DNA from: an uncultured Gammaproteobacteria bacterium
GTDB lineage: Bacteria; Patescibacteriota; Microgenomatia; JALYQM01
NCBI GenBank assembly: GCA_964403585.1
Contig: CAYOFQ010000001.1
Coordinates: forward strand, 648,630 to 712,629
DNA: 64,000 bases
Direction of reading: 5' to 3'
Of the stretch, positions 1 through 64,000 are shown one piece after another. How positions within the stretch are numbered: position 1 is the first letter of the stretch; every line of letters starts with the position of its first letter. A model generated the notes under the pieces. That model was not told where the DNA came from and did not search any database. It worked only from the letters and a program-made list of their open reading frames with translations. The position numbers were made by a program, and so were the translations under genes.

Positions 1-23
1 CAATTCACCAGTATAGTACAGAC

Positions 24-929
24 TTAGGAACACGTAAAGGTAAAGGTATTGCCGGCGTGAATTACCCCCGGCTTAATGAGCTTGTTTTGAGTTGCAATTG
101 AATTCCAGGCGTAGCCGTTATTGCATTTATCCCGGGCAATGCTCCACAAGGAGTCTCCATGGACGACGGTGTACGTGATACTTCCTGCAGGTGTTTGAGG
201 AGCAGGAGTTGTTACCGATGCACCACCGACTGCCGGAGATACGGATGTCTGCGGTTTCGCAGTGGAGGCAGGTGTCGCTTGAGCAATTTGACTCTTATCG
301 GTTGATGTTGCTGAAATAAGTTCGACCTTTGGCACAGTTAAGACCTGACCTTTCTCAAGGGTGTAGACGCCGGCTAATTTATTGGCAGTAGCAATTTGCT
401 TCCACTCATAACCGGTGCCATAAAAGCGCTCTGCTAGCTTCCAGAGCGAGTCACCATTCTGCACGGTATAGGTAGCCGGAAGTGTTTTTGAATCAGCTCC
501 GCCGACTGCCGGTGCAGGAGAAGTTGTTGCTTGAGCTACCTGAGTAGGCTTTGGCGATTCGCTTGGTTTTGCAGTTGCGGTTGCTTTAGCAATTTCGGTC
601 GGTTTCGCTGTAGCAGTTGCCTTAGGTGTGGCTGTTGGTTTCGGTGTTTCGGTTGGTTTGACTGTCGTTGTAGCTTTGGGGGTGGAAGTAGGCACTTTTG
701 TAGCTTGGGCAATCGATTTGGGTGAACCGCTTACCGATGCAATCTTAGCTGTGTCGCTCGGCATTGATGATGAGACTGCTACTGACTTTTGAGTTTGTTC
801 TTTCAATAAATTCGGGGTTTGGTTGTTGAAATAATTAAACAGTAAGATACCCGAAACTACGACGACCAAAGCACCCAATCCCATACTGATCAGGGAATCA
901 TCCCATTTTTTACCGGTATCTTCTGACAT
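24..929 (-). CDS. LysM-domain secreted/membrane-anchored protein (two LysM repeats, Thr/Pro-rich linker)
   Basis: N-terminal TM helix, long T/P/A-rich low-complexity linker, and two LysM motifs (YTVQNGDSLWKLAERFYG..., YTVVHGDSLWSIARDKCNNG...). The track ORF begins at 941, but the in-frame ATG at 929 has a GGAGG SD 6 nt upstream, so 929 is the preferred start. Confidence 0.8.
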   Translation of the reverse strand: MSEDTGKKWDDSLISMGLGALVVVVSGILLFNYFNNQTPNLLKEQTQKSVAVSSSMPSDTAKIASVSGSPKSIAQATKVPTSTPKATTTVKPTETPKPTATPKATATAKPTEIAKATATAKPSESPKPTQVAQATTSPAPAVGGADSKTLPATYTVQNGDSLWKLAERFYGTGYEWKQIATANKLAGVYTLEKGQVLTVPKVELISATSTDKSQIAQATPASTAKPQTSVSPAVGGASVTTPAPQTPAGSITYTVVHGDSLWSIARDKCNNGYAWNSIATQNKLIKPGVIHAGNTFTFTCS

Positions 930-977
930 AAAAACCTCCAAAAAAGTATAGAGGGCAGAAGGTAAGTAAATTATTTG

Positions 978-1051
978 CGGACCCGAGCGGATTCGAACCG
1001 CCGGTCTTCGCCGTGACAGGGCGACGTGTTAGGCCTCTACACCACGGGTCC
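978..1051 (-). tRNA. tRNA-Asp (anticodon GTC)
   Basis: Reverse complement folds as a cloverleaf: acceptor GGACCCG/CGGGTCC, D-stem GTGT/ACAC, anticodon stem TCGCC/GGCGA with loop CTGTCAC, T-loop TTCGAAT. No encoded CCA. Confidence 0.85.
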
Positions 1052-1214
1052 AATAAATGCGAGATTAACATAATTACATTCTCGCGTCAATAAAGCAATA
1101 ACGCAGCAGACAAAAGTTGACGTGAAAAATTATGTGAAAATTATTATATTTGCAATTTCCGGCATTCTCGATATACTTATTATAATTATTATAGAGACAG
1201 GGGAGTCTATTTTT

Positions 1215-1778
1215 ATGACACCGCTTTTGATTGTGTTAGCGTTGGTCGTTATTGTTCTATTATATATCTGGTCGCTCTACAATGGCCTGGTTGTTGCTAA
1301 GAAAAGGGTCGAAGTATCGTGGAACGATATCGATATCCAGTTGAAGAAACGGTACGATTTGCTTCCTGACCTGGTTGAAACAGCCAAAAAAGCAGCGAAT
1401 CTCGACGAGAGTATTTTTACCAAAGTTGCCCAGGTGCGTTCACAGGCGATGAGTACTGCCTCAACAACTGCAGATCCAACCGTTCGTGCACAGATTGAAA
1501 GCCAACTAAGTTCGGCAATAAACGGATTGCGCGTAGCAGTTGAAGCCTATCCTGACATTAAGTCTCATACCGAACTGCTCAATCTAATGAACCTTAACCG
1601 GGACATTGAAGATAAAATTGCCTATTCACGTCAGTTCTACAATCAAAATGTTTTGGACTATAACACCAAGATTGCGGTCTTCCCGGCAGTGCTTTTTGCA
1701 CCGTCGATGGGCTTCCTGCCGGCCAAGGCCTTTGAAGCTCAGGCTTCCGAGCGCGAGGATGTAAAGGTGACCTTTTAA
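1215..1778 (+). CDS. lemA: LemA family protein
   Basis: Single N-terminal TM followed by the LemA-typical region (NDIDIQLKKRYDLLPDLVETAKKAANLDE...). The track start at 1122 is GTG; the ATG at 1215 is preceded by a GGGGAG SD, so 1215 is used. Confidence 0.8.
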   Translation: MTPLLIVLALVVIVLLYIWSLYNGLVVAKKRVEVSWNDIDIQLKKRYDLLPDLVETAKKAANLDESIFTKVAQVRSQAMSTASTTADPTVRAQIESQLSSAINGLRVAVEAYPDIKSHTELLNLMNLNRDIEDKIAYSRQFYNQNVLDYNTKIAVFPAVLFAPSMGFLPAKAFEAQASEREDVKVTF

Positions 1779-1923
1779 GCGTCGTGAGCTTAACAGGTCA
1801 TCCTGAGAGAAACGAAGGATTTTCTTAGTTTAAACGAAACCTTTATCCCGGAACGAAGTGAACGGGATTACCTTAGCTTAAGCGACGTCAGCTTAAAATG
1901 TCATCCCGGAACACAGTGAGATT
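1778..1923 (+). repeat. Imperfect direct repeats (about 43 nt units, 103 bp period, plus an internal partial copy) in the lemA-htpX intergenic region
   Basis: Unit A agcgtcgtgagcttaacaggtcatcctgagagaaacgaaggatt (1778-1821) and unit B agcgacgtcagcttaaaatgtcatcccggaacacagtgagatt (1881-1923) are about 80% identical. A third partial copy, tatcccggaacgaagtgaacgggatta, lies between them. Confidence 0.6.
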
Positions 1924-1988
1924 ACTTGAGGAAGAATCTAGAGTTTAAATTCTCATTAATTTCTCAGTAAATCGGGTATAATAAAGAT

Positions 1989-2909
1989 ATGGCTCTACCA
2001 ACCGTTTACAACCAAATCACCGACAATAAGAATAAGACCTATTATCTAATGGGCGGGTTTGTTCTATTCATTTGTCTCGTGCTGTGGATTTTTGCCCGGG
2101 CAATGAACTTCGGCTCGGTCGATGCGCTTGGTGTAGTCGGTATCGCGTTTATTATTACCGGAATTATCAATCTCTTTTCCTACTACTATTCGGATAAGGT
2201 TGTACTTGGACTTTCCGGGGCCAAAGAAATCACTGAGCGGGACAATCCGGACTTATACCATCTGGTTGAGAACCTGAGTATCGGCGCCGGAGTTCCGGTG
2301 CCCAAAATTTATGTCATCGACGACTCGGCGCCAAATGCTTTCGCAACCGGCCGTGATCCGCAACATGCCTCGATTGCCTTTACAACCGGCATCATACAAA
2401 AGCTTGAACGTGCCGAACTCGAAGGAGTTGCCGCTCATGAGTTGAGCCACGTCCGTAACTATGACACCTTATATATGACCATTGTCGTCATTCTGGTCGG
2501 AATGATTGCGCTCGTGGCGGATATTTTTATGCGCTCACTGTGGTATGGAGGGCGCGGTCGCCGTGACGATAATAGTGGGGCAGGGAGCGGTGCGGGACTG
2601 TTCCTCCTTCTTGGAATAGTCTTCGCGGTACTTTCTCCGCTTATCGCCAACCTGATCAAGCTGGCCGTATCACGACAGCGTGAATACCTGGCCGATGCTT
2701 CGGCAGCTTTACTTACCAGGCATCCGGAAGGGTTAGCTAAAGCACTCATTAAGATTGACACCGATCGGGAACCGCTGGAAGTGGCCAACAAAGCCACCGC
2801 TCATATGTATATTGTGAATCCCCTGAAAGACTGGTCGGGAAAGCTAAACAATCTTTTTTCCACTCATCCGCCGATAAATGAGCGTGTAGCTCGACTACGT
2901 CAAATGTAG
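1989..2909 (+). CDS. htpX: HtpX-like M48 zinc metalloprotease
   Basis: Multi-TM protein with an HELSHV (HExxH) motif and a C-terminal NPxxSTHPP-like region; overall M48/HtpX architecture. TATAAT at 1977-1982 sits 6 nt before the ATG, suggesting a possibly leaderless transcript. Confidence 0.85.
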   Translation: MALPTVYNQITDNKNKTYYLMGGFVLFICLVLWIFARAMNFGSVDALGVVGIAFIITGIINLFSYYYSDKVVLGLSGAKEITERDNPDLYHLVENLSIGAGVPVPKIYVIDDSAPNAFATGRDPQHASIAFTTGIIQKLERAELEGVAAHELSHVRNYDTLYMTIVVILVGMIALVADIFMRSLWYGGRGRRDDNSGAGSGAGLFLLLGIVFAVLSPLIANLIKLAVSRQREYLADASAALLTRHPEGLAKALIKIDTDREPLEVANKATAHMYIVNPLKDWSGKLNNLFSTHPPINERVARLRQM

Positions 2910-3119
2910 ATTCAATCCTATAATATTTCCCTTTATTGAGTAGCCTTTGTCATCTTGCCTTTATTGGCCGGCGTAGTAGAATCGCTTCATGGACGACGGT
3001 ATTGAAGAAATAGAAGAATACGATATAGATTACTGGGTCCTACTGTTCTCGTAGGCCCTTCCCAAACTGTGCTGGATAGCATAAAATAAAGCCTATTGTT
3101 TACTATACGAGACTCACTT

Positions 3120-3410
3120 ATGTCACTTACCAGAGACGACGTACTTCACATTGCTAAATTATCCCGAATTAAATTAACCGACGCCGAAGTAGAGAAATTC
3201 AAGGACCAGCTTTCGGCGGTACTTGGCTATATCGACAAACTAAACGAAATTGATACTTCCGGAATCGAACCGACTATTAACACCACCGGTATAATCGACC
3301 GGATGCGGGAAGATGAGTTAAAACCATCATTTACCCAGGAAGAAGCTTTGGCAAACTCACAACAGACGTATAACGGTTTTTTTGCAGTGCCCAATGTATT
3401 TGAAAATTAG
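3120..3410 (+). CDS. gatC: Asp/Glu-tRNA amidotransferase subunit C
   Basis: About 96 aa with the GatC motif (LTRDDVLHIAKLSRIKLTDAEVEKFKDQLSAVLGYIDKLNEIDTSGIEPT). The track start at 3096 is TTG; the first ATG is at 3120. Followed directly by gatA and gatB. Confidence 0.85.
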   Translation: MSLTRDDVLHIAKLSRIKLTDAEVEKFKDQLSAVLGYIDKLNEIDTSGIEPTINTTGIIDRMREDELKPSFTQEEALANSQQTYNGFFAVPNVFEN

Positions 3411-3418
3411 GAGAATGA

Positions 3419-4882
3419 ATGGATACTAAAACGCTTACCATCAAAAAAGCGCATGAAGCACTCGCGCGAAAAGAAGTTTCCTCAGTTGAGTTGACTAAGA
3501 CCTTTCTCGATAAAATCAAAAAAAATAACGAAAAGTATAACGTATACTTAACTGTTACAGAAGAAAAAGCACTGGAACAGGCCAGAAAAGTCGATTCCCG
3601 GATCGCTGCGGGAGAACAGCTTTCACCAGTAACAGGTATACCGGCGTCTATCAAGGACGTGTTTATTACTAAAGAAGTCCGAACAACGGCTTCTTCTAAA
3701 ATGCTCGACAAATTTGTTCCCCCGTACGAATCCACTACCACAACCCGCCTGTTGGACAACGGCATGGTCATGCTTGGAAAAACCAATTGTGATGCCTATG
3801 CGTTCGGGGCGTCTACCGAAAACTCCGGCTATGGTCCAACTAAAAACCCCTGGAATGAGCAAAAGGTACCGGGAGGCTCAAGTGGCGGAGCTGCAGCATC
3901 CGTAGCAGCCGATATGGCTCTCTATGCAATTGGAACTGATACGGGTGGATCGATCCGCCAGCCGGCGGCTTTGTGTGGTGTAACCGGACTCAAGCTTACT
4001 TACGGACGGGCATCCCGCTTTGGCCTGATGGCCATGGCTTCCAGTTTTGACACCCCCGGACCGATAGCCAAAACAGTCGAAGACTGCGCGTTATTGGCAG
4101 AAGCAATTTCGGGGTACGATGAGCGGGATGGTACAACCATTGAATTGGACGTTCCTAAATTTTCACAAAACATTTCACACAGTATCAAAGGCAAAAAGAT
4201 CGGAGTGCTTCAGGAATCATTTGGGGAGGGTGTGGAAGATGGTGTGAAAAAAGCATTTGAAGCTTCTACTAAAGTGCTCAAAGAACTGGGTGCCGAATTA
4301 GTTGATATCTCTCTGCCGAAACTGGCGTACGGAATCGCCGCCTACTATATATTAGTTCCATCGGAAATTTCCTCCAACATGGCCCGCTATGATGGAGTCC
4401 GGTTTGGACACCGGTCAAACAAGGGAAATTCAATGGTTGATCTGCAAATGAATTCACGGGGAGAAGTATTGGAAGATGAAGTAAAACGTCGTATCATGTT
4501 GGGCAACTACGCGCTAAGTTCAGGGTATTATGACGCCTATTATCTTAAAGCAGCCAAAGTTCGTACGGTAATTAAACATGAATTTCACCAGGCCTTCGAA
4601 AAACTGGACGCGATTATTTGTCCAACCAGCCCGACCGTTGCCTTTGATATCGGCTCTAAAGCCGACGATCCTTTAGCAATGTACCTGGCCGATATCTTTA
4701 CCTGTCCGGTCAATATCGCCGGTATTCCGGGGCTTTCTGTCCCATGCGGATTCTCCGATGGATTACCGGTTGGACTCCAGATTATTGGTAAGGCTTTTGA
4801 CGAAGAAACAATTTTGCAAATCGGTCACGCCTACGAACAGGCAACTGAATGGCACACAAAATTCCCGGAGGTAGCAGCATGA
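3419..4882 (+). CDS. gatA: Glutamyl-tRNA(Gln) amidotransferase subunit A (amidase signature family)
   Basis: Amidase signature GGSSGGAAASVAA and the conserved GatA core; SD aggag 7 nt upstream. Stop overlaps the gatB start in an ATGA junction. Confidence 0.93.
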   Translation: MDTKTLTIKKAHEALARKEVSSVELTKTFLDKIKKNNEKYNVYLTVTEEKALEQARKVDSRIAAGEQLSPVTGIPASIKDVFITKEVRTTASSKMLDKFVPPYESTTTTRLLDNGMVMLGKTNCDAYAFGASTENSGYGPTKNPWNEQKVPGGSSGGAAASVAADMALYAIGTDTGGSIRQPAALCGVTGLKLTYGRASRFGLMAMASSFDTPGPIAKTVEDCALLAEAISGYDERDGTTIELDVPKFSQNISHSIKGKKIGVLQESFGEGVEDGVKKAFEASTKVLKELGAELVDISLPKLAYGIAAYYILVPSEISSNMARYDGVRFGHRSNKGNSMVDLQMNSRGEVLEDEVKRRIMLGNYALSSGYYDAYYLKAAKVRTVIKHEFHQAFEKLDAIICPTSPTVAFDIGSKADDPLAMYLADIFTCPVNIAGIPGLSVPCGFSDGLPVGLQIIGKAFDEETILQIGHAYEQATEWHTKFPEVAA

Positions 4883-6339
4883 AATATCAGCCGATAATCG
4901 GATTAGAAGTTCACGTCGAGTTAAATACGCAGTCAAAAATGTTCTGCTCGTGCAGTGCCGAACACTTCGCCGTAGCCCCCAACACCCATACGTGCCCAAC
5001 CTGTCTTGGTTTGCCCGGGGCCTTACCGGTTGTCAACAAAGCCGCTTGTGAATATTGTCTAAAAATTGGACTGGCGCTCAATTGCGAGCTACTTGATAAT
5101 GCGGTATTCGCGCGTAAACACTACGCGTATCCCGATCTGGCAAAGGGATTCCAAATCTCGCAATACGAATTACCGTTTTGTGTAAACGGGTGGATCGAAG
5201 TCGGAGGTCGCCAAATCCGGATTAAGCGCGTCCATATGGAAGAAGATACCGGCAAGCTCCAGCATGAAAATGTAAATGGCAAGAATATGTCGCTGGTGGA
5301 TTTTAACCGTTCAGGAGTGCCGCTCGTCGAAATAGTCACCGAAGCAGATTTCCGTTCAGCTGAAGAGGTTGAAGAATATGCGCGCAAGCTCCAGCAGTTA
5401 ATGCGCTATCTTAATGTCTCAACTGCCGATATGGAAAAAGGTTCAATGCGTTTTGAAGCCAACATCTCAGTTCTAAAGACTGATGAGGATATTACAGATA
5501 AGATCCTTGAAGACCGTGAACTGCCTAAGTTTAAGGTTGAAGTAAAAAATCTTAATTCTTTTAAAGCCTTGTCCGGGGCAGTTCGCTACGAAACAAAAGA
5601 ACAGGGTGAAACGCTTGATGCCGGAAAAATACCCAGCCAGGAGACAAAAGGTTGGGATGACATAAAACAAAAAACAGTTTCTCAGCGGGAAAAAGAAGAT
5701 GCTCATGATTACCGGTATTTCCCTGATCCGGACATCTCACCGATGCTCTGGATGGAGCCAACAAAGAATGACTTATTAAAAAGTTTGCCCGAACTACCCT
5801 GGGAAAAGAAGAAGCGATTTATGGAGGACCTCGGTCTCTCTGACTATGATGCATCGTTACTTACCGACGACCAGGCGTTCGCAGCCTTTTTTGAGTGCGG
5901 ACTTGCCAAAAATAAAGCCCACGCTAAAAAACTCTCCAACTGGTTACTCGGCGAGTTCCTTCGACTGAAAAACATTCACGGCACAACCCTTGATCAGGTA
6001 AAATTCACCGCTGCGGATATCGCCGAAATAATTGAGCTGGTTGATGCCCAAAAAGTTTCCTCAACCAATGCCAAGGTTATTTTTGAAGAGCTTTTTCTCA
6101 ATGGCGGCCATCCGGCCAAAATCATGACCGATAAAGGATTGGAACAAATCACCGATACCGCTGCTGTGGAAACGGTTGTGAAAAAGGTCATTAATGAACA
6201 GCCCAAAGCAGTCGCCGATTATAAAGGTGGGAAAACAACAGTGATCCAGTTTCTGATCGGTATGGTCATGAAAGAACTTAAAGGAAAAGGTACGGTCGAA
6301 ACAATCCGGGAGTACTTGGAGAAAAATCTCGCAGAGTAG
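4879..6339 (+). CDS. gatB: Asp/Glu-tRNA amidotransferase subunit B
   Basis: MKYQPIIGLEVHVELNTQSKMFCSC... typical GatB N-terminus and C-terminal GatB/YqeY domain. GGAGG SD precedes the ATG at 4879; the track start at 4849 lies inside gatA. Confidence 0.93.
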   Translation: MKYQPIIGLEVHVELNTQSKMFCSCSAEHFAVAPNTHTCPTCLGLPGALPVVNKAACEYCLKIGLALNCELLDNAVFARKHYAYPDLAKGFQISQYELPFCVNGWIEVGGRQIRIKRVHMEEDTGKLQHENVNGKNMSLVDFNRSGVPLVEIVTEADFRSAEEVEEYARKLQQLMRYLNVSTADMEKGSMRFEANISVLKTDEDITDKILEDRELPKFKVEVKNLNSFKALSGAVRYETKEQGETLDAGKIPSQETKGWDDIKQKTVSQREKEDAHDYRYFPDPDISPMLWMEPTKNDLLKSLPELPWEKKKRFMEDLGLSDYDASLLTDDQAFAAFFECGLAKNKAHAKKLSNWLLGEFLRLKNIHGTTLDQVKFTAADIAEIIELVDAQKVSSTNAKVIFEELFLNGGHPAKIMTDKGLEQITDTAAVETVVKKVINEQPKAVADYKGGKTTVIQFLIGMVMKELKGKGTVETIREYLEKNLAE

Positions 6340-6488
6340 CTGCAATAAGCATTCCCACTGCAGAAAATTCATTTTTCGAACAAACTTTTATCCTTTTATT
6401 TTTCCCCGCAAAAATCATACAATAATCATAAGTTCCATTAAAATTATTCAAGCGTAGAGCTGGATTTAGTTTAAAGGAAGCCATAAAT

Positions 6489-9400
6489 ATGGGTGACTTT
6501 GTTCATTTGCATGTCCACACCGAATACTCCTTACTCGACGGACTCTCCAAAATTAAAGATGCCATCAAACACATTAAAAAGCATGGCATGGATGCCCTGG
6601 CCATTACGGATCATGGTTCAATGTTTGGAGTAGTTGATTTTTATAAAGCCTGTTTAAAGGAAGAAATTAAACCGATCATTGGGGTAGAAACGTACGTGGC
6701 CCGTCGTGCCCATAATCTCAAGGAAGGCCGCCAGGATGCTGAACCGTATCACCTCTTGTTGCTCGCCAAGAATTACACCGGATATAAGAACCTGATGAAA
6801 ATGATTTCCATTGCGCATATTGAAGGGTATTACTATCGTCCTCGTGTGGACAAAGCCTTACTCCGGGAATTTCATGAAGGTATTATTGCAACCTCCGCAT
6901 GTCTGGCCAATGACATCGCGCGTGCGCACATCGCGGGCAACTACGACGAAGCCAAGCGCATTGCGCTGGAGTATCAGGAGATTTTCGGTGAGGGAAACTT
7001 TTTCTTGGAAATCCAGCGGCACCACTACCGTGAGTACCTAAAGGAACATACTCCCGGCGATGAAATTTATCAGGATCTCTCGGATACTCAAATTAAAGAA
7101 GATGCCGTGTACAACGGCAATATCCGCCTTTCCCGCGAGACCGGTATCCCTCTTGTATGCACCAACGACTGTCACTATGTGAACCAGGACGATGCTGAAG
7201 CACAGGATTGTCTCATTTGTATTGGTACCGGTAAACAAATGGCCGAGACCACTAAACGGTTGCGTATGGTCGATGCCCGGGCGTACTACCTGGCTACGCC
7301 GGACGAAATGAAAGAATGGTTCAAGGAAGTACCGGAAGCCCTGGAAAATACGGTCAAGATTGCCGAGATGTGTAATCTGGAAATCCCGATTGGCAAATCA
7401 CAATTTCCGATCTTTGAAATTCCCGAAGGGTATACTCCCGACGAATATCTCCGCCACCTCACCTATGAGGGAGCCAAAACCCGACTGGATCTCAATGATC
7501 CGGTTGTTGTGCAGCGGCTAGATTATGAACTGGAAGTTATCAAAATCAAAGGCTATCCGACGTATTTCATGATCGTTGCTGATTTTATGAACTGGGCAAG
7601 CAATAACGGCATCATTACCAATACCCGTGGCTCAGCTGCCGGATCGCTGGTTTCATATGCCATGGGTATCACTTCAGTTAACCCGCTTACCTACAACTTA
7701 CCATTTGAACGATTCCTTAATCCACTTCGTCCATCCACACCGGATATTGATGCCGACATGTCCGACATTCATCGTGACGATCTTATCAACTATGTGAAGG
7801 ATCGCTATGGCCACGATCGGGTCGCGCAGATCGGAACGTTTGGTAAGTTAATGGCCCGTGCTGCAGTTCGTGACGTTGCACGTACCTTAGGAATTCCAAT
7901 CAGCAAAGCCGATAAAATTGCTAAAATGGTTCCGGAGGGATCCCAGGGGTTTGCGATGACACTCACGCGTGCCCTCAACGAATCACCCGAACTGAAACAG
8001 TGGTATGACAGCGACTCGGAAGTCCGCAAAATAATCGATCTGGCAAAAAAAGTTGAAGGAAATGTCCGCAATCCGTCAGTCCATGCAGCCGGCGTCGTTG
8101 TTTCACCGGGACCGATGACCGACTTTACCCCGTTGCGAATAGACGACGGCAAGATAATTACCCAGTATGATATGCACGGCGTTGAAGACGTGGGGCTGGT
8201 AAAGTTCGACTTTCTTGGAATCCGTAACTTGTCTATCCTGGGACTTGCGGTAAAAATGGTGAAGCAGGAAAAAGATATTGAAATTGATCTGCACAAAATT
8301 CCGCTCGACGATCAAAAAACGTTTGATCTTCTTGCCAACGGGCAAACCATGGGGTTGTTCCAGTTAGGCGGATCGGGTATGACCAAATGGCTGGTCGAAC
8401 TCAAGCCCTCCCGTATTGATGATCTCATGGCTATGGTTGCGCTTTTCCGTCCGGGACCAATGGCGATTATCCCCGAATACATTAACCGCCGGTTCCACCC
8501 CGAAGCAGTGACTTACTTTGATCCCCGCATGGAATCATTTCTGAAAATGACCTACGGTCTGATTACCTATCAGGACGACGTTCTGATGTGTGCCATTAAC
8601 ATGGCCGGATACGACTGGCTTGAAGCAGACAAGTTCCGCAAAGCTATGGGTAAAAAAATTCCCGAGGAGATGGCCAAGCAGAAAGAGAAATTTCTCAAAG
8701 GGTATGTCGAATATGGCAAGGATTACGGCGTTACCGATCAAAAAGCCCAGGACCTATGGAAATTGATTGAGCCATTCTCAGCTTACGGATTCAATAAAGC
8801 ACACGCGGCCAGTTACGGTATTGTGGCGTATCAAACAGCTTATATGAAAGCCAACTTTCCGGTTGAGTTTATGATGGCCGTTATGACCTGCGAAGCCGGA
8901 AACATGGAAACCATTACCGAAGCCGTTGCCGAGTGTAAAAACATGGGAATTGAAGTGCTGCCGCCCGATGTTAACAAGTCCGGGATCGGCTTTACCATTG
9001 AAAACAGCAAAGACATCCGTTTTGGATTAAACGCTATTAAAAATGTCGGTGAGGCCGCGGTCGAGGCTATTATCAGGGGCCGCGACGCGCATGGTGATTT
9101 TACCTCTCTATATGACTTTTGTCGTAATGTCGATTTACGTCCGGTTAACAAAAAAACCATCGAATGTTTAATTAAAACCGGTGCCATGGACGCGTATGGT
9201 ACCCGCTCAGCACAATTATCTGTCCTGGAACAAATTATGCAGGCAGCCGGCGCCGAACAAAAAAGCAAAGAATCCGGTCAGTCATCATTATTTGAAATTT
9301 TAGCGGCCGAAGCCACCGAAGACGATCCGAATGCCGGTAATACCGAAATTCCCGTACCTAATTTACCGGAAATCAATAAGAAGGAATTACTGGGGTGGGA

Positions 9401-10208
9401 AAAGGAGTTACTGGGCTTTTACCTGACCGAACACCCATTAAAGGAAGCGCTGGAAAAAATAAATCCGGTAATCAATAAGAAGATCGGCGAAATTTCAATG
9501 GAATCCGACAGCGGCAAATATGTCCGGGTTGGTGGAGCTCTGGCCGAGTGCCGCAAAATAACCACCAAAGCCAGCGGCCAGGAAATGTGTTTTATAACGG
9601 TCGAAGATGATACCGGAAAACATGAAGGTGTGGTTTTCCCGCGACTCTATGCCGAGACAAAATTCTTCTGGGAACAGGATCGTATTCTGATTATGGAAGT
9701 AAAGGTCGAAAACCGCGAGGATAAAATCTCTCTGATTGTTGATAAGGTTTGGGATTTGGACCAGGTTGCGATCATCCCCGAATTCCAGGAGCGGACAGCC
9801 AAGCCCTCCGGCGGGTATGGCGGCGGAAATTGGCCAAAGAAAGGGGAAGGCGGGAGCGACGGAGGATTTACCCGAACTAAAATCAACCCCAATGACTACC
9901 AGATCGCCGACGACGAGCCGGCAGCACCGGCACTCCTTCGTGACAAGCAGAAAGAGGAGCGTAAAACCTCAGTTTCCTTAAAACGCAGTGATGAGGGGTG
10001 TATTGAAGTACTTGTCCCACCGGGAACTACGAAGGAAAAGCTCTCCGAATTAGCCATGTTACTTCGTGAGCATAAAGGACAGGATAAAATGGCCTTGCTG
10101 GTGCCAAATGGCGATGCCGAGCCCAAAAGGATTGAAGTCCCCTATGGCATCCAATACGGTATTGAGCTCAGAGAAATGGTTGAAGACCTCTTCCTTATTC
10201 AAAAATAG
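6489..10208 (+). CDS. dnaE: DNA polymerase III alpha subunit (PHP N-terminal domain) with C-terminal extension
   Basis: PHP motif [13 protein letters not shown], polymerase core and OB-fold region are all present. Length is 1239 aa, with a Gly-rich ([19 protein letters not shown]) and charged C-terminal tail of about 100 aa that is not typical of DnaE. Confidence 0.93.
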
Positions 10209-10255
10209 AACTCATTCTTGATTTTATTAGTAGTTATGTTAAAATCTCTATCTAT

Positions 10256-10627
10256 ATGGCATTAACCTTTCAACAAACCAAAGCAGCAACCGTTCGAGAT
10301 TCATCTCATCTTTCCGATTTTCAAGTTGGAGATTCAGTTGTTTTAGACACTAAAATTCAAGAAGGCGATAAGACTCGTGTTCAGAAATTCAAAGGAATCG
10401 TTATCCGAATTTCCGGCCGCGGCGAGAACAAAATGTTCACCGTTCGCCACATAAGTTCAGGTGGAGTTGGTGTTGAAAGAACTTTCCCGATTATTTCACC
10501 CTGGATTCAGAAATTAACCGTTGAAAAGCAAGGCGATGTACGCCGGGCAAAGCTCTACTACCTCCGCGACCGCAAAGGTAAAGCCGCTAAAGTCGTTAAA
10601 GCAAAAAATATTGCTAAAACTGCCTAA
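10256..10627 (+). CDS. rplS: 50S ribosomal protein L19
   Basis: Strong match to the L19 core ([59 protein letters not shown]). Confidence 0.93.
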
Positions 10628-10647
10628 TACCCGCTATACTGTATGTA

Positions 10648-10917
10648 ATGCTGGCAGTCGGAAATATCCTCATTCTTATCGGATTCATTAAGCTCATCTC
10701 CGGAGAGTATTCCGCACTATTCTGTGCAACGTTTTACGCGATCATCACATTTATATTCCGGTTGATGGTGGGTATTGAATTTGCCGATGCCTTCACGGCT
10801 GCGCTGATCTATTTTGTTACCTCATTGCTCTATTTTTTCTTACTTAAAAAAACACAACACTATCCGCTATTTTGGTGGATAATACTGGTAGGCGGACTCT
10901 TGATCGGTCTTATATAA
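10648..10917 (+). CDS. Small hydrophobic membrane protein (hypothetical)
   Basis: 89 aa with 2-3 predicted TM helices. Lies between rplS and rnhB on the same strand. No recognisable motif. Confidence 0.5.
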   Translation: MLAVGNILILIGFIKLISGEYSALFCATFYAIITFIFRLMVGIEFADAFTAALIYFVTSLLYFFLLKKTQHYPLFWWIILVGGLLIGLI

Positions 10918-10924
10918 TAGAATC

Positions 10925-11578
10925 ATGATTACTGCCCACTCTCAATTTGAACAAACCTACTGGACCCAGGGGAAGAAATATATCGCCGGCGTCGACGAAG
11001 TTGGCCGCGGGTGCTGGGCTGGTCCGGCAATAGTAGGCGCAGTTATCTTTCCGGCCGATGTTCCGCTGAATTTTGAACTAGCCGATTCCAAACTTCTGAC
11101 TAAAAAAAAGCGGGAAGAATTAGTTGCCCAAATCCAGAATGCGGCGGTATCGTATGCCATATCCGAAGTACCGCTCGAATATATTAACTCGGTTGGCGTG
11201 GGAAAAGCTATCCAACACGGATTTAAAACCACGGTTCAATCTCTGTCCACGGTACCTGATTTTATTTTGATCGATGCGTTTAAAATAAAAGAATATCCGG
11301 CCGAGAAGCAACTCAATATTATTAAAGGCGATCAACAATCAATCTCGATTGCCGCCGCGTCTATCATTGCCAAAGTTTTTCGGGATAACCTGATGTCCCA
11401 ATTGCATAAACTTGAGCCGCGTTTTGGATTTAACCAGAATAAAGGCTACGGTACCAAATCACACCGTACTGCAATTGCGCAGTTCGGACTATCTATGTAT
11501 CACCGGACAAGTTACAATTTAGAAAAATGGCTACCCAAGAAACCCGTCAACACCACAACCGGCACCTCGGACAAATAG
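10925..11578 (+). CDS. rnhB: Ribonuclease HII
   Basis: RNase HII N-terminal motif AGVDEVGRGCWAGPAIVGAVIF together with the conserved D/E catalytic context. Confidence 0.9.
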   Translation: MITAHSQFEQTYWTQGKKYIAGVDEVGRGCWAGPAIVGAVIFPADVPLNFELADSKLLTKKKREELVAQIQNAAVSYAISEVPLEYINSVGVGKAIQHGFKTTVQSLSTVPDFILIDAFKIKEYPAEKQLNIIKGDQQSISIAAASIIAKVFRDNLMSQLHKLEPRFGFNQNKGYGTKSHRTAIAQFGLSMYHRTSYNLEKWLPKKPVNTTTGTSDK

Positions 11579-11883
11579 GCGAAGAAATTGCCGCAAAATT
11601 TCTCATTCAAAACGGCTACTCGATCGTTGACCGGAATTGGCGAACTCGTTATGGCGAGATTGATATTATTGCGCAAAAAGATCGCACCATCTGCTTTATC
11701 GAAGTAAAAACGAGAAGCAATATTGGCTACGGTTATCCTGTCGAGGCAATTACACCAAGGAAACTCCATAAAATGAACGTTACTGCGCAGCTCTATTGTC
11801 TTAAACACAGGATCAATCTTCCCTGCAAACTGATTGTCATTGAAGTGATTAAGAACAGCTGTCACTTGATCGAAATTGAGTAA
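11527..11883 (+). CDS. yraN: YraN family (UPF0102) putative endonuclease
   Basis: GEEIAAKFLIQNGYSIVDRNWRTRYGEIDIIAQK...FIEVKTRS matches UPF0102. Overlaps the rnhB 3' end by about 50 nt, so the start is uncertain. Confidence 0.8.
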   Translation: MATQETRQHHNRHLGQIGEEIAAKFLIQNGYSIVDRNWRTRYGEIDIIAQKDRTICFIEVKTRSNIGYGYPVEAITPRKLHKMNVTAQLYCLKHRINLPCKLIVIEVIKNSCHLIEIE

Positions 11884-11901
11884 CCTCTCATAATATACCC
11901 C

Positions 11902-13134
11902 ATGAGCGAACCAAGCCTCGGCGCCCCCCGGGTAGAATCACCATTCATTGATTCAAAAGATCTCGATAAAGGCTTACCTGAAATTCCGTATTTATTTGAT
12001 AGCGTCGGTGCCATAATCACCGACCGCAATTCAATTTCGGAAATTGTCGCAACACCGGACGAGCAGGTACCTCCGGCGGTTAAAGAATTCGTCCTGGCAC
12101 ATAGCACTCACTATCCCGACAATACATCCCTTATTTCACTCCGAAATAGTGAATATTTTGCGTTAACAACGCAAATGGATACGCATGATCGTAAAATCGA
12201 TGTAAAAACAGTGTTCGAAGAATTAAATACCATTACTGACCTGTGTACTCAAATGCAGGAGATCGTTACTGTGGATCAGGAAACCACTGCCGAGCAGAAG
12301 CTGGCGCTGTTGTGCTTACTGGATTACGGAAAGGGGATTTCGCTTAAGATTCTGGACAATGAATTTACTGCCGCACGGACGAAGGTCGGCCCCGATTATC
12401 AACCGGCTCTAGAGCTGGCCCAAAATTATGTTGACGCGTACTATACGTTCTTACTTCAAGGGAGCACTGTCGAAATTTTACACCTAAAAAGTAATCTTGC
12501 GGCCGTAGATGCGGCACAACTGCACAATCCTAACGATAAAAACCGTACCGGGTATGCCGATTGGGTTCGGGAAATGGATAATCCTTTGCTAATAGTTTTT
12601 CAAATAAACCGGATCTGCAATGAGCTGCAAAACGGCGTACCGTGCGACGTGATACTAACCCCGTTTCAGGGGGCTTCGGAGATCGGGTTAGCCCTTAAAT
12701 CAAGAATAAAGATGCTGGGAAACTTACCCGTTCCGGAAGTTATCCCGATTAAATATGGCGGAAAGCAGGCGCGAGCAGGCACCGCCCCCGATAAACTCTT
12801 TGCTCACGGCTTCAATCCTGACCGGCAGATACGTGGTAAACACGTGTGGATTGTGGACGATAATATTGTGACCGGCAATACGCAAGTCAGACTAAGTCAA
12901 CATATCGAGTCGCAATACGCTCCTGCTGAGATGAGAGCTTCGGTGGTGCAAGTGTCTGACGGGGAGATTAAGGAGGATTTGGAACCGCAGCTCAAGAAAC
13001 TTCTCGCCACACGCGCTGTCTCGGCAACGTTTGCCGCGTACGCTGTGCCTGAAGATGATATCGAACTCTATCGGTTTAGCCTGCCGCTTGAGCCACACCA
13101 GTTCGCTCTACAAGAGCGTGAACTCGGCAGATGA
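11902..13134 (+). CDS. Hypothetical protein with C-terminal type I phosphoribosyltransferase (PRTase) domain
   Basis: The C-terminal 170 aa or so show the PRTase fold signature (DVILTPFQGASEIGLALKSR...GKHVWIVDDNIVTGNTQV, PRPP-binding loop). The N-terminal 230 aa or so have no recognisable motif. TAATAT lies 5 nt upstream of the ATG. Confidence 0.65.
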   Translation: MSEPSLGAPRVESPFIDSKDLDKGLPEIPYLFDSVGAIITDRNSISEIVATPDEQVPPAVKEFVLAHSTHYPDNTSLISLRNSEYFALTTQMDTHDRKIDVKTVFEELNTITDLCTQMQEIVTVDQETTAEQKLALLCLLDYGKGISLKILDNEFTAARTKVGPDYQPALELAQNYVDAYYTFLLQGSTVEILHLKSNLAAVDAAQLHNPNDKNRTGYADWVREMDNPLLIVFQINRICNELQNGVPCDVILTPFQGASEIGLALKSRIKMLGNLPVPEVIPIKYGGKQARAGTAPDKLFAHGFNPDRQIRGKHVWIVDDNIVTGNTQVRLSQHIESQYAPAEMRASVVQVSDGEIKEDLEPQLKKLLATRAVSATFAAYAVPEDDIELYRFSLPLEPHQFALQERELGR

Positions 13135-13217
13135 GAGAATATTCACTTCTGATATAGTAGGACAGTATTGCATACTATAGGACAAAGTAGTATGATACCC
13201 GCTATTGTTCTTACACT

Positions 13218-13844
13218 ATGGTCGAACATGAATACTACCAGTCTTATCGGCATACCGAGTCGCTTGGAGGGAATGCAGCCCTGCGGGAGTATTGCCGGCA
13301 CGAAAATGTCAGTCCGTATGAAGTCAGTAACGGAAACACACGCTCGCTTCGCGAGATAGTGAGCGACGCAGGGTTACGCGTGGCAGTTCACGCCGAACTG
13401 CTTCCGGCTCGGGCCTGGTATGCAACCAGAGACTTTTTTCGGGCCCATGTAGACAAAGACGGCCGTATCATGGCAAAATTCCCCTGGACTAATAAAGAAA
13501 TAACAACCGAAGCAGGGCAACTCACGCACTTCTTGGCCGAAGAAACCGCCCCCATACCCGAATCAGTAATTAATAATATGCTTACTATTGCGAAGAGAAG
13601 CAGTGATTTGCAATCTCAAATCTTAGTCGGACAAATAGAACAAAACCAGCAATTATTCAAAGCAAATATTGAAGGATTCATACAAAAGTATCCGAATTTG
13701 GCGCTCCTTAATATGGGGATTACGTCTTTGCTCGTAATTTCCGGGATGCATCCCGAGTATTTACCCGCACTGGCTCCACTTGGGCTAGGTATTGCCCAAG
13801 CTACGGTAGTCGAACGCAGCCGCATATGTTGCACAGCGCTTTAG
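13218..13844 (+). CDS. Hypothetical protein
   Basis: 208-aa ORF between the PRTase-fusion gene and the ABC-like gene. No motif recognised. Coding assignment rests on ORF length and position only. Confidence 0.45.
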   Translation: MVEHEYYQSYRHTESLGGNAALREYCRHENVSPYEVSNGNTRSLREIVSDAGLRVAVHAELLPARAWYATRDFFRAHVDKDGRIMAKFPWTNKEITTEAGQLTHFLAEETAPIPESVINNMLTIAKRSSDLQSQILVGQIEQNQQLFKANIEGFIQKYPNLALLNMGITSLLVISGMHPEYLPALAPLGLGIAQATVVERSRICCTAL

Positions 13845-13944
13845 TGATCTGTACTCATATAACAGCGACGGGCAGAATGTCCATGAAGATGTAGTCAAAG
13901 CCGGTGAGCAGTTATTTCAGATATACAACGGATTATTGACTGAA

Positions 13945-16230
13945 ATGGAAGACGCCGGATTAACACCAGGCGCGTTACTTGGGTCGGCTGGTACTGCCGC
14001 TTTAGGGGACCGCGGTTTATCTGCCGTACTCATTATTGGTGGCTGGCTAGTCTCAAAAAGAATGGTCAAAAAGTCCCAAAGCGGTAGTAAAGAATTCACC
14101 GAGTGGTTTGTTAATGCCCGCAACGGGGTGATTACTAAGATGGAAGCCGCTATCGCCGATCCGGCAGTGTCACAACAAAAACTGGATGAAATCTATGAAG
14201 ACTCCCGGTCAATGGCAGCGTATATTCGTGGGCATAACGCCATGTCCTCAACCTTTGAACAAGCGTTTCCCTGGATGGTTCAGTCTGCCGCTGCGGCGTT
14301 GTCTTTTATTACCGGCATCTCACAAAATATTTCCCAGTATATTATTGCCGGACGGGTTGGTGCTGCCGAGCAAAAGAAAATGCTGCGATCAGTGAGTTTT
14401 AACCAATCACTCATGACCATAGAACGATACCATGACCGGTTACGCAAAACCTTTGAATCAATACAAACCTTTCAACAGGCATTGTGCCAGATCGAGCCCG
14501 GAGTGTGTGCCGATACCCTTGATCAGGCACTTACTCATAATGTTGAGCTGGAGGAGGCAAGTGGTAGCATCACGGTCCACCGCTTTGTTGATGCCAAAGG
14601 CGTGATGCACGAAATCGGCGATATTCCGTTTATCAAAGGCGAAGTTCACCACATTGTCGGTGAATCGGGTTCCGGAAAATCGGCGTTACTGAACTATCTG
14701 CGAATATTCTACGGCTCACATGATATCCCATTCTCCTTTGCGGCAATTGAATCTTCCGTCAAAGATCAGAGCCTTGGTTTCAGGTTAGCCAAACAACTTT
14801 GTCAGGGAAAAAATAAGCGCATGGCTCGGTACATTGAGGAACAGTTGAACGCAACAGGATTGGTGAGTACCGAAGTTCCCATCAGTCAAATCTGGGAAGA
14901 CTGGAAAGCGTATCATGCGCCGAACAGTAAACGCACCGAATCAAGAACAAACAAATTCATCGACGGAGTTGTCCTGGAGTACACTTTATTCCGCATGAAT
15001 ATTCAGAGTGACCATATTCTTGAAGAAAGTGGATCAACGGGAGAAAACCTGCGTGCACAATTAATGCTCCTGGATTTGGATGCCGATGTCATCGTTCTTG
15101 ATGAAATAATATCCAATGTCGACCCGTACAACCTGCAAAAAATGATCGAATATCTTGTCGGCGAATTAGGTGAAGATATCCACCATAAAACAGTGATCAG
15201 CGTAACGCATAAACCGGAGGTTCTCAGACTCTTTCATCAGTTAATGCCCGAGGGCACAAACCAAAATATAACCGTAATTTATCCGGATGTCAGTTTTACC
15301 GAACCGTTAAGCAACCGATTTGTTGAAGTAAACCTTGATAATGACCCGAACCAGATCGAGGCACATATTGTTGACCAAACCATCAACCGGTTTAAAGCAA
15401 TTTTTTCCAAACCGATCGCGCCAAAAGACGTACACTCGGAACTATACGATTTTTGGGAAGAATTTTCGTTGCCGTTTGAATTACCTTTGGAAGGGAAATT
15501 AAAAGTAATTGCTGCGCTAACCCAATATCGTGACTATTGGGCAGGTGTACCGTTAACGGAAATTGAACGCTACTACCTTGGCGGGCTCATTGATGTAATG
15601 ATTTACCGATTATGCCCCGATTATAACTGGCAGGAACGTCAGACCGACCCATTTTGGCGACAGGCCACCTATTTAAAGTATCAAATGTTCGCCTCGATTC
15701 CCCAAGTATATCTTGAATTTAACAAAGGAAGTTTTGAATATCATTACCTGGACGATAACGAAAGAACAACTGTGCCGAAGGACCCGATTCCACCGTTTCT
15801 GGATGCGCCCCATTCGGTTGCGGTCGAACCGGGTGCGGCTGAAACCTTGGCCGTGATCAAAACGTTAACTGCAATGGTCAGACGGATTGATTACATATTG
15901 CCTGAGGATATGTTTAAACATATCCAGGATTTTGTGTATGAAATTGACCAGCACCCGTTTATTGCTCCGTTTGGCGTACAACTCCTTTCTATTGTGCACG
16001 AATTTCAAGACATCCTGTTCGAAAACCGACTACGCCATAACGACTGTGTTGAGTATGCGGTCATTATGTTAAAACTGGCCGAGTGGGCCGGAGCTGATCG
16101 GGCGATTGTGAACCAGATCAATGCCAGTCGGGATAGTGTGCTATCGCACTTTGGTGAACTTGATAAAATAAATTTTGAGCACATCGACGTTGAATGGTAT
16201 CTCAGGAACAGTAGACAGCTTGTTGCCTAG
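13945..16230 (+). CDS. ABC-type ATPase (NBD) domain protein with large N- and C-terminal extensions (hypothetical)
   Basis: Central ABC nucleotide-binding domain: Walker A GESGSGKS, degenerate signature ESGSTGENLRAQLMLL, Walker B ADVIVLDEIISNVD, H-loop VISVTHK. This is preceded by about 230 aa with one or two hydrophobic helices and followed by about 320 aa with no recognisable domain. The track start at 13936 is TTG; the ATG is at 13945. Confidence 0.7.
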   Translation: MEDAGLTPGALLGSAGTAALGDRGLSAVLIIGGWLVSKRMVKKSQSGSKEFTEWFVNARNGVITKMEAAIADPAVSQQKLDEIYEDSRSMAAYIRGHNAMSSTFEQAFPWMVQSAAAALSFITGISQNISQYIIAGRVGAAEQKKMLRSVSFNQSLMTIERYHDRLRKTFESIQTFQQALCQIEPGVCADTLDQALTHNVELEEASGSITVHRFVDAKGVMHEIGDIPFIKGEVHHIVGESGSGKSALLNYLRIFYGSHDIPFSFAAIESSVKDQSLGFRLAKQLCQGKNKRMARYIEEQLNATGLVSTEVPISQIWEDWKAYHAPNSKRTESRTNKFIDGVVLEYTLFRMNIQSDHILEESGSTGENLRAQLMLLDLDADVIVLDEIISNVDPYNLQKMIEYLVGELGEDIHHKTVISVTHKPEVLRLFHQLMPEGTNQNITVIYPDVSFTEPLSNRFVEVNLDNDPNQIEAHIVDQTINRFKAIFSKPIAPKDVHSELYDFWEEFSLPFELPLEGKLKVIAALTQYRDYWAGVPLTEIERYYLGGLIDVMIYRLCPDYNWQERQTDPFWRQATYLKYQMFASIPQVYLEFNKGSFEYHYLDDNERTTVPKDPIPPFLDAPHSVAVEPGAAETLAVIKTLTAMVRRIDYILPEDMFKHIQDFVYEIDQHPFIAPFGVQLLSIVHEFQDILFENRLRHNDCVEYAVIMLKLAEWAGADRAIVNQINASRDSVLSHFGELDKINFEHIDVEWYLRNSRQLVA

Positions 16231-16289
16231 CTATTCCCAATTACCTCAAATAAGGGTATAATCATCTGTACGGATAAAAAGATCTCTAT

Positions 16290-18134
16290 ATGGACCAGAA
16301 AAACATCAGAAATATCGCTATTATCGCTCACGTTGACCATGGAAAAACGACCTTGGTTGATGGTTTATTGAAGCAGTCGCACGTTTTTCGTGAGAACCAG
16401 GAAGAAATGCAGCAGACGACTATTTTAGACTCAAACACACTTGAGCGAGAGCGTGGTATTACTATTTTGGCCAAGAACACGGCTATTCACTGGGCGGACC
16501 ACAAAATCAATATTTTGGATACTCCAGGTCACGCTGATTTTTCCGGTGAGGTTGAACGTGTACTAAACATGGCCGACGGCTGTCTTTTAATTGTCGATGC
16601 TGCCGAAGGCGTCATGTCACAAACGCGTTATGTACTAAAACTGGCTTTTAACGCTCATTTAACCCCGATTGTTGTTATTAATAAGATTGATAAAAAAGAT
16701 GCCCGCCCGCAGGAAGTCCTGGAAGAAGTGAATGATCTCTTTTTGGAACTTGCGCAGGATGATAACCAACTCGATTTCTCAGTAGTATATGCTATTGGAC
16801 GCGAGGGAATAGCGTCAGAACATATCGAGCAAAATCCTGATGGCACCTGGAAAATTACCAAGGCAACCGACCTTTCGTATTTATTTGAAGTAATTATCAA
16901 CAAAATCCCCGCTCCGACCGGTGATGCATCCGGCACATTTCAGATGCAGGTAACGTCGCTCGATCGTGATGATTACAAGGGCAAGTATGTTATTGGTCGA
17001 ATTATGCGCGGTAAAGTAAAGAAAAATGACCAGCTCGCAATTTTACGCCCGGACGGTACAAGTCTTACGAAGCGAGTTGAATACCTGTTTACCTACGATG
17101 GATTACACAAAGTTGAGATAGATGAAGCATCTACCGGCGATATAGTGGCCTTAACAGGGTTCACGGAAGCGAACATTGGTGATACTCTTTCCGACCTGAA
17201 CGTCAAAGAACAGTTGCCCCCGCTGCCGATCGAAGAACCGACACTCAAGATGACATTTTCAGTGAATACGTCACCATTCGCCGGCAAAGAAGGGAAATAC
17301 TCCACATCCCGTCAGCTGCGTGAACGGCTCTATAAAGAACTGGAAGCCAATGTTGGTTTGCGAGTCGAAGACGCGCAGTCAACCGATTCCTTCATTGTCT
17401 CAGGGCGCGGAGAGCTACACTTATCAGTGCTTATCGAAACGATGCGCCGTGAAGGATATGAATTTTCCGTATCCCGTCCGGAAGTTATCTTCAAAGAAGA
17501 AAACGGCCAGACAACCGAGCCATGGGAATTGCTGACGATCGATGTTCCTGATGACTACACCGGTGTAGTTACTACCGAGATGGGCATTCGTAAAGCCGAA
17601 ATGGTGAATATGTTAAGTAATGGCAAGGGCGAGACCCGCTTTGACTATAAGATTGCTACCCGTCATTTGATCGGATTCCGCAACCAGTTTATGACTCAAA
17701 CTTCAGGTAGGGGAATAATGAACTCAATTTTTCTCGGATATGAACCCAAAGGTGACGATGTTCCTTTTAATCGAAATGGTGCACTGATCACATCTGAATC
17801 AGGTGTAACCACCACGTATGGATTGGCCAATGCGCAGGAGCGGGGAATAACTTTTGTTCCACCACAGACAAACATTTATGAAGGCATGGTTATTGGTATG
17901 AATGCCAAAAAGGAAGACATGCCGGTAAATGTATGTAAAGAGAAAAAACTAACCAACATGCGTGCTTCTTCGGCAGATATCGCCGTGAAGTTAACTCCGC
18001 CTGTTATTATGTCCCTTGAACAGTGTCTGGACTTCCTGGGACCGGACGAATTACTTGAAGTTACTCCAAAATCATTACGCTTACGTAAGCGCTTCCTGAC
18101 TGACGTAGAACGTCGCCGTGCTGCACGATCCTAA
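16290..18134 (+). CDS. typA: Translational GTPase TypA/BipA
   Basis: N-terminal G-domain IAIIAHVDHGKTTLVD with the DTPGHADF switch, and an EF-G-like domain order at BipA length (614 aa). TATAAT promoter-like box at 16256-16261. Confidence 0.92.
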   Translation: MDQKNIRNIAIIAHVDHGKTTLVDGLLKQSHVFRENQEEMQQTTILDSNTLERERGITILAKNTAIHWADHKINILDTPGHADFSGEVERVLNMADGCLLIVDAAEGVMSQTRYVLKLAFNAHLTPIVVINKIDKKDARPQEVLEEVNDLFLELAQDDNQLDFSVVYAIGREGIASEHIEQNPDGTWKITKATDLSYLFEVIINKIPAPTGDASGTFQMQVTSLDRDDYKGKYVIGRIMRGKVKKNDQLAILRPDGTSLTKRVEYLFTYDGLHKVEIDEASTGDIVALTGFTEANIGDTLSDLNVKEQLPPLPIEEPTLKMTFSVNTSPFAGKEGKYSTSRQLRERLYKELEANVGLRVEDAQSTDSFIVSGRGELHLSVLIETMRREGYEFSVSRPEVIFKEENGQTTEPWELLTIDVPDDYTGVVTTEMGIRKAEMVNMLSNGKGETRFDYKIATRHLIGFRNQFMTQTSGRGIMNSIFLGYEPKGDDVPFNRNGALITSESGVTTTYGLANAQERGITFVPPQTNIYEGMVIGMNAKKEDMPVNVCKEKKLTNMRASSADIAVKLTPPVIMSLEQCLDFLGPDELLEVTPKSLRLRKRFLTDVERRRAARS

Positions 18135-18164
18135 ACTCACGCCTACCTGCCTATTATTGCACAT

Positions 18165-18193
18165 AAAAAAGGCCGATCAAACGGCCATTTTTT
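18165..18193 (+). terminator. Rho-independent terminator, bidirectional-looking (A-tract, GGCCG stem, T-tract)
   Basis: aaaaaaGGCCGatcaaaCGGCCatttttt lies immediately after typA and before the convergent gene at 18226. Confidence 0.7.
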
Positions 18194-18225
18194 CAGACAT
18201 CCTACGCGAAGAGCTTTTCTGCAGA

Positions 18226-19809
18226 TCATGTTCCCGGAGCACAGCCACCTTTGCCGGCACCGGCAGGTCGCCCGGGGTTCTCAATCTTAATCGGCATTTG
18301 TAACACACCGGTATCGGTGCCACCTTTAAGGTCAACCGAACTGGTAACCATTGCCAGACAATGCCAGCCATTCGTAAATTGCGTTGAATCGAAGGTTACC
18401 GTTCCGGTGTAGGGACCGTTACCCTCATGTAGAATCTTTCCAAAATTATCAGCCGCAAACAACGCGTCCATATTCACGCTGTGATATCCGGTTGCTATTC
18501 CACCGGATCCCGGTTTCATTGCTGTTTTAAAAGTATACGTACCTGAAATTGGTCCGTAAGGAATAGGCGATAAGAACTGTGCGTTTTCATAGTTAGCTCC
18601 GGTAAACCAGCCACGTGCCTCCAGGAACGGCGGTGTGCGGTATTGTTTGCCATGACCGTGGAACCACGCCTGCCAACCGGTAGAGGCATTAAGCCGTTCA
18701 CCATTGGTAAAATCACTGAAGAACCGGATACGGATTTCTTCATACCCCGATAAATTTGAAGTTGGCACATCGATAGGCACCCACCAGGTACACGACGAAT
18801 TCATGTCGTTGCCGTCTTTGGTGCACTGTAACGGCGGATTAAACGTTTTTGCTATCAATTGCGTTCCACTTGGTCCTTTGCCGATATCCAATTTAGACAC
18901 TTTAGAGTTATTGCCTTTGTGCATCATCAAGCGTAAATCCAAATGCAGTTTTGAGTCATTAAAATCCTGGTCTTGAGGAAAACAGGTCGCCGTATGGGTA
19001 TGTCCGCCGATACCTTTAACCGGAAGTTGGGTATTGGTTTTAATTGAGGCTGTGTCCATCCACCAGGCCTGGGTTTCCAGAAAGATACGCTTTTCCGGAT
19101 ATCGGGAACAATCGGTAGTTCCTCCAACCGGTCCACCGGTTGGATCAGGTGATGGAGAAGGGCCGGCGGTTTGAGTCGGCGACGGTGTAGTCGTTGAACC
19201 GGGGTCAGGGACAAAAATAACAATATACATCGAGTATACTCCACCGGATATGTCGGATGCCGGTCCCATATCGAACGTTCCGGCATTAACGCGACGTTTG
19301 TAAATGTCATATAGTCCGATCAACCCCTGCTCATTTTTACGCAGCAGATATTGATTAACATTGGAACTGTCGTCATTTGTTTGCCGTGAGTACTGAGAGG
19401 TGACCCAGTTGGGGGCGGAAGATTGAAATATATGTCTGGTCGCAACAAACATCGTCCCGGGTTGTGTTACGGTAACTGACCAGTGCAAACTAGGATCGTC
19501 CTTTATCTCTGCATTCGGCGTCTGAATATAGGTGCCGCCTTCCATGGCCGGATCAATTTTGAAGAAGCTGTAACGGGAATCGGTACTGTAAATGGTTGAA
19601 TTCAATTGTAAACATTTCTTTGTAAAAGTCGTGCTTCCGTAGCTGGTCATACTGCTGACATCACTCGGGCATGCAGCTGCCTGAGTTGTATCGGCTTTGC
19701 GTAAATTCTTCAAGCTCGAAGAAACAACTACGGCTATCAGAAGCATAAACAGGCAGGTGACGATTATAAAGAATATATTAACGTCGGGGTTTTTTCTTCT
19801 AGGAGCCAT
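18226..19809 (-). CDS. Secreted/TM-anchored hypothetical protein; paralog of 37821-38789, with an extra C-terminal domain
   Basis: N-terminal signal anchor followed by about 200 aa that align clearly with ORF 37821-38789 (WSVTVTQPGTMFVATRHI...NWVTSQYSRQTNDDSSNVNQYLLRKNEQGLIGLYDIYKRR...YSMYIVIFVPDPG), then a T/P-rich linker and a roughly 300-aa C-terminal domain of unknown type. Confidence 0.75.
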   Translation of the reverse strand: MAPRRKNPDVNIFFIIVTCLFMLLIAVVVSSSLKNLRKADTTQAAACPSDVSSMTSYGSTTFTKKCLQLNSTIYSTDSRYSFFKIDPAMEGGTYIQTPNAEIKDDPSLHWSVTVTQPGTMFVATRHIFQSSAPNWVTSQYSRQTNDDSSNVNQYLLRKNEQGLIGLYDIYKRRVNAGTFDMGPASDISGGVYSMYIVIFVPDPGSTTTPSPTQTAGPSPSPDPTGGPVGGTTDCSRYPEKRIFLETQAWWMDTASIKTNTQLPVKGIGGHTHTATCFPQDQDFNDSKLHLDLRLMMHKGNNSKVSKLDIGKGPSGTQLIAKTFNPPLQCTKDGNDMNSSCTWWVPIDVPTSNLSGYEEIRIRFFSDFTNGERLNASTGWQAWFHGHGKQYRTPPFLEARGWFTGANYENAQFLSPIPYGPISGTYTFKTAMKPGSGGIATGYHSVNMDALFAADNFGKILHEGNGPYTGTVTFDSTQFTNGWHCLAMVTSSVDLKGGTDTGVLQMPIKIENPGRPAGAGKGGCAPGT

Positions 19810-19864
19810 AGCTTATTTAGCGTAAAGCAAAAAAGCAGTAATTTCAAGTGGTAGTGACAAAATG

Positions 19865-19938
19865 TAGCCCCGAGGGGAATCGAACCCCTGATCTTCAGGA
19901 TGAGAACCTGACGTCCTAGGCCGCTAGACGACGGGGCC
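19865..19938 (-). tRNA. tRNA-Glu (anticodon CTC)
   Basis: Reverse-complement cloverleaf: acceptor GGCCCCG/CGGGGCT, anticodon stem TCAGG/CCTGA with loop TTCTCAT, T-arm AGGGG-TTCGATT-CCCCT. No encoded CCA. Confidence 0.8.
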
Positions 19939-20284
19939 ATATCAGTGAATAACCGGTTAATTATACAAAAAGCAGCATTATTTATCAAACACCCAATGGT
20001 TTTCTTTACATTTTTCTGCCTAAAGTATATAATAATGGTATAAGTATTAAGCAGCAGGTCTTCGTGAGCCCAGGCGAAGCAATTGTATGCATGAGCAGCC
20101 ATGCCAAACGCTTTGGGACATCAATCATATTCCGGAAAAAAGTGCCTTTGATTCACTACCATTTATAGGGGGTGCAGCACTGTTAGCAATTCCGATTTTT
20201 TCCTTAATTGGATTTATCGACCTCCAGCAGCTCTGGGGCATCGCCGGTATAACCTATTTCAGTTCCGTTGCCGCTTTCGGCAAA

Positions 20285-22798
20285 TCACTCATTGCTACCT
20301 ATTAACTGGAGTTCTTTCCACACCAGCTGGTGAGATTCTTTACCTGCCGGATTAATTGAAATTTGCTGCGTTAATTCTCTCCAGCGGGAGTGCATCTCCA
20401 GTGGATGCGCGTACTGTTCGGCATTGGCATCAGTCATCTCTTCCGTGTAATGTATAGTTCTGCGACCCGTCGATTCAATGAGAATATTTTGCTTCTCAAA
20501 CATGCGATATGTGTTTTGAAAATTAATTACCGGCTCAGTCAGATACGCATACTCTTTAATCAAATCCCACAACACATCATTCACCGCTTCGGAAGTTTCC
20601 ACTACCGGCAGTCCTAAATTTTTTGCTTCAAAGTATACAATCGGATAATCGCTCGAAGGATAACTTTGAGTCAGTGTTTGAACAATCTGTGCTATTTGAG
20701 CATCGGTTCCAGGTGTTTTTCTCAGCTTTAAAAGATTGGTACAAATCCGTTGAACTAATGACAACTGTCGGTTTGCAGCTGCAGTAACTAACGGATGGAA
20801 TGTTTCAGGATCCTGGTTTACCACAGCAGTTGAGGCTTCTTTTTGTCTTGCCGTTGATTTAGACGGCAGCGGGTTTGATGCCTGGAAAATTTCGTTGAGC
20901 GGCACCGCTACTGATTCCTGGTCAAACGATTTGCTGAGCAATTTATGCGAGAACCAGGTGTCAACAGGTGAAAGAAATCCGAACGGATTCATAAGTATCG
21001 AATCACCCGATAACGCCATCATTGTTGTCGCAACCGAAGATTCTTCAGGTAAAATTACCGTCAACTCGTCACAAAACTCGCGAACCAATGTCGCCATTCT
21101 CCAGATAACAGTGCTGTCCGCATCCTGAATAATTGGCAACAAGTAGAGCGATTTCTTTTTTCCTAACTTTCGCAAGTGGCTATAGAGATAGCGCATATCC
21201 TCCATGGATACATAGGTATTGGCCGCATAATACACGAGAACTTTTCCGTGCAGAGATTCTTCCAGGCGTTCAATCGATTCCTGTGTTCGCTCCCAGGCAA
21301 CCGGAGGTTTGCGCGGCGGAAGTGACCCGCTTTGATTTTGAGTCTTTGCTTGTGGACGTTCGGCACGTTGTTCAGGGGCTGGGAGGCGCTGCTCGCGTTC
21401 TTGCTGACGTTGGTCCCGGTCCGGCTGGCGTTGCTCCCGTTCAGGTCGTTGTTCACGCTCCGGCGGACGCTGTTCGCGGTCTGCTCGTTGTTCACGATCT
21501 GCCTGCCGAGGCGGACGTTCTGATTGAGGCATCTCTTTTGGTGCTTCCGGTGTCGTAATATCATTCTCAAAGCGGGGCTCTTCCTGCCGTGCTCGTGGCG
21601 GTTCAGTCTGTATTTTTGGCGCGGGGGGTGCCACCGTTTTTTGTTCAGCACGAGGCATCTGTTCACGCTGTTTAGGCTGCTCAGGTTGCCGTGCAGGTTG
21701 TTGTTGCGACTGCTGCTTTGGTGCTGGCTGTTCCGCCAGCTGGGGAGCTGCTTGAGCCTTCGACTCTTTTTTGGGAGCTGCTGCTACCGGCGGTGCTGGT
21801 GGTTTCGACTGCTGCTGTTGTTGTTTTGGTTGTTGAGGTACCTGCTCAGGCGGCCGCTGCTGCTGTTGCTGAGGGGCTTTTGGCTGTTGCGTCTGCTGCT
21901 TCGGCTGCGGGGGTTGCTGGGGCTGTCGTGCCGGTGCGGGTTGGGGAACCGGTGGCATTTGCTGTGCAGGTTGATTTTGATTAAACGCAGCTTGAAGCGG
22001 CGGAATTGCCGGAGGGCGGCCCGGTGCCTGACCAGGCTGCATCTGTGCATTAAGTGGCGGCAATGACGGTACGCGCTGCGGTTCAGTAGCCTGCGGCATG
22101 GATGGCATCGTTAATGGCGGTAGTACGGGTGATTTATCGGCGACAGTACCGGAAGGGTCATCAAACTGTAAACCGCTGCTCTTCAGCAGATCGTCCAGAC
22201 TCGGTAACTCAAAGGGCACATTTTGCGGATTGGCCTGCTGTCCCTGGTTACTGAAAGGAAGCGGCGGAATCTGACTCTGCTGCGGTACCGGGTTTTCAAC
22301 AGGGGGACGTCCAGGTGGTTGGTTAGGCATAGGCGCTTGACGCTGCGGAGCTGCAGGCTGAGGTGCCGGCATTGGGGCCGGTGCCTCCGGAGCCGGTGCA
22401 GTTCCGTTTGTATAACTTTCCCAGGCTAAATCAGTGATTCTTTTGTAAATCAGGTCAAAGGGCGCTTTTCGCATCTCTCCTTTAAGCCGCTGATAGCTGG
22501 TCATCGTTACCGTATTGTTGCCCATCGCGTCAACGATACTCAAGGTAACATCGGGCACATTGGGAGACGATCCTGAATCATGAACAATATTCGGCAGCTG
22601 AAAAAAACCGACTTCCCTGGCATATTGCAGGACTTCGATAACTTTCTGTCGCTCAATCTGCCGTTCGACGATATCTGTATCAGACTCAAAAATGAGCATT
22701 CGCCCATTGTCGTAAATTTCAACATCCCCGGCACGGGAGTTTGGCGGCAACATACCACCACTCATTTTTACTAGAATAGCTAGATTTGAAACAGGCAT
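20285..22798 (-). CDS. Large (837 aa) protein: N-terminal globular region, very long P/Q/A-rich disordered segment with REQR/DREQR repeats, and a C-terminal ClpP/SDH-like (serine peptidase fold) domain
   Basis: Long, clean ORF. Low-complexity PQ-rich core (…PQPAPARQPQQPPQPKQQTQQPKAPQQQQQRPP…) and tandem DREQRADREQRPPEREQRPEREQRQPDRDQRQQEREQR. C-terminal region KVLVYYAANTYV…LPEESSVATTMMALSGDSILMNPFGFLSPVD resembles the SDH/ClpP-class serine peptidase fold. Confidence 0.7.
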   Translation of the reverse strand: MPVSNLAILVKMSGGMLPPNSRAGDVEIYDNGRMLIFESDTDIVERQIERQKVIEVLQYAREVGFFQLPNIVHDSGSSPNVPDVTLSIVDAMGNNTVTMTSYQRLKGEMRKAPFDLIYKRITDLAWESYTNGTAPAPEAPAPMPAPQPAAPQRQAPMPNQPPGRPPVENPVPQQSQIPPLPFSNQGQQANPQNVPFELPSLDDLLKSSGLQFDDPSGTVADKSPVLPPLTMPSMPQATEPQRVPSLPPLNAQMQPGQAPGRPPAIPPLQAAFNQNQPAQQMPPVPQPAPARQPQQPPQPKQQTQQPKAPQQQQQRPPEQVPQQPKQQQQQSKPPAPPVAAAPKKESKAQAAPQLAEQPAPKQQSQQQPARQPEQPKQREQMPRAEQKTVAPPAPKIQTEPPRARQEEPRFENDITTPEAPKEMPQSERPPRQADREQRADREQRPPEREQRPEREQRQPDRDQRQQEREQRLPAPEQRAERPQAKTQNQSGSLPPRKPPVAWERTQESIERLEESLHGKVLVYYAANTYVSMEDMRYLYSHLRKLGKKKSLYLLPIIQDADSTVIWRMATLVREFCDELTVILPEESSVATTMMALSGDSILMNPFGFLSPVDTWFSHKLLSKSFDQESVAVPLNEIFQASNPLPSKSTARQKEASTAVVNQDPETFHPLVTAAANRQLSLVQRICTNLLKLRKTPGTDAQIAQIVQTLTQSYPSSDYPIVYFEAKNLGLPVVETSEAVNDVLWDLIKEYAYLTEPVINFQNTYRMFEKQNILIESTGRRTIHYTEEMTDANAEQYAHPLEMHSRWRELTQQISINPAGKESHQLVWKELQLIGSNE

Positions 22799-22834
22799 AT
22801 CTAAAGTTTATTAAAGTAGCAATACTCTTGTCAA

Positions 22835-22863
22835 TTGACGAGGAGTGTACGCTGATTTATAAT
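22835..22863 (+). promoter_or_regulatory. Sigma70-like promoter for tRNA-Lys(TTT)
   Basis: TTGACG (22835-22840), 17-nt spacer, TATAAT (22858-22863). The tRNA starts about 22 nt downstream. Confidence 0.6.
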
Positions 22864-22884
22864 CATTACCTAGGAAATAGCTCC

Positions 22885-22956
22885 GGGTCGGTAGCTCAAC
22901 GGTAGAGCAGCAGCCTTTTAAGCTGTTGGTTCTGGGTTCGAATCCCAGCCGACCCA
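22885..22956 (+). tRNA. tRNA-Lys (anticodon TTT)
   Basis: Acceptor GGGTCGG/CCGACCC, D-arm GCTC-AACGGTA-GAGC, anticodon stem GCAGC/GCTGT with loop CTTTTAA, T-arm CTGGG-TTCGAAT-CCCAG. No encoded CCA. Confidence 0.85.
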
Positions 22957-22996
22957 CATCATTGCTTTTATACAACCTCTTTGAAATACTATCTCC

Positions 22997-23620
22997 ATGA
23001 ATAAACTACTGATGGTGTTTTGTTTAGTCGTTATTAGTTTAACGGCCTGTACTCCTGTTAGCGAGACCGTGGTTACCCCTGCTCCCGTCACAGCATCTCC
23101 AGCCCCAACACTCGCCCGCACGGCACCACCCAAAAAATCAGGATACATTCAATATGTAAATGAGGAATTGAAATATGGTTTTAGTTATCCTCAAACAGAA
23201 CAGCTATCAAAGTGTGCCGACTCTCACTGTCTTTCGATTGATCGTATTGGGCTGGTTGTTGAATTTTTAAGCGCCGAAGAAATTTCAGGAAACGACCGGC
23301 TGGCCAGTCTAACCTACAGTGATCTGATGTGCGCCGCTTCGGGGCCGAATGCCTCGATTGATTGTAAGAATCAGTCAGCCGTAGACTTTACCAACGAACT
23401 GGGGTTTAAGGGATACAAAGTAACCCGTACTAAGGAAATTGTCGGAAAAATTTCCTCAGCGGGTATCTATACAGATAGTGTCTATGTTTATCTGTTACCG
23501 GAAGTTGTGAAAGGTCCGGGTCTAACCGACTATGCTGCAGTATTTTTTACGGTTACCCGACCGGATAAAGCCAACCTGAAGTCTCTGGAATCTATTGCCC
23601 AAACAGCCTTTACGTTGTAA
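22997..23620 (+). CDS. Putative lipoprotein (hypothetical)
   Basis: Lipobox-like signal MNKLLMVFCLVVISLTAC followed by a T/P/A-rich stretch and a domain of unknown type. Confidence 0.6.
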   Translation: MNKLLMVFCLVVISLTACTPVSETVVTPAPVTASPAPTLARTAPPKKSGYIQYVNEELKYGFSYPQTEQLSKCADSHCLSIDRIGLVVEFLSAEEISGNDRLASLTYSDLMCAASGPNASIDCKNQSAVDFTNELGFKGYKVTRTKEIVGKISSAGIYTDSVYVYLLPEVVKGPGLTDYAAVFFTVTRPDKANLKSLESIAQTAFTL

Positions 23621-23683
23621 ATTCCGGCTTGTTTTGCAAATGTAAAGACTCCAACATCTTGCGCAATCTGTTAAAATATATAA

Positions 23684-24343
23684 ATGGTAATTAATAAAAG
23701 CAAAGTTATATCCTTGCCACGCGAATATCGCGATAACGAAGACCTTTTTGTTTGCCCGTGCCCTGTGTGCGTGGAGAGAATGTATTCAGACCAAGCCGAG
23801 AAGGCGCAGGTGGAACAAGCCAAAAATATCATTGAAGAAATTTTCCAAAACTCGGCGCTTAAAGTAAAAGACTTCCAGATTCAGGTGGCCTATGCTGACA
23901 CAATTCCAACTGCTCCGGCTAATAAGCCGCGTCCGGAGACTAGAGCTTCACGTGCCGCAATTAAAGCCGTCCTGGGATTAACCACCCGTTTTAACAAGAA
24001 ATACCGTCATCCACTGGTTTGCCAGTTAAATGCATTGGCTTTAGACACACAGACGGACATTCTCCATTACGAAGCCATGGTGGAATACGGTGATTTGGTT
24101 GAAAACCAATTATGGAAGCTGGAAGCAATTGCGACTCAGGTTACGCAAATTGCAGAGATCCTCAGCCAAATTGGTACCGAAGCTTTTCTCAGTCCCGAAA
24201 GAGTTGTTGCCCTGGATAAAAAAATTGAGGTTATCTCACGATCCAATAAAATTCAGCTTAAGAAACTTTTTATCAACGCACTGAAAATACCTGAATTTGA
24301 ACCGCATTGCACATTCGAAGATTTTCAACTACCCTATTATTAA
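23684..24343 (+). CDS. Hypothetical protein
   Basis: 219-aa ORF with no recognisable motif. TATATAAATG context suggests a -10-like box adjacent to the ATG. Confidence 0.5.
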   Translation: MVINKSKVISLPREYRDNEDLFVCPCPVCVERMYSDQAEKAQVEQAKNIIEEIFQNSALKVKDFQIQVAYADTIPTAPANKPRPETRASRAAIKAVLGLTTRFNKKYRHPLVCQLNALALDTQTDILHYEAMVEYGDLVENQLWKLEAIATQVTQIAEILSQIGTEAFLSPERVVALDKKIEVISRSNKIQLKKLFINALKIPEFEPHCTFEDFQLPYY

Positions 24344-24804
24344 TGAGACATCTAAAGACAGTCGTATCTTTCCTGCTCTTGGTGGTGGCAGTCGCTTCAT
24401 TTGGGGCAATAATGTATTCCCGCCGTGAAGTAATCGGCAAAAAATACCTACGCATCAATAACACTGATGTATTTGTCGAAGTAGTGGCTACACCGCAGGA
24501 CCGGGAGAAGGGGTTAAGCGGACATGCACCTCTGGCCCAAAACGAAGGGATGCTCTTTATTTTCGATGAGCCCAAACGCTGGTCGTTCTGGATGCAGGGA
24601 ATGACATTCGGGCTGGATTTTATCTGGATAAATGATAATAAAGTTATCGATCTGCATGAAAACGTCAAGCCTCCGATGCTCACCGATAATAACCCCGAAG
24701 TATTGAGCCCCCGGCTTGATGTTCGCTATGTTCTCGAAGTGAATGAAGGATGGATCAGCAAAAATAATGTAAAAATTGGTGACCTCGTAGAATTCCACAT
24801 CTAA
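24343..24804 (+). CDS. DUF192 (COG1430) family protein
   Basis: N-terminal TM helix plus the DUF192-like core (LSGHAPLAQNEGMLFIFDEPKRWSFWMQGMTFGLDFIWIND). ATG at 24343 overlaps the upstream stop (TAATG). The track start at 24307 is an alternative. Confidence 0.65.
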   Translation: MRHLKTVVSFLLLVVAVASFGAIMYSRREVIGKKYLRINNTDVFVEVVATPQDREKGLSGHAPLAQNEGMLFIFDEPKRWSFWMQGMTFGLDFIWINDNKVIDLHENVKPPMLTDNNPEVLSPRLDVRYVLEVNEGWISKNNVKIGDLVEFHI

Positions 24805-24906
24805 TTCAAAGATAACAGTAATGCTATCCTAAACCGGACACTTGATATTGTAAGATGATTTTTGCTAGTGTAAGCCTGTTAGTAATAACTTCCCATAGGA
24901 GGCCTC

Positions 24907-25044
24907 ATGGCACATCTATTTACTACATTAGAAAACTCTCCGGCAATTCTTGTTTCGATTGTTTTCTTTATTGGGTGGACTGCCTCTTTGTGGGGTTTAC
25001 CGGCTCTGAGAGAATTACTCAAGGGAACCGCAGATTCCGAATAA
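24907..25044 (+). CDS. Possible small membrane peptide (45 aa), unannotated in the ORF track
   Basis: ATG at 24907 preceded by a canonical AGGAGG at a good distance (taggaggcctcATG). Encodes MAHLFTTLENSPAILVSIVFFIGWTASLWGLPALRELLKGTADSE, with one hydrophobic helix. Confidence 0.4.
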   Translation: MAHLFTTLENSPAILVSIVFFIGWTASLWGLPALRELLKGTADSE

Positions 25045-25100
25045 CCATTTACAGTCAATGGCATGTGCTCCTATAATAACTATACTTGGAGAGAGTAATC

Positions 25101-26762
25101 ATGTCTGAACTGCCCACAATCAAAGTAACGTATATCGTTGATACGCTTTTACCTGAAAAATGTCACGATCTCATTGCCATCCATGCTCTTTATGGCGAAG
25201 TTGATGATCAGGATGTCGGTTCATTTGCCGAAAGTCTGATCCTGAACCGCTGGACAAAAGAAGTTGTATCACGCGAAAAATATTCTCAATCCTCCCAGGT
25301 CATTACGCTTAATGAGCATAAGTATTCGGTACCTGTGTCACGATTTAGCCAGAGCCAAACCTTATTTCCTGAAAAAATACTTTCGGAAATACTTTCCGAG
25401 ACGGAAAAGATTCGTATGCATGACCCGCTCACTAAACAGGTGCTACTTATCGTTACGGGAGATAATGTCTTGCATAATGTTTCTATCCGGAAACAGAGCC
25501 ATCTGCCGATTATTCATTTTACTCGCAATACTAACCAGCCACAAAAAATTATCACCGTTCACCCCAACCATTCCGGGATAGCACACGGATTTTTCCATAA
25601 GATTTCGACAAAATCAGAACTTTCCCGGGTAAAGAGGGATACAATCATCGCAGCACCATATCGGATTCTCAAAGAGTACCGGGGCAAATGCAACGGGATA
25701 CTCATTCTAAAAGATCAAACACATTCGGGACCTTATACGATGCACTTCTCGGGCCCGCATCTGGTCGTGGAATCCGCAGATCTTAAAGACATTCCCGAAC
25801 GTACCTATATTTCGCTCAACTCATCCCGGGGTGAGATAGCCATTATTGGCAAAAACGCCCAACTGCGTTCGACTCAGCTGACAGTAACGCAGAAACGCTT
25901 AATCAGAAAAGTTGAAACGGAACAGGTAAAATTCTTCCGGGATCTTTCCGCCGGATCAAAAGGCGAGACACCTACCGTGTACGGGTATAGTTTACTTAAT
26001 CCCACCGAATTGGTCAGATCCGTGCTTGAGCGTCATCGGTCCGGAAGTTTTACGCAAGCACTGATCGATTATATAATGGGGGATTTAAGGCTAACCCCTC
26101 GTAAGCCGTTAGTATACCAGTCACTTTGTGTCAGTTTGGGAACCAAAAATGTATTTGGCAAACACGGTGGGCAGTATTTGCGGGAAAGTCCGGACTTCTT
26201 CCTTGAAGAGTTGGAAGCCCTGCACCAATTATTGTATGTCTATAATTTCTCCGATATAACCCTTACTATTCCGTTTGTAAGAACGGTAAAGGAGCTCGAA
26301 GATATTAAGAAAATAATTGCCAGGCATAAGCTGACGCGTTCGCATAAATTCAAGTTGTTTATTACTGTGCAGGTACCCGCGAACATTCTGCAGTTGAACG
26401 AATATCTCGATGCCGGTTTGGATGGCGTTATTATTGATCTGCAGTGTCTTACCGATCTTACCCTGGGAATTGATTCACATCTATTCAGGAAAGAGTACCG
26501 ACAGGCGGCCCACACATACGAGTTTATGGATGAGACATTTCGCGCTATGCGCAGTGGAGGTGTCTGGGAGATCGATGCGGAGCTGTTTAGACAAGTAAAA
26601 CTCGATGCTGCCATCAATCGAATTTTGGAACATACACGGGAAATCTGCCGCCGTCGTAAGACACCTGTTTATTTATATTTACCGGATACCTATGAAGAAG
26701 AAGTGGAGCAGGAGCTCCGTAAGCAAACTTTGCCTCATTCAGTAATTCCCGCTTATGCCTAA
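25101..26762 (+). CDS. PEP-utilizing enzyme family protein (Enzyme I / PEP synthase-like phosphohistidine + TIM-barrel domains), highly divergent
   Basis: The C-terminal roughly 300 aa align to the PEP-utilizing TIM-barrel (ITLTIPFVRTVKELEDIKKII...LFITVQVPANILQLNEYLDAGLDGVIIDLQCLTDLTLGIDSH; compare MIEVP...FFSIGTNDLTQ). The central segment DQTHSGPYTMHFSGPHLVVES...GEIAI resembles the mobile phosphohistidine domain (GGRTSHAAI...P.VVG...G.V). Several canonical catalytic positions appear substituted. ATG at 25101 has a GGAGAG SD; the track start at 25086 is TTG. Confidence 0.65.
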   Translation: MSELPTIKVTYIVDTLLPEKCHDLIAIHALYGEVDDQDVGSFAESLILNRWTKEVVSREKYSQSSQVITLNEHKYSVPVSRFSQSQTLFPEKILSEILSETEKIRMHDPLTKQVLLIVTGDNVLHNVSIRKQSHLPIIHFTRNTNQPQKIITVHPNHSGIAHGFFHKISTKSELSRVKRDTIIAAPYRILKEYRGKCNGILILKDQTHSGPYTMHFSGPHLVVESADLKDIPERTYISLNSSRGEIAIIGKNAQLRSTQLTVTQKRLIRKVETEQVKFFRDLSAGSKGETPTVYGYSLLNPTELVRSVLERHRSGSFTQALIDYIMGDLRLTPRKPLVYQSLCVSLGTKNVFGKHGGQYLRESPDFFLEELEALHQLLYVYNFSDITLTIPFVRTVKELEDIKKIIARHKLTRSHKFKLFITVQVPANILQLNEYLDAGLDGVIIDLQCLTDLTLGIDSHLFRKEYRQAAHTYEFMDETFRAMRSGGVWEIDAELFRQVKLDAAINRILEHTREICRRRKTPVYLYLPDTYEEEVEQELRKQTLPHSVIPAYA

Positions 26763-27894
26763 AATCGAAAAACTTACTGCTATAAAGATTTCGCACGACA
26801 ATACGTCTCTCCTTGGGATTCAGCTGAAGCTGGATAATGGTTTGGTAGTCCAGTCAAATTTTCCGGTGCAGGGTAATGACCCTACACATGATGTTACTAA
26901 GGCTATGACGGTTATCAATGACATAGTCGCGCAAATCGTCGAAGGACTTAATCCGCTGCGCCAAAAAGAACTTGATAAAATGATCACCGAATTAAGTGCA
27001 ATTCACGAACAGTCGGCACTACGGGCAAATATATCACTTGCTCTCTCTCTCACTATATTAAAAGCCGCCGCCGCACTTAATAATCTTGATCCGGTTACCT
27101 ATATACGTACAATATATGGTTTCGATCAAGGTAGAGAGCATCGGCCGATCCTGGTTTTTACGTGTATCAAAAATGAAGGAGGCACGGGAGCTTTTAAAGA
27201 GTTTTTCGTGATCCCTGCACGCAGTAAATCAACTTCGGAGTCATTGCTGATGTTCCGGGGTGTTGCTGCTGCATTAAAATCCGATACTCCGCTGATCACC
27301 ACTCACCATGAAATCATGAATACGGTGCAAATCGAATTATTGGAAAAACAGATACTCTGTCTGGGATTTTCATTGCACCATGATGTGTATCTCGGATTCA
27401 AGCCGGATCTCATCTATGACGAACAAAGAGGGTACCGTTGTACTGATATGCTGCAGGATGTCAGTGCCAACCAGATGGTTGAATATTACAAGGAACTCCA
27501 GACGTTATATTCACCATTAATTCAAGAAAATCTGTTTGCCTCTCATGACCTTATTTCGCTCGTAACACTCCATAAAGAGATTGGTGATCAAACAATACTC
27601 ACCGTGAGTTCCGAACGTGTCACCACGCCGGTTGAGTGCCGCAGGTATGCTGCTGCGCTGCCCACAGCGATGCTGAATTTAACGCATCAATCAGTTCCTT
27701 CGGTAACACAGTATATCGAGCTAATCGATGCCGCTAAAAAAGCTGATTGGAAGGTAATGATCGATACGAATGGCTGCAGTGATTATGGATTGTTATTCGC
27801 CCTCTCAGCTGCCGCTCAGGTGGACTTTATAAAAATGGATAGGTGTGACTTAGAAATAGAAAAGGAACTCTCATATGTTGGACAAAGCGATTAA
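26755..27894 (+). CDS. Enolase-family protein, divergent (probable pseudo-enolase lacking most catalytic residues)
   Basis: Clear enolase-specific similarity in the N-terminal and central regions (VTKAMTVINDIVAQIVEG...ANISLALSLTILKAAAALNNLDPVTYIRTIYG vs enolase VTKAVAAVNGPIAQALIG...GANAILAVSLANAKAAAA...PLYEHIAELNG, and ILVFTCIKNEGGTGAFKEFFVIPARSKSTSESLLMFRGVAAALK vs [30 protein letters not shown]...EVFHHLAKVLK). It is only 379 aa, the SGASTG loop is deleted, and the catalytic Glu/Lys/Asp positions appear replaced when compared by eye. Confidence 0.7.
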   Translation: MPKIEKLTAIKISHDNTSLLGIQLKLDNGLVVQSNFPVQGNDPTHDVTKAMTVINDIVAQIVEGLNPLRQKELDKMITELSAIHEQSALRANISLALSLTILKAAAALNNLDPVTYIRTIYGFDQGREHRPILVFTCIKNEGGTGAFKEFFVIPARSKSTSESLLMFRGVAAALKSDTPLITTHHEIMNTVQIELLEKQILCLGFSLHHDVYLGFKPDLIYDEQRGYRCTDMLQDVSANQMVEYYKELQTLYSPLIQENLFASHDLISLVTLHKEIGDQTILTVSSERVTTPVECRRYAAALPTAMLNLTHQSVPSVTQYIELIDAAKKADWKVMIDTNGCSDYGLLFALSAAAQVDFIKMDRCDLEIEKELSYVGQSD

Positions 27895-29452
27895 GCCGGT
27901 GGTACTGCTCATCTTTGATGGATTTGGTATCGCTCCGGCCAGCAACGGCAATGCGGTAACTCAGGCCAATATGCCTAACTTCCATAATTTTTCAGCACGG
28001 TTCCCGCACGGTCGGCTACAGTCAAGCGGAACCGCAGTTGGACTTACTCCCGGTGAAGTCGGTTCAACCGAGGTCGGTCACCTCAATATGGGCGCCGGGC
28101 GGGTTGTGTATCAGGATTTACCGCGGATCAATATGTCTATTTCCGAAGGAACATTTCTGACCATCCCGGCACTGGTATCTGCCGCAAATCACGCCCGCGA
28201 AAATAATTCTAATCTCCATTTAATGGGGCTGGTCAGTAACGGCAATGTGCATGCCTCTATTGAGCATCTCTATGCATTATTATGGTTTGCCCGGGCGCAG
28301 GGACTATCTCAAAATCAGGTAAAAATCCATGCTTTTTTGGATGGTCGGGATACTCCGCCAACATCGGGGAAAATGTTCCTGGCTCAAGTTGAAGAGAAGG
28401 CCAGTGCCCTACAAATTGGACAGATCGCCAGCATCGCCGGAAGATATTATGCCATGGATCGCGACAACCGATGGGAGCGTATCGAAAAAGCATACCGTGC
28501 ACTGGTTTTTGGTCAGGGTGACACAGCACATTCGGCTCAGGAGGCTATCCAAAACAGTTACAGTAAGAACGTCACTGATGAATTTGTCGTGCCAACCGTA
28601 ATCCTTGATGATCAGAACCAGCCTGTAGGCCAAATAAAAGATAACGATGCGGCGATTTTCTTCAACTTTCGTACCGACCGCCCGCGTGAGTTAACCAAGG
28701 CCATTGTTCTGGATAATTTTAATACTACCGATCGGCCCGCCTTTGACCGCGGAACTAAAGTAAGCAATCTGTTTTTCGTCACCATGACTGAATATGACCG
28801 GGAACTTACGGTGAATGGAATTGCCTTCCCACAGGAAAAAATTAACATGCCGTTGTGCCGTGTCCTTTCTAACCACGATTTACGGCATCTTCATATCGCC
28901 GAAACTGAAAAGGAACGATTTACGACATTCTTTTTCAATGGCATGCGCGAGGACCCGTTCCCGGGAGAGGAACGTATTTTTATTCCGTCACCCAAGATTC
29001 CGACATATGATTTAAAACCTGAAATGTCGAGTTTTGAAATTACCGACGCCTTTCTGAAAAAACTCGATCAGCAGTCTTTCGATTTTTGTGTTATCAACTT
29101 CGCTGCTTCCGACATGGTTGCCCATACCGGAAAGCTTGATGCCGCTATTAAAGCCTGCGAAGCCCTAGATATTTGCCTTGGAAAAATCGTCAATGCCGTT
29201 TTAAATGTTGGCGGAGCAGTGTTGCTGACAGCCGATCACGGCAACGTCGAAAAAATGATCGATGAAAACAATGTTCCGGATCCCGAACATACCAACAATC
29301 CTGTTCCGTTTTTAATTATGGCTAAAGAATTAAACTCACTCCAGCTCCCGTATGGAATTCTCGCCGATGTTGCTCCAACGATTTTGGCTTTAATGGGAGT
29401 TCCAAAGCCATCTGAAATGACCGGACGGAACTTGTTACCGAGCTCACATTAA
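27875..29452 (+). CDS. gpmI: 2,3-bisphosphoglycerate-independent phosphoglycerate mutase (iPGM)
   Basis: Near-canonical iPGM: PVVLLIFDGFG, GRYYAMDRDNRWERIEKAY, NFRTDRPRE, FAASDMVAHTG, LLTADHGN. The nucleophile context reads GSTEVGH rather than GNSEVGH, placing Thr at the Ser position. Confidence 0.88.
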   Translation: MLDKAIKPVVLLIFDGFGIAPASNGNAVTQANMPNFHNFSARFPHGRLQSSGTAVGLTPGEVGSTEVGHLNMGAGRVVYQDLPRINMSISEGTFLTIPALVSAANHARENNSNLHLMGLVSNGNVHASIEHLYALLWFARAQGLSQNQVKIHAFLDGRDTPPTSGKMFLAQVEEKASALQIGQIASIAGRYYAMDRDNRWERIEKAYRALVFGQGDTAHSAQEAIQNSYSKNVTDEFVVPTVILDDQNQPVGQIKDNDAAIFFNFRTDRPRELTKAIVLDNFNTTDRPAFDRGTKVSNLFFVTMTEYDRELTVNGIAFPQEKINMPLCRVLSNHDLRHLHIAETEKERFTTFFFNGMREDPFPGEERIFIPSPKIPTYDLKPEMSSFEITDAFLKKLDQQSFDFCVINFAASDMVAHTGKLDAAIKACEALDICLGKIVNAVLNVGGAVLLTADHGNVEKMIDENNVPDPEHTNNPVPFLIMAKELNSLQLPYGILADVAPTILALMGVPKPSEMTGRNLLPSSH

Positions 29453-29806
29453 ACTTGACAAATTTTTACAGAACAGTCACAGTGGAGTCACAACTCTATG
29501 ATAGACTATCTGCTCAAACTCTATTATTTTGCAACGAGTTCCTGCATTTATTGTGGAGGATTTGTTGAAGAATACAGTTGGAAAAAAGCATTTTGTATCG
29601 ATTGTGATAAACGAAACTAGTTATGATAAAATCTACTGCCAATATCATTCTGTTTATCGTCCTGCTCCCAATGGTTTTATTACTGCGTTTTGCAGTAGCT
29701 CAACAGGAAGAATAATAACAAGTGTTATATAAAAAGAGCCCTCATTTCTGAGAGCTCTTGGTGACTGTTACTCACTTGGCAGCAAAGTAATTGAGTCTTC
29801 AAAATT

Positions 29807-30424
29807 CTATTGATACTTACGGATCACACCAACAACTTTACCTTGAATTTGAACATCGGTTGCATAGATAGGTTGCATGGTACTGTTGGCCGGTTCAAGA
29901 CGAATACGGTTTGGCTCTTTGTAAAATCGTTTTAATGTAGCTAATCCGTTTTCAAGCAAAGCTACAACTATTTCACCGTTGCGGGCTGTCTCCTGACGCT
30001 CAATAATAACGAAATCGCCATCTAAAATCCCGTCTTCAATCATCGACTCGCCTTTAACTTGCAGTACATAAGTCGGCTTTTTACCTGAAATCATTCCTGA
30101 ACTGACTGTCATTGCTGCGTTCGGGTCGGTAAATGTAGCAATCGGCTGACCAGCGGCAATGTACCCGAGAATCGGTAACTCTACGCCTTCCAGCATATTG
30201 CCCATCTTTTTTTCCAGAACCTCAATCCCGCGCACCATACCTTCGTATTTCCTGATTAATTTTTTCTTCGTCAATGCCTGTAAATGTTCGTGAACAGTGG
30301 CCAACGACTTTACATTGATCGCATCGGCAATTTCCTGCAAGGTAGGAGAGTAGCCATTCTTCTGAATATATTGTGAAATAAAATCTAATATCTGACGCTG
30401 CTTTCGGTATACTATAACGGGCAT
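29807..30424 (-). CDS. lexA: LexA repressor (S24 peptidase)
   Basis: N-terminal winged HTH (ILDFISQYIQKNGYSPTLQEIADAINVKSLATVHEHLQALTKKKLI) and C-terminal S24 autoprotease domain with GESM Ser and KR Lys. Confidence 0.9.
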   Translation of the reverse strand: MPVIVYRKQRQILDFISQYIQKNGYSPTLQEIADAINVKSLATVHEHLQALTKKKLIRKYEGMVRGIEVLEKKMGNMLEGVELPILGYIAAGQPIATFTDPNAAMTVSSGMISGKKPTYVLQVKGESMIEDGILDGDFVIIERQETARNGEIVVALLENGLATLKRFYKEPNRIRLEPANSTMQPIYATDVQIQGKVVGVIRKYQ

Positions 30425-30488
30425 GGTATCCTCCTGCTTTAAACTAATGTATAAAAGTAATTTTTTCTCTTTTCGGTATATCCCTATT

Positions 30489-30509
30489 AAACCCGAAAGC
30501 TTCGGGTTT
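30489..30509. promoter_or_regulatory. Palindromic hairpin AAACCCGAA-agc-TTCGGGTTT in the lexA / LPXTG-gene divergent intergenic region (candidate operator or orphan terminator)
   Basis: Perfect 9-bp inverted repeat with a 3-nt loop, followed by TTTTG. Located about 65 nt upstream of the lexA start (divergent orientation). Confidence 0.45.
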
Positions 30510-30671
30510 TGTCAATACTAAATATTTGGGTTTTTGACGGGTTTTTCTAAATAATCGAAGGTAAAAAGATTTAAAATACAATTTAAATAGAGTTAAGAGG
30601 GCTAATTGTACAATGTAAATAGTGTGTTATAATAAGAGTATCATTAATTATAAGTACAAGTGTTTACATAT

Positions 30672-31121
30672 ATGAGAATCGCAGCTGGCGTTATCGGTGT
30701 ACTTTTATTATTAGCGATAATATACTTTTTTCTTCCGGCAGGAGTTAAGAGAGTCGTTAATCCATTCTATCGTCCAACAACAACTGCTGTTCGAACCTCT
30801 CCATCTCCGTCCGCAGGTGTTACGATCACCCCTCCGGTAGGATCAGCAGCTCCCGACGCGTTTGTTAATGCTACAGGGACACCACGTCCGTCAGGATCGG
30901 TACTTGCTCAGGCTACCGGTACTGCTCGTGCTACCGCCACACCACGGGCTTCAACGACCGTTGATCCATTTGCATCCGCTTCACCAAGCGGGACCCAGAT
31001 CGCGTCCGCTAATTTACCGGGCACCGGTGATGAAGAACGCAATCCTGAACTACTCGTAATCCAGCTCTTAGCCAGTATACTGGTTATAATGTTCGGGTAT
31101 AAACTGAGTAGACATCTTTAA
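30672..31121 (+). CDS. LPXTG-type cell-surface protein (sortase-substrate-like sorting signal)
   Basis: N-terminal signal/TM (MRIAAGVIGVLLLLAIIYFF) and a T/P/S/A-rich mature region. The C-terminus is LPGTG, then hydrophobic LLVIQLLASILVIMFGY, then basic KLSRHL, which is the classic sorting-signal architecture. The track start at 30660 is GTG. Confidence 0.7.
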   Translation: MRIAAGVIGVLLLLAIIYFFLPAGVKRVVNPFYRPTTTAVRTSPSPSAGVTITPPVGSAAPDAFVNATGTPRPSGSVLAQATGTARATATPRASTTVDPFASASPSGTQIASANLPGTGDEERNPELLVIQLLASILVIMFGYKLSRHL

Positions 31122-31265
31122 TATACTACTTCAAAGCCGCTAAAAATTTAATCAAATATTCTATCGGGAAAAATCATGTATGAGTAATCCAGTGGGATAC
31201 AAATTGTATATTAATACAAAGTGTACCCCACCGGGTCTCATCAGCTATGACGATTTGCGAAAAAA

Positions 31266-31949
31266 CTAGGAAGCGGTAGGGGTACAGCCGGCTGCTAATG
31301 CCGTTAATAAGGCTTGTTCGGCTTCGTTTTCAGCTGCAAGAAGAGCTTCTGCTGCATTATCAGCCTTTGCCCCAGCGGCGGCAGCTCCGGCTTTGGCATT
31401 ATTAAGCGCAGCAACCGCGTTTTCATGCGCCAACTTAGTCGCGTTAACTTCTGCCTGAAGCAACGTGATTAGCCCTTCGTCACCTGGTCTCGGATAACGA
31501 TCAATTCGCCTCAAGGCAGATGCCAATCGATCCTGGGCACCCTGATAATTTGCCCAAGCTAAGTCAACAGCAACGACTGCTTGGCGCACCCTTTCATCTG
31601 CAAGGAGACTGTCTGACTCAGCAGCATTGTACGCAGCTTCAGCGGCAGTTTTAGCAGATTCAGCTTGTTTCCAATCTGCAATCAGTTGCTCGCACTGGGT
31701 TGGCGCAACAACAGGCGCGGGCACAGGTTCGGGTAGAGCGGGTTGTCCAGGCTCAGGGGCAGGCGCAGATTCAGGCTCCTGAGGTTTTGCTTCGTCATTC
31801 GAGGAAGCCGGGCTGCCGTCGTAATTCACGACACATACTCCAGGCCCCGCCCAGACTTGACAAGATGACGAAGGCCGAGCGTACACACTCCCCGGTAGAT
31901 TTAATAATCCACCGAGGGCCAGGATCAAAGCTGCATATCGCAGTCCCAT
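31266..31949 (-). CDS. Secreted Ala-rich coiled-coil-like protein (hypothetical); locally elevated GC
   Basis: Signal peptide MGLRYAALILALGGLLNLPGSVYA, a P/E-rich linker and an Ala-rich, heptad-like C-terminal half. Sampled GC is about 55%, above the roughly 45% baseline. Confidence 0.6.
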   Translation of the reverse strand: MGLRYAALILALGGLLNLPGSVYARPSSSCQVWAGPGVCVVNYDGSPASSNDEAKPQEPESAPAPEPGQPALPEPVPAPVVAPTQCEQLIADWKQAESAKTAAEAAYNAAESDSLLADERVRQAVVAVDLAWANYQGAQDRLASALRRIDRYPRPGDEGLITLLQAEVNATKLAHENAVAALNNAKAGAAAAGAKADNAAEALLAAENEAEQALLTALAAGCTPTAS

Positions 31950-32253
31950 GATCCCCTCCTTGAAATAAGGTTGATAAAAGGCGACAGTGTAGTGTTAGGA
32001 CGAATAAGATCACTTAAATTTGAGCTCGATACTTAAAGAGAGCTTATTTATCCCAACAATACAAGTCGTTTAATTTCGCAATTGTCAAAGAACTGATGAT
32101 AAAAAGAACTAATCAACTGCCAAAGTAAGGCTAAATCACCCTACACTGAGAATTGATAAGGGTAAACTGTAGCATGAAATAGTTGAAAAGCCAATATTAT
32201 AGGCTTATTAGTGTGCCGTTGACAGCTATTAAAGGATCCTTAATCATAGAGAT

Positions 32254-33612
32254 ATGAAATCTGCTATTACTTCTTTATCCTTAGTTATTATTTTTCTGGC
32301 TGTCTCTATAGTCAGCATCCAATCTAATAATTTACCTCTAGAGCAAGACGTAGCCGGTGCGGCAGGATACTCGGCATCTACGTCAGATTGCAGAACATTT
32401 ACAATAAATGTTCCAACTCCAGGAGGAGACACTTCAATCGCAACGCAGTACTATTTAGACGCACGGGATATAAATGCAAAATTTTCTATTTACACCTCAC
32501 CTCCGTTTGAATTCAAAGATAATTCGGGGAACTTGCTCTTGAAAAAAGATGTAACACTAATCGGGAGGTTAATCCCGGCAACTTGGAATATATCTATTAA
32601 ACGGGTTATCAATAGGACTGTTCTCGCAACTATCAGTAATGTAACGTGTTCATTCCCGACCTCATTTCTTTTTACTGCGGTAGGCGACAGTGGTGCAAGT
32701 GCGAATGCAGCCAATGTTTTTAAAGGAATAGGTAAAGTCCGTCCTAATTTTTCAGTCCATCTTGGAGATATGGGATATGGAGAGATTTTACCCGAAAGCG
32801 AATGGGCAAAATTTGTAAACAATAATATTGACACAGGCGCAGGAACACAACTTTCTGCAAGCTTACCGTATATGCTGATTGCGGGTAATCATGAGTCAGG
32901 AGGAGAAAGCCCGGGTGGAGGGCTCATTGAAAATTATGCCACGTATTTAACTAACCGTGATGTGCCTATCTCAGGTACGTATTCTAAACAATACTATTTT
33001 GATTATCCTTCTTATTCTACATCAGTGACGGGACAAAAGTTGGCCCGCTTCATTGAAATTTCACCCGGGATTACATTTTCTAATGGAGGATTATTTACGT
33101 ACACAACAGGGACATCACGGTATAACTGGGTAAGTTCCACTATTGATCAGGCAAGAACTGCAGGCATTCCCTGGGTAATTGTAAGTACGCATAAAAACTG
33201 CATTACTATGGGAAAAAAAAGATGTGAAATCTCAGCTGACCTAATGAACTTGTTGATATCTAAAAGAGTTGACCTCGTATTGCAGGGACACGAGCACGAT
33301 TACCAGCGCAGTAAGCAATTAAGATTATCGTCAAGTTGCGTAGCGGTGCCAATTAATCTATATCAATCAAATTGTGTGGTTGATGATGGCAGTGACAAAC
33401 TATATACCAAAAATGCAGGTACAATCTTTGTTGTAGCTGGCACAGGTGGCAGGAATTTAGACCTTTTAAACACCGCGGATTCCGAGGCAGGTTACTTCGC
33501 AGCCACAAGTTCGCAATATGGATTTCTTAAAGTTAATGGAACTGCAACTTCTCTAAATGTATCCCAACTATCTGCTTCAGGAAGTACGATAGACTCATTT
33601 TCAATCAGGTAA
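32254..33612 (+). CDS. Secreted calcineurin-like metallophosphoesterase (purple-acid-phosphatase-like)
   Basis: Signal peptide plus the metallophosphoesterase motifs GDMGYGE, AGNHE and GHEHDYQR in canonical order. Strongly AT-rich gene (about 30-35% GC sampled). Confidence 0.75.
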   Translation: MKSAITSLSLVIIFLAVSIVSIQSNNLPLEQDVAGAAGYSASTSDCRTFTINVPTPGGDTSIATQYYLDARDINAKFSIYTSPPFEFKDNSGNLLLKKDVTLIGRLIPATWNISIKRVINRTVLATISNVTCSFPTSFLFTAVGDSGASANAANVFKGIGKVRPNFSVHLGDMGYGEILPESEWAKFVNNNIDTGAGTQLSASLPYMLIAGNHESGGESPGGGLIENYATYLTNRDVPISGTYSKQYYFDYPSYSTSVTGQKLARFIEISPGITFSNGGLFTYTTGTSRYNWVSSTIDQARTAGIPWVIVSTHKNCITMGKKRCEISADLMNLLISKRVDLVLQGHEHDYQRSKQLRLSSSCVAVPINLYQSNCVVDDGSDKLYTKNAGTIFVVAGTGGRNLDLLNTADSEAGYFAATSSQYGFLKVNGTATSLNVSQLSASGSTIDSFSIR

Positions 33613-33625
33613 ATAATACACTAAT

Positions 33626-34306
33626 CTAATTGAAAGGTTTCTTAATAACAGTAATAAGTTGAAATAACCATCCAATTGATACGACGCCGATCATATTCGT
33701 GATCAGAGATATATAACTTTCGCGAAGTTCCGGATTGGCATCAATATACCCAAGCAATCCTACCCCGGCAAACAGAGGAACTAACATTAGTATTAGAATT
33801 ACTCCAATTGGCAGATGTAGTTTATTGCCGACAAAACTTATCCCACTCATTCCCATCGTTAAAAGAAACAGCAACAGCGGTATCAAAAAAAACTCACTGA
33901 CTAATCGATAGTATTCGGGAGCGATAAAAAGGAGCGCGGTGAGTTCTGAACGATATTCACTAAACAGAAATGATTCCAGGTACACACTCAGCGCGAATGA
34001 GATCCAGAAAAACTTATACGGATAAGAAAATAACCAAGACAATAAGGTACCTTCTTTCACAGAAATTAGCTGACGCTTTTTTGGTATCGAGATTTTTTTA
34101 GGAAGTAATTGATGCAGAGAAAAAGGCACAAGTATTGCTAGGATAATTGGAAGAAAGAGGATAAAACCAGGCAACTCACCGGTGTAAAAATGAACCATGC
34201 TCCGCACGACAACAAGCACTGCAAAACCGGTCAAGGCAAAGTCAATAAATGATGTCACATATTCATCCCAATAGCCTAAATAACGTGCATACGGTTGCGG
34301 TTCCAT
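33626..34306 (-). CDS. Integral membrane protein (hypothetical, about 6 TM)
   Basis: Multiple hydrophobic helices. AT-rich like its neighbour. No motif recognised. Confidence 0.55.
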   Translation of the reverse strand: MEPQPYARYLGYWDEYVTSFIDFALTGFAVLVVVRSMVHFYTGELPGFILFLPIILAILVPFSLHQLLPKKISIPKKRQLISVKEGTLLSWLFSYPYKFFWISFALSVYLESFLFSEYRSELTALLFIAPEYYRLVSEFFLIPLLLFLLTMGMSGISFVGNKLHLPIGVILILMLVPLFAGVGLLGYIDANPELRESYISLITNMIGVVSIGWLFQLITVIKKPFN

Positions 34307-34542
34307 ACTCCTATGGTAACAAAAGCAGAAAAATAAACCAGGCAGCGAATTTTGCGACAGTTTACAATGATAGTATAATATTCCCGCTCAATTATTTTAG
34401 CGCTTCACTTTCTCAATGAGAGGAATCTGAGGAAAATAATAATTCGGCAATGCTAGTACGTTGAAAATTAATCGTCACTTGGGTTGCAGAAAAATGAACA
34501 TGAATTGTCGTGTTCAGAAACTGCAACTCAGGAGGCAACAGA

Positions 34543-35367
34543 ATGGGTAGACGAATTCGGAAAGTCCCAGGCCTGGTATGGCTGGCACTGATCGCGCTGC
34601 TGCTGGCGTCGTGTGAGGGAAGTCCCCTCACGTCGGAGCCGACAGCCCAACCGGCCATCGCAGTCACCGGCATCACCGCGGCACCGAGCCCAACCACGCC
34701 GCCAACGGACGCGCCAACGGCCACAACTGCCCCGAGCCCAACGCCGCTGCCACCCAGCCCGACCGCAACACTGACGGTAACACTACTACCGACGGGCACA
34801 CCCATCCCAGTTGAGCTGCCGACATTGATTCCTGCCACCGCGTCTCCAAACACGGTGATTCTTGGCGGCACGTTTGAGGCCGGTACATCCCAAGGCTGGC
34901 TGACATCCTCGCCCGATGTAACGAATGCCATTGGCACTACCGACGAGCACCACACTGGTGCTGGCGCACTGCAGATCAACGTCAGGGCCGGCCAAAAGGC
35001 AACCTTCATCTCTACCTGGATCGATACGGGGCGGAACTTGCCGGAGGGGGTTGATTCTCTTGGCCCTCGGGATCTGAACAACGCGCCGATGGAGGCGTGG
35101 GTGAAGGTCACCTTCGCTAGCGACAAGAAGGTAGCCATTCGCGCCTTCGCGCGCGATACTACCGGTGCCAATAACCTCGGCGAAATGGAATGGGTGAGCA
35201 GTGGTGAATGGCACAAAGTTGAACTCCTGATTGGCAGCGGCCAACAGGATAGCGGGTTTAACCCTAGGAATGTCACCGCGTTTGGCGTCATGCTCGACAG
35301 CTATGAGTATGAACTCGGAGAAGGTGACCATCTCTACATCGACGACTTGAAGATCATCGACGACTAG
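34543..35367 (+). CDS. GC-rich putative lipoprotein with T/P-rich linker and C-terminal beta-sandwich (CBM-like) domain
   Basis: Lipobox LIALLLASC and a long TTPPTDAPTATTAPSPTPLPPSPT linker. The C-terminal domain (GGTFEAGTSQGW...YIDDLKIIDD) resembles carbohydrate-binding/jelly-roll modules. Sampled GC is about 63% versus about 45% background. The overlapping minus-strand ORFs are judged to be GC artefacts. Confidence 0.65.
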   Translation: MGRRIRKVPGLVWLALIALLLASCEGSPLTSEPTAQPAIAVTGITAAPSPTTPPTDAPTATTAPSPTPLPPSPTATLTVTLLPTGTPIPVELPTLIPATASPNTVILGGTFEAGTSQGWLTSSPDVTNAIGTTDEHHTGAGALQINVRAGQKATFISTWIDTGRNLPEGVDSLGPRDLNNAPMEAWVKVTFASDKKVAIRAFARDTTGANNLGEMEWVSSGEWHKVELLIGSGQQDSGFNPRNVTAFGVMLDSYEYELGEGDHLYIDDLKIIDD

Positions 35368-35439
35368 CATCGCATAAAGTAAATCAACGCAAAACAGCGA
35401 CTGAGCTGGTGAGCAAATACACGCAACTTTATGCCTATC

Positions 35440-35472
35440 GGTAGGTGTCACTTGAAAGGGTAGACACCTACC
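35440..35472 (+). terminator. Hairpin (perfect 10-bp stem GGTAGGTGTC / GACACCTACC, 13-nt loop) downstream of the GC-rich lipoprotein gene
   Basis: Inverted repeat read directly from the sequence. The downstream T-tract is weak (ctcacttatattctt), so terminator function is tentative. Confidence 0.45.
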
Positions 35473-35557
35473 CTCACTTATATTCTTAAATAATTGAGGA
35501 TATAAATGAGGGAGTCTTGCACTAGTATTTGATGGAAGAAAAACGCATACTAATGGT

Positions 35558-35722
35558 ATGCAACGGTATAAACTTCTATTACTCTTATTTATTTGTACCT
35601 TTCTTATTACGGCAGCTACGGTAGTAATTCCGTATACCGGATTAAATTGCCCAGGATACGCCGCCACCTGCTATAACGCCGGTTCGTTACTAACTGGATG
35701 CTCTTTACCATACTCGGCTTAG
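35558..35722 (+). CDS. Possible small secreted Cys-containing peptide (54 aa)
   Basis: MQRYKLLLLLFICTFLITAATVV signal-like N-terminus, then IPYTGLNCPGYAATCYNAGSLLTGCSLPYSA. No clear SD. Below the ORF-track size cutoff. Confidence 0.3.
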   Translation: MQRYKLLLLLFICTFLITAATVVIPYTGLNCPGYAATCYNAGSLLTGCSLPYSA

Positions 35723-35812
35723 GCATTATGAAGGTATCCACGCTCATTACATCCAAGAATATCTAACATCTGTGGTGTGGACTTTCGGTTTTTATTGGGT
35801 TACAATAGAAAG

Positions 35813-37813
35813 ATGGACGAAAATACATTTCATCTTGAATCTGAGTTCAAACCAACAGGCGACCAGCCGCTGGCGATTGAAAAATTGACTAAAGGAGTTC
35901 TCGCTGGAGACAAAAATCAAACATTGTTAGGTGTTACCGGAAGTGGAAAAACATTCTCAATTGCGAACGTAATTCAGCAGGTTCAAAAGCCAACCCTGGT
36001 AATCTCTCATAACAAAACGCTGGCTGCACAACTGTATCAGGAATTCCGAGACTTTTTTCCGAAGAATGCTGTAGAGTATTTTGTTTCGTACTACGACTAT
36101 TATCAGCCGGAGGCCTATGTCCCGCAAACCGATACTTATATTGAAAAAGAAACCGAAATCAACGAAGAAATAGATAAACTTCGTCTTTCTGCCACAACGT
36201 CATTACTAACCCGTAGAGATGTAATTGTCGTTGCATCAGTCTCGTGTATCTATAACATCGGTTCACCAAAAGAATATCAGGAAGCCATTCTTACTGCGCA
36301 TGTCGGGCAATTTACCAACATGGATTTAGCCATGAAGGTGCTTTCCCGCATGTCGTATGTTCGCAATGATTTCGAGTTTCAACGCGGCATGTACCGCCGC
36401 AGAGGTGATACGCTGGATGTGTATCCGTCCTACACCGACTATTTTGTCCGTATCGAATTTCTCGGTGACCAAATCGACCGGATCAGTCAAATTGATCCGA
36501 TGAGTGGCGAAATATTGGACCGGCCAAAAATGATTTCAGTATATCCGGCTAAACACTATGTTACTCCACTGGATAAAATGCAGTCGGCAATCGAAGAAAT
36601 CCGTCGGGATCTCGAAATACGCGTTGAACAGCTGAAAGCCGAAGGGAAAACAATGGAGGCCTACCGCCTTAACCAGCGTACGAATTATGATCTGGAGATT
36701 ATTCAGGAAATCGGTTACTGCAACGGTATCGAAAACTATTCCCGCTATTTTGACGGCCGTCCTCCGGGAGCCGCGCCAAATTCGTTACTTGAATTCTTTC
36801 CCAAGGATTATCTCCTGGTTATCGATGAATCGCACATTACCATCCCGCAGATTCGCGGCATGTACAACGGCGACCAGGCACGTAAGAAGACGCTTGTCGA
36901 TTTCGGTTTCCGCTTACCGGCAGCCATGGATAACCGCCCACTCAAATTTGATGAATTTTTACGCCGGATTAATCAGACCATCTATGTATCTGCAACACCG
37001 AATGAGTATGAACTAAGTCTTTCTGATCAGGTCGTCGAACAACTTATCCGGCCAACCGGTATTGTTGACCCGGAAATAGAAGTACGACCAACCGAAGGTC
37101 AAATCAAAGACTTAATGAATGAAATTATTATTCGGGCTGAACGCAAAGAAAAGGTACTCGTTACAACCTTAACTAAGCGCATGTCCGAAGATCTCACGAC
37201 CTTCCTAACTGAGAAAAAAGTAAAAGTAGCTTATTTGCACTCCGAAGTCGAAACATTAGACCGAAGCGACATTCTGGATGATCTCCGCCGGGGAACCTAT
37301 GACGTGGTCGTCGGGGTAAACCTGCTTCGTGAGGGTCTCGATTTGCCCGAAGTCTCGCTGGTCGCGATTCTTGACGCCGACAAGGAAGGATTTTTACGCT
37401 CACATACATCACTAGTCCAAACCATGGGGCGTGCCGCCCGCCATATTAACGGTAGGGTTATTATGTATGCCGATACCATGACCAAGTCAATGAAATCTTC
37501 AATTGATGAAGTTAACCGCCGGCGCGAAGTGCAATTGGCATACAATCAGGAACACAATATTACGCCTCAACAGATTTCCAAAAAAATTCGTGAAAAGCTG
37601 ATCGACCGGATAGTCGAGGAGGAACCTGAGAAGGTCAAAGAGAATCGAGCAGAGGCTGTATATAACCAGGCGATAGCCGGTGAGTTAATACCACAGGACA
37701 AAACCAAGCTCGTAACCTATCTGACAAAGAAGATGAAGGAAGCTGCTAAAGAGTTTCGGTTTGAAGAAGCAGCGGTAATTCGGGATAAAATAGCCAAGCT
37801 CAGGGATCAGTAA
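35813..37813 (+). CDS. uvrB: Excinuclease ABC subunit B
   Basis: Helicase motifs (GVTGSGKT), a beta-hairpin region and a C-terminal UvrB/UvrC interaction motif (EFRFEEAAVIRDKI). The track start at 35777 is upstream; the first ATG giving the canonical N-terminus is at 35813. Confidence 0.93.
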   Translation: MDENTFHLESEFKPTGDQPLAIEKLTKGVLAGDKNQTLLGVTGSGKTFSIANVIQQVQKPTLVISHNKTLAAQLYQEFRDFFPKNAVEYFVSYYDYYQPEAYVPQTDTYIEKETEINEEIDKLRLSATTSLLTRRDVIVVASVSCIYNIGSPKEYQEAILTAHVGQFTNMDLAMKVLSRMSYVRNDFEFQRGMYRRRGDTLDVYPSYTDYFVRIEFLGDQIDRISQIDPMSGEILDRPKMISVYPAKHYVTPLDKMQSAIEEIRRDLEIRVEQLKAEGKTMEAYRLNQRTNYDLEIIQEIGYCNGIENYSRYFDGRPPGAAPNSLLEFFPKDYLLVIDESHITIPQIRGMYNGDQARKKTLVDFGFRLPAAMDNRPLKFDEFLRRINQTIYVSATPNEYELSLSDQVVEQLIRPTGIVDPEIEVRPTEGQIKDLMNEIIIRAERKEKVLVTTLTKRMSEDLTTFLTEKKVKVAYLHSEVETLDRSDILDDLRRGTYDVVVGVNLLREGLDLPEVSLVAILDADKEGFLRSHTSLVQTMGRAARHINGRVIMYADTMTKSMKSSIDEVNRRREVQLAYNQEHNITPQQISKKIREKLIDRIVEEEPEKVKENRAEAVYNQAIAGELIPQDKTKLVTYLTKKMKEAAKEFRFEEAAVIRDKIAKLRDQ

Positions 37814-37820
37814 TACCTGA

Positions 37821-38789
37821 CTACTGCACCATAAATATTCTCAAAATATCGTTTGACGCATTTGTATGCTTATGCGGAGCGCCGCCTGAAGCTTCCGGAA
37901 AGGCGGCATCACCAGTATCATACTGTGCAGTCATATCGGTTCCACATCCTGAAACAATCGAGGGCTTCCCTCCGGAATGAAACTTAATATAGTCGGTAAT
38001 GTTATAGAGGTGTCGTCCGTCGGTTTTATCGGTATAGACGACGTAGCAATCAGTTTCCCTATTGTGAAGCTTCGCAATCTCAAGCAGTGGGTCAGGTGTC
38101 GGCGTTGGTACCGGCGTAGGGCTTGGGGTGCGAGTCGGAGTAGGGGAGGGAGTTGGTGATACTTCCGGGCCGGGTACAATCGCAACAATATACATTGAGT
38201 AGGCCGCAGCCTGAGCATCGGAAGCTGCTCCAAAAGTAATAGTCCCTGCAGGTGCTGTCCTGGAATAAAAATCGTAAATACCAATCAATCCGAGCTCATT
38301 TTTCCGTTTTGCGTACTGATTAATATGTGAAAGATCATCGTTGGTCGAGCGCGAATAGCCGTTTTTTATCCAATTGGGTACCTGATTAATACTCGGGATG
38401 TGCCGGGTAAGAATATAGACTGTCGATTGGACTGCTGTCGTTACCGACCAACTCAACGTGGTCGAATCTTTTATTTCGGAATTGGGTGTCAATACAAAGG
38501 CAGCGTTATTAATTGACTGGTCAGGCAGGAAGAAAAGAAAGCGGCTATCCGTAGAATACATTTGAACATTATTCTCAATACAGCCTTTGTTGAATGTGTA
38601 CCCGGCAGGACTGTTTATTGAAAAAAATGAGGTTGAACATCCAATCTGAGCATCGGTGTCGTCGGTATGGTTAAGTTCAGATTTGGTTATCCTTGTTGAG
38701 GCGTAGACTCCAAAAGTCAGGATACTCCCAACCAGCACTACCACGAGTAACTCGTTCATATAAGCATTTTTCATTTTCATCGGTTGCAT
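37821..38789 (-). CDS. Secreted/TM-anchored hypothetical protein; paralog of 18226-19809, with a C-terminal cytochrome-b5-like segment
   Basis: The N-terminal 200 aa align with ORF 18226-19809 (WSVTTAVQSTVYILTRHI...NWIKNGYSRSTNDDLSHINQYAKRKNELGLIGIYDFYSR...YSMYIVAIVPGPE), followed by a TPSPTPTRTPSPTPVPTPTPDP linker. The C-terminus LEIAKLHNRETDCYVVYTDKTDGRHLYNITDYIKFHSGG resembles the cytochrome b5 heme-binding motif (...HPGG). Confidence 0.7.
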   Translation of the reverse strand: MQPMKMKNAYMNELLVVVLVGSILTFGVYASTRITKSELNHTDDTDAQIGCSTSFFSINSPAGYTFNKGCIENNVQMYSTDSRFLFFLPDQSINNAAFVLTPNSEIKDSTTLSWSVTTAVQSTVYILTRHIPSINQVPNWIKNGYSRSTNDDLSHINQYAKRKNELGLIGIYDFYSRTAPAGTITFGAASDAQAAAYSMYIVAIVPGPEVSPTPSPTPTRTPSPTPVPTPTPDPLLEIAKLHNRETDCYVVYTDKTDGRHLYNITDYIKFHSGGKPSIVSGCGTDMTAQYDTGDAAFPEASGGAPHKHTNASNDILRIFMVQ

Positions 38790-38970
38790 TACTTTTATAA
38801 TTGCCTAATTTAATGCAAAGCGCAAGAGTAAAATGTACATCAAACAGAAAAAGACAACATTCTTAGTCTGGAAATTTCTTTACAAACATGATACACTGAT
38901 TAACGCTTTATACCCGAAAATTACCAGAAAGCATCATACACTATTACTGTAAATCCTAAGGAGATTCTGC

Positions 38971-41900
38971 ATGTCCAGAGACCTCATTTCAATCAAAGGT
39001 GCACGCGAGAACAATCTTAAAAACGTCGATATAGAAATACCCAAGCATAAATTGGTAGTCTTTACCGGACTGTCAGGATCAGGAAAGTCCTCTCTTGCTT
39101 TTGATACTATTTATGCCGAAGGCCAGCGCCGGTATGTTGAATCACTTTCATCGTATGCACGTCAATTTTTAGGAGTAATGGATAAACCTGATGCAGATTA
39201 TATTGAAGGACTATCTCCGGCAATCTCTATCGATCAGAAAGCAGCTTCACATAACCCTCGTTCCACTGTGGGAACTACAACCGAAATATATGATTACCTC
39301 CGTCTACTGTTCGCCCGTGTCGGCCACCCACATTGTCCGAAATGCGGACGGGAAATTCAACACATGTCGATCGATCAGATCGTCGATTCAGCCTTCCGCT
39401 TAGCCGGAGATATAATGTCCAAGAACAAACAAGTTTCTTTGCGGGGAGCACGGCTTTTCATATTGTCTCCTGTCGTCAAAGAAAGAAAAGGCGAGTTTAG
39501 TAACTTGTTCTCTGACCTCCGCAAAAAAGGTTTTGCCCGAGCACGTATCGATGGCACCGTTCGTGACTTATCTGACGATTTCGGACTGATTAAAACCAAC
39601 AAACACTCCATCGATGCACTGGTTGACCGTTTAGTAATCTCACAGGAAATTGTTGACTTATTCACCAAACAAGCCGCTGAAGGTAAAGACGCTTTGTCTC
39701 TAGAAGACTTTGAAAAGTTACAAAGCATCCGTACCCGATTGTCACAGTCACTGGAACAAGCACTCAAGCTTTCCGAAGGAACTGCCATTGTAGCTGAAAT
39801 TCAAGACGATGACATTAATTTTCCTCAGGACCCAAAGAAAATGGAAGATCATCTCTTTTCGGAAAATTTTGCCTGTCCGTTTGACAACATTTCGTTACCC
39901 GAGATTGAACCGCGTACATTCTCTTTTAATTCACCACAGGGAGCCTGCCCTAACTGTGCGGGCTTAGGAACAGAATTAAAAATTGATGCGGATCTGATCT
40001 TGAATCCCAATCTCAGTATTTCCGAAGGGGGAATTCTACCGTGGAATCGACTCTCCAGCACTGAAACCTGGTTTACCAGAATTATAAATGAAGTAGCTAC
40101 TGCTAAAGGTTTTTCAGTAAAAACACCGATCAAGGACTTATCTGAAGAGGCAAAAAATATTCTGCTCAACGGTACCGGAACCGAAACATTTTTTGTGAAA
40201 GGTGAAAACCGGCAGGGAAGACAAACCGGATTCGAGACAACCTTTGAAGGCGTAATCCCGAATCTGTTACGCCGCTATAAAGAAACAGAATCCGATTATG
40301 TGCGCGGTGAAATTGAAAAATACATGCGCTCGGAATTATGTCCTGTTTGTGAAGGTAAACGCTTAAAGCCGGAGGCACTTTCGGTGACAATCAACAAAGA
40401 TTCAATTTATGATATCACCAATAATTCAATTAAAAATGCCTTAACCTGGGTACATTCTCTCCAAAACGGCAAGATTCTATCCGATCGTGAAACGGTAATC
40501 GGCAAACCTATTCTCAAAGAAATTGTCAACCGACTTCAGTTCTTAATTGATGTCGGCTTAGACTACTTAACTCTCAACCGTACTTCAGCAACACTCGCCG
40601 GTGGAGAAGCCCAGCGTATCAGATTGGCATCACAAATCGGCTCGGGATTAACCGGCGTTCTCTATGTGCTCGACGAGCCGTCTATCGGGTTACACCAGCG
40701 CGATAACACCAAACTTATTAAAACATTGAAGCGTTTACGCGACCTTGGTAACAGTGTCATCGTTGTTGAGCACGATGAAGAAACAATGGAAGACTCCGAT
40801 TACATATTTGATTTTGGACCGGGGGCAGGTGAACATGGAGGACAAATTATTGCCCATGGAACGCCTGAGGAAATTAAGAGCAATAAAAAATCAATCACTG
40901 GTCAATATTTATCGGGTAAAAAAGTTGTGGAAGTAGATAAAAACTTCTCAGTGAAAGAACTGATGGATTTTGATCAGCGAAGGCGTAAGAAAGTCAATGA
41001 AGCGATTGCCGAAGTAAAAATACTCGGAGCCCGGGAACATAATCTAAAAGGGATTGATGTTTCCATCCCACTGAGTAAATTTGTCTGCGTTACCGGCGTT
41101 TCCGGATCAGGTAAGTCCACTTTGGTCCACGACATATTATATAAATCGCTATCCGAACATTTCTTTCATTCCAAAGATAAACCGGGCAAACATGATACGA
41201 TCGTCGGACTGGAGGCACTGGATAAATGCGTCATGATCGACCAGTCGCCAATTGGCCGAACGCCTCGTTCAAATCCTGCAACGTATACCGGTGCGTTTAC
41301 CTATATTCGTGAGCTTTTCGCCCGGACGACTGAAGCACAGGTTCGCGGATATGGACCGGGACGGTTCAGTTTTAATGTCAAAGGCGGCCGCTGCGAAGTA
41401 TGCCAGGGAGACGGCATGATCAAAATCGAAATGCAGTTTCTTCCCGATGTGTATGTAAATTGTGACGCCTGTGAGGGGAAGCGGTATAACCGTGAAGCAC
41501 TGGAAGTGCATTATCGCGGCAAAAACATCTTTGACGTGTTAAACATGACAGTCGAGGAAGGCCTCGATTTCTTCGGAAGCATCCCGGCATTACGCAATAA
41601 ACTTGAGACCTTATACGATGTCGGTCTTGGGTATATTCGTTTGGGACAGCCCGCAACCCAATTGTCCGGAGGAGAAGCCCAACGTATTAAGCTCGCCTCG
41701 GAGTTATCAAAACGACCGACCGGCCATACCATGTACATTCTCGATGAACCGACCACCGGGTTGCACTTTGCGGATATTTCGCGCTTGTTATCAATTCTGC
41801 GACGTTTAGTGAACCACGGAAATACTGTTCTGGTTATCGAGCATAATTTGGATGTGATCAAAAACGCCGACTGGCTTATCGATCTTGGCCCGGAAGGTGG

Positions 41901-42015
41901 CGATGGTGGTGGTACTTTAGTCGCCGAAGGAGCACCTGAACTAATCGCAGAAGTAAAGGAAAGTTATACAGGCAAATACCTGAAAAAAATCTTCGACAAG
42001 CAAAAGAACGCCTGA
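38971..42015 (+). CDS. uvrA: Excinuclease ABC subunit A
   Basis: Two ABC ATPase modules ([12 protein letters not shown]; [11 protein letters not shown]), zinc-finger Cys clusters and signature motifs ([12 protein letters not shown]; [12 protein letters not shown]), at a length of 1014 aa. Confidence 0.95.
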
Positions 42016-42036
42016 CTTGTGCTATAGTAACTAGAG

Positions 42037-43851
42037 ATGAAAAATATACTTTTAGGCTTAATCCTGGTTACTATAGTAATCGTCGTGCCAAGAAGTGCTT
42101 ATGGCGCCTCAGAATTTACTGAAAAAGATGTGGTAACCTATACTATTCAGGACGATGGTACTACTCACGTTACCTACGACATAAAAATCACCAACAATAC
42201 CGCTGAATATTACACCAACAAATATTCACTCGGTATCGGCTCGCAAAAAATCAGCAACCTAAAAGCAACAGACAAATCCAGAACAATCAAAACCGAATTA
42301 AAACAGGATGCCACAACGTCAGCAATCCACCTTATGTTCGGAGATCAAATAGTAGGGAAAAATACCACCCGAAGTTTTTCTATTGAATACGATTCCACCT
42401 CGGTAACACAGAAGTTAGGAACCTCCTGGAATATTACCATACCAAGAATATTAGGTACGGATTTGGCCGAATATAGTGTTAAAGTTCTGGTGCCGGAATC
42501 ATTTGGTGCCGCCTCAACCGTATACCCAAAACCTGCACAACTGAACAAAAAAAGTGCCAGTACCGAGTATCAATTCACTACCGAGCAGCTGAAAAAGTCG
42601 GGAATAACCATGAACTTTGGAGACAAACAAGTCTATAACATGGGCTTAACATATCACCTTGCTAATTCGCAAAGTAACAGTGTCTACACGGAAATCGCGT
42701 TGCCAATGAATACCGCCTATCAGACTATCGTCTATGATTCGATTAGTCCTAAGCCAACTTCGGTGGTTGTGGATGAAGACGGCAATTACATCGCTCGGTA
42801 TATTCTCAAGCCAAAAGAAGACATCCAGGTGCAGGTCATTGCCAAAGCGATCGTATTTCTTAATAAACAACATACCGAAAAAATAACCGGAGCGGAGAGG
42901 AGCATGTATACGCAGAAACAACCGTATTGGGAAACCGACGATGAACACATTGCTTCTCTGGCAGCAAGCCTGAAAACACCGGAAAATATCTATCGCTATG
43001 TTGTAACCGGCTTGACTTACAATAGTTCAAAAGTAAATAACAATTTTGATCGCATCGGAGCAAAAAAAATTCTCAGTAGCCCGGAAAATAGTGTGTGCAT
43101 GGAGTTTACCGACCTCTTCGTGGCGATTGCGCGGGCAGCCGGAATCCCTGCCCGGGAAATTAACGGATTTGCCTATACCAATGATACAAAACTCCGACCA
43201 GCTTCACTTTCTCAGGATACTCTACACGCCTGGCCGGAGTATTATGATGAAGAACGAGGATGGATACAAGTAGATCCAACCTGGGAAAATACGACCAACG
43301 GGGTAAACTATTTTAATACATTTGACTTAAACCATATCGCCTTTGTCCGAAAGGGCAAAAGTAGTATTACGCCCTATCCGGCAGGTGCCTATAAAGGAAG
43401 CTACGATAACACCCGTGATGTCGTCATCAACTTCACGGCGGAGGAGCCGGAAATACAAAATACGATAGATACCGAAATTGAAATGTCGCAAAGTTTTGTG
43501 GCCGGGGTCACGCCAACGTGGAAGTACACCATGGTTAATAAAGGAAATACGGGGTATGTGGAACTAGTCACTGAAGAACAGGTGATTGGCGGTATACGAA
43601 CTGAGGAACAAATTCCCGTTGTCGTCCCACCATTTGGTTCGATTACCATTTCGCGAAGCGGAACTAAAACAAATTATTTGGATTCGCTCGATATCCTCCT
43701 TGCATTAAAAGTTGCGGAGAAGATTGAGTCAAAAGAGAGTAGGATTATCCCGTTTTATCGTCATTCGGTTACGCTGATCGGGTTTGCTTATTTATTAGGT
43801 GTCCCAGCCGTGGCGTTATTTTCTTATAAAGTGCTGCACAAAAATAAATAA
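42037..43851 (+). CDS. Secreted transglutaminase-like (papain-fold) domain protein with C-terminal TM anchor
   Basis: Signal peptide and a transglutaminase-core-like segment (ENSVCMEFTDLFVAIARAAGIPAREINGFAY...HAWPEYYDEERGWIQVDPT), with a C-terminal hydrophobic helix. Confidence 0.65.
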   Translation: MKNILLGLILVTIVIVVPRSAYGASEFTEKDVVTYTIQDDGTTHVTYDIKITNNTAEYYTNKYSLGIGSQKISNLKATDKSRTIKTELKQDATTSAIHLMFGDQIVGKNTTRSFSIEYDSTSVTQKLGTSWNITIPRILGTDLAEYSVKVLVPESFGAASTVYPKPAQLNKKSASTEYQFTTEQLKKSGITMNFGDKQVYNMGLTYHLANSQSNSVYTEIALPMNTAYQTIVYDSISPKPTSVVVDEDGNYIARYILKPKEDIQVQVIAKAIVFLNKQHTEKITGAERSMYTQKQPYWETDDEHIASLAASLKTPENIYRYVVTGLTYNSSKVNNNFDRIGAKKILSSPENSVCMEFTDLFVAIARAAGIPAREINGFAYTNDTKLRPASLSQDTLHAWPEYYDEERGWIQVDPTWENTTNGVNYFNTFDLNHIAFVRKGKSSITPYPAGAYKGSYDNTRDVVINFTAEEPEIQNTIDTEIEMSQSFVAGVTPTWKYTMVNKGNTGYVELVTEEQVIGGIRTEEQIPVVVPPFGSITISRSGTKTNYLDSLDILLALKVAEKIESKESRIIPFYRHSVTLIGFAYLLGVPAVALFSYKVLHKNK

Positions 43852-43865
43852 GTTATAATATATTC

Positions 43866-45176
43866 ATGCTTGAAGTCAAATCCCAACTCAAAGAAACACT
43901 TTCAACACTTCCGGAGAAACCCGGAGTGTATTTGTATCATGATTCAGATAACCGCATTATTTATGTTGGCAAAGCAGTGAACCTAAAAAACCGCGTACGA
44001 TCATATTTCCAGGCACCCGAAAAACTTGGACCTAAAACAGCCGCATTAGTTTCAAACATTGACCGAATAGAATATTGGGAAGTCGATAGCGAAATTGAAG
44101 CCTTGTTACTTGAAGCAGAGCTTATCAAACTCCATAAGCCGCGGTACAACATCATCCTAAAAGACGATAAATCCTATTTATATATCAAAATTGCTACCAA
44201 TGAAGATATTCCAAATGTCACAACTTCGCGTCGGGAAAACATCAAAGGTGTCACTTATTTCGGTCCATTCCCCAGTGCCCAAACCGCCAAAAGTGTTTTA
44301 AAAACTATCAGACGCGTATTTCACTATTGTTCGTGTAAAGCCGGGCAAAATACACAAAAGCCGTGTTTTTATAATCACATTAATCTCTGTCCTGCTCCAC
44401 GGGCAGCTGAGATATCCGAAAAAGAGTATCGCGATGAATACCTTAAACAGATTATCCTGTTCCTCAGTGGAAAAAAGAAGCAGTTGATTAAAGAACTGGA
44501 AAAAGAGATGAATGTTGCTTCCGAAGAACTAAACTTTGAAGAAGCTGCCAAAATCAAGAAAAAAATCGACGATTTACTCTATATCACACAATCTTTCCGC
44601 AAACCTGAGGACTATATTGAAAATCCAAATCTGGTTGAAGATCAGCGTACCAAAACACTCGAGGAACTTCGTCACCACGTAGCACAGTATTTACCATTAA
44701 AGAATCTCCCGCAACGCATCGAATGTTATGACATCTCTAATATTCAAGGTAAACAGGCAGTAGGCGCCATGGTCGTGTTTACCAATGCCGAACCCGACAA
44801 ACGCGAATATCGCAAGTTTAAAATCCGCGTTAAGGATACTCCGGATGATTTCACCATGATGTCCGAAATGCTCCGCCGCCGTTTTAATAACGACTGGGCC
44901 ACCCCCGATTTACTCGTCATTGACGGAGGAAAAGGGCAGTTACAAGCCGCACTGGACACCTTAAATGCCGCCGGAGTGACCATTCCGGTAATTTCCCTTG
45001 CAAAAAGATTCGAAGAGATATACCTTAAAGTAGGAAATGATTTCGAAAAAATAGTTCTGCCGCGTAATGCGAAAGCATTACAATTACTGCAACACATGCG
45101 CGACGAAGCCCACCGTTTTGGAATCACCTTCCACCGATCATTGCGAAGTAAGAAATTGTTATCTGAAAAAGTATAG
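43866..45176 (+). CDS. uvrC: Excinuclease ABC subunit C, short form (GIY-YIG + UvrBC + RNaseH-like domains; no C-terminal HhH2)
   Basis: GIY-YIG motif (GVYLYHDSDNRIIYVGKAVNLKNRVRSYF), a UVR-like motif (NFEEAAKIKKKIDDL) and an endonuclease-V-like region (ECYDISNIQGKQAVGAMVVF...YRKFKIR). It is 436 aa against roughly 600 aa for typical UvrC. Confidence 0.8.
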   Translation: MLEVKSQLKETLSTLPEKPGVYLYHDSDNRIIYVGKAVNLKNRVRSYFQAPEKLGPKTAALVSNIDRIEYWEVDSEIEALLLEAELIKLHKPRYNIILKDDKSYLYIKIATNEDIPNVTTSRRENIKGVTYFGPFPSAQTAKSVLKTIRRVFHYCSCKAGQNTQKPCFYNHINLCPAPRAAEISEKEYRDEYLKQIILFLSGKKKQLIKELEKEMNVASEELNFEEAAKIKKKIDDLLYITQSFRKPEDYIENPNLVEDQRTKTLEELRHHVAQYLPLKNLPQRIECYDISNIQGKQAVGAMVVFTNAEPDKREYRKFKIRVKDTPDDFTMMSEMLRRRFNNDWATPDLLVIDGGKGQLQAALDTLNAAGVTIPVISLAKRFEEIYLKVGNDFEKIVLPRNAKALQLLQHMRDEAHRFGITFHRSLRSKKLLSEKV

Positions 45177-45367
45177 TTCTGCAAAGCAGATTAGCTTTTT
45201 ATTGATCTAAGTAGCGAAGCGCAATTGTTTTACGAAGCTGAACTTCCGCCCTGGATAAAGATTATGAATGAATTAAGCTTGTGGTGCGTTATCCTTTAAG
45301 GAAGAGAAACTGGAGCATGTGAGGCGAGTAAAACAATTCGCAAGCGATTGATAAAACGATTATTAGA

Positions 45368-45796
45368 GTGACATCTATGAAACATATCATCCGCAACATC
45401 TTAATCGCCGTCGGCACCATCTACCTCTTAACCTACCTCAATGGCGGCTTCACCTATTCCGGCGACTACCGTACCCTCTTCCTGGCCGGATTTGTGATGT
45501 TCTTTCTGGATACTATTGTCGAACCCATACTCAATATCATCTTTATACCTATTAATTTTCTCACTGCCGGCATATTTAAATGGGTGGTGGCAGTTGGACT
45601 GTTTTATGCGCTGGTTTATTTCGTCCCTGCAGTACACATCAGTCAGTGGACCTTTCCCGGCTATTCGCTGGTTGTTCCGCGACTGAACACCGTTCAGATC
45701 CCGTCATATACCTTCGCTTTTTGGCCGAACCTCGTACTGCTTTCCTTCACCTATAACTTCATTGCCGGGCTCCTTAAATGGCTCTGCAGCGACTAG
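45368..45796 (+). CDS. Small 4-TM membrane protein (phage-holin-4-like family, hypothetical)
   Basis: 142 aa with four hydrophobic helices. Preceded by a 190-nt structured leader. Confidence 0.55.
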   Translation: MTSMKHIIRNILIAVGTIYLLTYLNGGFTYSGDYRTLFLAGFVMFFLDTIVEPILNIIFIPINFLTAGIFKWVVAVGLFYALVYFVPAVHISQWTFPGYSLVVPRLNTVQIPSYTFAFWPNLVLLSFTYNFIAGLLKWLCSD

Positions 45797-45845
45797 AAGA
45801 GCGCATTTGCACTCAAGCTGGGCTTAGTATATAATCCTCAGGTAT

Positions 45846-46064
45846 ATGAAAATATTGCAAATCATACAGATCGCTCAAATAATAGTTTCAGTGCTTTTAA
45901 TCGCAGTTGTATCTATTCAGGGTAAAGGTGCCGGGCTTTCTTCCACATTTGGGGGCGGAGCCTTATACAGCACACGCCGGGGTGCAGAAAAATTCGTATT
46001 TTACGCCACAATCGTGCTTGGAGTATTGTTTGCAGGCCTCTCACTCGCCGCATTATTTATATAA
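45846..46064 (+). CDS. secG: Preprotein translocase subunit SecG
   Basis: 72 aa with two TM helices and a Gly-rich loop (GKGAGLSSTFGGGALYSTRRGAEK), as in SecG. Confidence 0.75.
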   Translation: MKILQIIQIAQIIVSVLLIAVVSIQGKGAGLSSTFGGGALYSTRRGAEKFVFYATIVLGVLFAGLSLAALFI

Positions 46065-46089
46065 TCCATTCTGATATAATACTTTTGCT

Positions 46090-47499
46090 ATGAATAAGAA
46101 AATCCGGTTCTATTTCTGGATGCTTCAAGGATATATTCGTAAACATACCCTCAAAACTGTAATTTTTCTGGCCGTGGTTGGTGGAATTAGCTACGGAATT
46201 TCAGTATGGGTCCCTACGCTCACAAAACCAAATGACGACGTCTATATCGAGGGCTATGTGGGTGCATTTACCAAAAAACAACTACCGCCTCAAATAATGG
46301 ACTATATTAGCTACGGACTCGTTACCACCGACGCGCACGGTAATCCAGTACCTAAAGCTGCCGAATCCATTGAAGCAGATAGTTCAGGCAAAAAGTTCAC
46401 TGTTCGCTTGCGCAAGGATATCCAGTGGCATAATGGGACCCCACTCCTTTCCAAGGATCTTACCTACAATTTGGCTGATGTCCAAATCGACAGACCCGAC
46501 GATCACACGTTAACGTTTACGCTAAAAGACTCATTTGCGCCGTTCCCGACACTTCTCACCGGGCCACTGGTAAAAATTACCTCCGATGATGTCTATGGAA
46601 TAGGGGATTATTATCTTTCCAGTGTCGAATATCGGCAAACACAGTATTTAACCTCCATCGAACTTCGCTCTGAAACAAAATCGCCGCATGTTGTTAGAAT
46701 CAAATTCTATCCTACCGAACAGGATGCTATTACTGCACTGAAGCTCGGTCAGATTCACGGGTTACGTCTCACTGATGCCAATGAAGTTCAGAGCTGGAAC
46801 AATGCGGTGATCTACGAAAAAGTATCACCCAAACGCTTTGTTGGAGTATTTTTCCAACTAAAAGACCCCTTGGTTGGAGGCAAAGACGCCTTGCTGCGTC
46901 AGGTACTTGCTTCAGCCATTCAGGATGTTCCCGGCCAAATCCCGTTTATTGGACCATTTCCGCCAAACTCCTGGGCATCAACCAACACTGAAAGTAAGTA
47001 CCGAAATAACCCGGAAAAAGCCAAACAGCTACTGGAACAATATAAGAAAAATAACAAAGGTTCAACACAGGAACTGGAAGTCAAAATCTCAACGCTTCCT
47101 TCGTACAAAGACACTGCCGATTACGTAGCCTTATCCTGGGCCAATATTGGCATAAAAACCCAAATCGAAGTTGTCGAAAAAATACCCGAGAATTTCCAGG
47201 CCTTAATTATAGGACAGGAACTGCCGGCCGATCCCGATCAATACAGTTTATGGCATTCAACACAGAAACAATCGAACCTAACGAACTATGATTTCAATAA
47301 GCGGGTCGACAAAGATTTGGAAGATGCTCGTAAAACAATCGACCAGAATGTACGCAAAGAAAAATATGCCGACTTTGAAAAACAAATTCTCGAAGATGTT
47401 CCGGTAATTTATTTATATCAGCCGTACTATCAATATGTGTTGTTGAAAAAATATAATACTGAAAATGTAAAGCAGTTTAAGCAGCTTTCTTCCCAGTAG
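46090..47499 (+). CDS. Extracellular solute-binding protein, family 5 (oligopeptide/nickel SBP-like)
   Basis: N-terminal TM/signal and an SBP_bac_5-like core (KKFTVRLRKDIQWHNGTPLLSKDLTYNL...). No adjacent permease or ATPase genes were seen. Confidence 0.7.
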   Translation: MNKKIRFYFWMLQGYIRKHTLKTVIFLAVVGGISYGISVWVPTLTKPNDDVYIEGYVGAFTKKQLPPQIMDYISYGLVTTDAHGNPVPKAAESIEADSSGKKFTVRLRKDIQWHNGTPLLSKDLTYNLADVQIDRPDDHTLTFTLKDSFAPFPTLLTGPLVKITSDDVYGIGDYYLSSVEYRQTQYLTSIELRSETKSPHVVRIKFYPTEQDAITALKLGQIHGLRLTDANEVQSWNNAVIYEKVSPKRFVGVFFQLKDPLVGGKDALLRQVLASAIQDVPGQIPFIGPFPPNSWASTNTESKYRNNPEKAKQLLEQYKKNNKGSTQELEVKISTLPSYKDTADYVALSWANIGIKTQIEVVEKIPENFQALIIGQELPADPDQYSLWHSTQKQSNLTNYDFNKRVDKDLEDARKTIDQNVRKEKYADFEKQILEDVPVIYLYQPYYQYVLLKKYNTENVKQFKQLSSQ

Positions 47500-48169
47500 T
47501 TAATCGAGCACTTTTACGCTTTTGTTCCTTTAATTTTTGTTTGTGCTCATATCCGTGGAGAACATAATCAATCAGCCCGTATTTTATCGCCTCATCGGCT
47601 GACATCCAATAGTCCTTTTTCAGATCTTCCTCTATTTTTGATAACGGTTGTCCGGTTCGTTTACTCATAACTTCATAGAGAATTCCCTGCAGAATGCGTG
47701 TCTCCTGTATGCGAATATCCAAATCCGAAACGGTTCCTTTCACTGAATTGGAAACTTCGTGAAGCAGAATACGGGTATGCTCATAACAATACCGCTTACC
47801 GGGTGTGCCTGAAGCCAACAACACCGCACCTGACGAAGCACAGACACCGATACCAATAGTCCAAACATCACAGGCAAGATTATCAATACAGTCGATAATT
47901 GCCAGGAGATCAATAACACTACCACCGTATGAATTGATATACAGAAATATATCCTTTTCCGGATTCTCCTCTTCTAAAGCGAGTAGATTCGAAATTGCCA
48001 ACTGTGAAGTTTTGGCGTCAAATTCTTTGAATAAATAAATGTTTCTGGAACGCTGCTCAATATCACTATCCATTTTTCCCAGAAAATCCCCCGATGGAGA
48101 TGAATCGGGTTCATCTCCATCATAGTTATAACCATGTTTAAAGAAGGGGGATGTTTTTATCATATGCAA
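47477..48169 (-). CDS. clpP: ClpP-family serine protease subunit with N-terminal extension and Lys-rich C-terminal tail
   Basis: ClpP core (IFLYINSYGGSVIDLLAIIDCIDNLACDVWTIGIGVCASSGAVLLASGTPGKRYCYEHTRILLHEV) with Ser and His in the expected places. There is an N-terminal extension of about 35 aa (start uncertain; alternative ATG at 48073) and a C-terminal KQKLKEQKRKSARLTTGKKAA tail. No clpX is adjacent. Confidence 0.8.
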   Translation of the reverse strand: MHMIKTSPFFKHGYNYDGDEPDSSPSGDFLGKMDSDIEQRSRNIYLFKEFDAKTSQLAISNLLALEEENPEKDIFLYINSYGGSVIDLLAIIDCIDNLACDVWTIGIGVCASSGAVLLASGTPGKRYCYEHTRILLHEVSNSVKGTVSDLDIRIQETRILQGILYEVMSKRTGQPLSKIEEDLKKDYWMSADEAIKYGLIDYVLHGYEHKQKLKEQKRKSARLTTGKKAA

Positions 48170-48211
48170 TTAACTAAGCTGTAACATTATTGTATACACT
48201 AACTATATAGT

Positions 48212-48349
48212 TTAGCGAGCATTTTGTCTAGCTCTATTCTGTGCATATTTTTCTGCGCGGGCGCGACCACCGCTGCGTGCAACTCGTTTTCTTGTTTCAT
48301 CATCCGCGTAATAAAGTCCACGTGGTTTAGACTTTTGACTTCGTGCCAT
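48212..48349 (-). CDS. Small basic protein (45 aa), unannotated in the ORF track
   Basis: Perfect SD (AGGAGGcaactATG) on the minus strand. Encodes MARSQKSKPRGLYYADDETRKRVARSGGRARAEKYAQNRARQNAR. Arg-rich and reminiscent of small stress-induced (KGG-like) proteins, but family is not established. Confidence 0.45.
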   Translation of the reverse strand: MARSQKSKPRGLYYADDETRKRVARSGGRARAEKYAQNRARQNAR

Positions 48350-48502
48350 AGTTGCCTCCTAAAGTTATATCAAACATATAATAATAATATATATTAATAA
48401 TATCATAAAATATTGTCTTTTTCAACCCGAAAAATGCGAAAAAAGTAAGCATTTTTATCAGAAATCACGTGTGATATAATCATTAGCGAACACAAACTAT
48501 CC

Positions 48503-48575
48503 GCCTTCGTAGCTTAATGGATAGAGCAGCTGGCTTCGAACCAGCCGGTTGGGGGTTCGAGTCCCTCCGAAGGCA
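48503..48575 (+). tRNA. tRNA-Arg (anticodon TCG)
   Basis: Acceptor GCCTTCG/CGAAGGC, anticodon stem GCTGG/CCAGC with loop CTTCGAA, T-arm GGGGG-TTCGAGT-CCCTC. An extended -10 TGTGATATAAT lies about 25 nt upstream. No encoded CCA. Confidence 0.85.
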
Positions 48576-48713
48576 CGTCATTACTTCTTATATTTTTCTC
48601 AACTAATTTTCAGTCCGCTCTTGCTATTACAGCTATTTTTTTGTTAAAATATGCATATAATGATATAACATTATCATTAATTAATAGTAACAATACAATT
48701 TAAGGGAGGTGTT

Positions 48714-49427
48714 ATGTACACACTTAATACAACTCAGGCCATACTTAACAATGCCTTGCTGCGGTTTACGAACTACATGCCTCAGTTCATTGCAGGACTG
48801 ATATTACTCATTATCGGATTCATTGTCGCAGCGGTTGCCCGAAGTATCGCGTTACGTGTACTAAAAATATTCCGGATAGATCGCTGGATCAACAGTGCTG
48901 AGGAAATTTTCAAAAAGGCTGAAAATGCTGATACAAAGACCGCTGGCCTTTGGCCTGGAATATTAGCTCAGTTACTGTATCTGACTATTTTGGTGCTCTT
49001 CCTGATGCCTGCCTTTGATGCCTGGGGTTTAAATCGTGTTACTCAGATATTAAATCAGTTCATTTTATTCTTACCTAATATCTTTATCGCAGTGGTAGTA
49101 GGTTTTATTGGTTTGGGATTAGCTCGTCTGGTATCAGACATAGTTGAGCGCACGACATCAGATTTAGGCAGTAGCTCATCTCGTGTTCTTGCCAATATTG
49201 CCCGATATTCACTGGTATTCTTTACCGCATTAATTGTACTTAACCAGCTCGGAGTAGCAGCTAATTTAGTGCAAATTCTCTTCACCGGAATCGTTGCGAT
49301 GCTCGCAATCGCCGGAGGTTTAGCTTTTGGTATCGGTGGTCAGGATAAAGCGCGCCAGTTGCTCGACAGCTTAACACAGAAGGTCCAGGAAACCCGCCAG
49401 GTACGCGGAAACCGTACTAACGGATAA
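48714..49427 (+). CDS. Integral membrane protein (hypothetical, about 5 TM)
   Basis: 237 aa with repeated hydrophobic helices and a C-terminal polar tail. No motif recognised. Confidence 0.55.
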   Translation: MYTLNTTQAILNNALLRFTNYMPQFIAGLILLIIGFIVAAVARSIALRVLKIFRIDRWINSAEEIFKKAENADTKTAGLWPGILAQLLYLTILVLFLMPAFDAWGLNRVTQILNQFILFLPNIFIAVVVGFIGLGLARLVSDIVERTTSDLGSSSSRVLANIARYSLVFFTALIVLNQLGVAANLVQILFTGIVAMLAIAGGLAFGIGGQDKARQLLDSLTQKVQETRQVRGNRTNG

Positions 49428-49486
49428 GAGAGCGCATATTGATCTCTCTAGGCAAAATATAGTAAACTCTATTCAAGAAAAGCTAA

Positions 49487-49509
49487 AGCCAGTCATATGA
49501 CTGGTTTTT
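49487..49509 (+). terminator. Rho-independent terminator (CCAGTCA-ta-TGACTGG + TTTTT)
   Basis: Perfect 7-bp stem with a 2-nt loop and a T-run, between the membrane-protein gene and tRNA-Lys(CTT). Confidence 0.65.
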
Positions 49510-49518
49510 AGCTGTTTA

Positions 49519-49593
49519 GGGCTGGTAGCTCAGCGGTAGAGCAGTTGCCTCTTAAGCAATTGGTCCTGGGTTCGAATCCCAGTCAGCCCACCA
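49519..49593 (+). tRNA. tRNA-Lys (anticodon CTT), CCA encoded
   Basis: Acceptor GGGCTGG/TCAGCCC, anticodon stem GTTGC/GCAAT with loop CTCTTAA, T-arm CTGGG-TTCGAAT-CCCAG. The 3' ACCA is genomically encoded. Confidence 0.85.
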
Positions 49594-49622
49594 AATTTCG
49601 TTCAAATACGCTTTAATGGATT

Positions 49623-50261
49623 ATGCAAAAGGCCCCCCTTGCAAACACTCTTATATCGTGGAATACTTTGGTCATGGCCAAGAAAACTGTCACAGTAACA
49701 TCCATCGTTGTCGTCGCCATCATCGGACTAATAATTTATATGAAGAGTACCGCATCTTCAGTGCCGATCGAATCATTAGATCAAGTAGATGAAAGCCAAA
49801 AGTGGGAGAAAAATGGTTCATACGAATATCAATTGCTGCCAAACGGTACAAAAGTTGCTAAGCAAGTATTCAATAATTCCTCTATTAGCTTAGGAAAAAA
49901 TGTTATAGATAATGTGACTATGCACTACCAATTTGGAAACCCTGCCTTCAATCCTAAAAGCGGGGTTTACAATCCAGCTTTATACGAAAAAAATGACGGT
50001 GTCTATACAATTAAGGTACAAGAAATTCGGGGGTATAAAGCATTATATTTCTACTCTGAACAGTCACAGAGCAACAGAATGGCTAACTTACATTTGCTTG
50101 ATAACGATCTGCGTGATAGTCCTGCGGTGGAGGGGATGATTATTGAGAAAAAACCGGAAAGCATTTTGGAACTAGTGCACTATGCTCCTGTTGGAAAGAC
50201 CATACAAGACTTTAAGAGTGACTCTACCGCCTTCCAAAACATCGCAACCAATAGTTTATAG
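49623..50261 (+). CDS. Secreted/TM-anchored hypothetical protein
   Basis: N-terminal hydrophobic anchor (MAKKTVTVTSIVVVAIIGLIIY) and a globular extracytoplasmic region. No motif recognised. Confidence 0.55.
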   Translation: MQKAPLANTLISWNTLVMAKKTVTVTSIVVVAIIGLIIYMKSTASSVPIESLDQVDESQKWEKNGSYEYQLLPNGTKVAKQVFNNSSISLGKNVIDNVTMHYQFGNPAFNPKSGVYNPALYEKNDGVYTIKVQEIRGYKALYFYSEQSQSNRMANLHLLDNDLRDSPAVEGMIIEKKPESILELVHYAPVGKTIQDFKSDSTAFQNIATNSL

Positions 50262-50456
50262 GCAACGTTCATCTACGCGATTTGCCATCTGCATGATATA
50301 ATTCAAGCGTTCTGTCCGGAAAGAAGGGCAGATGGCACAGTTTTATGAACCACTCTCTCATAAAGAAAAATTAATCCATGCAGCGCTTATCTCTGTTTTG
50401 CTCACCATAGTCTACGCCATATTGCACATTCAATAAGAAAATAGCACAATACTAGT

Positions 50457-51056
50457 ATGAACAAAATATACTACCTTCTCCTTCTATTCCTTGTTACTTT
50501 TCTTGCCGCCTGCACTTCGAATACCCCCGTAAGTGAATCTTCTCCCGAACCCGCGGTAAATCAAAGTTCGGCAAGCTCCATGCCCTCATCTTCGGCAACA
50601 GCTTCTCCGAACCTCCTTACTTGGAACAGCTGGACTAATACAACACAAAACTATGTAGTTTCATATCCGTCAACCTGGTTTATATATAAAAACGGGGAGG
50701 CAGCCGTTGGTACAAACACGACTGCTATCTCTAACTCCGACCTTACCGTAGCAAAGAAGGCACCATCTGATTTTATGCGAATTAACATTTCTATTTTTGA
50801 CGCCACGGAAAAAACGGCAAGCGATTTAAAAACTCAATTGACTAAAGATAAGGATAACGTATTGAAAGCCGAAACAGTTAGCGTAAATGGAATGGAAGGC
50901 GTACGAATCGTAACCGAAGGGCTGGGTAAAAATACGAGCTATTATCTTATTGGTAAGAAGAACTCATATTATCTTTCTTTTGGTGCAGATTATACAGACA
51001 AAAGTACACAAGTCCAAACTGCATTACAAATAGTTGATTCCTTTAAAGAAAAATAG
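50457..51056 (+). CDS. Putative lipoprotein (hypothetical)
   Basis: Lipobox LFLVTFLAAC and an S/A/P-rich linker. Unknown domain. Confidence 0.6.
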   Translation: MNKIYYLLLLFLVTFLAACTSNTPVSESSPEPAVNQSSASSMPSSSATASPNLLTWNSWTNTTQNYVVSYPSTWFIYKNGEAAVGTNTTAISNSDLTVAKKAPSDFMRINISIFDATEKTASDLKTQLTKDKDNVLKAETVSVNGMEGVRIVTEGLGKNTSYYLIGKKNSYYLSFGADYTDKSTQVQTALQIVDSFKEK

Positions 51057-51077
51057 ATCTGATTTTAATTTAATCAA

Positions 51078-51106
51078 ATTAATAGTACTTGACCGGTACT
51101 ATTAAT
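51078..51106. promoter_or_regulatory. Perfect 11-bp inverted repeat ATTAATAGTAC-n7-GTACTATTAAT (candidate operator / stem-loop)
   Basis: Read directly from the sequence. Lies about 50 nt upstream of the IMPDH-family gene start. Confidence 0.5.
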
Positions 51107-51129
51107 TCTTGTATTAAATAATAAAGGGA

Positions 51130-51153
51130 CCCCTCATAGCAGGGGCATTTTTT
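51130..51153 (+). terminator. Stem-loop CCCCT-catagc-AGGGG + TTTTTT abutting the ATG of the downstream gene
   Basis: Terminator-like hairpin with a U-run ending at 51153. The downstream gene's ATG is at 51154. Confidence 0.5.
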
Positions 51154-52221
51154 ATGAAACAGCAATCCTTACCGTTAGCCTTATCGTACGGAGATGTATT
51201 ATTAGTTCCGCAGTATTCAACTGTCCGGTCGCGCAAAGACATTAGCCTCAAAACTAAAATAGCTTCGGGACTTGAATTGCAGTCACCCTTGATGTCAGTC
51301 AATATGGATACCGTGACCGATGTTGAAATGGCCGTCGCATTAAGCGAAAACAATGCCATCGGTTGCCTGCCGCGTTTCGATAAACCTGAGCTTCAGGCAG
51401 AAAAGATGCAGCAGATCACCAACGCAGGTGCCCAGGCTATCGGCGCGATCGAGGTTAACGGTGACTTTGTAACGCGTTCGGAGATGTTATTAAAAGCCGG
51501 AGCAGTTGGACTAACTATCGATACACCACACGCACACACAGCTTTTACCGTTGAAGCAATAAAAACGTTTAAGAGCCACTTTAAAGACATTCCGCTTATT
51601 GTTGGAACGATCGCAACGTACCAGGCGGCGTACGACCTCTTTGAAGCCGGTGCTGATGCAGTGCGTGTTGGAATCGGCGCCGGAACTATCTGTACAACCC
51701 GTATTGTTGCCGGTTCCGGAGTTCCACAAATAACTGCCATTATGGAAGCAGCACGTGCCCGCGAGCACTTCCCGGATCGCTATGTGATTGCCGATGGCGG
51801 CACATCCAGCTCCGGCGATATGGTCAAAGCACTGGCCGCCGGCGCCAGTGCCGTAATGGTCGGTTCATTGCTTTCAGGTACCGATGAAGCACCGGGAGAT
51901 ATCCTGGAGATAGGCGGAAAGCTGTATAAAGAATATAACGGTTCTACTTCACGCAAAGAAAAGCTTCGACAGATGGGCAAAGATTTAAAAGGCAAAGAGA
52001 AGCACTTTATAACCCATGTTGAAGGGGTTGAGGCCATGGTACCGTACAAAGGACCGGTCGCTCAAGTTGTGGAAAGCTTACTCGCCGGAGTCCGTTCCGG
52101 TATGAGTTACAGCGGTGCACTAACGATTGAAGAATTTTGGGAAAAAGCGGAGTTTGTCCAAATCACCGCTGCCGGATTGCGCGAAAGTCAGAGTCACGAC
52201 GTTGTACTTCAGTCGTTTTAG
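51154..52221 (+). CDS. IMP dehydrogenase / GMP reductase family protein (TIM barrel, no CBS pair)
   Basis: IMPDH-family core with the catalytic Cys loop [13 protein letters not shown] and a conserved C-terminal region. At 355 aa it lacks the CBS subdomain. Confidence 0.8.
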
Positions 52222-52272
52222 CGTATTTATGGTATAATTAGGACATAAACTTACTCGTAAAGGTGATGTACC

Positions 52273-52740
52273 GTGCTCAGAAAAATAATTTATACCGTTG
52301 CTTTTGTCCTCATAGTCTCGGCAGGATACGTTCTGCCGCCACTAATTCTCAGCGACACACCCGCCGAAGCAAGTCAGCCCGCACAACAGAAAGTCAACGC
52401 TATACATCTCCCGACACCGTCGCCTTCACCATCCATCGCAGCTGCAACCACTCCAACGGCAACTCCGGCAACAGCTGTTAGTAAAATTGCGGCCAAGACC
52501 GCAGAAAAAATTGTTACGCAGCAAGAACAATCCGTTCGGGCAGAGCAGCGTGAAGAACGGACAGAGGAGTCGTTTGAACAGGATTCAAGCCCGGAAACAG
52601 CCGTAATAGATGAGCCACAGGCGTTTGCCCTTGAACCTGAAATCGAATCCTCGGAAGAACAGGAAGATTTTCCATTGGAAGAGGAAGACATCTCCACTGC
52701 CGACACGAACGACCCCAACGATCAACCGCTGGAAGAGTAA
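52273..52740 (+). CDS. Secreted acidic low-complexity protein (hypothetical)
   Basis: Signal anchor, a TP/A-rich segment and a highly acidic C-terminal half (EESFEQDSSPE...SEEQEDFPLEEED). Confidence 0.5.
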   Translation: MLRKIIYTVAFVLIVSAGYVLPPLILSDTPAEASQPAQQKVNAIHLPTPSPSPSIAAATTPTATPATAVSKIAAKTAEKIVTQQEQSVRAEQREERTEESFEQDSSPETAVIDEPQAFALEPEIESSEEQEDFPLEEEDISTADTNDPNDQPLEE

Positions 52741-52760
52741 TATTTGGTATAATAACTCCT

Positions 52761-54131
52761 ATGCACTACTTTATTCAGACTTTTGGCTGTCAAGCCAACA
52801 AAGCCGATTCCGAGCGCATGGCCGGTGTACTTGAAGCCATGGGGTTCGAAGAAAGTAAAGAAATCCAGGCAGCTGATGTCGTGGTGTTAAACACCTGTTC
52901 AGTCCGTCAGTCAGCTGAAGACCGTGTCTACTCGCGCATGACGTCACTCCGGGAGCTGAAGAAAACAAAGCCGAATTTGAAAGTCGTCGTCGCCGGCTGC
53001 ATGATTGGTCCGCACGGGAATACGCCGCGCGACAGTAGAATAACCGAGCGTCTGCAGGGTGCTGACAAACTTGTCGGGACTCAGGATTACTCCCGCTTGT
53101 GGGAGATCTTCCGTGATTTAAAACCAACACCCGGTGAGTATTTATCGAAGCGAATTCCCTACAAAAAAATGGAGAAGGATCAGGGATTTGTACTGATTTC
53201 ATCGGGCTGCAATAACTTTTGTACGTTTTGTATTGTTCCGTACGCGCGGGGTAAAGAAATCTCCCGGCCATTCGCCGAAATTCTGGCGGAAGTACGGGAG
53301 TTAGCCACTAAAGGATATAAAAAAATAACCTTGCTCGGCCAAAATGTTAATTCCTATGGTGCTGACTTGATTCTGGGAAAGCCGCTTGGGGGAGATAGAT
53401 TACAGATTAATGAACTGAAGCGACGAAAGAAATTAGGACTACCGCTCGTTAAGACCAGCGAAGACACGGTTGCAGGACCATATGAAGACATGAATGCCGT
53501 GCAAAAAGCCGCCGATCAGGCAGGGACCTTTGTGCTGCCCGATGGTCGGACAGTAGCTCCCGTATATGTACAGCATCTCGGAAAAACCCGTGTCCCAACG
53601 CTTTTTCCCTTTCTGCTTGAAGAGGTCTGCAAAATTGATGGTGTCGAGGAACTTTCATTTTTGTCCTCTAACCCCTGGGATTTCTCCGACGAATTAATCG
53701 AAACCATTGCCCGGAACAAGAAAATCATCCGTGAATTGCATTTACCAATACAGTCGGGGGACAATGAAATCCTTAAAAAAATGAACCGCTGGTATACAAG
53801 AGAAGAATATCTGGCACTGACGGAAAGGATCAGACGGGCGATTCCTGATGTTCGCTTTACTACCGATATTATCGTTGGCTTTCCGGGTGAAACTGAAGAA
53901 CAGTTTGAAAATACGGTTGATCTGTGTAAGCAGGTCGGATTTAAAGTGGCCTATATTGCCGAATATTCAATCCGACCCGGAACAGCAGCGTCATTAATGA
54001 AGGATGATGTTAAAAACTGGGATAAAAAACGCCGTTTCCAAATTCTTGATGAATTAATCAACGGTGTTAAGCACTCCGAATTCTCTCATGTTAAGATTGG
54101 AAACACTAATCAGCGAAGCATAGCTTCCTAA
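52761..54131 (+). CDS. miaB: MiaB-family radical-SAM tRNA methylthiotransferase
   Basis: MTTase N-terminal Cys motif (FGCQANKADSERMAG...NTCSVR), radical SAM CNNFCTFC, and a TRAM-like C-terminus. Confidence 0.88.
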   Translation: MHYFIQTFGCQANKADSERMAGVLEAMGFEESKEIQAADVVVLNTCSVRQSAEDRVYSRMTSLRELKKTKPNLKVVVAGCMIGPHGNTPRDSRITERLQGADKLVGTQDYSRLWEIFRDLKPTPGEYLSKRIPYKKMEKDQGFVLISSGCNNFCTFCIVPYARGKEISRPFAEILAEVRELATKGYKKITLLGQNVNSYGADLILGKPLGGDRLQINELKRRKKLGLPLVKTSEDTVAGPYEDMNAVQKAADQAGTFVLPDGRTVAPVYVQHLGKTRVPTLFPFLLEEVCKIDGVEELSFLSSNPWDFSDELIETIARNKKIIRELHLPIQSGDNEILKKMNRWYTREEYLALTERIRRAIPDVRFTTDIIVGFPGETEEQFENTVDLCKQVGFKVAYIAEYSIRPGTAASLMKDDVKNWDKKRRFQILDELINGVKHSEFSHVKIGNTNQRSIAS

Positions 54132-54447
54132 CAGACCGCCCATTAGAACGCTTCCATGCACCCTCGTCACAGAGAATCAGATCTCCACCGGCATAATCTC
54201 CACGAAAATAGTACGCAATCCAGTTGCGCGGAACATGCGTATCCAAATTTATTTCGTGATAGACCCGAACGGCTGCCCGGTACGGGTCTTCTTCCAGGTC
54301 AATTTTACCACCGACTGTCTGGACAATATTCGGCCAGAATTTTTTCAAATGCGAACGGCGCATCACCAGGTATTTGCCGTCCTTGCGTATTAACATGTTC
54401 GCGACCATTACAACTTGATGAATATCAGGTTCGGTATTTACTGCCAT
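54106..54447 (-). CDS. NUDIX-like hydrolase (degenerate Nudix box)
   Basis: Nudix-box-like GGKIDLEEDPYRAAVRVYHEINL. The preferred start is the ATG at 54447, which avoids overlap with the upstream gene. The 3' end overlaps the miaB end by about 25 nt (convergent). Confidence 0.55.
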   Translation of the reverse strand: MAVNTEPDIHQVVMVANMLIRKDGKYLVMRRSHLKKFWPNIVQTVGGKIDLEEDPYRAAVRVYHEINLDTHVPRNWIAYYFRGDYAGGDLILCDEGAWKRSNGRSVRKLCFAD

Positions 54448-54451
54448 GTGT

Positions 54452-56425
54452 TTATTTCCAACTTGGTAGCCAATAATAATTCTCGCGCTGTTTTTCCGGC
54501 ACCAGCATTCCCGTGACATGCGGATAAAGGTACCCAAAAGTCAACACTATCAAAGCCATATATACGAATACGGCAGTTCTGCCGGTACCCTTTAACTTTT
54601 TGGCAATCGTATAGAGGGCAAAGGCGAGTAATGGATAGAAAAACGTTACCGGCGGGAAAAAGTGATAGAAGAACATAATGCGCGGCGAACGTGCCCAGGG
54701 AAGCCATAATCCGGCGAAAGCCAGGAAAAATATAAACAGTGGCACAACCTTTTTCAATAACCGCTTATCATCGTCAGCTTTGGCAAAGAGTAATTCAATC
54801 AGATGTACACCAACCAAAAAGACATATAAAAGCATGCCAAATAACATTATTTGAGGCAGTGTTCCATACACAACCACACCAATCTGATCAAAGATGCTTT
54901 TTACTTCGGTAGGACGTTGATAATTAAAGTTCCATTGCATCAGCAACAGCAGAACTGCAGGTATTAAAGCATAAAACCAGGTCTTATATCTGCCAACCAG
55001 AAAGTATGCCACGACGGCCAGCGTCGGGAAAATCATCCAGAATATTGCCGGATTACCCATCGTATAGATATCACCAATCGTGCGGTCGGTGTTATATCGT
55101 GCAAAGCTTTCCTTGCAGCGCATTGAATTCGGTGTCGCAGGTTTATCATCGCCCGGGCTGCAATATTGAACGTAGAACCATACCGGGCGCAGATCCATCG
55201 GCCACATCCACCATTGTGATTGGTATCCGTGAGTTGCTTTTAAATTCGTGTGATACCACCACATCTGCTTCTGGAGACCCCACCAGATATAATACCGTTC
55301 GGCGAAATTTTTATTCATTTGATAAAGAGGCGTCCAGAATGAGATAGCTCTGGTTTTTTCTGTTATTTCCTTACGAACTTTTTTAAGGTCACAATAATCC
55401 GGAATTGATTCGTACCCCTTACATTTGTTCTCGACGATCATTTTCTCACGATCACGCAACCCCTTGAGATCGTTTGTCCATTGCTGCGACTGCATAACGT
55501 CGGTCAGAGAGTTCCCTTTATAGTCGTATATGGGTAATGTAAATAACTGCCAATACGACAACAAATAAATTACATACGGAATAAGTACCATGCACAACAC
55601 TCCGAGCAATCCCTGGCGGAGAATCAGCGTGAGGATTGCACTGATTTTTGCTTTTCGAGCGTGTTGTGAGTGGATGAAATAATAGGTAAGCGTCAGAATA
55701 TGGTAAGCTCCCAAAATCCCAATGGTGAATAACGCCGTCCACTTTGAGGCAATTGCGCATCCCAGGAAAAAACCGGTTAGTAACCAGTTGATCAGACTAA
55801 GCTGATGATTCAATAAATGCGACGGAAGAGAAGGGTCATCTTTGCGTTTAGTAAAAAAGTAGAACGCGAAGAGCAAAAACGTTACGGCAAAAATATCATT
55901 CATTGCTGTACGAGATTGTACGAGTGGTAATAAATCGAAGGTAAACAGAAATGCGCTAATTACGCCGATCCACTTATTTCTGAATACCGAAGATGAAAGC
56001 AGAAATATTGCGAATGTTCCGATCACTCCAAAAAGAGCAGGAAAAAAGCGCCAGCCAAAGCTGGAATTCGCCAGAACCTTGTTGGTTTTTTTCTCGGCCT
56101 CCTCCTGATCTTTAGTCAAAACCTGCTCAGGGTGTGTCACTTTAGTGGGGAGTTCACCGGGACCTCCAATCATCCCGACGCCCCATGACATAATAACTTT
56201 GGCCAACGGCGGATGAGTCCATTCATAGGCTACGCCATCCGGTGGGGTTTCCCACCATACCCAGGCTTCGTAGCGATTCAACGCGTACATTTTAGCCGTG
56301 AATGCATGGTAAACTTCATCAAACACATATTCCCGAATTGAACCTAATTGCCAAAAGCGAGTAAATGTACACAGAAGTAGTACTATTACAAGCCAAAACT
56401 GCCACTTTTGAATATAGTTTTTCAT
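54452..56425 (-). CDS. GT39/PMT-family (dolichyl-phosphate-mannose-protein mannosyltransferase-like) membrane glycosyltransferase
   Basis: Multi-TM, 657 aa, with PMT-family loop-1 motifs (FDEVYHAFTAKMY ... THPPLAK) matching the DE...HPPLGK signature of protein O-mannosyltransferases. Confidence 0.75.
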   Translation of the reverse strand: MKNYIQKWQFWLVIVLLLCTFTRFWQLGSIREYVFDEVYHAFTAKMYALNRYEAWVWWETPPDGVAYEWTHPPLAKVIMSWGVGMIGGPGELPTKVTHPEQVLTKDQEEAEKKTNKVLANSSFGWRFFPALFGVIGTFAIFLLSSSVFRNKWIGVISAFLFTFDLLPLVQSRTAMNDIFAVTFLLFAFYFFTKRKDDPSLPSHLLNHQLSLINWLLTGFFLGCAIASKWTALFTIGILGAYHILTLTYYFIHSQHARKAKISAILTLILRQGLLGVLCMVLIPYVIYLLSYWQLFTLPIYDYKGNSLTDVMQSQQWTNDLKGLRDREKMIVENKCKGYESIPDYCDLKKVRKEITEKTRAISFWTPLYQMNKNFAERYYIWWGLQKQMWWYHTNLKATHGYQSQWWMWPMDLRPVWFYVQYCSPGDDKPATPNSMRCKESFARYNTDRTIGDIYTMGNPAIFWMIFPTLAVVAYFLVGRYKTWFYALIPAVLLLLMQWNFNYQRPTEVKSIFDQIGVVVYGTLPQIMLFGMLLYVFLVGVHLIELLFAKADDDKRLLKKVVPLFIFFLAFAGLWLPWARSPRIMFFYHFFPPVTFFYPLLAFALYTIAKKLKGTGRTAVFVYMALIVLTFGYLYPHVTGMLVPEKQRENYYWLPSWK

Positions 56426-56435
56426 AAGCTCCCTA

Positions 56436-57779
56436 TTAGTGTGTATGAATATGTGCTAATCGTTTTAAATAATACGGCAAGGTTACAACAAAGAACAAAT
56501 AGACAAGAACTTGGATATACGACCAGGTTGACAGCACCGATTCAACAAAATGATAAAACCGGTTGCTGCTCGGAACGCTAATACGTGACTCCTGCAGGAA
56601 GTAAAGATAGAATACATACACATAATAAAGGTTAATCCAATGTAAGAGCATGGTTATTCCATAGAGTGTCCAAACTAAAACTACCGGCCAGTAACTCTTG
56701 CGGGCGGCCGGTGCCTGGTTTAAGTAATGAAAGGTGTACAAACCCGCTGCTAAAATGAAGTAGACAAAGAGCGGGAATAAATAACGCTCGTGCATGCGGG
56801 TCATAAACATCACCGCCGAAAAGATGAAGTAAGTTGCCAGAAAAGCAGCATTTTTCTCATCAAGGTAATGTTTACGCGGGTATAAATAGCGAAATCCAAA
56901 ATAGAACCCGTAACACAGAGTTATCCCCCAGGCCAGATAGCCAATTACTCGTGCGGGGAGCCCGAGGAATAGCTGATCGGTATCCGGTTTCCAGAAACCA
57001 AAAATTCCCCAGTAATTGAAGGTATTTATTGAAGTATACGGATACACATTAATCGAACTTTCCAGCAACTTCCAAACATTCTGAAGAGCGGAAATTCCAA
57101 AAAATGGCATCGTCAAAATGTAAAATGTAACAATTCCCCACAATGCCGAGCGCATTAACAGTTTGAGGTTATACTCTTTGATAAATACCAGCAAATATAA
57201 GGGTGCCAAAACCACCGCCTGGGGCTTAATGACACCGGCAATTACGTAGACTATTATTGCGGCGGAGAATGAGCGCTGTATGAGGTAATAAAAGGAAAGC
57301 AGCAGAAAAAATACGTACACTGAATCCACCTGCCCCCAGATCGCACTATTAAGGAATGTAAACGGACCAAACATATAGGCTGCCGCTACTATCTCCGGGA
57401 GGTAATACGTTTTGAGTTTTTCCCCGGAAGCATACCTGCGGGCTACCAGGCGCATTATTTTATATAAAAGGAGTCCGGTTGCGATATCAAAAATCATCGG
57501 AACGAGCTTATGCAAAAACTCATAGGCCTCCCGAGTCGCTAAGGGAAAGAATAGATGCTTAATTGCCGCGACTACCCACATAAAATACATGTAACCGGGT
57601 GCATAATCGGTCCATATCCCACTGCCATAGAATTTAGCCGGACCGGTGGTCAGCATTTGTTCGCCCCAGGCTATGAATGAGTCCATATCAGACTTGAACG
57701 GCGGAAAAGAAGCAAAGAATAGACGGACAAGAACAGCTAACCCGACAATTGTAATTATTCGTAAATGTCTCTGGATCAT
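56436..57779 (-). CDS. GT-C-type integral membrane protein (possible mannosyltransferase, DUF2029/GT87-like)
   Basis: 447 aa, about 10 TM, with an early extracytoplasmic loop carrying acidic/aromatic residues (DMDSFIAWGEQ...WTDYAPGYMYFMW). Family assignment is tentative. Confidence 0.5.
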   Translation of the reverse strand: MIQRHLRIITIVGLAVLVRLFFASFPPFKSDMDSFIAWGEQMLTTGPAKFYGSGIWTDYAPGYMYFMWVVAAIKHLFFPLATREAYEFLHKLVPMIFDIATGLLLYKIMRLVARRYASGEKLKTYYLPEIVAAAYMFGPFTFLNSAIWGQVDSVYVFFLLLSFYYLIQRSFSAAIIVYVIAGVIKPQAVVLAPLYLLVFIKEYNLKLLMRSALWGIVTFYILTMPFFGISALQNVWKLLESSINVYPYTSINTFNYWGIFGFWKPDTDQLFLGLPARVIGYLAWGITLCYGFYFGFRYLYPRKHYLDEKNAAFLATYFIFSAVMFMTRMHERYLFPLFVYFILAAGLYTFHYLNQAPAARKSYWPVVLVWTLYGITMLLHWINLYYVYVFYLYFLQESRISVPSSNRFYHFVESVLSTWSYIQVLVYLFFVVTLPYYLKRLAHIHTH

Positions 57780-57866
57780 AGTGTGAGTATTTCCTTCTTA
57801 TATATTATATCTGAAAAAAGCACCTTGTCACTTGTATGGTATTATTATTGAGAAAGGTAGGGTAGT

Positions 57867-58703
57867 ATGAAAATTCTTATCGTCGGACGAGGCTATATAG
57901 GACAACGTTGTGCAGAAAGCTGGAATGACGCAGTTATCAGTGATGTCAGAATCCAATCTGTTGACGATATGACTAAATTAATAGAGGAACACCGCCCGGA
58001 CGCTATCTTAAATACCGCCGGGGTCACAGGTAAGCCCAATGTCGACTGGTGCGAAACGAATCAGGTTCTTACCGTTAACGGCAATACACTACTTCCATGG
58101 ATGATTGCCCAGGCATGCCAAAAGCACAATGTCTATCTACTTCATGTTGGAACAGGGTGCATTTTTTACGGACCGGCTCCGGATCCAAAGGGGTGGAAAG
58201 AAGATGATTTTGCGAATCCAATCTCGGTGTATTCGAAAGCCAAATATGCAGGTGACATCATTCTCTCAACGCTGCCCAACGTCGGAATCGCCCGAATTCG
58301 CCTGCCAATCGATTATATCCCCTCGGATAAGAATCTGATTACCCGCTTTACCAAATATAAAACCATCCTTGATGTCGAAAACAGTATTACCGTTGTCGAG
58401 GATATGATGCGGGTTTTTCATGAACTCATGGAAAAGAATGCTGAGGGAATCTTTCATTGCACTCAAAAGGGGAGTATTCATTACCGCAAGTTTATCGAGC
58501 TGTACAATAAATATATTAATCCTGAAGATCAGAAGGAATTTATTACTGAGGAAGAACTGGTTAATCGCGGCAGTGTCTCCAAAAATCGTGCAACCAATAA
58601 ACTTCAGTCGTTTAATTTGGAAAAATACGGTATCCGGATGCGGGAGACGGAAGAGATTGTGGCTGAGACAATGAAGAAATATGCGGAGCAGGTAAAGAAA
58701 TAG
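57867..58703 (+). CDS. rmlD: dTDP-4-dehydrorhamnose reductase-like (RmlD substrate-binding fold) NAD(P)-dependent reductase
   Basis: Rossmann N-terminus MKILIVGRGYIG, catalytic YSKAK (YxxxK) and overall RmlD-like topology at 278 aa. Confidence 0.7.
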   Translation: MKILIVGRGYIGQRCAESWNDAVISDVRIQSVDDMTKLIEEHRPDAILNTAGVTGKPNVDWCETNQVLTVNGNTLLPWMIAQACQKHNVYLLHVGTGCIFYGPAPDPKGWKEDDFANPISVYSKAKYAGDIILSTLPNVGIARIRLPIDYIPSDKNLITRFTKYKTILDVENSITVVEDMMRVFHELMEKNAEGIFHCTQKGSIHYRKFIELYNKYINPEDQKEFITEEELVNRGSVSKNRATNKLQSFNLEKYGIRMRETEEIVAETMKKYAEQVKK

Positions 58704-58887
58704 AACTTCGCAAGCCATTGTGCTCGGCGACACGTTTAACACTTCGCTTCGCTCGTGTTTAAACCCCTTCACTTATAGCTCAGGGTCTCGGGCTCCGCAA
58801 AGTGCGTTCGCCCTCGATCTGCTTTGCCGGCTAAGGTATGGTAAAGAGGGTCGCCTAACACTAATATCTTGCTTTATGGCATGGTCT

Positions 58888-59895
58888 TTATTGGTTCTTC
58901 GCTCGCTGAGTCTTCGGGTCAACATCCGGGCGGCCCTGTTTCAACGGCTCCCACCACCAGGCATTATCTTTATACCATTCAATAGTCTCAGTAATACCTT
59001 TTTCAAAGGTATATGAAATAGTCCAACCCATATTCAACAATTTTGACGCATTAATCGAATAGCGCAGATCGTGACCAAGCCGGTGATCTATCCGTTCAAT
59101 CCAGGACTCGTCTTTGCCAAAATGCTTCAGAATTACATCGGTGATCTCACGGTTGGTATGTTCCTCGTTGCCGCCAATACAATATCGCTCTCCAATCGTT
59201 CCTTTATGAATAATAAAGTCGATTGCCCGGCAGTGGTCTTTTACATGCAACCAGTCACGGATATTCTCTCCGTTACCCATCAGGGGAAGCTTCTTTCCTT
59301 CAATTAAGTTAGTAATAAACCGGGGAATTAATTTTTCCGGATCCTGATACGGGCCATAATTATTTGAACAGTTTGAAACGGTAACCGCCAATCCATATGC
59401 AGTTCCGTAGCTAAAGGTAAGCAGGTCGGATCCGGCTTTTGATGCCGAATACGGCATGCGGGGTTTAATTGGCGAAGTCTCACTAAAAGAAGGTTCATCC
59501 AAGGTAAGTTGTCCAAAAACCTCATCGGTGGAAACATGGTGATACCGGCTCACTTTATGTCGACGAGCTGCGTCCAGTAAAACACCTGAACCCAACACAT
59601 TCGTTTTAACAAACGTCATTGGCTCCAGTAATGACCGGTCAACATGCGATTCTGCGGCAAAGTGAACAACTAAATCAACGCCCTGCATCACCTCGTCAAC
59701 CAAAGCCGCGTCGGTAATATCACCCTTAACAAAGGTATAGTTGGGATTATTCTCGATATCTTTTAAGTTGGTTAAATGTCCTGCATAGGTTAGAACATCC
59801 AGGTTTACTACAGTATCATCAGGATGATTCTCCAGCCAGTGATGAACAAAGTTAGATCCGATAAATCCTGCACCACCGGTAATGAGTACCTTCAT
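58888..59895 (-). CDS. rmlB: dTDP-glucose 4,6-dehydratase
   Basis: MKVLITGGAGFIGSNFV, catalytic YSASK and a strong RmlB-like sequence throughout (335 aa). Confidence 0.9.
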   Translation of the reverse strand: MKVLITGGAGFIGSNFVHHWLENHPDDTVVNLDVLTYAGHLTNLKDIENNPNYTFVKGDITDAALVDEVMQGVDLVVHFAAESHVDRSLLEPMTFVKTNVLGSGVLLDAARRHKVSRYHHVSTDEVFGQLTLDEPSFSETSPIKPRMPYSASKAGSDLLTFSYGTAYGLAVTVSNCSNNYGPYQDPEKLIPRFITNLIEGKKLPLMGNGENIRDWLHVKDHCRAIDFIIHKGTIGERYCIGGNEEHTNREITDVILKHFGKDESWIERIDHRLGHDLRYSINASKLLNMGWTISYTFEKGITETIEWYKDNAWWWEPLKQGRPDVDPKTQRAKNQ

Positions 59896-59902
59896 AAACC
59901 TC

Positions 59903-60982
59903 CTAAACTTGTACTTGGCATTTCTCGCCTATGAATAATTTTATAGAAGATGTCGGGCCTTCAGAATGACCGATTTCGCTTTCGGCGCCGATCAGGCTTG
60001 AGTCAATTGGTTGAGGTACGTTAAGAATCTTAACACCGTTCATAACTACACTGTTCTCAATATCACTACCTTCGATTATGCAGTTATCACTAATAGAGGT
60101 AAATGGCCCAACAAAAGCATTATTAAGGATAACATTGTCTCCAATGGTTACAGGTCCTCGAATATGAGAGTTAATAACTTGACAATTTTTTCCGATATGG
60201 ACTCTGTTCTCAATAATTGAAGTTTCATCAGGAACACTCTCTATTTTTTCCTCGAGAGTACGATCCAAAATATATTGATTTGATTCAATCCAGTCACCGA
60301 ATTTGCCCGGATCCAGCCACTTACCCTTATATTCTAAAGCTTCAACAGTATAGCCGTGTCCAAGGAGCCAATTATAAAGTTCACCAATTTCCAACTCCCC
60401 ACGGTCGGACGGCTTTAACGGATCTTCACCCCTAAATGCTTTATAAACATTCTTATCAAAGAAATATATTCCGGGAATACCAAAATTATTGGGTGGGTTC
60501 TCCGGTTTTTCAACATATTCTAGTAATTTACCACTTTCATCTAAATACGGGACACCAAGTCGTGTATTATCTTTATGTTGAACCATCGTGACTAATGCAT
60601 TATCGGAAGAACTGTCAAAACCTTTGACCAAGTCCACAATTCCATCAAGAAAAATATTATCTCCTAAATGTAGGAAAAATTTTTCATCACCGGTAAACTC
60701 TTCGCAGACCTGGATGATATTTGCTAATCCAAGAGGTTTCTCTTGTAATATATAGGTAAAGCGAACTCCCCATTGTGAACCGTCTCCGAGTAACGACTTT
60801 ACTGAGTCATAGTAAGCCGGATCATAAGTTATCGCAATTTCATTTATACCTGCTGATTTAATTGTTTCTATCGGGTAATAAATCAGAGGCTTGTTAGCGA
60901 CCGGGATAAAGTGCTTATTAGAAGAAAACGTCAATGGCCGCATGCGAGTACCACGACCACCTGTCGGTATAATTGCTTTCAT
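59903..60982 (-). CDS. rmlA: Glucose-1-phosphate thymidylyltransferase (long form with C-terminal left-handed beta-helix)
   Basis: Nucleotidyltransferase motif MKAIIPTGGRGTRMRPLT plus a C-terminal hexapeptide-repeat-like region (359 aa). Confidence 0.85.
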   Translation of the reverse strand: MKAIIPTGGRGTRMRPLTFSSNKHFIPVANKPLIYYPIETIKSAGINEIAITYDPAYYDSVKSLLGDGSQWGVRFTYILQEKPLGLANIIQVCEEFTGDEKFFLHLGDNIFLDGIVDLVKGFDSSSDNALVTMVQHKDNTRLGVPYLDESGKLLEYVEKPENPPNNFGIPGIYFFDKNVYKAFRGEDPLKPSDRGELEIGELYNWLLGHGYTVEALEYKGKWLDPGKFGDWIESNQYILDRTLEEKIESVPDETSIIENRVHIGKNCQVINSHIRGPVTIGDNVILNNAFVGPFTSISDNCIIEGSDIENSVVMNGVKILNVPQPIDSSLIGAESEIGHSEGPTSSIKLFIGEKCQVQV

Positions 60983-61015
60983 GTAGGGCTATACTATAAA
61001 CAAATGAGTAAAATG

Positions 61016-61891
61016 TCAAATCTTCCTGGCATACACAATCATATTATCTCCAAAGAAAAGGTAAAACCAGCGGTCTTTAAAAATTTTCATCATGATGCGG
61101 GAATTCATAATTCGTTCGAAGAACGGAATATTAAAATGTTTGGCGACGCGGGCGATATAAGGGAACGTTAACCATTTACCCATACTTTGTATTTTTATCA
61201 CTTCATACCCTGATTGCTTCAGCAGTTCGGTAATCGTTTTGCGCGAAAAGAAAAAGTAGTGATGCGGTGGCGCAAAAAAATGGTTATGCGTTCCAAGCAG
61301 TTTGGCATACCAGGATCCAACATCACCGGTACCAATCACCACGAGACCATTTTTTTTAACTGATTTAGCCAATTGAGTAAGATCATGTATAGGGTCAGAC
61401 AAGTGTTCGATCAGATCAAACATAATCACAACATCAAACTCTTTATTCCCAAACTGGGCTTTATGCAGCGGTGTTGTTTGAATTCGTGACTGTAAGTGCG
61501 CCGGTGCCAGTTTAGTTATAAATTCTGAGGTGTCGATACCCCACACATCATAGCCTTGTTTTTGTGCCTCATCCATAAAAAATCCGGCCGCGCAGCCCAC
61601 GTCCAAAAGAGTGCCGGCGGGCTGCAGTTGTCTAATATTAGTTAGATAGTGATCGGCATTCTTTCGCACCATCGGTTCTTCGGCTAAATAGTTGGCATAT
61701 CCGAACTTCTCGTCCTTACCCATAAAATAGCCTTCTTTATAATACTCTGCCAGGAAGGCATCATAATTGACATCGGTTTCCAAAGCAAACAAATGGCACC
61801 CGTTGCACTGCACTATCCCAAACCCGTTTTTAGTGAATTTTCTAATAAAAACACCTCCACAGCGGAGGTAACAATAGTCTAGATGCTTCAT
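61016..61891 (-). CDS. Class I SAM-dependent methyltransferase with N-terminal Cys4 zinc-ribbon
   Basis: Cys cluster CYLRCGG...CNGCH and SAM-binding motif I LLDVGCAAGFF. Cotranscribed-looking with rmlA and rmlB, since the three are contiguous on the same strand. Confidence 0.75.
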   Translation of the reverse strand: MKHLDYCYLRCGGVFIRKFTKNGFGIVQCNGCHLFALETDVNYDAFLAEYYKEGYFMGKDEKFGYANYLAEEPMVRKNADHYLTNIRQLQPAGTLLDVGCAAGFFMDEAQKQGYDVWGIDTSEFITKLAPAHLQSRIQTTPLHKAQFGNKEFDVVIMFDLIEHLSDPIHDLTQLAKSVKKNGLVVIGTGDVGSWYAKLLGTHNHFFAPPHHYFFFSRKTITELLKQSGYEVIKIQSMGKWLTFPYIARVAKHFNIPFFERIMNSRIMMKIFKDRWFYLFFGDNMIVYARKI

Positions 61892-61939
61892 TCGTAATTA
61901 TCTTGCTATTTCAAACTATAAAATTATAATAACTATATC

Positions 61940-63817
61940 ATGCTTTTATTCCTGCTGCTCATCGTTACAATTTTTCCAACAGTAATAAGCTTTTTCCTTC
62001 TCAAAAAATACATACACTCGTTTGATTATCTCGAATATCTTGCTGCATCATTTCTTATTGGCCAGCTGGGGCTGGTCGAAATAGTTTTTGTACTTTCTTT
62101 GATTTTTGGATTCACCTTACCGCTGCTAGCGGTGGTATTGCTCGCTGTTACCGGGTTCGGCTTATATAAACTGTATTATAACCGAAGCAGAGGTAGATCA
62201 TATCTGTCGGAAAGTCTTAACTCGTTAGCGACGCGTGACAAATATATTGCCATTACTTATCTGATTTTTGCCTTTATTTTTATGGCGCTACTTTCCAAAC
62301 ACATGCTGCTTGAAAAGGACTTGGGGCTCTACACCTCACACACAACCTACGGCGACTTGCCGTATCACGTTGCCATGGTTACTTCGATGAGTGAAGGGAA
62401 TTTCCCGCCTGAAAACCCCATATATAGTGGACAACGCCTGTCGTATCCGTTTCTGACGAACTTTTATTCATCCATTTTTTATAAATTAGGGATTCCGATT
62501 CAGGCGGCTCTGATCTGGCCATTATTTTTCTTCTTCTCGGCATTAACGCTCATGGCGATGGTATTCATGCGGCGCTTTTTGGGAAGTAGTGCCGGTGCGG
62601 CCTTAGGCATGAGCATGTACTACTTAAATGGCGGTATTGGCGGTTTCGCAGTCATGCGGGATGCAATGAAAATGGAGGAGTGGATTCCGGCATTGGGGGG
62701 TGCGCTTGGCGCCGACGTGGGGGTAGGTCGACTCAACATTATTTTTACCAATAACCTCAGTAGTGTATTAATCTCACAACGGTCGCTGGCTGCCGGTTTA
62801 GCTGTGCTCAGCCTGGTGGCACTCGTACTCTGGATCGCCTTTGAGAAAAAACACGTACGTAATGAATTTATCCTTACCGGGCTCGTAATCGGACTGCTGC
62901 CGCTCTGGCACACGCATACCTTAATCGCGTTAGGTATTACCCTTCCATTTTATGCGCTGATCCTGGCTTTCCTCAGGCGGTCACTGTTAGGCACAGTCAA
63001 AGAACTACTTCCCATCTTATATTTCTCAGTACCGCTCGGAGTACTGGGGATTTTGTGGCATGTCGGGCAAGTTTTCTCGGGTGGTCATTTTTTCTCGGTT
63101 AATATCGGATGGATCGTTGGCCAGGAAGGGCAACTGGCATTCTGGTACCGGAATCTATTCTTATTTTTACCGTTATTACCGGTCGGCATCTATTTCTTGA
63201 ACAGGAAGCAGTTACTATATTTCATCCCATTTTGTATTCTACTTTTGGCAGCGAATATCTATCAATTCCAACCGCTGGTGTACGACAACTATAAAATTGT
63301 GATGATGTGGCATTTGATTGCCTGCGCGGTAGTCGCTAAAGCACTAATCTCATTTGGTGTGCAGCATAAAATAGGCGTAAGCCTTAACGCACTGCTTTTT
63401 TCACTAATAATTTTTAGTGGTGTGGTACTGGTGTTGGCCGATTATGTGACTTCATATCAATTATTTGGTCCGGAGGAGATTCAACTCTCACGTTGGGTGC
63501 AGCAGGCTATCCCTGCCAAGTCGGTAGTACTATCCGGAGCACAGCATAACTCGGTTATGAACCTGGCTGGACGCAAAATATTTTTAGGGTATGGCGGCTT
63601 TATTTGGACGCAGGGTATTGATCAAACAGTCCGTGAAGCTGAAGTTCAGCGGATGTACCATGGAGATACTGAACTTATTCATAAAAATCATATTGACTAT
63701 ATTCTCGTTGGCAATTTTGAAGAGGAACACCTAACGCCCGATAAAACGTTCCTGGAAAATACGTACCCTCTTGTCGGTTCGACTGATAACTATAAAATAT
63801 ACAAAGTAAAAAAATAG
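61940..63817 (+). CDS. Large polytopic membrane protein (possible GT-C glycosyltransferase)
   Basis: 625 aa with at least 12 TM. Conserved-looking loop YGDLPYHVAMVTSMSEGNFPPENPIYSG. Family not established. Confidence 0.5.
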   Translation: MLLFLLLIVTIFPTVISFFLLKKYIHSFDYLEYLAASFLIGQLGLVEIVFVLSLIFGFTLPLLAVVLLAVTGFGLYKLYYNRSRGRSYLSESLNSLATRDKYIAITYLIFAFIFMALLSKHMLLEKDLGLYTSHTTYGDLPYHVAMVTSMSEGNFPPENPIYSGQRLSYPFLTNFYSSIFYKLGIPIQAALIWPLFFFFSALTLMAMVFMRRFLGSSAGAALGMSMYYLNGGIGGFAVMRDAMKMEEWIPALGGALGADVGVGRLNIIFTNNLSSVLISQRSLAAGLAVLSLVALVLWIAFEKKHVRNEFILTGLVIGLLPLWHTHTLIALGITLPFYALILAFLRRSLLGTVKELLPILYFSVPLGVLGILWHVGQVFSGGHFFSVNIGWIVGQEGQLAFWYRNLFLFLPLLPVGIYFLNRKQLLYFIPFCILLLAANIYQFQPLVYDNYKIVMMWHLIACAVVAKALISFGVQHKIGVSLNALLFSLIIFSGVVLVLADYVTSYQLFGPEEIQLSRWVQQAIPAKSVVLSGAQHNSVMNLAGRKIFLGYGGFIWTQGIDQTVREAEVQRMYHGDTELIHKNHIDYILVGNFEEEHLTPDKTFLENTYPLVGSTDNYKIYKVKK

Positions 63818-63830
63818 AGTATGAACTTAA

Positions 63831-64000
63831 AAGCAGTAACAATTTCGTTAATCATCTTCACTGTGGCGTACGGAATCTACATCAATACCGCTATTTCCGG
63901 TTCAACCCCGTATAACTATTTCACCCGTCTGTCGGAAAGTTTTCTGCAGGGAAAAGTGTACCTGGAGGAAAATCCCGCCTGGCTCAACGAACTGATTCCT
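63831..64000 (+). CDS. Membrane protein, 5' partial (continues beyond window)
   Basis: ATG at 63831 and an N-terminal TM (MNLKAVTISLIIFTVAYGIYI). The ORF is open to the end of the window. Confidence 0.5.

Follow-up and report, generated by a model that had tools for sequence, protein, structure and literature searches.

The PRTase-fold protein considered here has its closest described counterparts among the 6-oxopurine PRTases (HPRT/HGXPRT), their non-catalytic relatives PyrR and PRTFDC1, and certain PRTase-domain defence proteins. ShosT, of the ShosTA defence/TA system, has a Rossmann-type pyrophosphatase as its N-terminal domain and an APRT-like PRTase domain, and shows no activity on common purines (PMC11961720). 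For the ABC ATPase encoded beside it, the counterparts are transporter proteins, either fused half-transporters (bacteriocin exporters, CydC/CydD) or stand-alone nucleotide-binding domains (NBDs; FtsE, LolD, EcfA, SufC), and defence ATPases of the ABC/OLD type (mad3 of MADS, AbiLi, AriA of PARIS, GajA of Gabija and PtuA of Septu). Both proteins are encoded in a single interval, between yraN and typA, of the window, the whole stretch of 64,000 nucleotides that was analysed. A sequence-only reading had taken this interval as a three-gene unit. Here, we describe evidence that it very probably holds two unrelated accessory genes, a clade-specific PRTase-fold gene (g1) and a rare ABC-ATPase gene (g2 + g3) split by a 1-nt frameshift.

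The yraN-typA interval

Three ORFs of 410, 208 and 764 aa lie on the same strand between yraN and typA, exactly as had been read from the sequence:

11866..11894, + strand: promoter-like element of g1 (TTGATC-17-CATAAT), still within yraN, at its 3′ end
11902..13134, + strand: g1, 410 aa, an N-terminal part and a C-terminal type I PRTase fold (ORF, homologues, AF2, Foldseek)
13218..13844, + strand: g2, 208 aa, N-terminal fragment of the split ABC-ATPase gene, with a conserved N-terminal domain and two weakly hydrophobic helices
13936..16230, + strand: g3, 764 aa (761 aa if the start is the ATG at 13945), C-terminal fragment of the split gene
16234..16262, + strand: promoter-like element of typA (TTCCCA-17-TATAAT, within AATAAGGGTATAAT), conserved ahead of typA in all relatives

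The left flank is a UPF0102/YraN gene. On the right, the typA product is 88–92% identical to the GTP_EFTU...BipA_C proteins of relatives, and the typA promoter-like element forms the boundary of the variable site. The order is yraN-g1-g2-g3-typA here and yraN-g1-typA, with neither g2 nor g3, in two relatives (L001 and L002/L003), and in a third (L008) typA directly follows yraN after a gap of 76 nt, leaving the slot empty. In this clade of uncultivated bacteria with small genomes, the interval is a variable slot, and the suspicion of accessory status was borne out when its occupancy was compared across sister genomes. This comparison comprises four star-like, approximately equidistant genomes (DnaE identity 87–90%) with no outgroup, in which gain and loss of g1 and of g2/g3 are unpolarised. 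As one relative lacks it, g1 would be dispensable. The composition of the island is native-like; codon usage in each of the three ORFs resembles that of the host and clearly favours the annotated frame. Neither repeats nor an integrase were found at the island edges, and searches with the island genes yielded no phage relatives.

The frameshift between g2 and g3

Although g2 and g3 had been described as separate genes, they stem from a single ancestral ORF of about 1003 codons, of which g2 holds the first 208 and g3 the last 764. Two further features mark their junction:

13810..13841, + strand: frameshift interval, one base longer than in an intact gene; from 13810 on, the g3 frame is free of stops
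13810..13935, + strand: segment that was once coding but is intergenic in the annotation; its 42 codons in the g3 frame contain no stop and can be aligned to the relatives

An exhaustive phmmer/HMMER search with g3 found only four relatives (P0014–P0017), which are distant, 887–1198 aa long and all uninterrupted. Their first ~200 residues match g2 and the remainder matches g3. P0014 is aligned to g3 from its residue 249 on (phmmer E 2e-28) and is also matched by g2 (blastp 1e-7), while g2 53–194 is collinear with P0015 50–197 (phmmer E 6.5e-10 at the size of the library). A family HMM of the four relatives gives g2 67.7 bits. The g2 frame stops at 13842–13844, whereas that of g3 extends upstream without a stop to 13810, overlapping the end of g2; the "intergenic" codons 13810–13935 align at columns ~260–310 of the relatives. 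Against the family HMM, g3 scores 170.6 bits as annotated and 182.4 bits when extended upstream to 13810, and the restored 1003-aa ORF is matched as a single domain (residues 11–694, 246.5 bits). Any single base removed within 13809–13842 leaves a stop-free ORF of 1003 codons, and the HMM scores of the candidate junctions differ by less than 2 bits. A 1-nt insertion within 13810–13841 would have cut an ancestral gene of ~1003 codons in two. As g3 keeps an open frame of 764 codons and all ATPase motifs, the frameshift must be either very recent or tolerated. Most likely, the gene has been recently inactivated here, or is at best expressed as two pieces.

It is possible, if rather unlikely, that the split is functional, in that a gene fission has left two subunits which reassemble or that a programmed +1 frameshift at CTT TAG T produces the protein of 1003 aa. 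The programmed frameshift at prfB, CUU UGA C, is a parallel for such an event at the g2 stop. A +1 slip on CTT 13839–13841 leads exactly into the g3 frame, the break lies in a loop that separates hydrophobic helices 2 and 3, and the frameshift is constant across three sequencing runs; g3 also keeps its long open frame and its full set of catalytic motifs. However, no Shine-Dalgarno-like stimulator lies upstream of CTT TAG, TAG is an ordinary stop here (18/47), and the HMM slightly prefers an earlier junction at 13808–13814, where the frame-1 peptide NAAAYVAQ resembles ANAYDAM and TKAYDPM of the relatives. Moreover, all four relatives are uninterrupted, and there are no orthologues with an equivalent split that would indicate its maintenance.

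Since g2 and g3 derive from one ORF, the architecture becomes a ~470-aa N-terminal region, the NBD and a ~320-aa C-terminal region. This takes the place of the earlier description of g3 as a separate 764-aa protein with a 230-aa N-terminal extension. The ABC NBD itself had been recognized correctly (Walker A/B, H-loop and a degenerate signature), and all motifs are present:

14584..15243, + strand: ABC NBD of g3 (~aa 216–436), from motif and profile matches
14659..14682, + strand: Walker A, GESGSGKS (aa 242–249)
15028..15048, + strand: degenerate signature, SGSTGEN (aa 365–371)
15085..15105, + strand: Walker B, DVIVLDE (aa 384–390)
15112..15123, + strand: D-loop, SNVD (motif)
15199..15213, + strand: H-loop, SVTHK (motif)

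One or two hydrophobic helices had been noted ahead of the NBD of g3, and only one marginal hydrophobic segment is found there; aa 1–215 of g3 comprise two weakly hydrophobic helices and long helices. The KD19 of the hydrophobic helices of g2/g3 is only 1.1–1.6, which makes membrane insertion uncertain. The C-terminal region of ~320 aa is helical and has a conserved motif, LTEIERYYL. The structure model of g3 is not confident (pLDDT 42).

The NBD resembles transporter NBDs (ABCC4, OpuA, FtsE, LolD, EcfA; E down to 7e-12), which are its best matches in both PDB and NCBIfam, and it is nearer to these than to the AAA_21 or SMC types. It shares Walker A, the S-x-G-E/Q signature, Walker B with the catalytic Glu, the D-loop and the H-loop with both fused half-transporters and stand-alone NBDs, and, as in exporters, a hydrophobic/helical region precedes it. 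Unlike exporters, the family has no detectable ABC_membrane domain, and g2 + g3 has only four weakly hydrophobic segments. It also differs from the known transporter ABC ATPases in a novel ~150-aa domain in front, a novel ~320-aa domain behind, and a distance of ~115 residues from Walker A to the signature motif in g3; its genes are solitary, without a permease or substrate-binding partner, and its scores lie under all curated cut-offs. With the defence ATPases listed above, g3 has an ABC-type ATPase core in common, and the mad3 model matches all but one of the five family members (best E 9e-13). However, the similarity of g3 is confined to the signature/Walker B half (mad3 profile 265–329 of 374), and the partner genes of MADS, AbiLi, PARIS, Gabija and Septu are absent here, as are Toprim, HNH and nuclease domains.

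The intact product would represent a very rare family of stand-alone ABC-type ATPases, probably ordered as a conserved N-terminal domain, four weakly hydrophobic and long helices, the NBD and the helical C-terminal domain of ~320 aa. Its NBD would be of transporter type with complete Walker A, Walker B, D-loop and H-loop and an S-x-G-E signature. Judging from fold and motifs, the intact protein may be an ATP-driven dimer in which the NBD sandwich moves a membrane-associated helical N-terminal region.

The PRTase-fold protein

The −10 hexamer of the g1 promoter-like element ends 7 nt upstream of the ATG, a leaderless-type spacing that is frequent in the window. In an AF2 model (pTM 0.75), g1 has a small N-terminal alpha/beta part and a helical bundle (~aa 30–200), then the PRTase fold (~aa 225–350), followed by a poorly modelled tail. 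The fold matches human HGPRT and PyrR with a Foldseek probability of 1.0, and no specific structural match was found for the ~220-aa N-terminal region with its helical bundle. The PRTase fold and PRPP loop noticed in the sequence proved correct:

12844..12882, + strand: PRPP-binding loop VWIVDDNIVTGNT of g1 (aa 315–327), nearly invariant among g1 homologues

The best sequence matches, over g1 231–352, are trypanosomal HGPRT (E 1e-3) and PRTFDC1. The PRPP loop is canonical, as in HPRT/HGXPRT. However, the position of HPRT Asp137 is occupied by Val or Leu in the g1 family (Val323 in g1) and that of Lys165 by Ser, g1 scores far under the cut-offs of HPRT/PRTase families, and, unlike HPRT, PyrR and PRTFDC1, it carries an extra conserved N-terminal region of ~220 aa. 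Thus, g1 would belong to the HPRT/PyrR branch of the type I fold and retain an intact PRPP/5-phosphoribosyl-binding loop, with substitutions at the catalytic Asp of HPRT and at the 6-oxo-specifying Lys. This fold and these motifs suggest that it binds PRPP or a 5′-phosphoribosyl nucleotide, and that it may be either a salvage-type PRTase of non-canonical base specificity or a nucleotide-sensing protein.

Only two homologues of g1 are known (three members in all; 60% and 47% identity), both at the equivalent yraN-g1-typA position of related genomes in which g2/g3 is missing. The divergence of g1 (46–58%) approximates that of yraN (52–62%), in agreement with the expectation for vertical descent; g1 would be a clade-specific gene inherited together with the flanking operon. 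Like ShosT and the PRTase-like effectors of type III-A3 retrons, g1 has two domains, the C-terminal one a PRTase that binds PRPP or, in g1, is predicted to, and is an accessory gene. Unlike these, it has no adjoining DprA-like ShosA, reverse transcriptase or retron ncRNA, it sits in a conserved operon position, diverging like its neighbours, and it has no PADLOC match at E ≤ 1.

Two neighbours in one slot

That g1, g2 and g3 form a novel three-component defence- or toxin-like nucleotide-targeting system, with a PRTase effector and an ABC ATPase, is very unlikely. The common strand and short gaps, the differing occupancy of the site, the existence of PRTase-domain defence toxins such as ShosT (PMC11961720) and the retron III-A3 effectors, the position of P0016 between TA modules, and the weak resemblance that PADLOC reports between the NBD and mad3, AbiLi and AriA would all fit such a system. 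However, g1 occurs without g2/g3 in two relatives, and P0014–P0017 are solitary in four unrelated contexts with no common neighbour and no PRTase next to them in any. This non-co-occurrence largely refutes the one-system reading and, as g2/g3 is moreover one broken gene, the claimed three-gene unit is not supported. The vertical-like divergence of g1, the frameshift in g2/g3 and the absence of phage or mobile-element signatures also argue against it. A PADLOC run gave no backing to defence membership, with no match of g2, as of g1, even at E ≤ 1 and only generic similarity of g3 in the Walker B/signature half of its NBD. Chance insertion would have brought the PRTase and the ABC ATPase side by side. 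A partnership between them has no supporting evidence, although their adjacency in one genome does not in itself disprove a functional link. The statement that neither protein belongs to a named family stands, as do the domain calls of PRTase fold and ABC NBD; Pfam, NCBIfam, PADLOC and PHROGs yield only generic superfamily matches for the island genes. Two families remain, both very rare and uncharacterised.

A sequencing or assembly error in a genome that encodes the intact 1003-aa protein is hardly credible. One base change does restore the ORF, and g3 is otherwise intact, but three independent Logan assemblies, built from different runs (SRR16481186, SRR16481187 and SRR8893623), agree with the window at 100% identity across the junction, and the longest homopolymer in 13810–13841 is 3 or less.

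Least probable of all is a housekeeping pair of a ComF/GntX-like competence PRTase and a standard ABC exporter, for which a weak NCBIfam GntX match confined to the PRPP loop (E 0.037) and the nearness of the NBD to those of transporters such as bacteriocin exporters and CydC/CydD could be cited, but the GntX match reaches 13.5 bits where the cut-off is 304, the ~220-aa N-terminal domain of g1 has a helical bundle and no zinc finger, ABC_membrane (PF00664) matches none of the five g2/g3 family members, the best exporter-model stretches are all confined to the NBD, and the genes are missing from sister genomes. As the occupancy of the yraN-typA interval varies, the conserved ComF and standard ABC exporter that the sequence-only reading had named as its refutation do not apply.

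The yraN-typA interval in four genomes

The interval between yraN and typA, referred to here as the slot, holds three ORFs in the window, all on one strand and at exactly the coordinates assigned to them when the DNA was read from sequence alone:

11902-13134, + strand: g1, an ORF of 410 aa
13218-13844, + strand: g2, an ORF of 208 aa
13936-16230, + strand: g3, an ORF of 764 aa

Upstream of g1 lie dnaE, rplS, a membrane ORF of 89 aa, rnhB and the UPF0102/YraN gene, and downstream of g3 lies typA, the product of which is 88-92% identical to proteins of relatives with GTP_EFTU...BipA_C. A codon model trained on the other genes of the window favors the annotated frame for g1, g2 and g3, with scores (0.08-0.16) inside the range of those other genes (0.05-0.25), and GC and GC3 of the three ORFs are host-like. 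Searches of Pfam, NCBIfam, PADLOC and PHROGs gave only sub-threshold matches at the superfamily level, with no credible match in any of them for g2. In the ORF list, yraN and the 3′ end of rnhB share 52 nt (window 11527-11578); the true start of yraN in the window may lie further downstream, because the yraN products of relatives are 111-112 aa long.

The slot has been compared in four related genomes that are roughly equidistant from one another (identities of 87-90% for DnaE, 81-87% for GatB, 63-71% for RnhB and 52-62% for YraN), that of the window and those containing the loci L001, L002/L003 and L008.

Gene order of the slot in the four genomes
Window: yraN-g1-g2-g3-typA
L001 (GCA_030855825.1): yraN-g1-typA
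L002/L003: yraN-g1-typA, typA starting 41 nt past g1
L008 (GCA_964535655.1): yraN-typA, with a 76-nt gap

Occupancy thus takes three states among four genomes, the presence/absence pattern of a variable accessory slot, as the sequence-only reading had suspected. Upstream of typA, each of the four genomes has a promoter-like AATAAGGGTATAAT, which bounds the slot. The divergence of g1 is about equal to that of yraN, and the sequences are consistent with vertical descent of g1 and one loss; gain is the alternative in this comparison, which has no outgroup and in which the pairwise identities of the four markers form a star-like pattern providing no root for gain versus loss. Two of the relatives are NCBI MAGs, and no homologue of g2 or g3 was found in either of them, the proteins of both being included in the searched collection.

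The slot shows none of the usual signatures of mobility (integrase, repeats, tRNA target, atypical composition): there is no integrase gene among the window ORFs, flanking direct or inverted repeats are short matches at chance level, and GC and codon usage reveal no compositional anomaly in the slot. A promoter scan found 7 sites as against 10.0 expected in shuffled sequences, and none of 11 terminator-like sites is located at the end of g1 or g3.

g2, g3 and the ABC family

Word-indexed homology searches with g2 and g3 returned only the queries themselves, which first suggested that both are ORFans. This was overturned by an exhaustive HMMER scan with g3 of 1.84 billion representatives, which recovered four long relatives, P0014 (983 aa; E 2e-28), P0015 (887 aa), P0016 (1007 aa) and P0017 (1198 aa). 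There were no homologues of g3 in JGI metagenomes and no matches in a scan of IMG/VR. The part matching g3 begins about 250-370 residues into each relative. Residues 53-194 of g2 are collinear with residues 50-197 of P0015 (phmmer; E 6.5e-10 at the size of the whole library), and g2 also matches the N-terminus of P0014 (blastp, 1e-7). The g3 frame is open back to 13810, the g2 frame is closed by TAG at 13842-13844, and any one-base deletion between 13809 and 13842 produces a stop-free ORF of 1003 aa. Against an HMM of the four relatives, this repaired protein is matched as one domain (residues 11-694) with 246.5 bits, compared with 67.7 bits for g2 alone and 170.6 bits for g3 alone. The addition of the 42 "intergenic" codons to g3 contributes about 12 bits, and the possible positions of the frameshift junction score within less than 2 bits of one another. 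Judged from these comparisons, g2 and g3 are one frameshifted gene, which is probably decaying in this genome.

Could the split itself be functional, either as a fission into two subunits or by a +1 slip at CTT TAG T? The heptamer at the g2 stop (window 13839-13845) is like the prfB +1 heptamer CUU UGA C, and ribosomes slipping by +1 at it would continue in the g3 frame, but the SD-like stimulator of the prfB type is absent upstream of the g2 stop, and TAG is frequent as a stop in the window (18/47), so that a functional split is possible but rather doubtful. An assembly error is extremely unlikely, as Logan assemblies of three separate runs reproduce the junction with 100% identity to the window; the frameshift is therefore in the DNA itself. 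We thus return to a single frameshifted gene: with collinear relatives, a repairable ORF and a frameshift shared among assemblies, g2 is not a separate hypothetical protein, as had been supposed, but the N-terminal piece of this gene, and the supposed 230-aa N-terminal extension of g3 forms with it one N-terminal region of about 470 aa. What had looked like a hypothetical protein and an ABC protein with odd extensions can be corrected as an annotation artefact.

The ABC nucleotide-binding domain (NBD) recognized earlier in g3 is confirmed by its motifs and by the matches of a family profile to transporter NBDs. Walker A (GESGSGKS), a degenerate signature (SGSTGEN), Walker B (DVIVLDE), the D-loop (SNVD) and the H-loop (SVTHK) are arranged in this order, Walker B including the catalytic Glu, which places g2+g3 in the ABC ATPase superfamily. 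Pfam ABC_tran, with its cut-off at 25 bits, gives only 21.8 for g3 but 28.3 for P0017, and g3 scores far under the cut-offs of many NCBIfam models of transporter NBDs. When the five proteins are searched as one profile, solved structures are matched through the NBD only, and the best of these are transporter NBDs (ABCC4, OpuA, Rv1281c, FtsE, LolD and EcfA; E down to 7e-12).

In g3 itself, the stretches matching CydC and NHLM_micro_ABC2 reach back past Walker A into the helices preceding the NBD, which prompted the idea that the N-terminus is what is left of an exporter TMD. That idea found no confirmation: ABC_membrane (PF00664) was detected in none of the five members at E<=5, hhalign with an exporter aligned the NBD alone, and the best stretches of the relatives to CydD, FtsE and LolD models are inside the NBD. 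A half-transporter of the type IV exporter class, in which ABC_membrane with six TM helices would precede the NBD, was rejected for g2+g3 on these results and on hydropathy. Only four segments keep their positions across the family, and they are weakly hydrophobic (KD19 1.1-1.6); g2 ends with two of them and g3 begins with the other two, the frameshift falling between helices 2 and 3. A single-sequence AF2 model of low confidence (pLDDT 42) shows helices in the C-terminal region of g3, about 320 aa long, which shares the motif LT..(E/Q)RYYL with the relatives. The ABC protein would act as an ATP-driven dimer, the NBDs of which may move the membrane-associated helical N-terminal region.

The likeness of g2+g3 to the ATPases of MADS, AbiL, PARIS, Gabija and Septu is partial and confined to the NBD: PADLOC matches of mad3, AbiLi and AriA to g3 cover only the half with the signature and Walker B (for mad3, profile positions 265-329 of 374). 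Since partner genes of these systems are also absent from the window and from the loci of relatives, a known defense ABC/OLD ATPase was rejected. Each of the four relatives is a solitary gene, in surroundings unrelated to those of the others.

Genomic contexts of the four relatives
P0014: preceded by a Colicin_V/CAP gene and followed by lon
P0015: adjoining a response regulator and trxB/trx
P0016 (L014/L015): between PIN-MazE and BrnT-CopG toxin-antitoxin pairs
P0017 (L017 1145-11712): inside a suf/isc cluster, with sufC-sufB-sufD on one side and an rnhB...iscS-nifU stretch on the other

The differing contexts of P0016 and P0017 may or may not bear on the function of the ABC family.

The PRTase-fold protein g1

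The assignment of g1 to the type I phosphoribosyltransferase (PRTase) fold has stood, on the evidence of both its PRPP loop and its fold, and the loop was found as described, like the ABC motifs of g3. The loop VWIVDDNIVTGNT (aa 315-327) consists of four hydrophobic, two acidic and two hydrophobic residues followed by T-G-x-T, and W316, I317, D319, D320, N321, I322, T324, G325 and T327 are invariant in 3/3 homologues including g1. Pfam PRTase_2 and Pribosyltran match at E about 1e-3, below their gathering scores (18.5 vs 28.8 bits and 16.8 vs 26.3 bits, respectively). An AF2 model from three sequences (pTM 0.75) comprises a small alpha/beta part, a long-helix bundle (aa about 100-200) and a PRTase core (aa 228-346) of Rossmann-like fold. 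Foldseek ranks human HGPRT and PyrR at the top for this model (prob 1.0), and PDB profile searches matched residues 231-352 to trypanosomal HGPRT (E 1e-3) and PRTFDC1. Only two homologues exist among 5.8 billion proteins, P0004 (60% identical; annotated by NCBI as "phosphoribosyltransferase") and P0005 (47% identical); none was found in IMG/VR or JGI metagenomes, and a scan of GTDB species genomes for more loci added only L007, on the same contig as L001.

In human HPRT, the catalytic Asp is D137 in the PRPP loop and the Lys reading the 6-oxo group is K165. In alignments to Trypanosoma brucei HGPRT and PRTFDC1, the Asp position is occupied by Val323 in g1 and by Leu in P0005, and the Lys position by Ser in g1. 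With both residues replaced, g1 was rejected as a canonical 6-oxopurine PRTase (HPRT/HGXPRT), although its PRPP loop is fully conserved. A ComF/GntX competence PRTase was rejected because the NCBIfam GntX model gives 13.5 bits against a cut-off of 304, through the PRPP loop only, and the N-terminal region contains a helical bundle in the model instead of a zinc finger. ShosT of ShosTA, the domain make-up of which was used for comparison (PMC11961720), was discarded on 0 PADLOC matches at E<=1 and on the lack of a DprA-like neighbor, the neighbors of g1 being yraN on one side and g2 or typA on the other. Nor is g1 a type III-A3 retron effector: it has no adjacent reverse-transcriptase ORF, no PADLOC match and no msr/msd ncRNA nearby, Rfam matches in the window being tRNAs only. 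g1 would bind PRPP or a 5-phosphoribosyl ligand, and might serve either as a salvage PRTase of a non-canonical kind or as a sensor of nucleotides.

Relation of the two genes, and other features of the region

On the best-supported reading, the slot is variable and contains two accessory genes that are independent of each other. g1 and the ABC family do not co-occur elsewhere, and there is no PRTase gene near any of the four ABC relatives (0/4 contexts). The three-gene island of PRTase, hypothetical and ABC proteins proposed in the sequence-only reading is thus replaced by a chance juxtaposition plus one frameshifted gene. The PRTase-ABC combination that it could not name dissolves with it. g1 and the ABC protein belong to known superfamilies and to no described family. 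From sequence searches, the families appear tiny (3 known members for g1, 5 for the ABC protein), with extra domains outside known assignments. What is left is two extremely rare families among billions of sequences, from poorly known small-genome bacteria. The ABC family, with its two unassigned domains, would be a reasonable target for structure prediction, and the slot offers a small, clean illustration of how a reduced genome gains genes, loses them and lets them decay.

A bolder proposal, which we consider unlikely, is that g2+g3 and its four relatives make up a family not described before, of large, membrane-associated ABC ATPases that are encoded by solitary genes, carry new domains at both termini and are confined to uncultivated bacteria with small genomes, and that g1 represents a new PRTase-fusion family. 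Either could then be a single-gene conflict or stress module lodged in the slot (a sensor/effector driven by ATP, for instance, or a toxin that depletes PRPP or nucleotides), the g2/g3 split perhaps being a functional version in two pieces or under frameshift regulation. That g1, g2 and g3 form a true three-gene defense or toxin system is very unlikely; the defense link suspected earlier gained nothing from PADLOC, in which g1 has no match at E<=1 and g3 only partial NBD matches, and the locus should not be counted as a PRTase-ABC system in surveys of defense islands. Least probable of all is ComF with a standard ABC exporter, in view of the GntX score and the lack of ABC_membrane in the five members.

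Several other features of the region were noted. The gap between gatB and dnaE contains a gene of 483-536 aa without a Pfam match in 3/3 relatives (L001 3016-4596, L002 3014-4465, L008 3072-4682) and is only 150 nt long in the window (6340-6488); it is therefore a second variable slot of the same syntenic block. The 89-aa ORF between rplS and rnhB (window 10648-10917) has 3-4 strongly hydrophobic segments; L002/L003 carry it with 52% identity, and neither L001 nor L008 has it. L008, the relative without g1, has resolvase/recombinase genes together with an HTH gene cluster at about 6-11 kb downstream of typA (20920-21842), which suggests a mobile element near the same region.

Many window genes lack a Shine-Dalgarno sequence and have a TATAAT-like hexamer the last base of which is only about 6-12 nt from the start codon (e.g., starts at 1989, 10925, 11902, 25086, 43866, 46090, 52761 and 61940), which suggests that mRNAs without a leader, or with a very short one, occur commonly in this genome. 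In an ORF of 837 aa on the - strand (window 20285-22798), the core, about 300 aa long, is of low complexity and rich in P/Q, with local GC up to 0.58 and AT skew down to -0.55, and its C-terminal part weakly matches an SDH-type ClpP-like protease. At 25086-27894, ORFs resembling a PEP-utilizing enzyme and enolase have weak Pfam matches (Enolase_N 38.5 bits, Enolase_C 26.3 bits) and several neighboring ORFs have none, so that the proteome, as judged from these matches, is strongly divergent.

Follow-up and report, generated by a model that had tools for sequence, protein, structure and literature searches.

A putative CBM-like module in a lineage-restricted family of predicted extracytoplasmic proteins with interchangeable payloads

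Carbohydrate-active enzymes (CAZymes) in which a CBM is connected by a linker to a catalytic domain, such as the fusions containing CBM96, and the display systems that rely on cohesin and dockerin follow a common design, in which a terminal non-catalytic module is combined with a Pro/Thr-rich linker and interchangeable payloads. A redox variant of this theme is found in fungal carbohydrate-binding cytochromes and in cellobiose dehydrogenase, which join a CBM to a cytochrome whose fold is distinct from that of cytochrome b5. The same modular design is apparent in the products of two genes, termed W1 and W2, that are located about 18 kb apart in the genome of an uncultured bacterium, within a stretch of 64,000 nucleotides that was analysed in full and is here called the window. 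Both proteins contain an N-terminal transmembrane (TM) helix, a common domain A and a linker, which is followed by a domain B in W1 and by a cytochrome b5-like domain in W2. We propose, at a probability of about 0.55, that domain A is a CBM-like module for targeting or display, which would recognize a common and most likely glycan ligand, and that W1 and W2 belong to a family of modular extracytoplasmic proteins that is restricted to this lineage and present in multiple copies. An uncleaved N-terminal helix would hold both proteins in the membrane, with domain A following about 15 residues past the helix and a flexible Pro/Thr linker bearing the variable payload. As a non-catalytic module, domain A would keep all payloads of the family at one ligand, which may be an acidic polysaccharide with uronate residues located at the cell surface or in the matrix.

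The two minus-strand open reading frames, which a sequence-only reading of the window had described as a paralogous pair (18226-19809 and 37821-38789), are both present, and their products align with 89 identities in 208 positions (43%, BLASTP E 6e-46), a value that rejects a chance similarity. The alignment is limited to the N-terminal 203-208 residues and does not extend into the remainder of either protein, as expected for the different C-terminal modules that had been noted. The shared domain is indeed clearly alignable, but its folded part, domain A, comprises about 160 residues (48% identical between W1 and W2) instead of the roughly 200 that had been assigned to it, the rest of the 208-residue alignment being accounted for by the TM helix and the juxtamembrane segment. 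Hydropathy locates the proposed N-terminal anchors in both proteins, with Kyte-Doolittle maxima of 3.12 in W1 (19 residues) and 2.1 in W2, and 13 residues separate the end of the helix from domain A in W1, compared to 12-18 in most N-terminal family members. The T/P linkers are equally evident from composition, with Pro, Thr and Ser making up 63% of the 30 residues after domain A in W1 and 70% in W2. The matches of this region to internalin, ClfB, TonB and P0024-P0026 are artefacts that result from its low complexity. In a six-frame HMM scan, W1 and W2 are the only copies of domain A in the window.

Table 1. Features of the W1 and W2 loci (coordinates refer to the window).
Feature	Coordinates	Strand	Basis
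W1 gene; product of 527 aa with TM anchor, domain A, P/T linker and domain B	18226..19809	-	ORF
W1 N-terminal TM helix (aa 12-30), probable signal anchor	19720..19776	-	hydropathy
W1 domain A (aa 45-203)	19201..19677	-	family HMM, 265 bits
W1 Pro/Thr/Ser-rich linker (aa 204-231)	19117..19200	-	composition
W1 domain B (aa 232-527), unnamed tandem beta-sandwich with conserved His cluster	18229..19116	-	profile, AF2 model
W2 gene; product of 322 aa with TM anchor, domain A, P/T linker and cytochrome b5-like domain	37821..38789	-	ORF
W2 N-terminal TM helix (aa 14-30)	38700..38750	-	hydropathy
W2 domain A (aa 49-208)	38166..38645	-	family HMM, 246 bits
W2 Pro/Thr linker (aa 209-234)	38088..38165	-	composition
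W2 cytochrome b5-like domain (aa 235-322)	37824..38087	-	PF00173, PDB b5 matches, alignment
tRNA-Glu(CUC)	19864..19938	-	ARAGORN and Rfam
Bidirectional terminator-like hairpin	18171..18186	.	consensus match only

The NCBI product of W1 (P0001) begins at Met22 and thus truncates the TM helix; the complete N-terminus is kept in a 527-residue form (P0027) and in the orthologues. Domain A carries two invariant cysteines in its N-terminal part, which probably form a disulfide. A lipoprotein reading of the conserved Cys was rejected, as the first of the pair is found 13-25 residues after the hydrophobic helix and not at a lipobox position; the same Cys is retained in C-terminal copies of the domain located behind a P/T linker, and it thus belongs to domain A itself. 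Cleavage of a signal peptide at the AAA/C motif is also unlikely, with about 15 residues lying between this motif and the h-region. The outside topology of W1 and W2 is predicted from the arrangement of the anchor, the Cys pair and the nature of the partner enzymes, and what had been read as a surface location therefore stands as a predicted placement in the envelope, which in a diderm would be periplasmic. Upstream of W1, at a distance of 54 bp and on the same strand, is a gene for tRNA-Glu(CUC), which is in turn preceded by a sigma-70-like promoter (19988-19960, 11/12, a consensus match only), and the tRNA and W1 are possibly co-transcribed. On the other side, a hairpin with a GGCCG...CGGCC stem and T-runs on both strands separates W1 from the convergent typA gene.

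An AF2 model of domain A from W1 (pLDDT 87.5, pTM 0.86) is all-beta and matches the structure 6HPD, a GH2 enzyme from Formosa agariphila, with a Foldseek E of 4.4e-6, a TMq of 0.72 and an rmsd of 2.6 Å over 156 columns, and the GH138 structure 6HZF at E 1e-4. At the sequence level, the profile of the close family (A1) finds only noise among PDB sequences (best 2YXY, E 1.1), and the link to 6HPD is provided by a profile of distant relatives (A4), which matches residues 865-988 of this protein, constituting its C-terminal domain, at E 6.6e-20. The two profiles align in hhalign with a probability of 99.6% (E 6e-25), and within the window the A4 HMM matches W1 at E 1e-18 and W2 at E 3e-16. Domain A is thus a homologue of the C-terminal domain of 6HPD and constitutes a divergent branch, specific to this lineage, of a beta-sandwich module without a name. 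The 6HPD domain is the sole solved member of this wider family, which has at least 177 cluster representatives. Its earlier description as novel holds in that neither Pfam nor NCBIfam contains a model for it, with members of A1 and A4 being without a Pfam match even at E<=10, but not in the sense of a domain without solved relatives. Distant relatives occur as tandem repeats in giant surface proteins together with TSP3, Big_5, PKD, Flg_new and T9SS sorting domains. We have found no description in the literature of the function of the 6HPD C-terminal domain or the GH138 domain, and know of no demonstrated ligand for domain A or its 6HPD counterpart. Domain A matches no Pfam CBM model and no solved stand-alone CBM is found among its significant fold matches, which both argue against a CBM-like role.

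In approximately 15 billion proteins, the close family of domain A amounts to about 55 clusters (50% identity), and a motif-limited scan of 185,579 species genomes detected it in just two, one containing 6 copies and the other at least 13. Both genomes are related to that of the window. The 1.57-Mb contig containing the window harbours at least five copies, among them the W2 paralogue P0021, and further paralogues are thus found beyond the initial pair. In 48 close members, the domain is combined with 14 different Pfam families, including Cyt-b5 (five times), Phytase, Alginate_lyase, Beta_helix and Metallophos (three times each), Alginate_lyase2 (twice), GH5, GH31, GH39, GH88, DUF4832/4874, NosD and fn3. 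It is contiguous with carbohydrate-active enzymes (PF05426, PF08787, PF13229 and GH5/31/39/88) as well as with proteins that are not CAZymes. This distribution bears out the lineage-specific family with swapped domains that had been suspected from the two genes. Domain A is N-terminal in about 38 members, following 12-18 residues after a TM helix, and in about 14 it forms the very C-terminal end of the protein, preceded by a P/T linker. The orthologues of W1 (P0002, L001 and P0003) are 75%, 74% and 62% identical and that of W2 (P0020/L004), which resides in the same uvrB-uvrA gap, 51-52%. Compared to the 92-93% identity of the flanking TypA, UvrA and UvrB, the values of 74% for W1 and 51% for W2 indicate a fast evolution that is typical of exposed proteins.

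Among paralogues of domain A that are otherwise 34-49% identical, 24 columns are invariant, including R82, W92 and a clade-specific RKNxxGLIGxYDxY loop (in domain numbering), and it is from this conservation that we infer a ligand common to all paralogues, presumably a glycan. The invariant polar and aromatic residues are Y31, D34, N56, K60, R82, W92, R114, K115, N116, Y124, D125 and Y127. The same residues bear on two other interpretations of the domain. In the first, domain A would be a conventional CBM, whose ligand is the environmental polysaccharide degraded by each attached enzyme and thus neither common to the family nor derived from the own cell. Such a role would be in line with the predominance of polysaccharide lyases and hydrolases on P/T linkers among the partners and with the solved relative being part of a GH2, which we take to belong to an ulvan-utilisation locus. 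We consider it unlikely since the putative site is invariant across alginate lyases, GH5, GH31, GH39 and GH88 and also on payloads that are not CAZymes, such as b5, phytase and metallophosphatase. Latter payloads are not carbohydrate-active, so that substrate targeting cannot account for all fusions of domain A. Proteins anchored by a TM helix have in addition no obvious need for a second attachment; both observations stand against the role that we propose.

Domain A could on the other hand act as structural pedestal or spacer, or as aid in folding or secretion, which raises the payloads off the membrane without binding a ligand of its own. Surface proteins often contain beta-sandwich domains as spacers, the gap to the TM helix is short and constant in the N-terminal members, and ligand binding by domain A is itself putative. 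A spacer would be purposeless in the members carrying domain A at the extreme C-terminus, distant from any anchor, and the invariant polar and aromatic residues exceed the needs of a passive scaffold, which makes this explanation improbable.

Domain B, the payload of W1, is about 297 residues long. A profile built from 14 sequences (A2) finds no match in the PDB at E<=10. Domain B yields only noise in Pfam at the same threshold and no match in NCBIfam, and none of its 47 homologues has a Pfam model on the homologous region. In the AF2 model (pLDDT 84.8, pTM 0.84), 16 strands are predicted to form two Ig/FN3-like beta-sandwiches. Searches of the PDB and BFVD with this model returned generic Ig/FN3 matches only (TM 0.2-0.27), which offer no precedent for an enzyme. 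Thirteen residues are kept in at least 90% of 52 domains (Q247, W249, W250, H270, H272, H297, E358, R360, Y390, W401, Y407, D448 and H483), and the conserved His4/Glu/Arg/Tyr cluster together with disulfides suggests an active or metal site. A glycan link comes from genomic context, with four of six homologue loci residing inside Wzy-type EPS clusters containing a UDP-glucose dehydrogenase, and the domain would probably act on or bind exopolysaccharide. One homologue locus contains a stand-alone CBM96 gene, and domain B also recurs in a phage structural module.

The architectures of domain B homologues comprise CBM96+B, dockerin+B, phytase+B, metallophos+dockerin+B, TM+A+B and B alone, with the dockerin versions adjoining a cohesin gene. 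Since domain B is found with each of the three modules, domain A would take the slot that is held by CBM96 or dockerin in other lineages. This equivalence leads to a third alternative, in which domain A would, like dockerin, mediate docking between proteins and attach to a cohesin-like or S-layer scaffold for the display of multiple enzymes at the surface. The phytase, metallophosphatase and B payloads carry dockerin beside a cohesin gene in other lineages, the presumed interaction loop shows high conservation among paralogues whose payloads are unrelated, and there is, as for dockerins, a single terminal copy per protein. We give little credence to docking for several reasons: neither the window nor the fetched loci contain a candidate scaffold with repeated receptor domains, the tandem repeats and the GH2 C-terminal domain of the wider family are arrangements typical for adhesins or modules that bind glycans, but not for dockerins, and the dockerin model PF00404 is absent from W1 and W2 at E<=1, with the model of domain A being all-beta.

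The C-terminal part of W2, whose resemblance to cytochrome b5 had been recognized from its sequence, is a member of this family by score, as residues 240-293 match PF00173 with 31.2 bits (E 2.3e-7), above the Pfam gathering score of 23.7, and phmmer finds the b5 structures 4B8N (E 1.2e-5), 3LF5 and 3KS0. PF00173 is matched in five of the 48 members of the domain A family, with a best E of 4.9e-18. The first axial histidine, H271 in FHSGG, is invariant in an alignment of the b5 domains of the family with bovine b5 (A5). At the spacing of the second, about 24 residues downstream in the ..F.D.GHS.. position, a His is present in the relatives P0056, P0059 and P0066 and missing in W2, P0020 and P0021, which contain an insertion followed by HKHT, HRHT or HLSHS that MAFFT aligns with the HS of the bovine protein. 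W2 may bind heme, possibly with H306 or H308 of its HKH motif as second ligand, and its payload would be a heme domain outside the membrane. In the boldest reading, which we deem very unlikely, domain B would be a new metal-dependent enzyme that employs its His cluster to cleave or modify a uronate-containing exopolysaccharide, with the A-tethered b5 proteins W2 and P0021 as extracellular electron donors that are joined on the same polymer by domain A. If true, B and the tethered b5 would be the bacterial counterpart of the cytochrome/LPMO redox pair of fungi, with folds that differ entirely from those of the fungal proteins.

The analysis defines two protein modules, A and B, that are lacking in Pfam and NCBIfam. 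The first of these is a candidate for a new carbohydrate-binding or display module, whose wider family includes one unexplained solved structure. Should domain A recognize a defined polymer, it would be the founding member of a new CBM family and account for the additional domain in the GH2 structure. In this uncultured lineage with small genomes, the surface would be outfitted by means of a single handle bearing many different payloads, in a family whose evolution is much faster than that of the adjacent housekeeping genes.

When compared to known systems, domain A differs from the modules of CBM- and dockerin-based designs in that it matches neither model, is combined with a TM anchor and carries payloads such as b5, phytase and metallophosphatase that are not CAZymes. 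With the C-terminal domain of 6HPD it shares a homologous fold and sequence family, the location as terminal appendage of a carbohydrate-active enzyme and the absence of a Pfam model, whereas the N-terminal Cys pair and an insertion of about nine residues carrying the invariant RKNxxGLIGxYDxY set it apart from the wider family, and unlike the 6HPD domain it is located in most cases behind a TM anchor and has multiple copies per genome. For domain B, the best fold matches are to tandem FN3/Ig-like matrix proteins such as RbmA of Vibrio cholerae (4BE6, E 8.5e-5), with which it shares two beta-sandwiches and a link to exopolysaccharide or biofilm matrix, although TM-scores are just 0.22-0.27, sequence similarity is absent and the His4/Glu/Arg/Tyr cluster and disulfides distinguish domain B from RbmA-type proteins. 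Finally, W2 aligns with cytochromes b5 (PF00173), such as the Ostreococcus virus b5 (4B8N) and Ectothiorhodospira b558 (1CXY), through the DCW..V.G.VY..T.F...HPGG...G.D.T..F core, but contains HSGG in place of HPGG, a five-residue insertion before the core strand and an insertion of about 12 residues at the usual site of the second axial His, with the candidate His displaced to residues 306-308, and its b5-like domain is predicted to be extracytoplasmic and is fused to a putative binding module.

The genes W1 and W2 encode proteins that align with 43% identity over 208 residues (BLASTP, E 6e-46) in their N-terminal parts only, in agreement with the paralogy proposed in a sequence-only reading. 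As that reading had described, both start with a hydrophobic helix (residues 12-30 in W1, 14-30 in W2), which is followed at a spacing of about 15 residues by a shared domain, here termed domain A, and by a linker of 26-28 residues (63-70% Pro/Thr/Ser) leading into unrelated C-terminal modules. The common domain is real, its folded unit encompassing about 160 residues (45-203 in W1) and not the 200 initially assumed, while the observation and most of its interpretation are upheld. A six-frame HMM scan of the window detected no copy of domain A besides these two. The product of W1 deposited at NCBI (P0001, 506 residues) begins at Met22 and thus lacks most of the transmembrane helix; the 527-residue form also exists as Logan product P0027, and orthologues likewise have a charged N-terminal region and full helix, which backs the longer start.

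Coordinates of features in the window and in loci of other contigs
Feature	Sequence	Coordinates	Strand	Length
W1 ORF	window	18226-19809	minus	527 aa
W2 ORF	window	37821-38789	minus	322 aa
Part of W1 lost in P0001	window	19746-19809		
Terminator-like hairpin	window	18171-18186		
tRNA-Glu(CUC) with promoter-like site	window	19864-19988	minus	
Pro/Gln/Glu/Arg-rich protein	window	20285-22798	minus	837 aa
Transglutaminase-like protein	window	42037-43851	plus	604 aa
ORFs without Pfam match	window	22997-24343, 33626-35291		200-290 aa
Segments syntenic with CAZHTP01	window	16290-19809, 35777-42015		
Segments syntenic with window	L001 (CAZHTP01)	5878-7392, 7761-9599		
Segment syntenic with window	L004 (CAZHTP01)	2662-9574		
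Split domain A gene	L017 (JALYQM01)	5866-7418		
Adjacent domain A genes	L005 (JALYQM01)	3235-7936		
Adjacent domain A genes	L012 (JALYQM01)	4309-8335		
Domain B homologue P0195	L022	6001-6876		

No model in Pfam or NCBIfam covers domain A, even at E<=10. Word-indexed searches of 5.8 billion clusters returned about 12 relatives, and 177 of 1.84 billion representatives matched at E<=1e-3 (40 of them at E<=1e-30) when searched exhaustively with a profile; locally, 58 proteins reach 98 bits or more. At least five copies (W1, W2, P0010, P0018 and P0021) reside on the window's own contig of 1,573,555 bp. When one genome for each of 185,579 species was scanned with the pattern [LK]RKN[ED][QL]GLI, which detects this clade only, the close family appeared in just two assemblies, at six loci of CAZHTP01 and 11 of JALYQM01, the latter containing at least 13 domain A ORFs, of which one is apparently frameshifted. 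In this split gene, HMM positions 2-87 and 88-157 fall into different ORFs, which means that the gene is a frameshifted pseudogene or was misassembled. Some JALYQM01 genes form adjacent pairs, as in L005, where a protein of 1073 residues with a C-terminal domain A is directly followed by one of 499 residues with an N-terminal copy, which suggests local duplication or recombination. Across 12 aligned members, 24 columns are invariant, including two N-terminal-proximal cysteines, Y31, D34, N56, K60, R82, W92 and the loop RKNxxGLIGxYDxY.

The predicted structure of domain A (AF2, pLDDT 87.5, pTM 0.86) is all-beta and has three significant Foldseek matches in the PDB, to the GH2 protein 6HPD (E 4.4e-6, TMq 0.72, rmsd 2.6 Å) and to two chains of the GH138 enzyme 6HZF (E 1e-4 to 5e-4). 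Weaker profile matches are modules of about 145 residues, repeated two to six times in large proteins. The nine such proteins scanned against Pfam contain TSP3, Big_5, PKD, Flg_new, fn3 or T9SS sorting domains, with no Pfam model covering the module itself; a relaxed scan of module sequences gave no consistent match. A profile built from 30 of these distant modules (A4) matches residues 865-988 of 6HPD, a fragment lacking a Pfam model, with E 6.6e-20 and aligns with the close-family profile at 99.6% probability, which identifies domain A as a divergent branch of an existing, unnamed module family, distinguished by the gain of a cysteine pair and an insertion of about nine residues carrying the RKN...YDxY motif.

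Among 48 close members, the Pfam partners of domain A are Cyt-b5 (five), Phytase, Alginate_lyase, Beta_helix and Metallophos (three each) and Alginate_lyase2 (two), with single cases of DUF4832, DUF4874, GH5, GH31, GH39, GH88, NosD and fn3. In W2, the previously noted resemblance to cytochrome b5 scores above the Pfam threshold and extends to the solved b5 domains 4B8N, 3LF5 and 3KS0. The first axial histidine, H271 in FHSGG, is invariant, whereas at the second position, where other family members keep a histidine at canonical spacing, W2 has an insertion followed by HKHT; heme binding by W2 is plausible.

Domain B of W1 (residues 232-527) recurs in 47 proteins matched by a 14-sequence profile, with no Pfam model on this region in any of them, none at E<=10 and no PDB sequence match. 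Its AF2 model (pLDDT 84.8) comprises 16 strands in two sandwiches and resembles only tandem Ig/FN3-like proteins (TM 0.2-0.27), namely RbmA, complement MG domains, Vps26/arrestin, transglutaminase C-terminal barrels and phage FN3 proteins. Residues conserved to at least 90% in 52 aligned domains (Q247, W249, W250, H270, H272, H297, E358, R360, Y390, W401, Y407, D448 and H483) suggest a putative active or metal site. Proteins with a cysteine adjoining H483 also have a C-terminal GKGGC tail, and those lacking one lack the other, which fits a predicted disulfide. Domain B occurs alone (270-350 residues), with CBM96, a dockerin, phytase, or metallophosphoesterase and dockerin, and behind a transmembrane helix and domain A; P0054 is another, divergent protein that combines domains A and B. 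One gene joining a dockerin to domain B adjoins a gene for a cohesin and others for dockerins. Four of six neighbourhoods of B homologues (L020, L023, L024 and L025, with P0186, P0192, P0196 and P0191) lie inside or adjoin Wzy-type exopolysaccharide clusters encoding Wzy_C, GT2, GT4, epimerases, Wzz, polysaccharide deacetylase and UDP-glucose dehydrogenase, in L024 together with a stand-alone CBM96 gene. Of the other two, one adjoins a GH140-like gene. The last, encoding P0195, is inside a phage structural module, flanked by portal and protease-capsid genes on one side and by an HK97 gp10-like gene on the other; P0195 might be a decoration or tail accessory protein that binds glycans.

Neither W1 nor W2 is part of a carbohydrate-utilisation operon. 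W1 is convergent with typA, the two being separated by a terminator-like hairpin, and is preceded at 54 bp by a tRNA-Glu gene with a sigma-70-like promoter (11/12 consensus match), with which it may share a transcript. W2 occupies the gap between uvrB (convergent, 7 bp apart) and uvrA (divergent). The related metagenome-assembled genome CAZHTP01 displays identical synteny, with TypA, UvrA and UvrB being 92-93% identical to those of the window but the orthologues of W1 and W2 only 74% and 51%. Both genes thus diverge much faster than their neighbours and, judged from these alignments, appear as fast-evolving islands amid conserved housekeeping genes, a pattern often seen for exposed proteins. 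In JALYQM01, 3.8 kb from typA, a domain A protein and candidate positional orthologue carries a metallophosphoesterase in place of domain B, which fits payload exchange. Elsewhere in the window, the 837-residue protein contains an extremely Pro/Gln/Glu/Arg-rich, repetitive middle part of about 400 residues and a sub-threshold C-terminal match to ClpP-like SDH-type serine proteinases (26 versus 31.3 bits), and a transglutaminase-like protein (PF01841) is encoded between uvrA and uvrC. For several neighbouring ORFs, Pfam yields nothing at E<=0.01, which fits a lineage that has been little characterised.

Its terminal, single-copy and P/T-linked placement, its interchangeable payloads and its homology to a glycoside hydrolase accessory domain together argue that domain A would act as a targeting module, like those of modular secreted enzymes. 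About 38 representatives have it 12-18 residues behind the N-terminal helix, a spacing that hardly varies, and about 14 have it at the very end of the protein, behind a P/T linker; that it would be a passive pedestal appears improbable. On domain B, it takes the slot held elsewhere by CBM96 or a dockerin. A dockerin-like role with a protein partner is similarly unlikely. We equally doubt an ordinary substrate-targeting module, since the putative site does not vary among payloads whose specificities are unrelated, non-CAZymes among them, which favours a ligand common to all payloads over the substrate of each enzyme. The common ligand of this proposed targeting module could be an acidic glycan on the cell surface or in the matrix, weakly supported by a partner bias towards alginate lyases, GH88, UDP-glucose dehydrogenase in B clusters and CBM96, a family that binds polyuronates. 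The most interesting leads are the link of domain B to exopolysaccharide clusters, its histidine cluster and a b5 domain with predicted external tethering. The design of binding module, linker and payload is well known, whereas modules A and B themselves are unnamed.

What the first reader, a model, noticed from the sequence alone, without database searches (positions are those of the whole stretch)
20285..22798. 837-aa protein with an extreme P/Q-rich disordered core, tandem (D/E)REQR repeats and a C-terminal ClpP/SDH-like peptidase-fold domain
The central roughly 400 aa are almost purely P/Q/A/K low-complexity, followed by about 10 tandem REQR-type pentapeptide repeats. These are visible in the DNA as repeated cgttgttcacg/ctgttcgcg units around 21300-21560. 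The C-terminal roughly 330 aa contain a motif (ESSVATTMMALSGDSILMNPFGFLSPVD) typical of the serine-dehydrogenase-proteinase/ClpP crotonase-fold family. A giant disordered linker fused to a self-compartmentalising peptidase-like domain is unusual. It is also locally GC-rich, and the opposite strand produces many spurious ORFs.
Basis: partly seen in the sequence, partly recalled or inferred. Interest (0 to 1): 0.65.

Follow-up and report, generated by a model that had tools for sequence, protein, structure and literature searches.

The report
Dead ClpP-fold protease on disordered tether
This is a real, conserved gene of a small, poorly sampled bacterial lineage whose named relatives are Patescibacteria, encoding an orphan N-terminal domain, a long proline/glutamine-rich disordered stretch with regularly spaced short motifs, and a ClpP/SDH-type protease domain that has lost its catalytic residues, so it is probably a scaffold, not an enzyme.

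Summary
Seven further full-length relatives (759-818 aa) have the same three-part plan, so it is one gene. It is not a frameshift or an assembly artefact.

The C-terminal ~340 aa are homologous to SDH-type ClpP-fold proteinases (PF01972). An AlphaFold model of this part matches SDH, ClpP and SppA structures. All eight family members lack three canonical catalytic positions:
- Nucleophile Ser is V, M or I.
- The family His is S, A, T or E.
- The oxyanion Gly-Gly is lost.
This makes it a pseudoprotease by the canonical positions. A neighbouring Ser/Thr (588) and an invariant His618 leave non-canonical catalysis open.

- A highly conserved orphan N-terminal domain of 129 aa. Only 7 relatives were found among 1.84 billion representative proteins. 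Its predicted fold resembles Mago nashi only weakly.
- Conserved motifs inside the "low-complexity" core: LPSL(D/N)(D/E)LLK, followed by LPPL-type motifs (two to four per member) about 19 residues apart.

The REQR repeats are six strict copies and occur only in this genome. The local GC excess comes from amino-acid composition, because GC3 is unchanged.

The most likely function, which is inferred, is a cytoplasmic multivalent scaffold or tether. It is a new variant of a known kind and of moderate interest.

The parts
20285..22798 (-). Whole gene, 837 aa plus stop codon. Single ORF.
   Evidence: Same architecture in 7 other full-length relatives.
22412..22798 (-). N-terminal orphan domain, aa 1-129. 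Predicted order is four beta strands, a helix, two beta strands, a helix. It is the best-conserved part of the protein.
   Evidence: Mean pairwise identity 0.70 and 50 invariant columns. Only 7 true relatives among 1.84e9 representative proteins. No significant Pfam match. AF2 pLDDT 74.5, and the top 9 PDB Foldseek hits are all Mago nashi at TM about 0.55.
21308..22411 (-). P/Q-rich disordered linker, aa 130-497 (P 23%, Q 20%, A 11%). The proximal part carries the motifs, the middle is Q/P/K-rich and the distal part is R/E/Q/P-rich.
   Evidence: Mean pairwise identity is 0.32. Length is 304-368 aa in all members.
22160..22213 (-). Conserved short motif FELPSLDDLLKSSGLQFD, aa 196-213. Family core is LPSL[DN][DE]LLK.
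   Evidence: The residues LPSL..LLK are invariant in all 8 members.
21995..22123 (-). Array of three (L/I)PPL motifs at aa 226, 246 and 265, spaced about 19-20 aa. A further IPPL lies at aa 177 (DNA 22259-22270).
   Evidence: 4-6 hydrophobic-P-[PSTA]-hydrophobic motifs in every member, against 0.10-0.25 expected. None of 5000 shuffles reached the observed count in any member. The motifs are aligned across the family.
21386..21499 (-). Six tandem [DE]R[DE]QR units, aa 434-471, private to this genome.
   Evidence: no strict copy in any of the 7 relatives. DNA copies are 64-78% identical.
20285..21307 (-). C-terminal SDH-type ClpP-fold domain, aa 498-837, catalytically degenerate, plus stop codon.
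21032..21034 (-). Val589, at the position of the family's nucleophile Ser.
   Evidence: Ser is present in all 14 other sequences of alignment A1. The 8 members have V/M/M/V/I/V/V/M. The spacing from the GG motif agrees with ClpP.
21119..21124 (-). Asp559-Ala560, at the position of the oxyanion-hole Gly-Gly (family LHSYGG; ClpP INSPGG).
20651..20653 (-). Ser716, at the position of the family's near-invariant His (SHGYPI).
   Evidence: The 8 members have S/A/A/T/S/E/A/S.
20960..20962 (-). Asp613, the one canonical family residue that is retained. It is D or E in all 8 members.
22805..22834 (-). Promoter-like site TTGACA-18 nt-TAAACT. It ends 7 nt before the ATG, and no Shine-Dalgarno sequence is visible, so the mRNA may be leaderless.
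   Evidence: This is a consensus match only.
23684..24804 (+). Conserved divergent neighbours: a 219-aa Cys-motif orphan protein (23684-24343) and a DUF192 protein (24307-24804). They head a string that continues with a PEP-utiliser-like gene, an enolase-like gene, iPGM and LexA.
   Evidence: The 219-aa gene has a match in all five related loci, and the DUF192 gene in four (no match in L005).

Best explanation
The gene encodes a lineage-specific cytoplasmic protein with three parts. The parts are an orphan N-terminal alpha/beta domain, a disordered P/Q-rich tether of about 370 aa, and a C-terminal SDH-type ClpP-fold domain.

Shown here:
- It is one gene, conserved in a small clade whose closest named relatives are Patescibacteria.
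- The C-terminal domain descends from SDH-type Clp-fold proteinases. It has lost the nucleophile Ser, the family His and the oxyanion Gly-Gly in every member, yet it stays under constraint (mean pairwise identity 51%).
- The tether is variable in sequence but constant in length class and composition. In every member it carries an LPSL(D/N)(D/E)LLK motif followed by LPPL-type motifs (two to four per member) about 19 residues apart.
- There is no signal peptide and no membrane segment.

Inferred:
- The protein is a non-catalytic scaffold or tether.
- The dead protease domain supplies self-assembly (ClpP and SppA relatives form rings) and/or a peptide-binding groove.
- The tether is a flexible spacer that offers several copies of a docking motif.
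- The N-terminal domain is the specific partner-binding head.
- Several tethers projecting from one oligomer would make a multivalent hub, similar in design to PopZ.
- The REQR repeat is a recent, private expansion of the charged part of the tether and has no family-wide role.
For: Single gene and conserved plan. The eight members are 759-837 aa, with an N-domain of 128-129 aa, a linker of 304-368 aa and a C-domain of 319-340 aa.

Homology and fold of the C-domain:
- Sequence matches.
- All 26 database hits carry PF01972.
- The AF2 model has pLDDT 76.7.
- It matches ClpP and SppA in the PDB at probability 1.0.
- It matches BFVD 'serine dehydrogenase proteinase' models at E 1e-9.

Loss of catalytic positions:
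- Alignment A1.
- Family columns.
- The GG motif maps onto ClpP INSPGG by hhalign. The GG-to-Ser spacing is 29 residues, against 28 in ClpP.

Constraint: mean pairwise identity is 0.70 for the N-domain, 0.32 for the linker and 0.51 for the C-domain.

Motifs: 4-6 LPPL-type motifs per member, against 0.1-0.25 expected, with none of 5000 shuffles reaching the observed count. Spacing is 18-20 aa.

Cytoplasmic location: the highest 19-residue Kyte-Doolittle hydropathy is 0.98.

Core chromosomal gene: the 219-aa neighbour is found in all five related loci and the rest of the string in most of them. The gene is absent from viral contigs. No PADLOC hit.

Lineage.
Against: - No experiment or partner is known, so the scaffold role rests on architecture alone.
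- Oligomerisation of the C-domain was not tested.
- A Ser/Thr is conserved one residue before the lost nucleophile (S/T/T/S/S/S/S/S), and His618 is invariant. Non-canonical catalysis is therefore not excluded.
- The N-domain fold assignment rests on a model of moderate confidence. Only one of five models exceeds pLDDT 65. It has no sequence support.
- Gene neighbourhood gives no functional clue, because the conserved neighbours are orphans or glycolytic genes.
Confidence: 0.5

Rival explanations
1. It is still an active protease that uses a shifted or non-canonical active site. For example, Ser/Thr588 could be the nucleophile, with invariant His618 and Asp/Glu613. The N-domain and the tether would then recruit substrates.
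For: Position 588 is S or T in all 8 members. His618 is invariant and residue 613 is D or E. The overall fold is retained.
Against: - The helix that carries the nucleophile aligns without gaps to 14 active-type relatives, so residue 588 is out of register.
- Two members have Thr at 588.
- The oxyanion Gly-Gly is lost.
- The family's own near-invariant His is replaced by four different residues.
- A conserved S/T at that place is equally well explained as a helix N-cap (inference).
Confidence: 0.12
2. It is an exported or surface-exposed factor of an episymbiotic bacterium. Its proline-rich motifs would engage host-cell proteins, as in proline-rich effectors such as ActA.
For: The closest named relatives of the lineage are Patescibacteria, many of which live attached to host cells (general knowledge). 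The protein has repeated proline-containing motifs and a long extended linker.
Against: - No signal peptide, lipobox or membrane segment.
- No secretion-system genes next to it in the window or in the related loci.
- The neighbourhood is housekeeping genes.
Confidence: 0.1
3. It is an artefact. Two genes (an N-domain gene and an SDH-like gene) would have been fused by a frameshift, misassembly or repeat collapse across a low-complexity stretch, or the P/Q region would not be coding.
For: Low-complexity, GC-rich DNA with shadow ORFs in several frames.
Against: - Eight independent assemblies from different samples give one uninterrupted ORF with the same three parts.
- Conserved in-frame motifs lie inside the linker.
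- GC3 of the linker equals that of the folded domains.
- The DNA repeat copies are only 64-78% identical, so collapse is unlikely.
Confidence: 0.02

Closest known systems
SDH family Clp-fold serine proteinases (Pfam PF01972 SDH_protease, NCBIfam NF047768; formerly DUF114, 'serine dehydrogenase proteinase')
   Same: - The C-terminal 340 aa are homologous at 22-30% identity over about 70-80% of the domain.
- The predicted fold is the same.
- Shared motifs are IERLE..KVLVY, LREFCDE, the ..D..LM strand and P(I/V)D.
- The C-terminal beta-rich extension matches the long (337-352 aa) family members.
   Different: - The nucleophile Ser, the family His and the Gly-Gly are all replaced.
- Scores are below both curated cut-offs.
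- It is fused to a 500-aa N-terminal extension, whereas the 26 relatives found are 251-363 aa proteins.
- No paper on the family's biochemistry was found in the library searched.
ClpR, the catalytically inactive ClpP paralogue of cyanobacteria and plastids (general knowledge)
   Same: A ClpP-fold protein that has lost catalytic residues and is kept for a structural role.
   Different: - ClpR is a close ClpP paralogue that assembles with ClpP into rings.
- This protein belongs to the distant SDH branch and carries a long tether and a second domain.
- No partner protease is known for it.
Bacterial 'folded head - proline-rich linker - folded or oligomerising tail' proteins such as ZipA and PopZ (general knowledge)
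   Same: Two functional ends joined by a long P/Q-rich or P/E-rich disordered spacer. PopZ joins a client-binding N-terminus to a C-terminal oligomerisation domain to make a multivalent hub.
   Different: - No sequence relationship.
- No membrane anchor, unlike ZipA.
- The domains at both ends are different.
- This linker carries a periodic LPPL motif array, which as far as I recall (not checked) has not been described for those proteins.
Mago nashi (exon junction complex subunit)
   Same: The predicted N-domain has six strands and two long helices. Its nine best PDB matches are all Mago (Foldseek probability 0.98-1.0, TM 0.50-0.57, about 135 aligned columns).
   Different: - No sequence similarity (hhalign probability 0.3%; no Pfam or PDB sequence hit).
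- E-values are only 2e-3 to 5e-2.
- The model is of moderate confidence.
- This is a lead, not an assignment.

Membership tests
SDH family Clp-fold serine proteinase (PF01972 / NF047768) | Score at or above the curated family cut-off | tested here: not met
   PF01972 scores 26.0 bits against a gathering score of 31.3. NF047768 scores 32.9 bits against a cut-off of 250.
SDH family Clp-fold serine proteinase (PF01972 / NF047768) | Detectable homology to family members | tested here: met
   26 hits at E 2e-20 to 4e-10, all carrying PF01972. PHROG 11747 at E 7e-18.
SDH family Clp-fold serine proteinase (PF01972 / NF047768) | ClpP/crotonase-like fold | tested here: met
   The AF2 model has pLDDT 76.7. 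It matches ClpP and SppA in the PDB at probability 1.0 and E about 5e-4. It matches viral 'serine dehydrogenase proteinase' models at E 1e-9.
SDH family Clp-fold serine proteinase (PF01972 / NF047768) | Nucleophile Ser (family motif A-x-S-x-x-[STA]) | tested here: not met
   Val589 in this protein, and V, M or I in all 8 members. Ser is present in all 14 active-type sequences aligned.
SDH family Clp-fold serine proteinase (PF01972 / NF047768) | Oxyanion-hole Gly-Gly (LxSxGG, equivalent to ClpP INSPGG) | tested here: not met
   Asp559-Ala560 in this protein. No member keeps both Gly residues.
SDH family Clp-fold serine proteinase (PF01972 / NF047768) | Near-invariant His (SHGYPI) | tested here: not met
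   Ser716 in this protein, and S, A, T or E across the family.
SDH family Clp-fold serine proteinase (PF01972 / NF047768) | Invariant Asp (P-I-D-P) | tested here: met
   Asp613 in this protein, and D or E in all 8 members.
SDH family Clp-fold serine proteinase (PF01972 / NF047768) | Proteolytic activity | not testable with these tools
   This needs biochemistry.
ClpP (peptidase S14) | Ser-His-Asp triad, with His about 25 residues after Ser | tested here: not met
   No Ser at the nucleophile position. The position 24 residues after it is Asp613, as in the SDH family and not as in ClpP.
ClpP (peptidase S14) | Heptameric or tetradecameric barrel | not testable with these tools
   No multimer prediction was available.
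Mago nashi (PF02792) | Sequence match to the family | tested here: not met
   No Pfam hit even at E up to 10. hhalign probability 0.3%. Mago is not among the PDB sequence hits.
Mago nashi (PF02792) | Six-stranded sheet backed by two long helices | tested here: inconclusive
   The top 9 Foldseek PDB hits are all Mago at TM 0.50-0.57, but E is 2e-3 to 5e-2 and model pLDDT is 74.5.
ZipA-type membrane tether | N-terminal transmembrane anchor | tested here: not met
   The highest 19-residue hydropathy is 0.98, and it lies inside the C-domain.

The most novel reading that the evidence does not exclude
The family is a previously undescribed kind of bacterial hub protein. A ring of dead SDH/ClpP-fold protease domains would project long P/Q tethers. 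The periodic LPPL motifs would dock as uncleavable pseudo-substrates into the degenerate active-site grooves of neighbouring rings, or onto an unknown partner. This would build a condensate or lattice that displays a Mago-like binding domain. It would also be a bacterial example of the Mago fold; none is known to me, and this was not checked.
Probability: 0.12. Interest if true: 0.7.

Novelty: new variant of a known kind. Interest (0 to 1): 0.42.

Why it matters
- Patescibacteria-like lineages are full of unannotated proteins. This one is conserved across all eight full-length members and their loci, and it sits among housekeeping genes, so it probably does something basic for these cells.
- It is a clean example of a protease fold turned into a non-enzyme and fused to a long disordered tether with a periodic motif array. 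That is a testable design for multivalent assembly in bacteria.
- In practice it warns annotators not to call this protein a 'Clp protease' or 'serine proteinase' from the weak PF01972 match.

Tried and rejected
- Defence-system membership: no PADLOC hit.
- Phage origin: PHROG 11747 matches, but its function is unknown. The N-domain is absent from IMG/VR. The gene sits in conserved chromosomal synteny.
- Solved relatives by sequence: none for either domain.
- Sequence link of the N-domain to Mago nashi: none. The weak DUF6438 match (best E 0.017, 2 of 7 members) is not significant.
- Literature on the SDH/DUF114 family or DUF6438: nothing useful.
- Function by neighbourhood: the 219-aa, 207-aa and 527-aa neighbours have no Pfam or NCBIfam match. 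The contexts of two active-type SDH relatives are uninformative.
- Foreign-DNA explanation of the GC-rich patch: rejected because GC3 is unchanged.
- Single-alpha-helix (E/R/K) reading of the REQR repeat: rejected on inspection, because a proline falls in most repeat units and the repeat is absent from all relatives.
- The word-index search missed known family members, so family size rests on the exhaustive search and the contig scans.
Full report
**1. The observation**

The window holds an ATG-initiated ORF at 20285..22798 on the minus strand, 837 aa long. tRNA-Glu(ctc) lies downstream at 19864-19938. A divergent tRNA-Lys(ttt) lies upstream at 22885-22957.

- **Disordered core.** Residues 130-497 are P 23%, Q 20%, A 11%, R 8%, E 7% and K 4%.
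- **Repeats.** Six strict [DE]R[DE]QR units lie at aa 434-471, which is DNA 21386-21499, spaced 6-7 residues.
- **DNA-level repeats.** They are degenerate. TRF reports a 39-nt period x2.3 with 78% matches. The repeat finder reports four copies of 39-42 nt with 64-73% identity.
- **GC content.** It rises to 0.52-0.58 over 21.0-22.5 kb, against about 0.44 around it. The excess is confined to codon positions 1 and 2 (0.80 and 0.51, against about 0.52 and 0.37). GC3 is 0.46, against 0.44-0.46 in the folded domains. This is an effect of Pro, Gln, Ala, Arg and Glu codons, not of foreign DNA.
- **Shadow ORFs.** Several overlap the region.

The repeat count is six strict copies, not about ten. The unit is 6-7 aa, not 5. 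The core is not 'almost purely' low complexity.

**2. One gene, and a family**

A scan of GTDB species genomes with the C-terminal 344 aa found two loci at 67-68% identity (L001, L002). Each holds one ORF with the same plan.

An exhaustive phmmer search with the N-terminal 132 aa against 1.84 billion representative proteins found only 7 true relatives. Five are full-length at 759-818 aa and two are fragments. A scan of JGI metagenomes added one more locus (L004).

That gives eight full-length members. Each has an N-domain of 128-129 aa, a linker of 304-368 aa and a C-domain of 319-340 aa. Eight independent assemblies with one uninterrupted ORF rule out a frameshift or a chimaera.

Every database record of these proteins that carries a name calls it 'hypothetical protein'. 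The exact protein of the window is not on record.

**3. Where it lives**

The window is an ordinary bacterial chromosome. It carries GatA/GatB, DnaE, RNase HII, TypA, iPGM, LexA, UvrABC, IMPDH/GMP reductase and a MiaB-like enzyme.

TypA has a tight group of about 15 unnamed relatives at 74% identity or more. These include the contigs that carry L001, L003 and P0032. Identity then drops to 68% or less. Most named hits at 62-64% are 'Patescibacteria group', Candidatus Beckwithbacteria and candidate division WWE3, with single hits labelled Vitreimonas (67%) and Ktedonobacter (62%). One family fragment comes from a MAG labelled Patescibacteria group. The label 'Gammaproteobacteria' on L001 is probably wrong.

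The gene is divergently transcribed from a conserved gene string. The string runs: a 219-aa Cys-motif orphan, DUF192, a PEP-utiliser-like gene, an enolase-like gene, iPGM and LexA. The 219-aa gene has a match in all five related loci, and the other genes in most of them.

The N-domain is absent from IMG/VR viral contigs, and nothing matches PADLOC. It is therefore a core chromosomal gene of a small, poorly sampled clade.

**4. The C-terminal domain**

The sequence evidence for homology is:
- Pfam PF01972 (SDH_protease), E 5.8e-6, 26 bits, below the gathering score of 31.3.
- NCBIfam NF047768, 32.9 bits against a cut-off of 250.
- PHROG 11747 (function unknown), E 7e-18.
- All 26 database hits (22-30% identity, 251-363 aa) carry PF01972.

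The structural evidence agrees:
- An AlphaFold model built on that alignment has pLDDT 76.7.
- Foldseek places it with ClpP and SppA in the PDB at probability 1.0.
- Its best matches are giant-virus 'serine dehydrogenase proteinase' models, at E 1e-9.

The catalytic apparatus, however, is gone.

In the alignment with 14 active-type relatives, five positions are conserved in the others (four near-invariant, the Asp invariant). In this protein they read as follows:

| Family position | Family motif | Residue here |
|---|---|---|
| Oxyanion Gly-Gly | LHSYGG | Asp559-Ala560 |
| Nucleophile Ser | A-K-S-A-A-S | Val589 |
| Asp | P-I-D-P | Asp613 (kept) |
| Ser-His | SHGYPI | Ser715-Ser716 |

hhalign maps the family's 'IDLxLHSxGG' onto ClpP 'IYLYINSPGG'. 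The Gly-Gly to Ser spacing is 29 residues, against 28 in ClpP. The region aligns without gaps.

Across the eight family members the same positions read:
- Nucleophile position: V/M/M/V/I/V/V/M.
- His position: S/A/A/T/S/E/A/S.
- Gly-Gly: never intact.
- Asp position: D/D/D/E/E/E/E/E.

The domain is nevertheless conserved, with mean pairwise identity 0.51. It is a maintained pseudoprotease.

There is one caveat. Residue 588, one before the lost nucleophile, is Ser or Thr in all members, and His618 is invariant. I read the Ser/Thr as a helix N-cap, which is inference. A non-canonical active site cannot be excluded without a structure or an assay.

**5. The N-terminal domain**

This is the most conserved part. 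Mean pairwise identity is 0.70, and 50 of 132 columns are invariant in seven sequences. It has no significant match in Pfam, NCBIfam or the PDB by sequence.

An AlphaFold model has pLDDT 74.5 for the best model, with the other four at 45-64. It shows four strands, a helix, two strands and a long helix.

Its nine best PDB matches by Foldseek are all Mago nashi/Magoh. TM is 0.50-0.57 over about 135 columns, E is 2e-3 to 5e-2 and the rank 10 hit has probability 0.23. There is no sequence support. I treat this as a lead. If the fold is Mago-like, it fits a protein-binding platform.

**6. The linker is not featureless**

The eight-member alignment shows an invariant core, LPSL(D/N)(D/E)LLK, which is aa 198-206 in this protein. 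It is followed by LPPL-type motifs at a regular spacing of 18-20 residues, two to four per member. In this protein they start at aa 226, 246 and 265. In L003 they start at 211, 230, 249 and 268.

Each member has 4-6 motifs of the form hydrophobic-P-[PSTA]-hydrophobic, against 0.10-0.25 expected from composition. None of 5000 shuffles reached the observed count in any member.

The rest of the linker drifts freely (identity 0.32) but keeps its length class and composition. The REQR array has no strict copy in any relative. It is a private expansion within a generally R/E/Q/P-rich distal segment.

**7. How it most likely works**

Shown here:
- It is cytoplasmic. There is no signal peptide or membrane segment, and the highest 19-residue hydropathy is 0.98.
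- It has two constrained folded ends joined by a long disordered spacer that carries a periodic motif array.
- The canonical protease residues are lost.

Inferred:
- It is a non-catalytic scaffold or tether.
- The dead ClpP-fold domain gives self-assembly and/or a peptide-binding groove. ClpP and SppA relatives form rings, and SppA can hold peptides in its active sites (the title of PDB 4kwb).
- The LPPL array gives multivalent docking.
- The N-domain binds a specific partner.

The design is the one known from hub proteins such as PopZ, with no homology to them. I put about 0.5 on this reading as a whole. The anatomical part of it is far more certain, at about 0.85-0.9.

Rivals are a non-canonical active protease (0.12), an exported host-interaction factor (0.10) and an artefact (0.02).

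**8. Comparison with what is known, and novelty**

The protein is homologous to the SDH Clp-fold proteinase family. It fails that family's defining catalytic features and both curated thresholds, so it should not be filed as a member or annotated as a proteinase.

It resembles ClpR in being an inactivated ClpP-fold protein. It resembles ZipA and PopZ in its head-linker-tail design.

The N-domain is an orphan family. The exact combination, together with the periodic LPPL array, was not found described in the papers searched.

I rate it a new variant of a known kind, of moderate interest. The function remains inferred.

Noticed in passing
window 29807-30424 (-); L001 42-473, L002 66-371, L003 1503-2138: The LexA-like protein is 95-99% identical between the window and three related genomes. 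Neighbouring housekeeping proteins are much more diverged: TypA 77% in L003, iPGM 59-83%, and the enolase-like protein 27-46%. LexA is not usually the slowest-evolving gene, so this is unexplained.
   Followed up: no
L001 9311-10840 (-), L002 9299-10858 (-); window 19864-19938: In both close relatives a large serine recombinase lies directly downstream of the gene. The last 18 residues of the two ORFs are identical (SSPEGNRTPDLQDENLAS), so the ORF probably runs into a tRNA gene used as an integration site. The window has tRNA-Glu(ctc) at that position and no recombinase.
   Followed up: no
window 18226-19809 (-): A 527-aa orphan protein with an N-terminal membrane anchor and a Thr/Pro/Ser-rich linker (TTTPSPTQTAGPSPSPDPTGGP). 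It has no Pfam or NCBIfam match and is absent from the related loci.
   Followed up: partly
window 22885-23620: tRNA-Lys(ttt) and a 207-aa lipoprotein-like ORF (MNKLLMVFCLVVISLTAC...) lie between the gene and its syntenic 219-aa partner. Neither has a counterpart in the related loci, which suggests a local insertion.
   Followed up: partly
window 23684-24343 (+): A 219-aa orphan protein with a CPCPVCVE motif. A match was found in all five related loci, and where the placement was read (L001, L002, L003) it lies divergent from the gene. It has no family match in Pfam or NCBIfam. It is a candidate functional partner.
   Followed up: partly
window 25086-27894 (+): The 558-aa PEP-utiliser-like protein matches Pfam PF02896 at 22.6 bits, just under the 22.8 cut-off, and PEP synthase models at only 51-54 bits. 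The 379-aa enolase-like protein scores 68 bits against the TIGR01060 cut-off of 300. Both are highly divergent versions of glycolytic enzymes, and they sit next to a normal iPGM.
   Followed up: no
window 22805-22834 (-): A promoter-like TTGACA-18 nt-TAAACT ends 7 nt before the ATG of the gene, with no visible Shine-Dalgarno sequence. The mRNA may be leaderless. This is a consensus match only.
   Followed up: no
tool behaviour: The word-index protein search did not return family members that are in its own collection, for example P0035 at 91% identity in the N-domain. Long low-complexity proteins may be under-indexed, so counts of 'no homologues' from that tool should be treated with care.
   Followed up: partly
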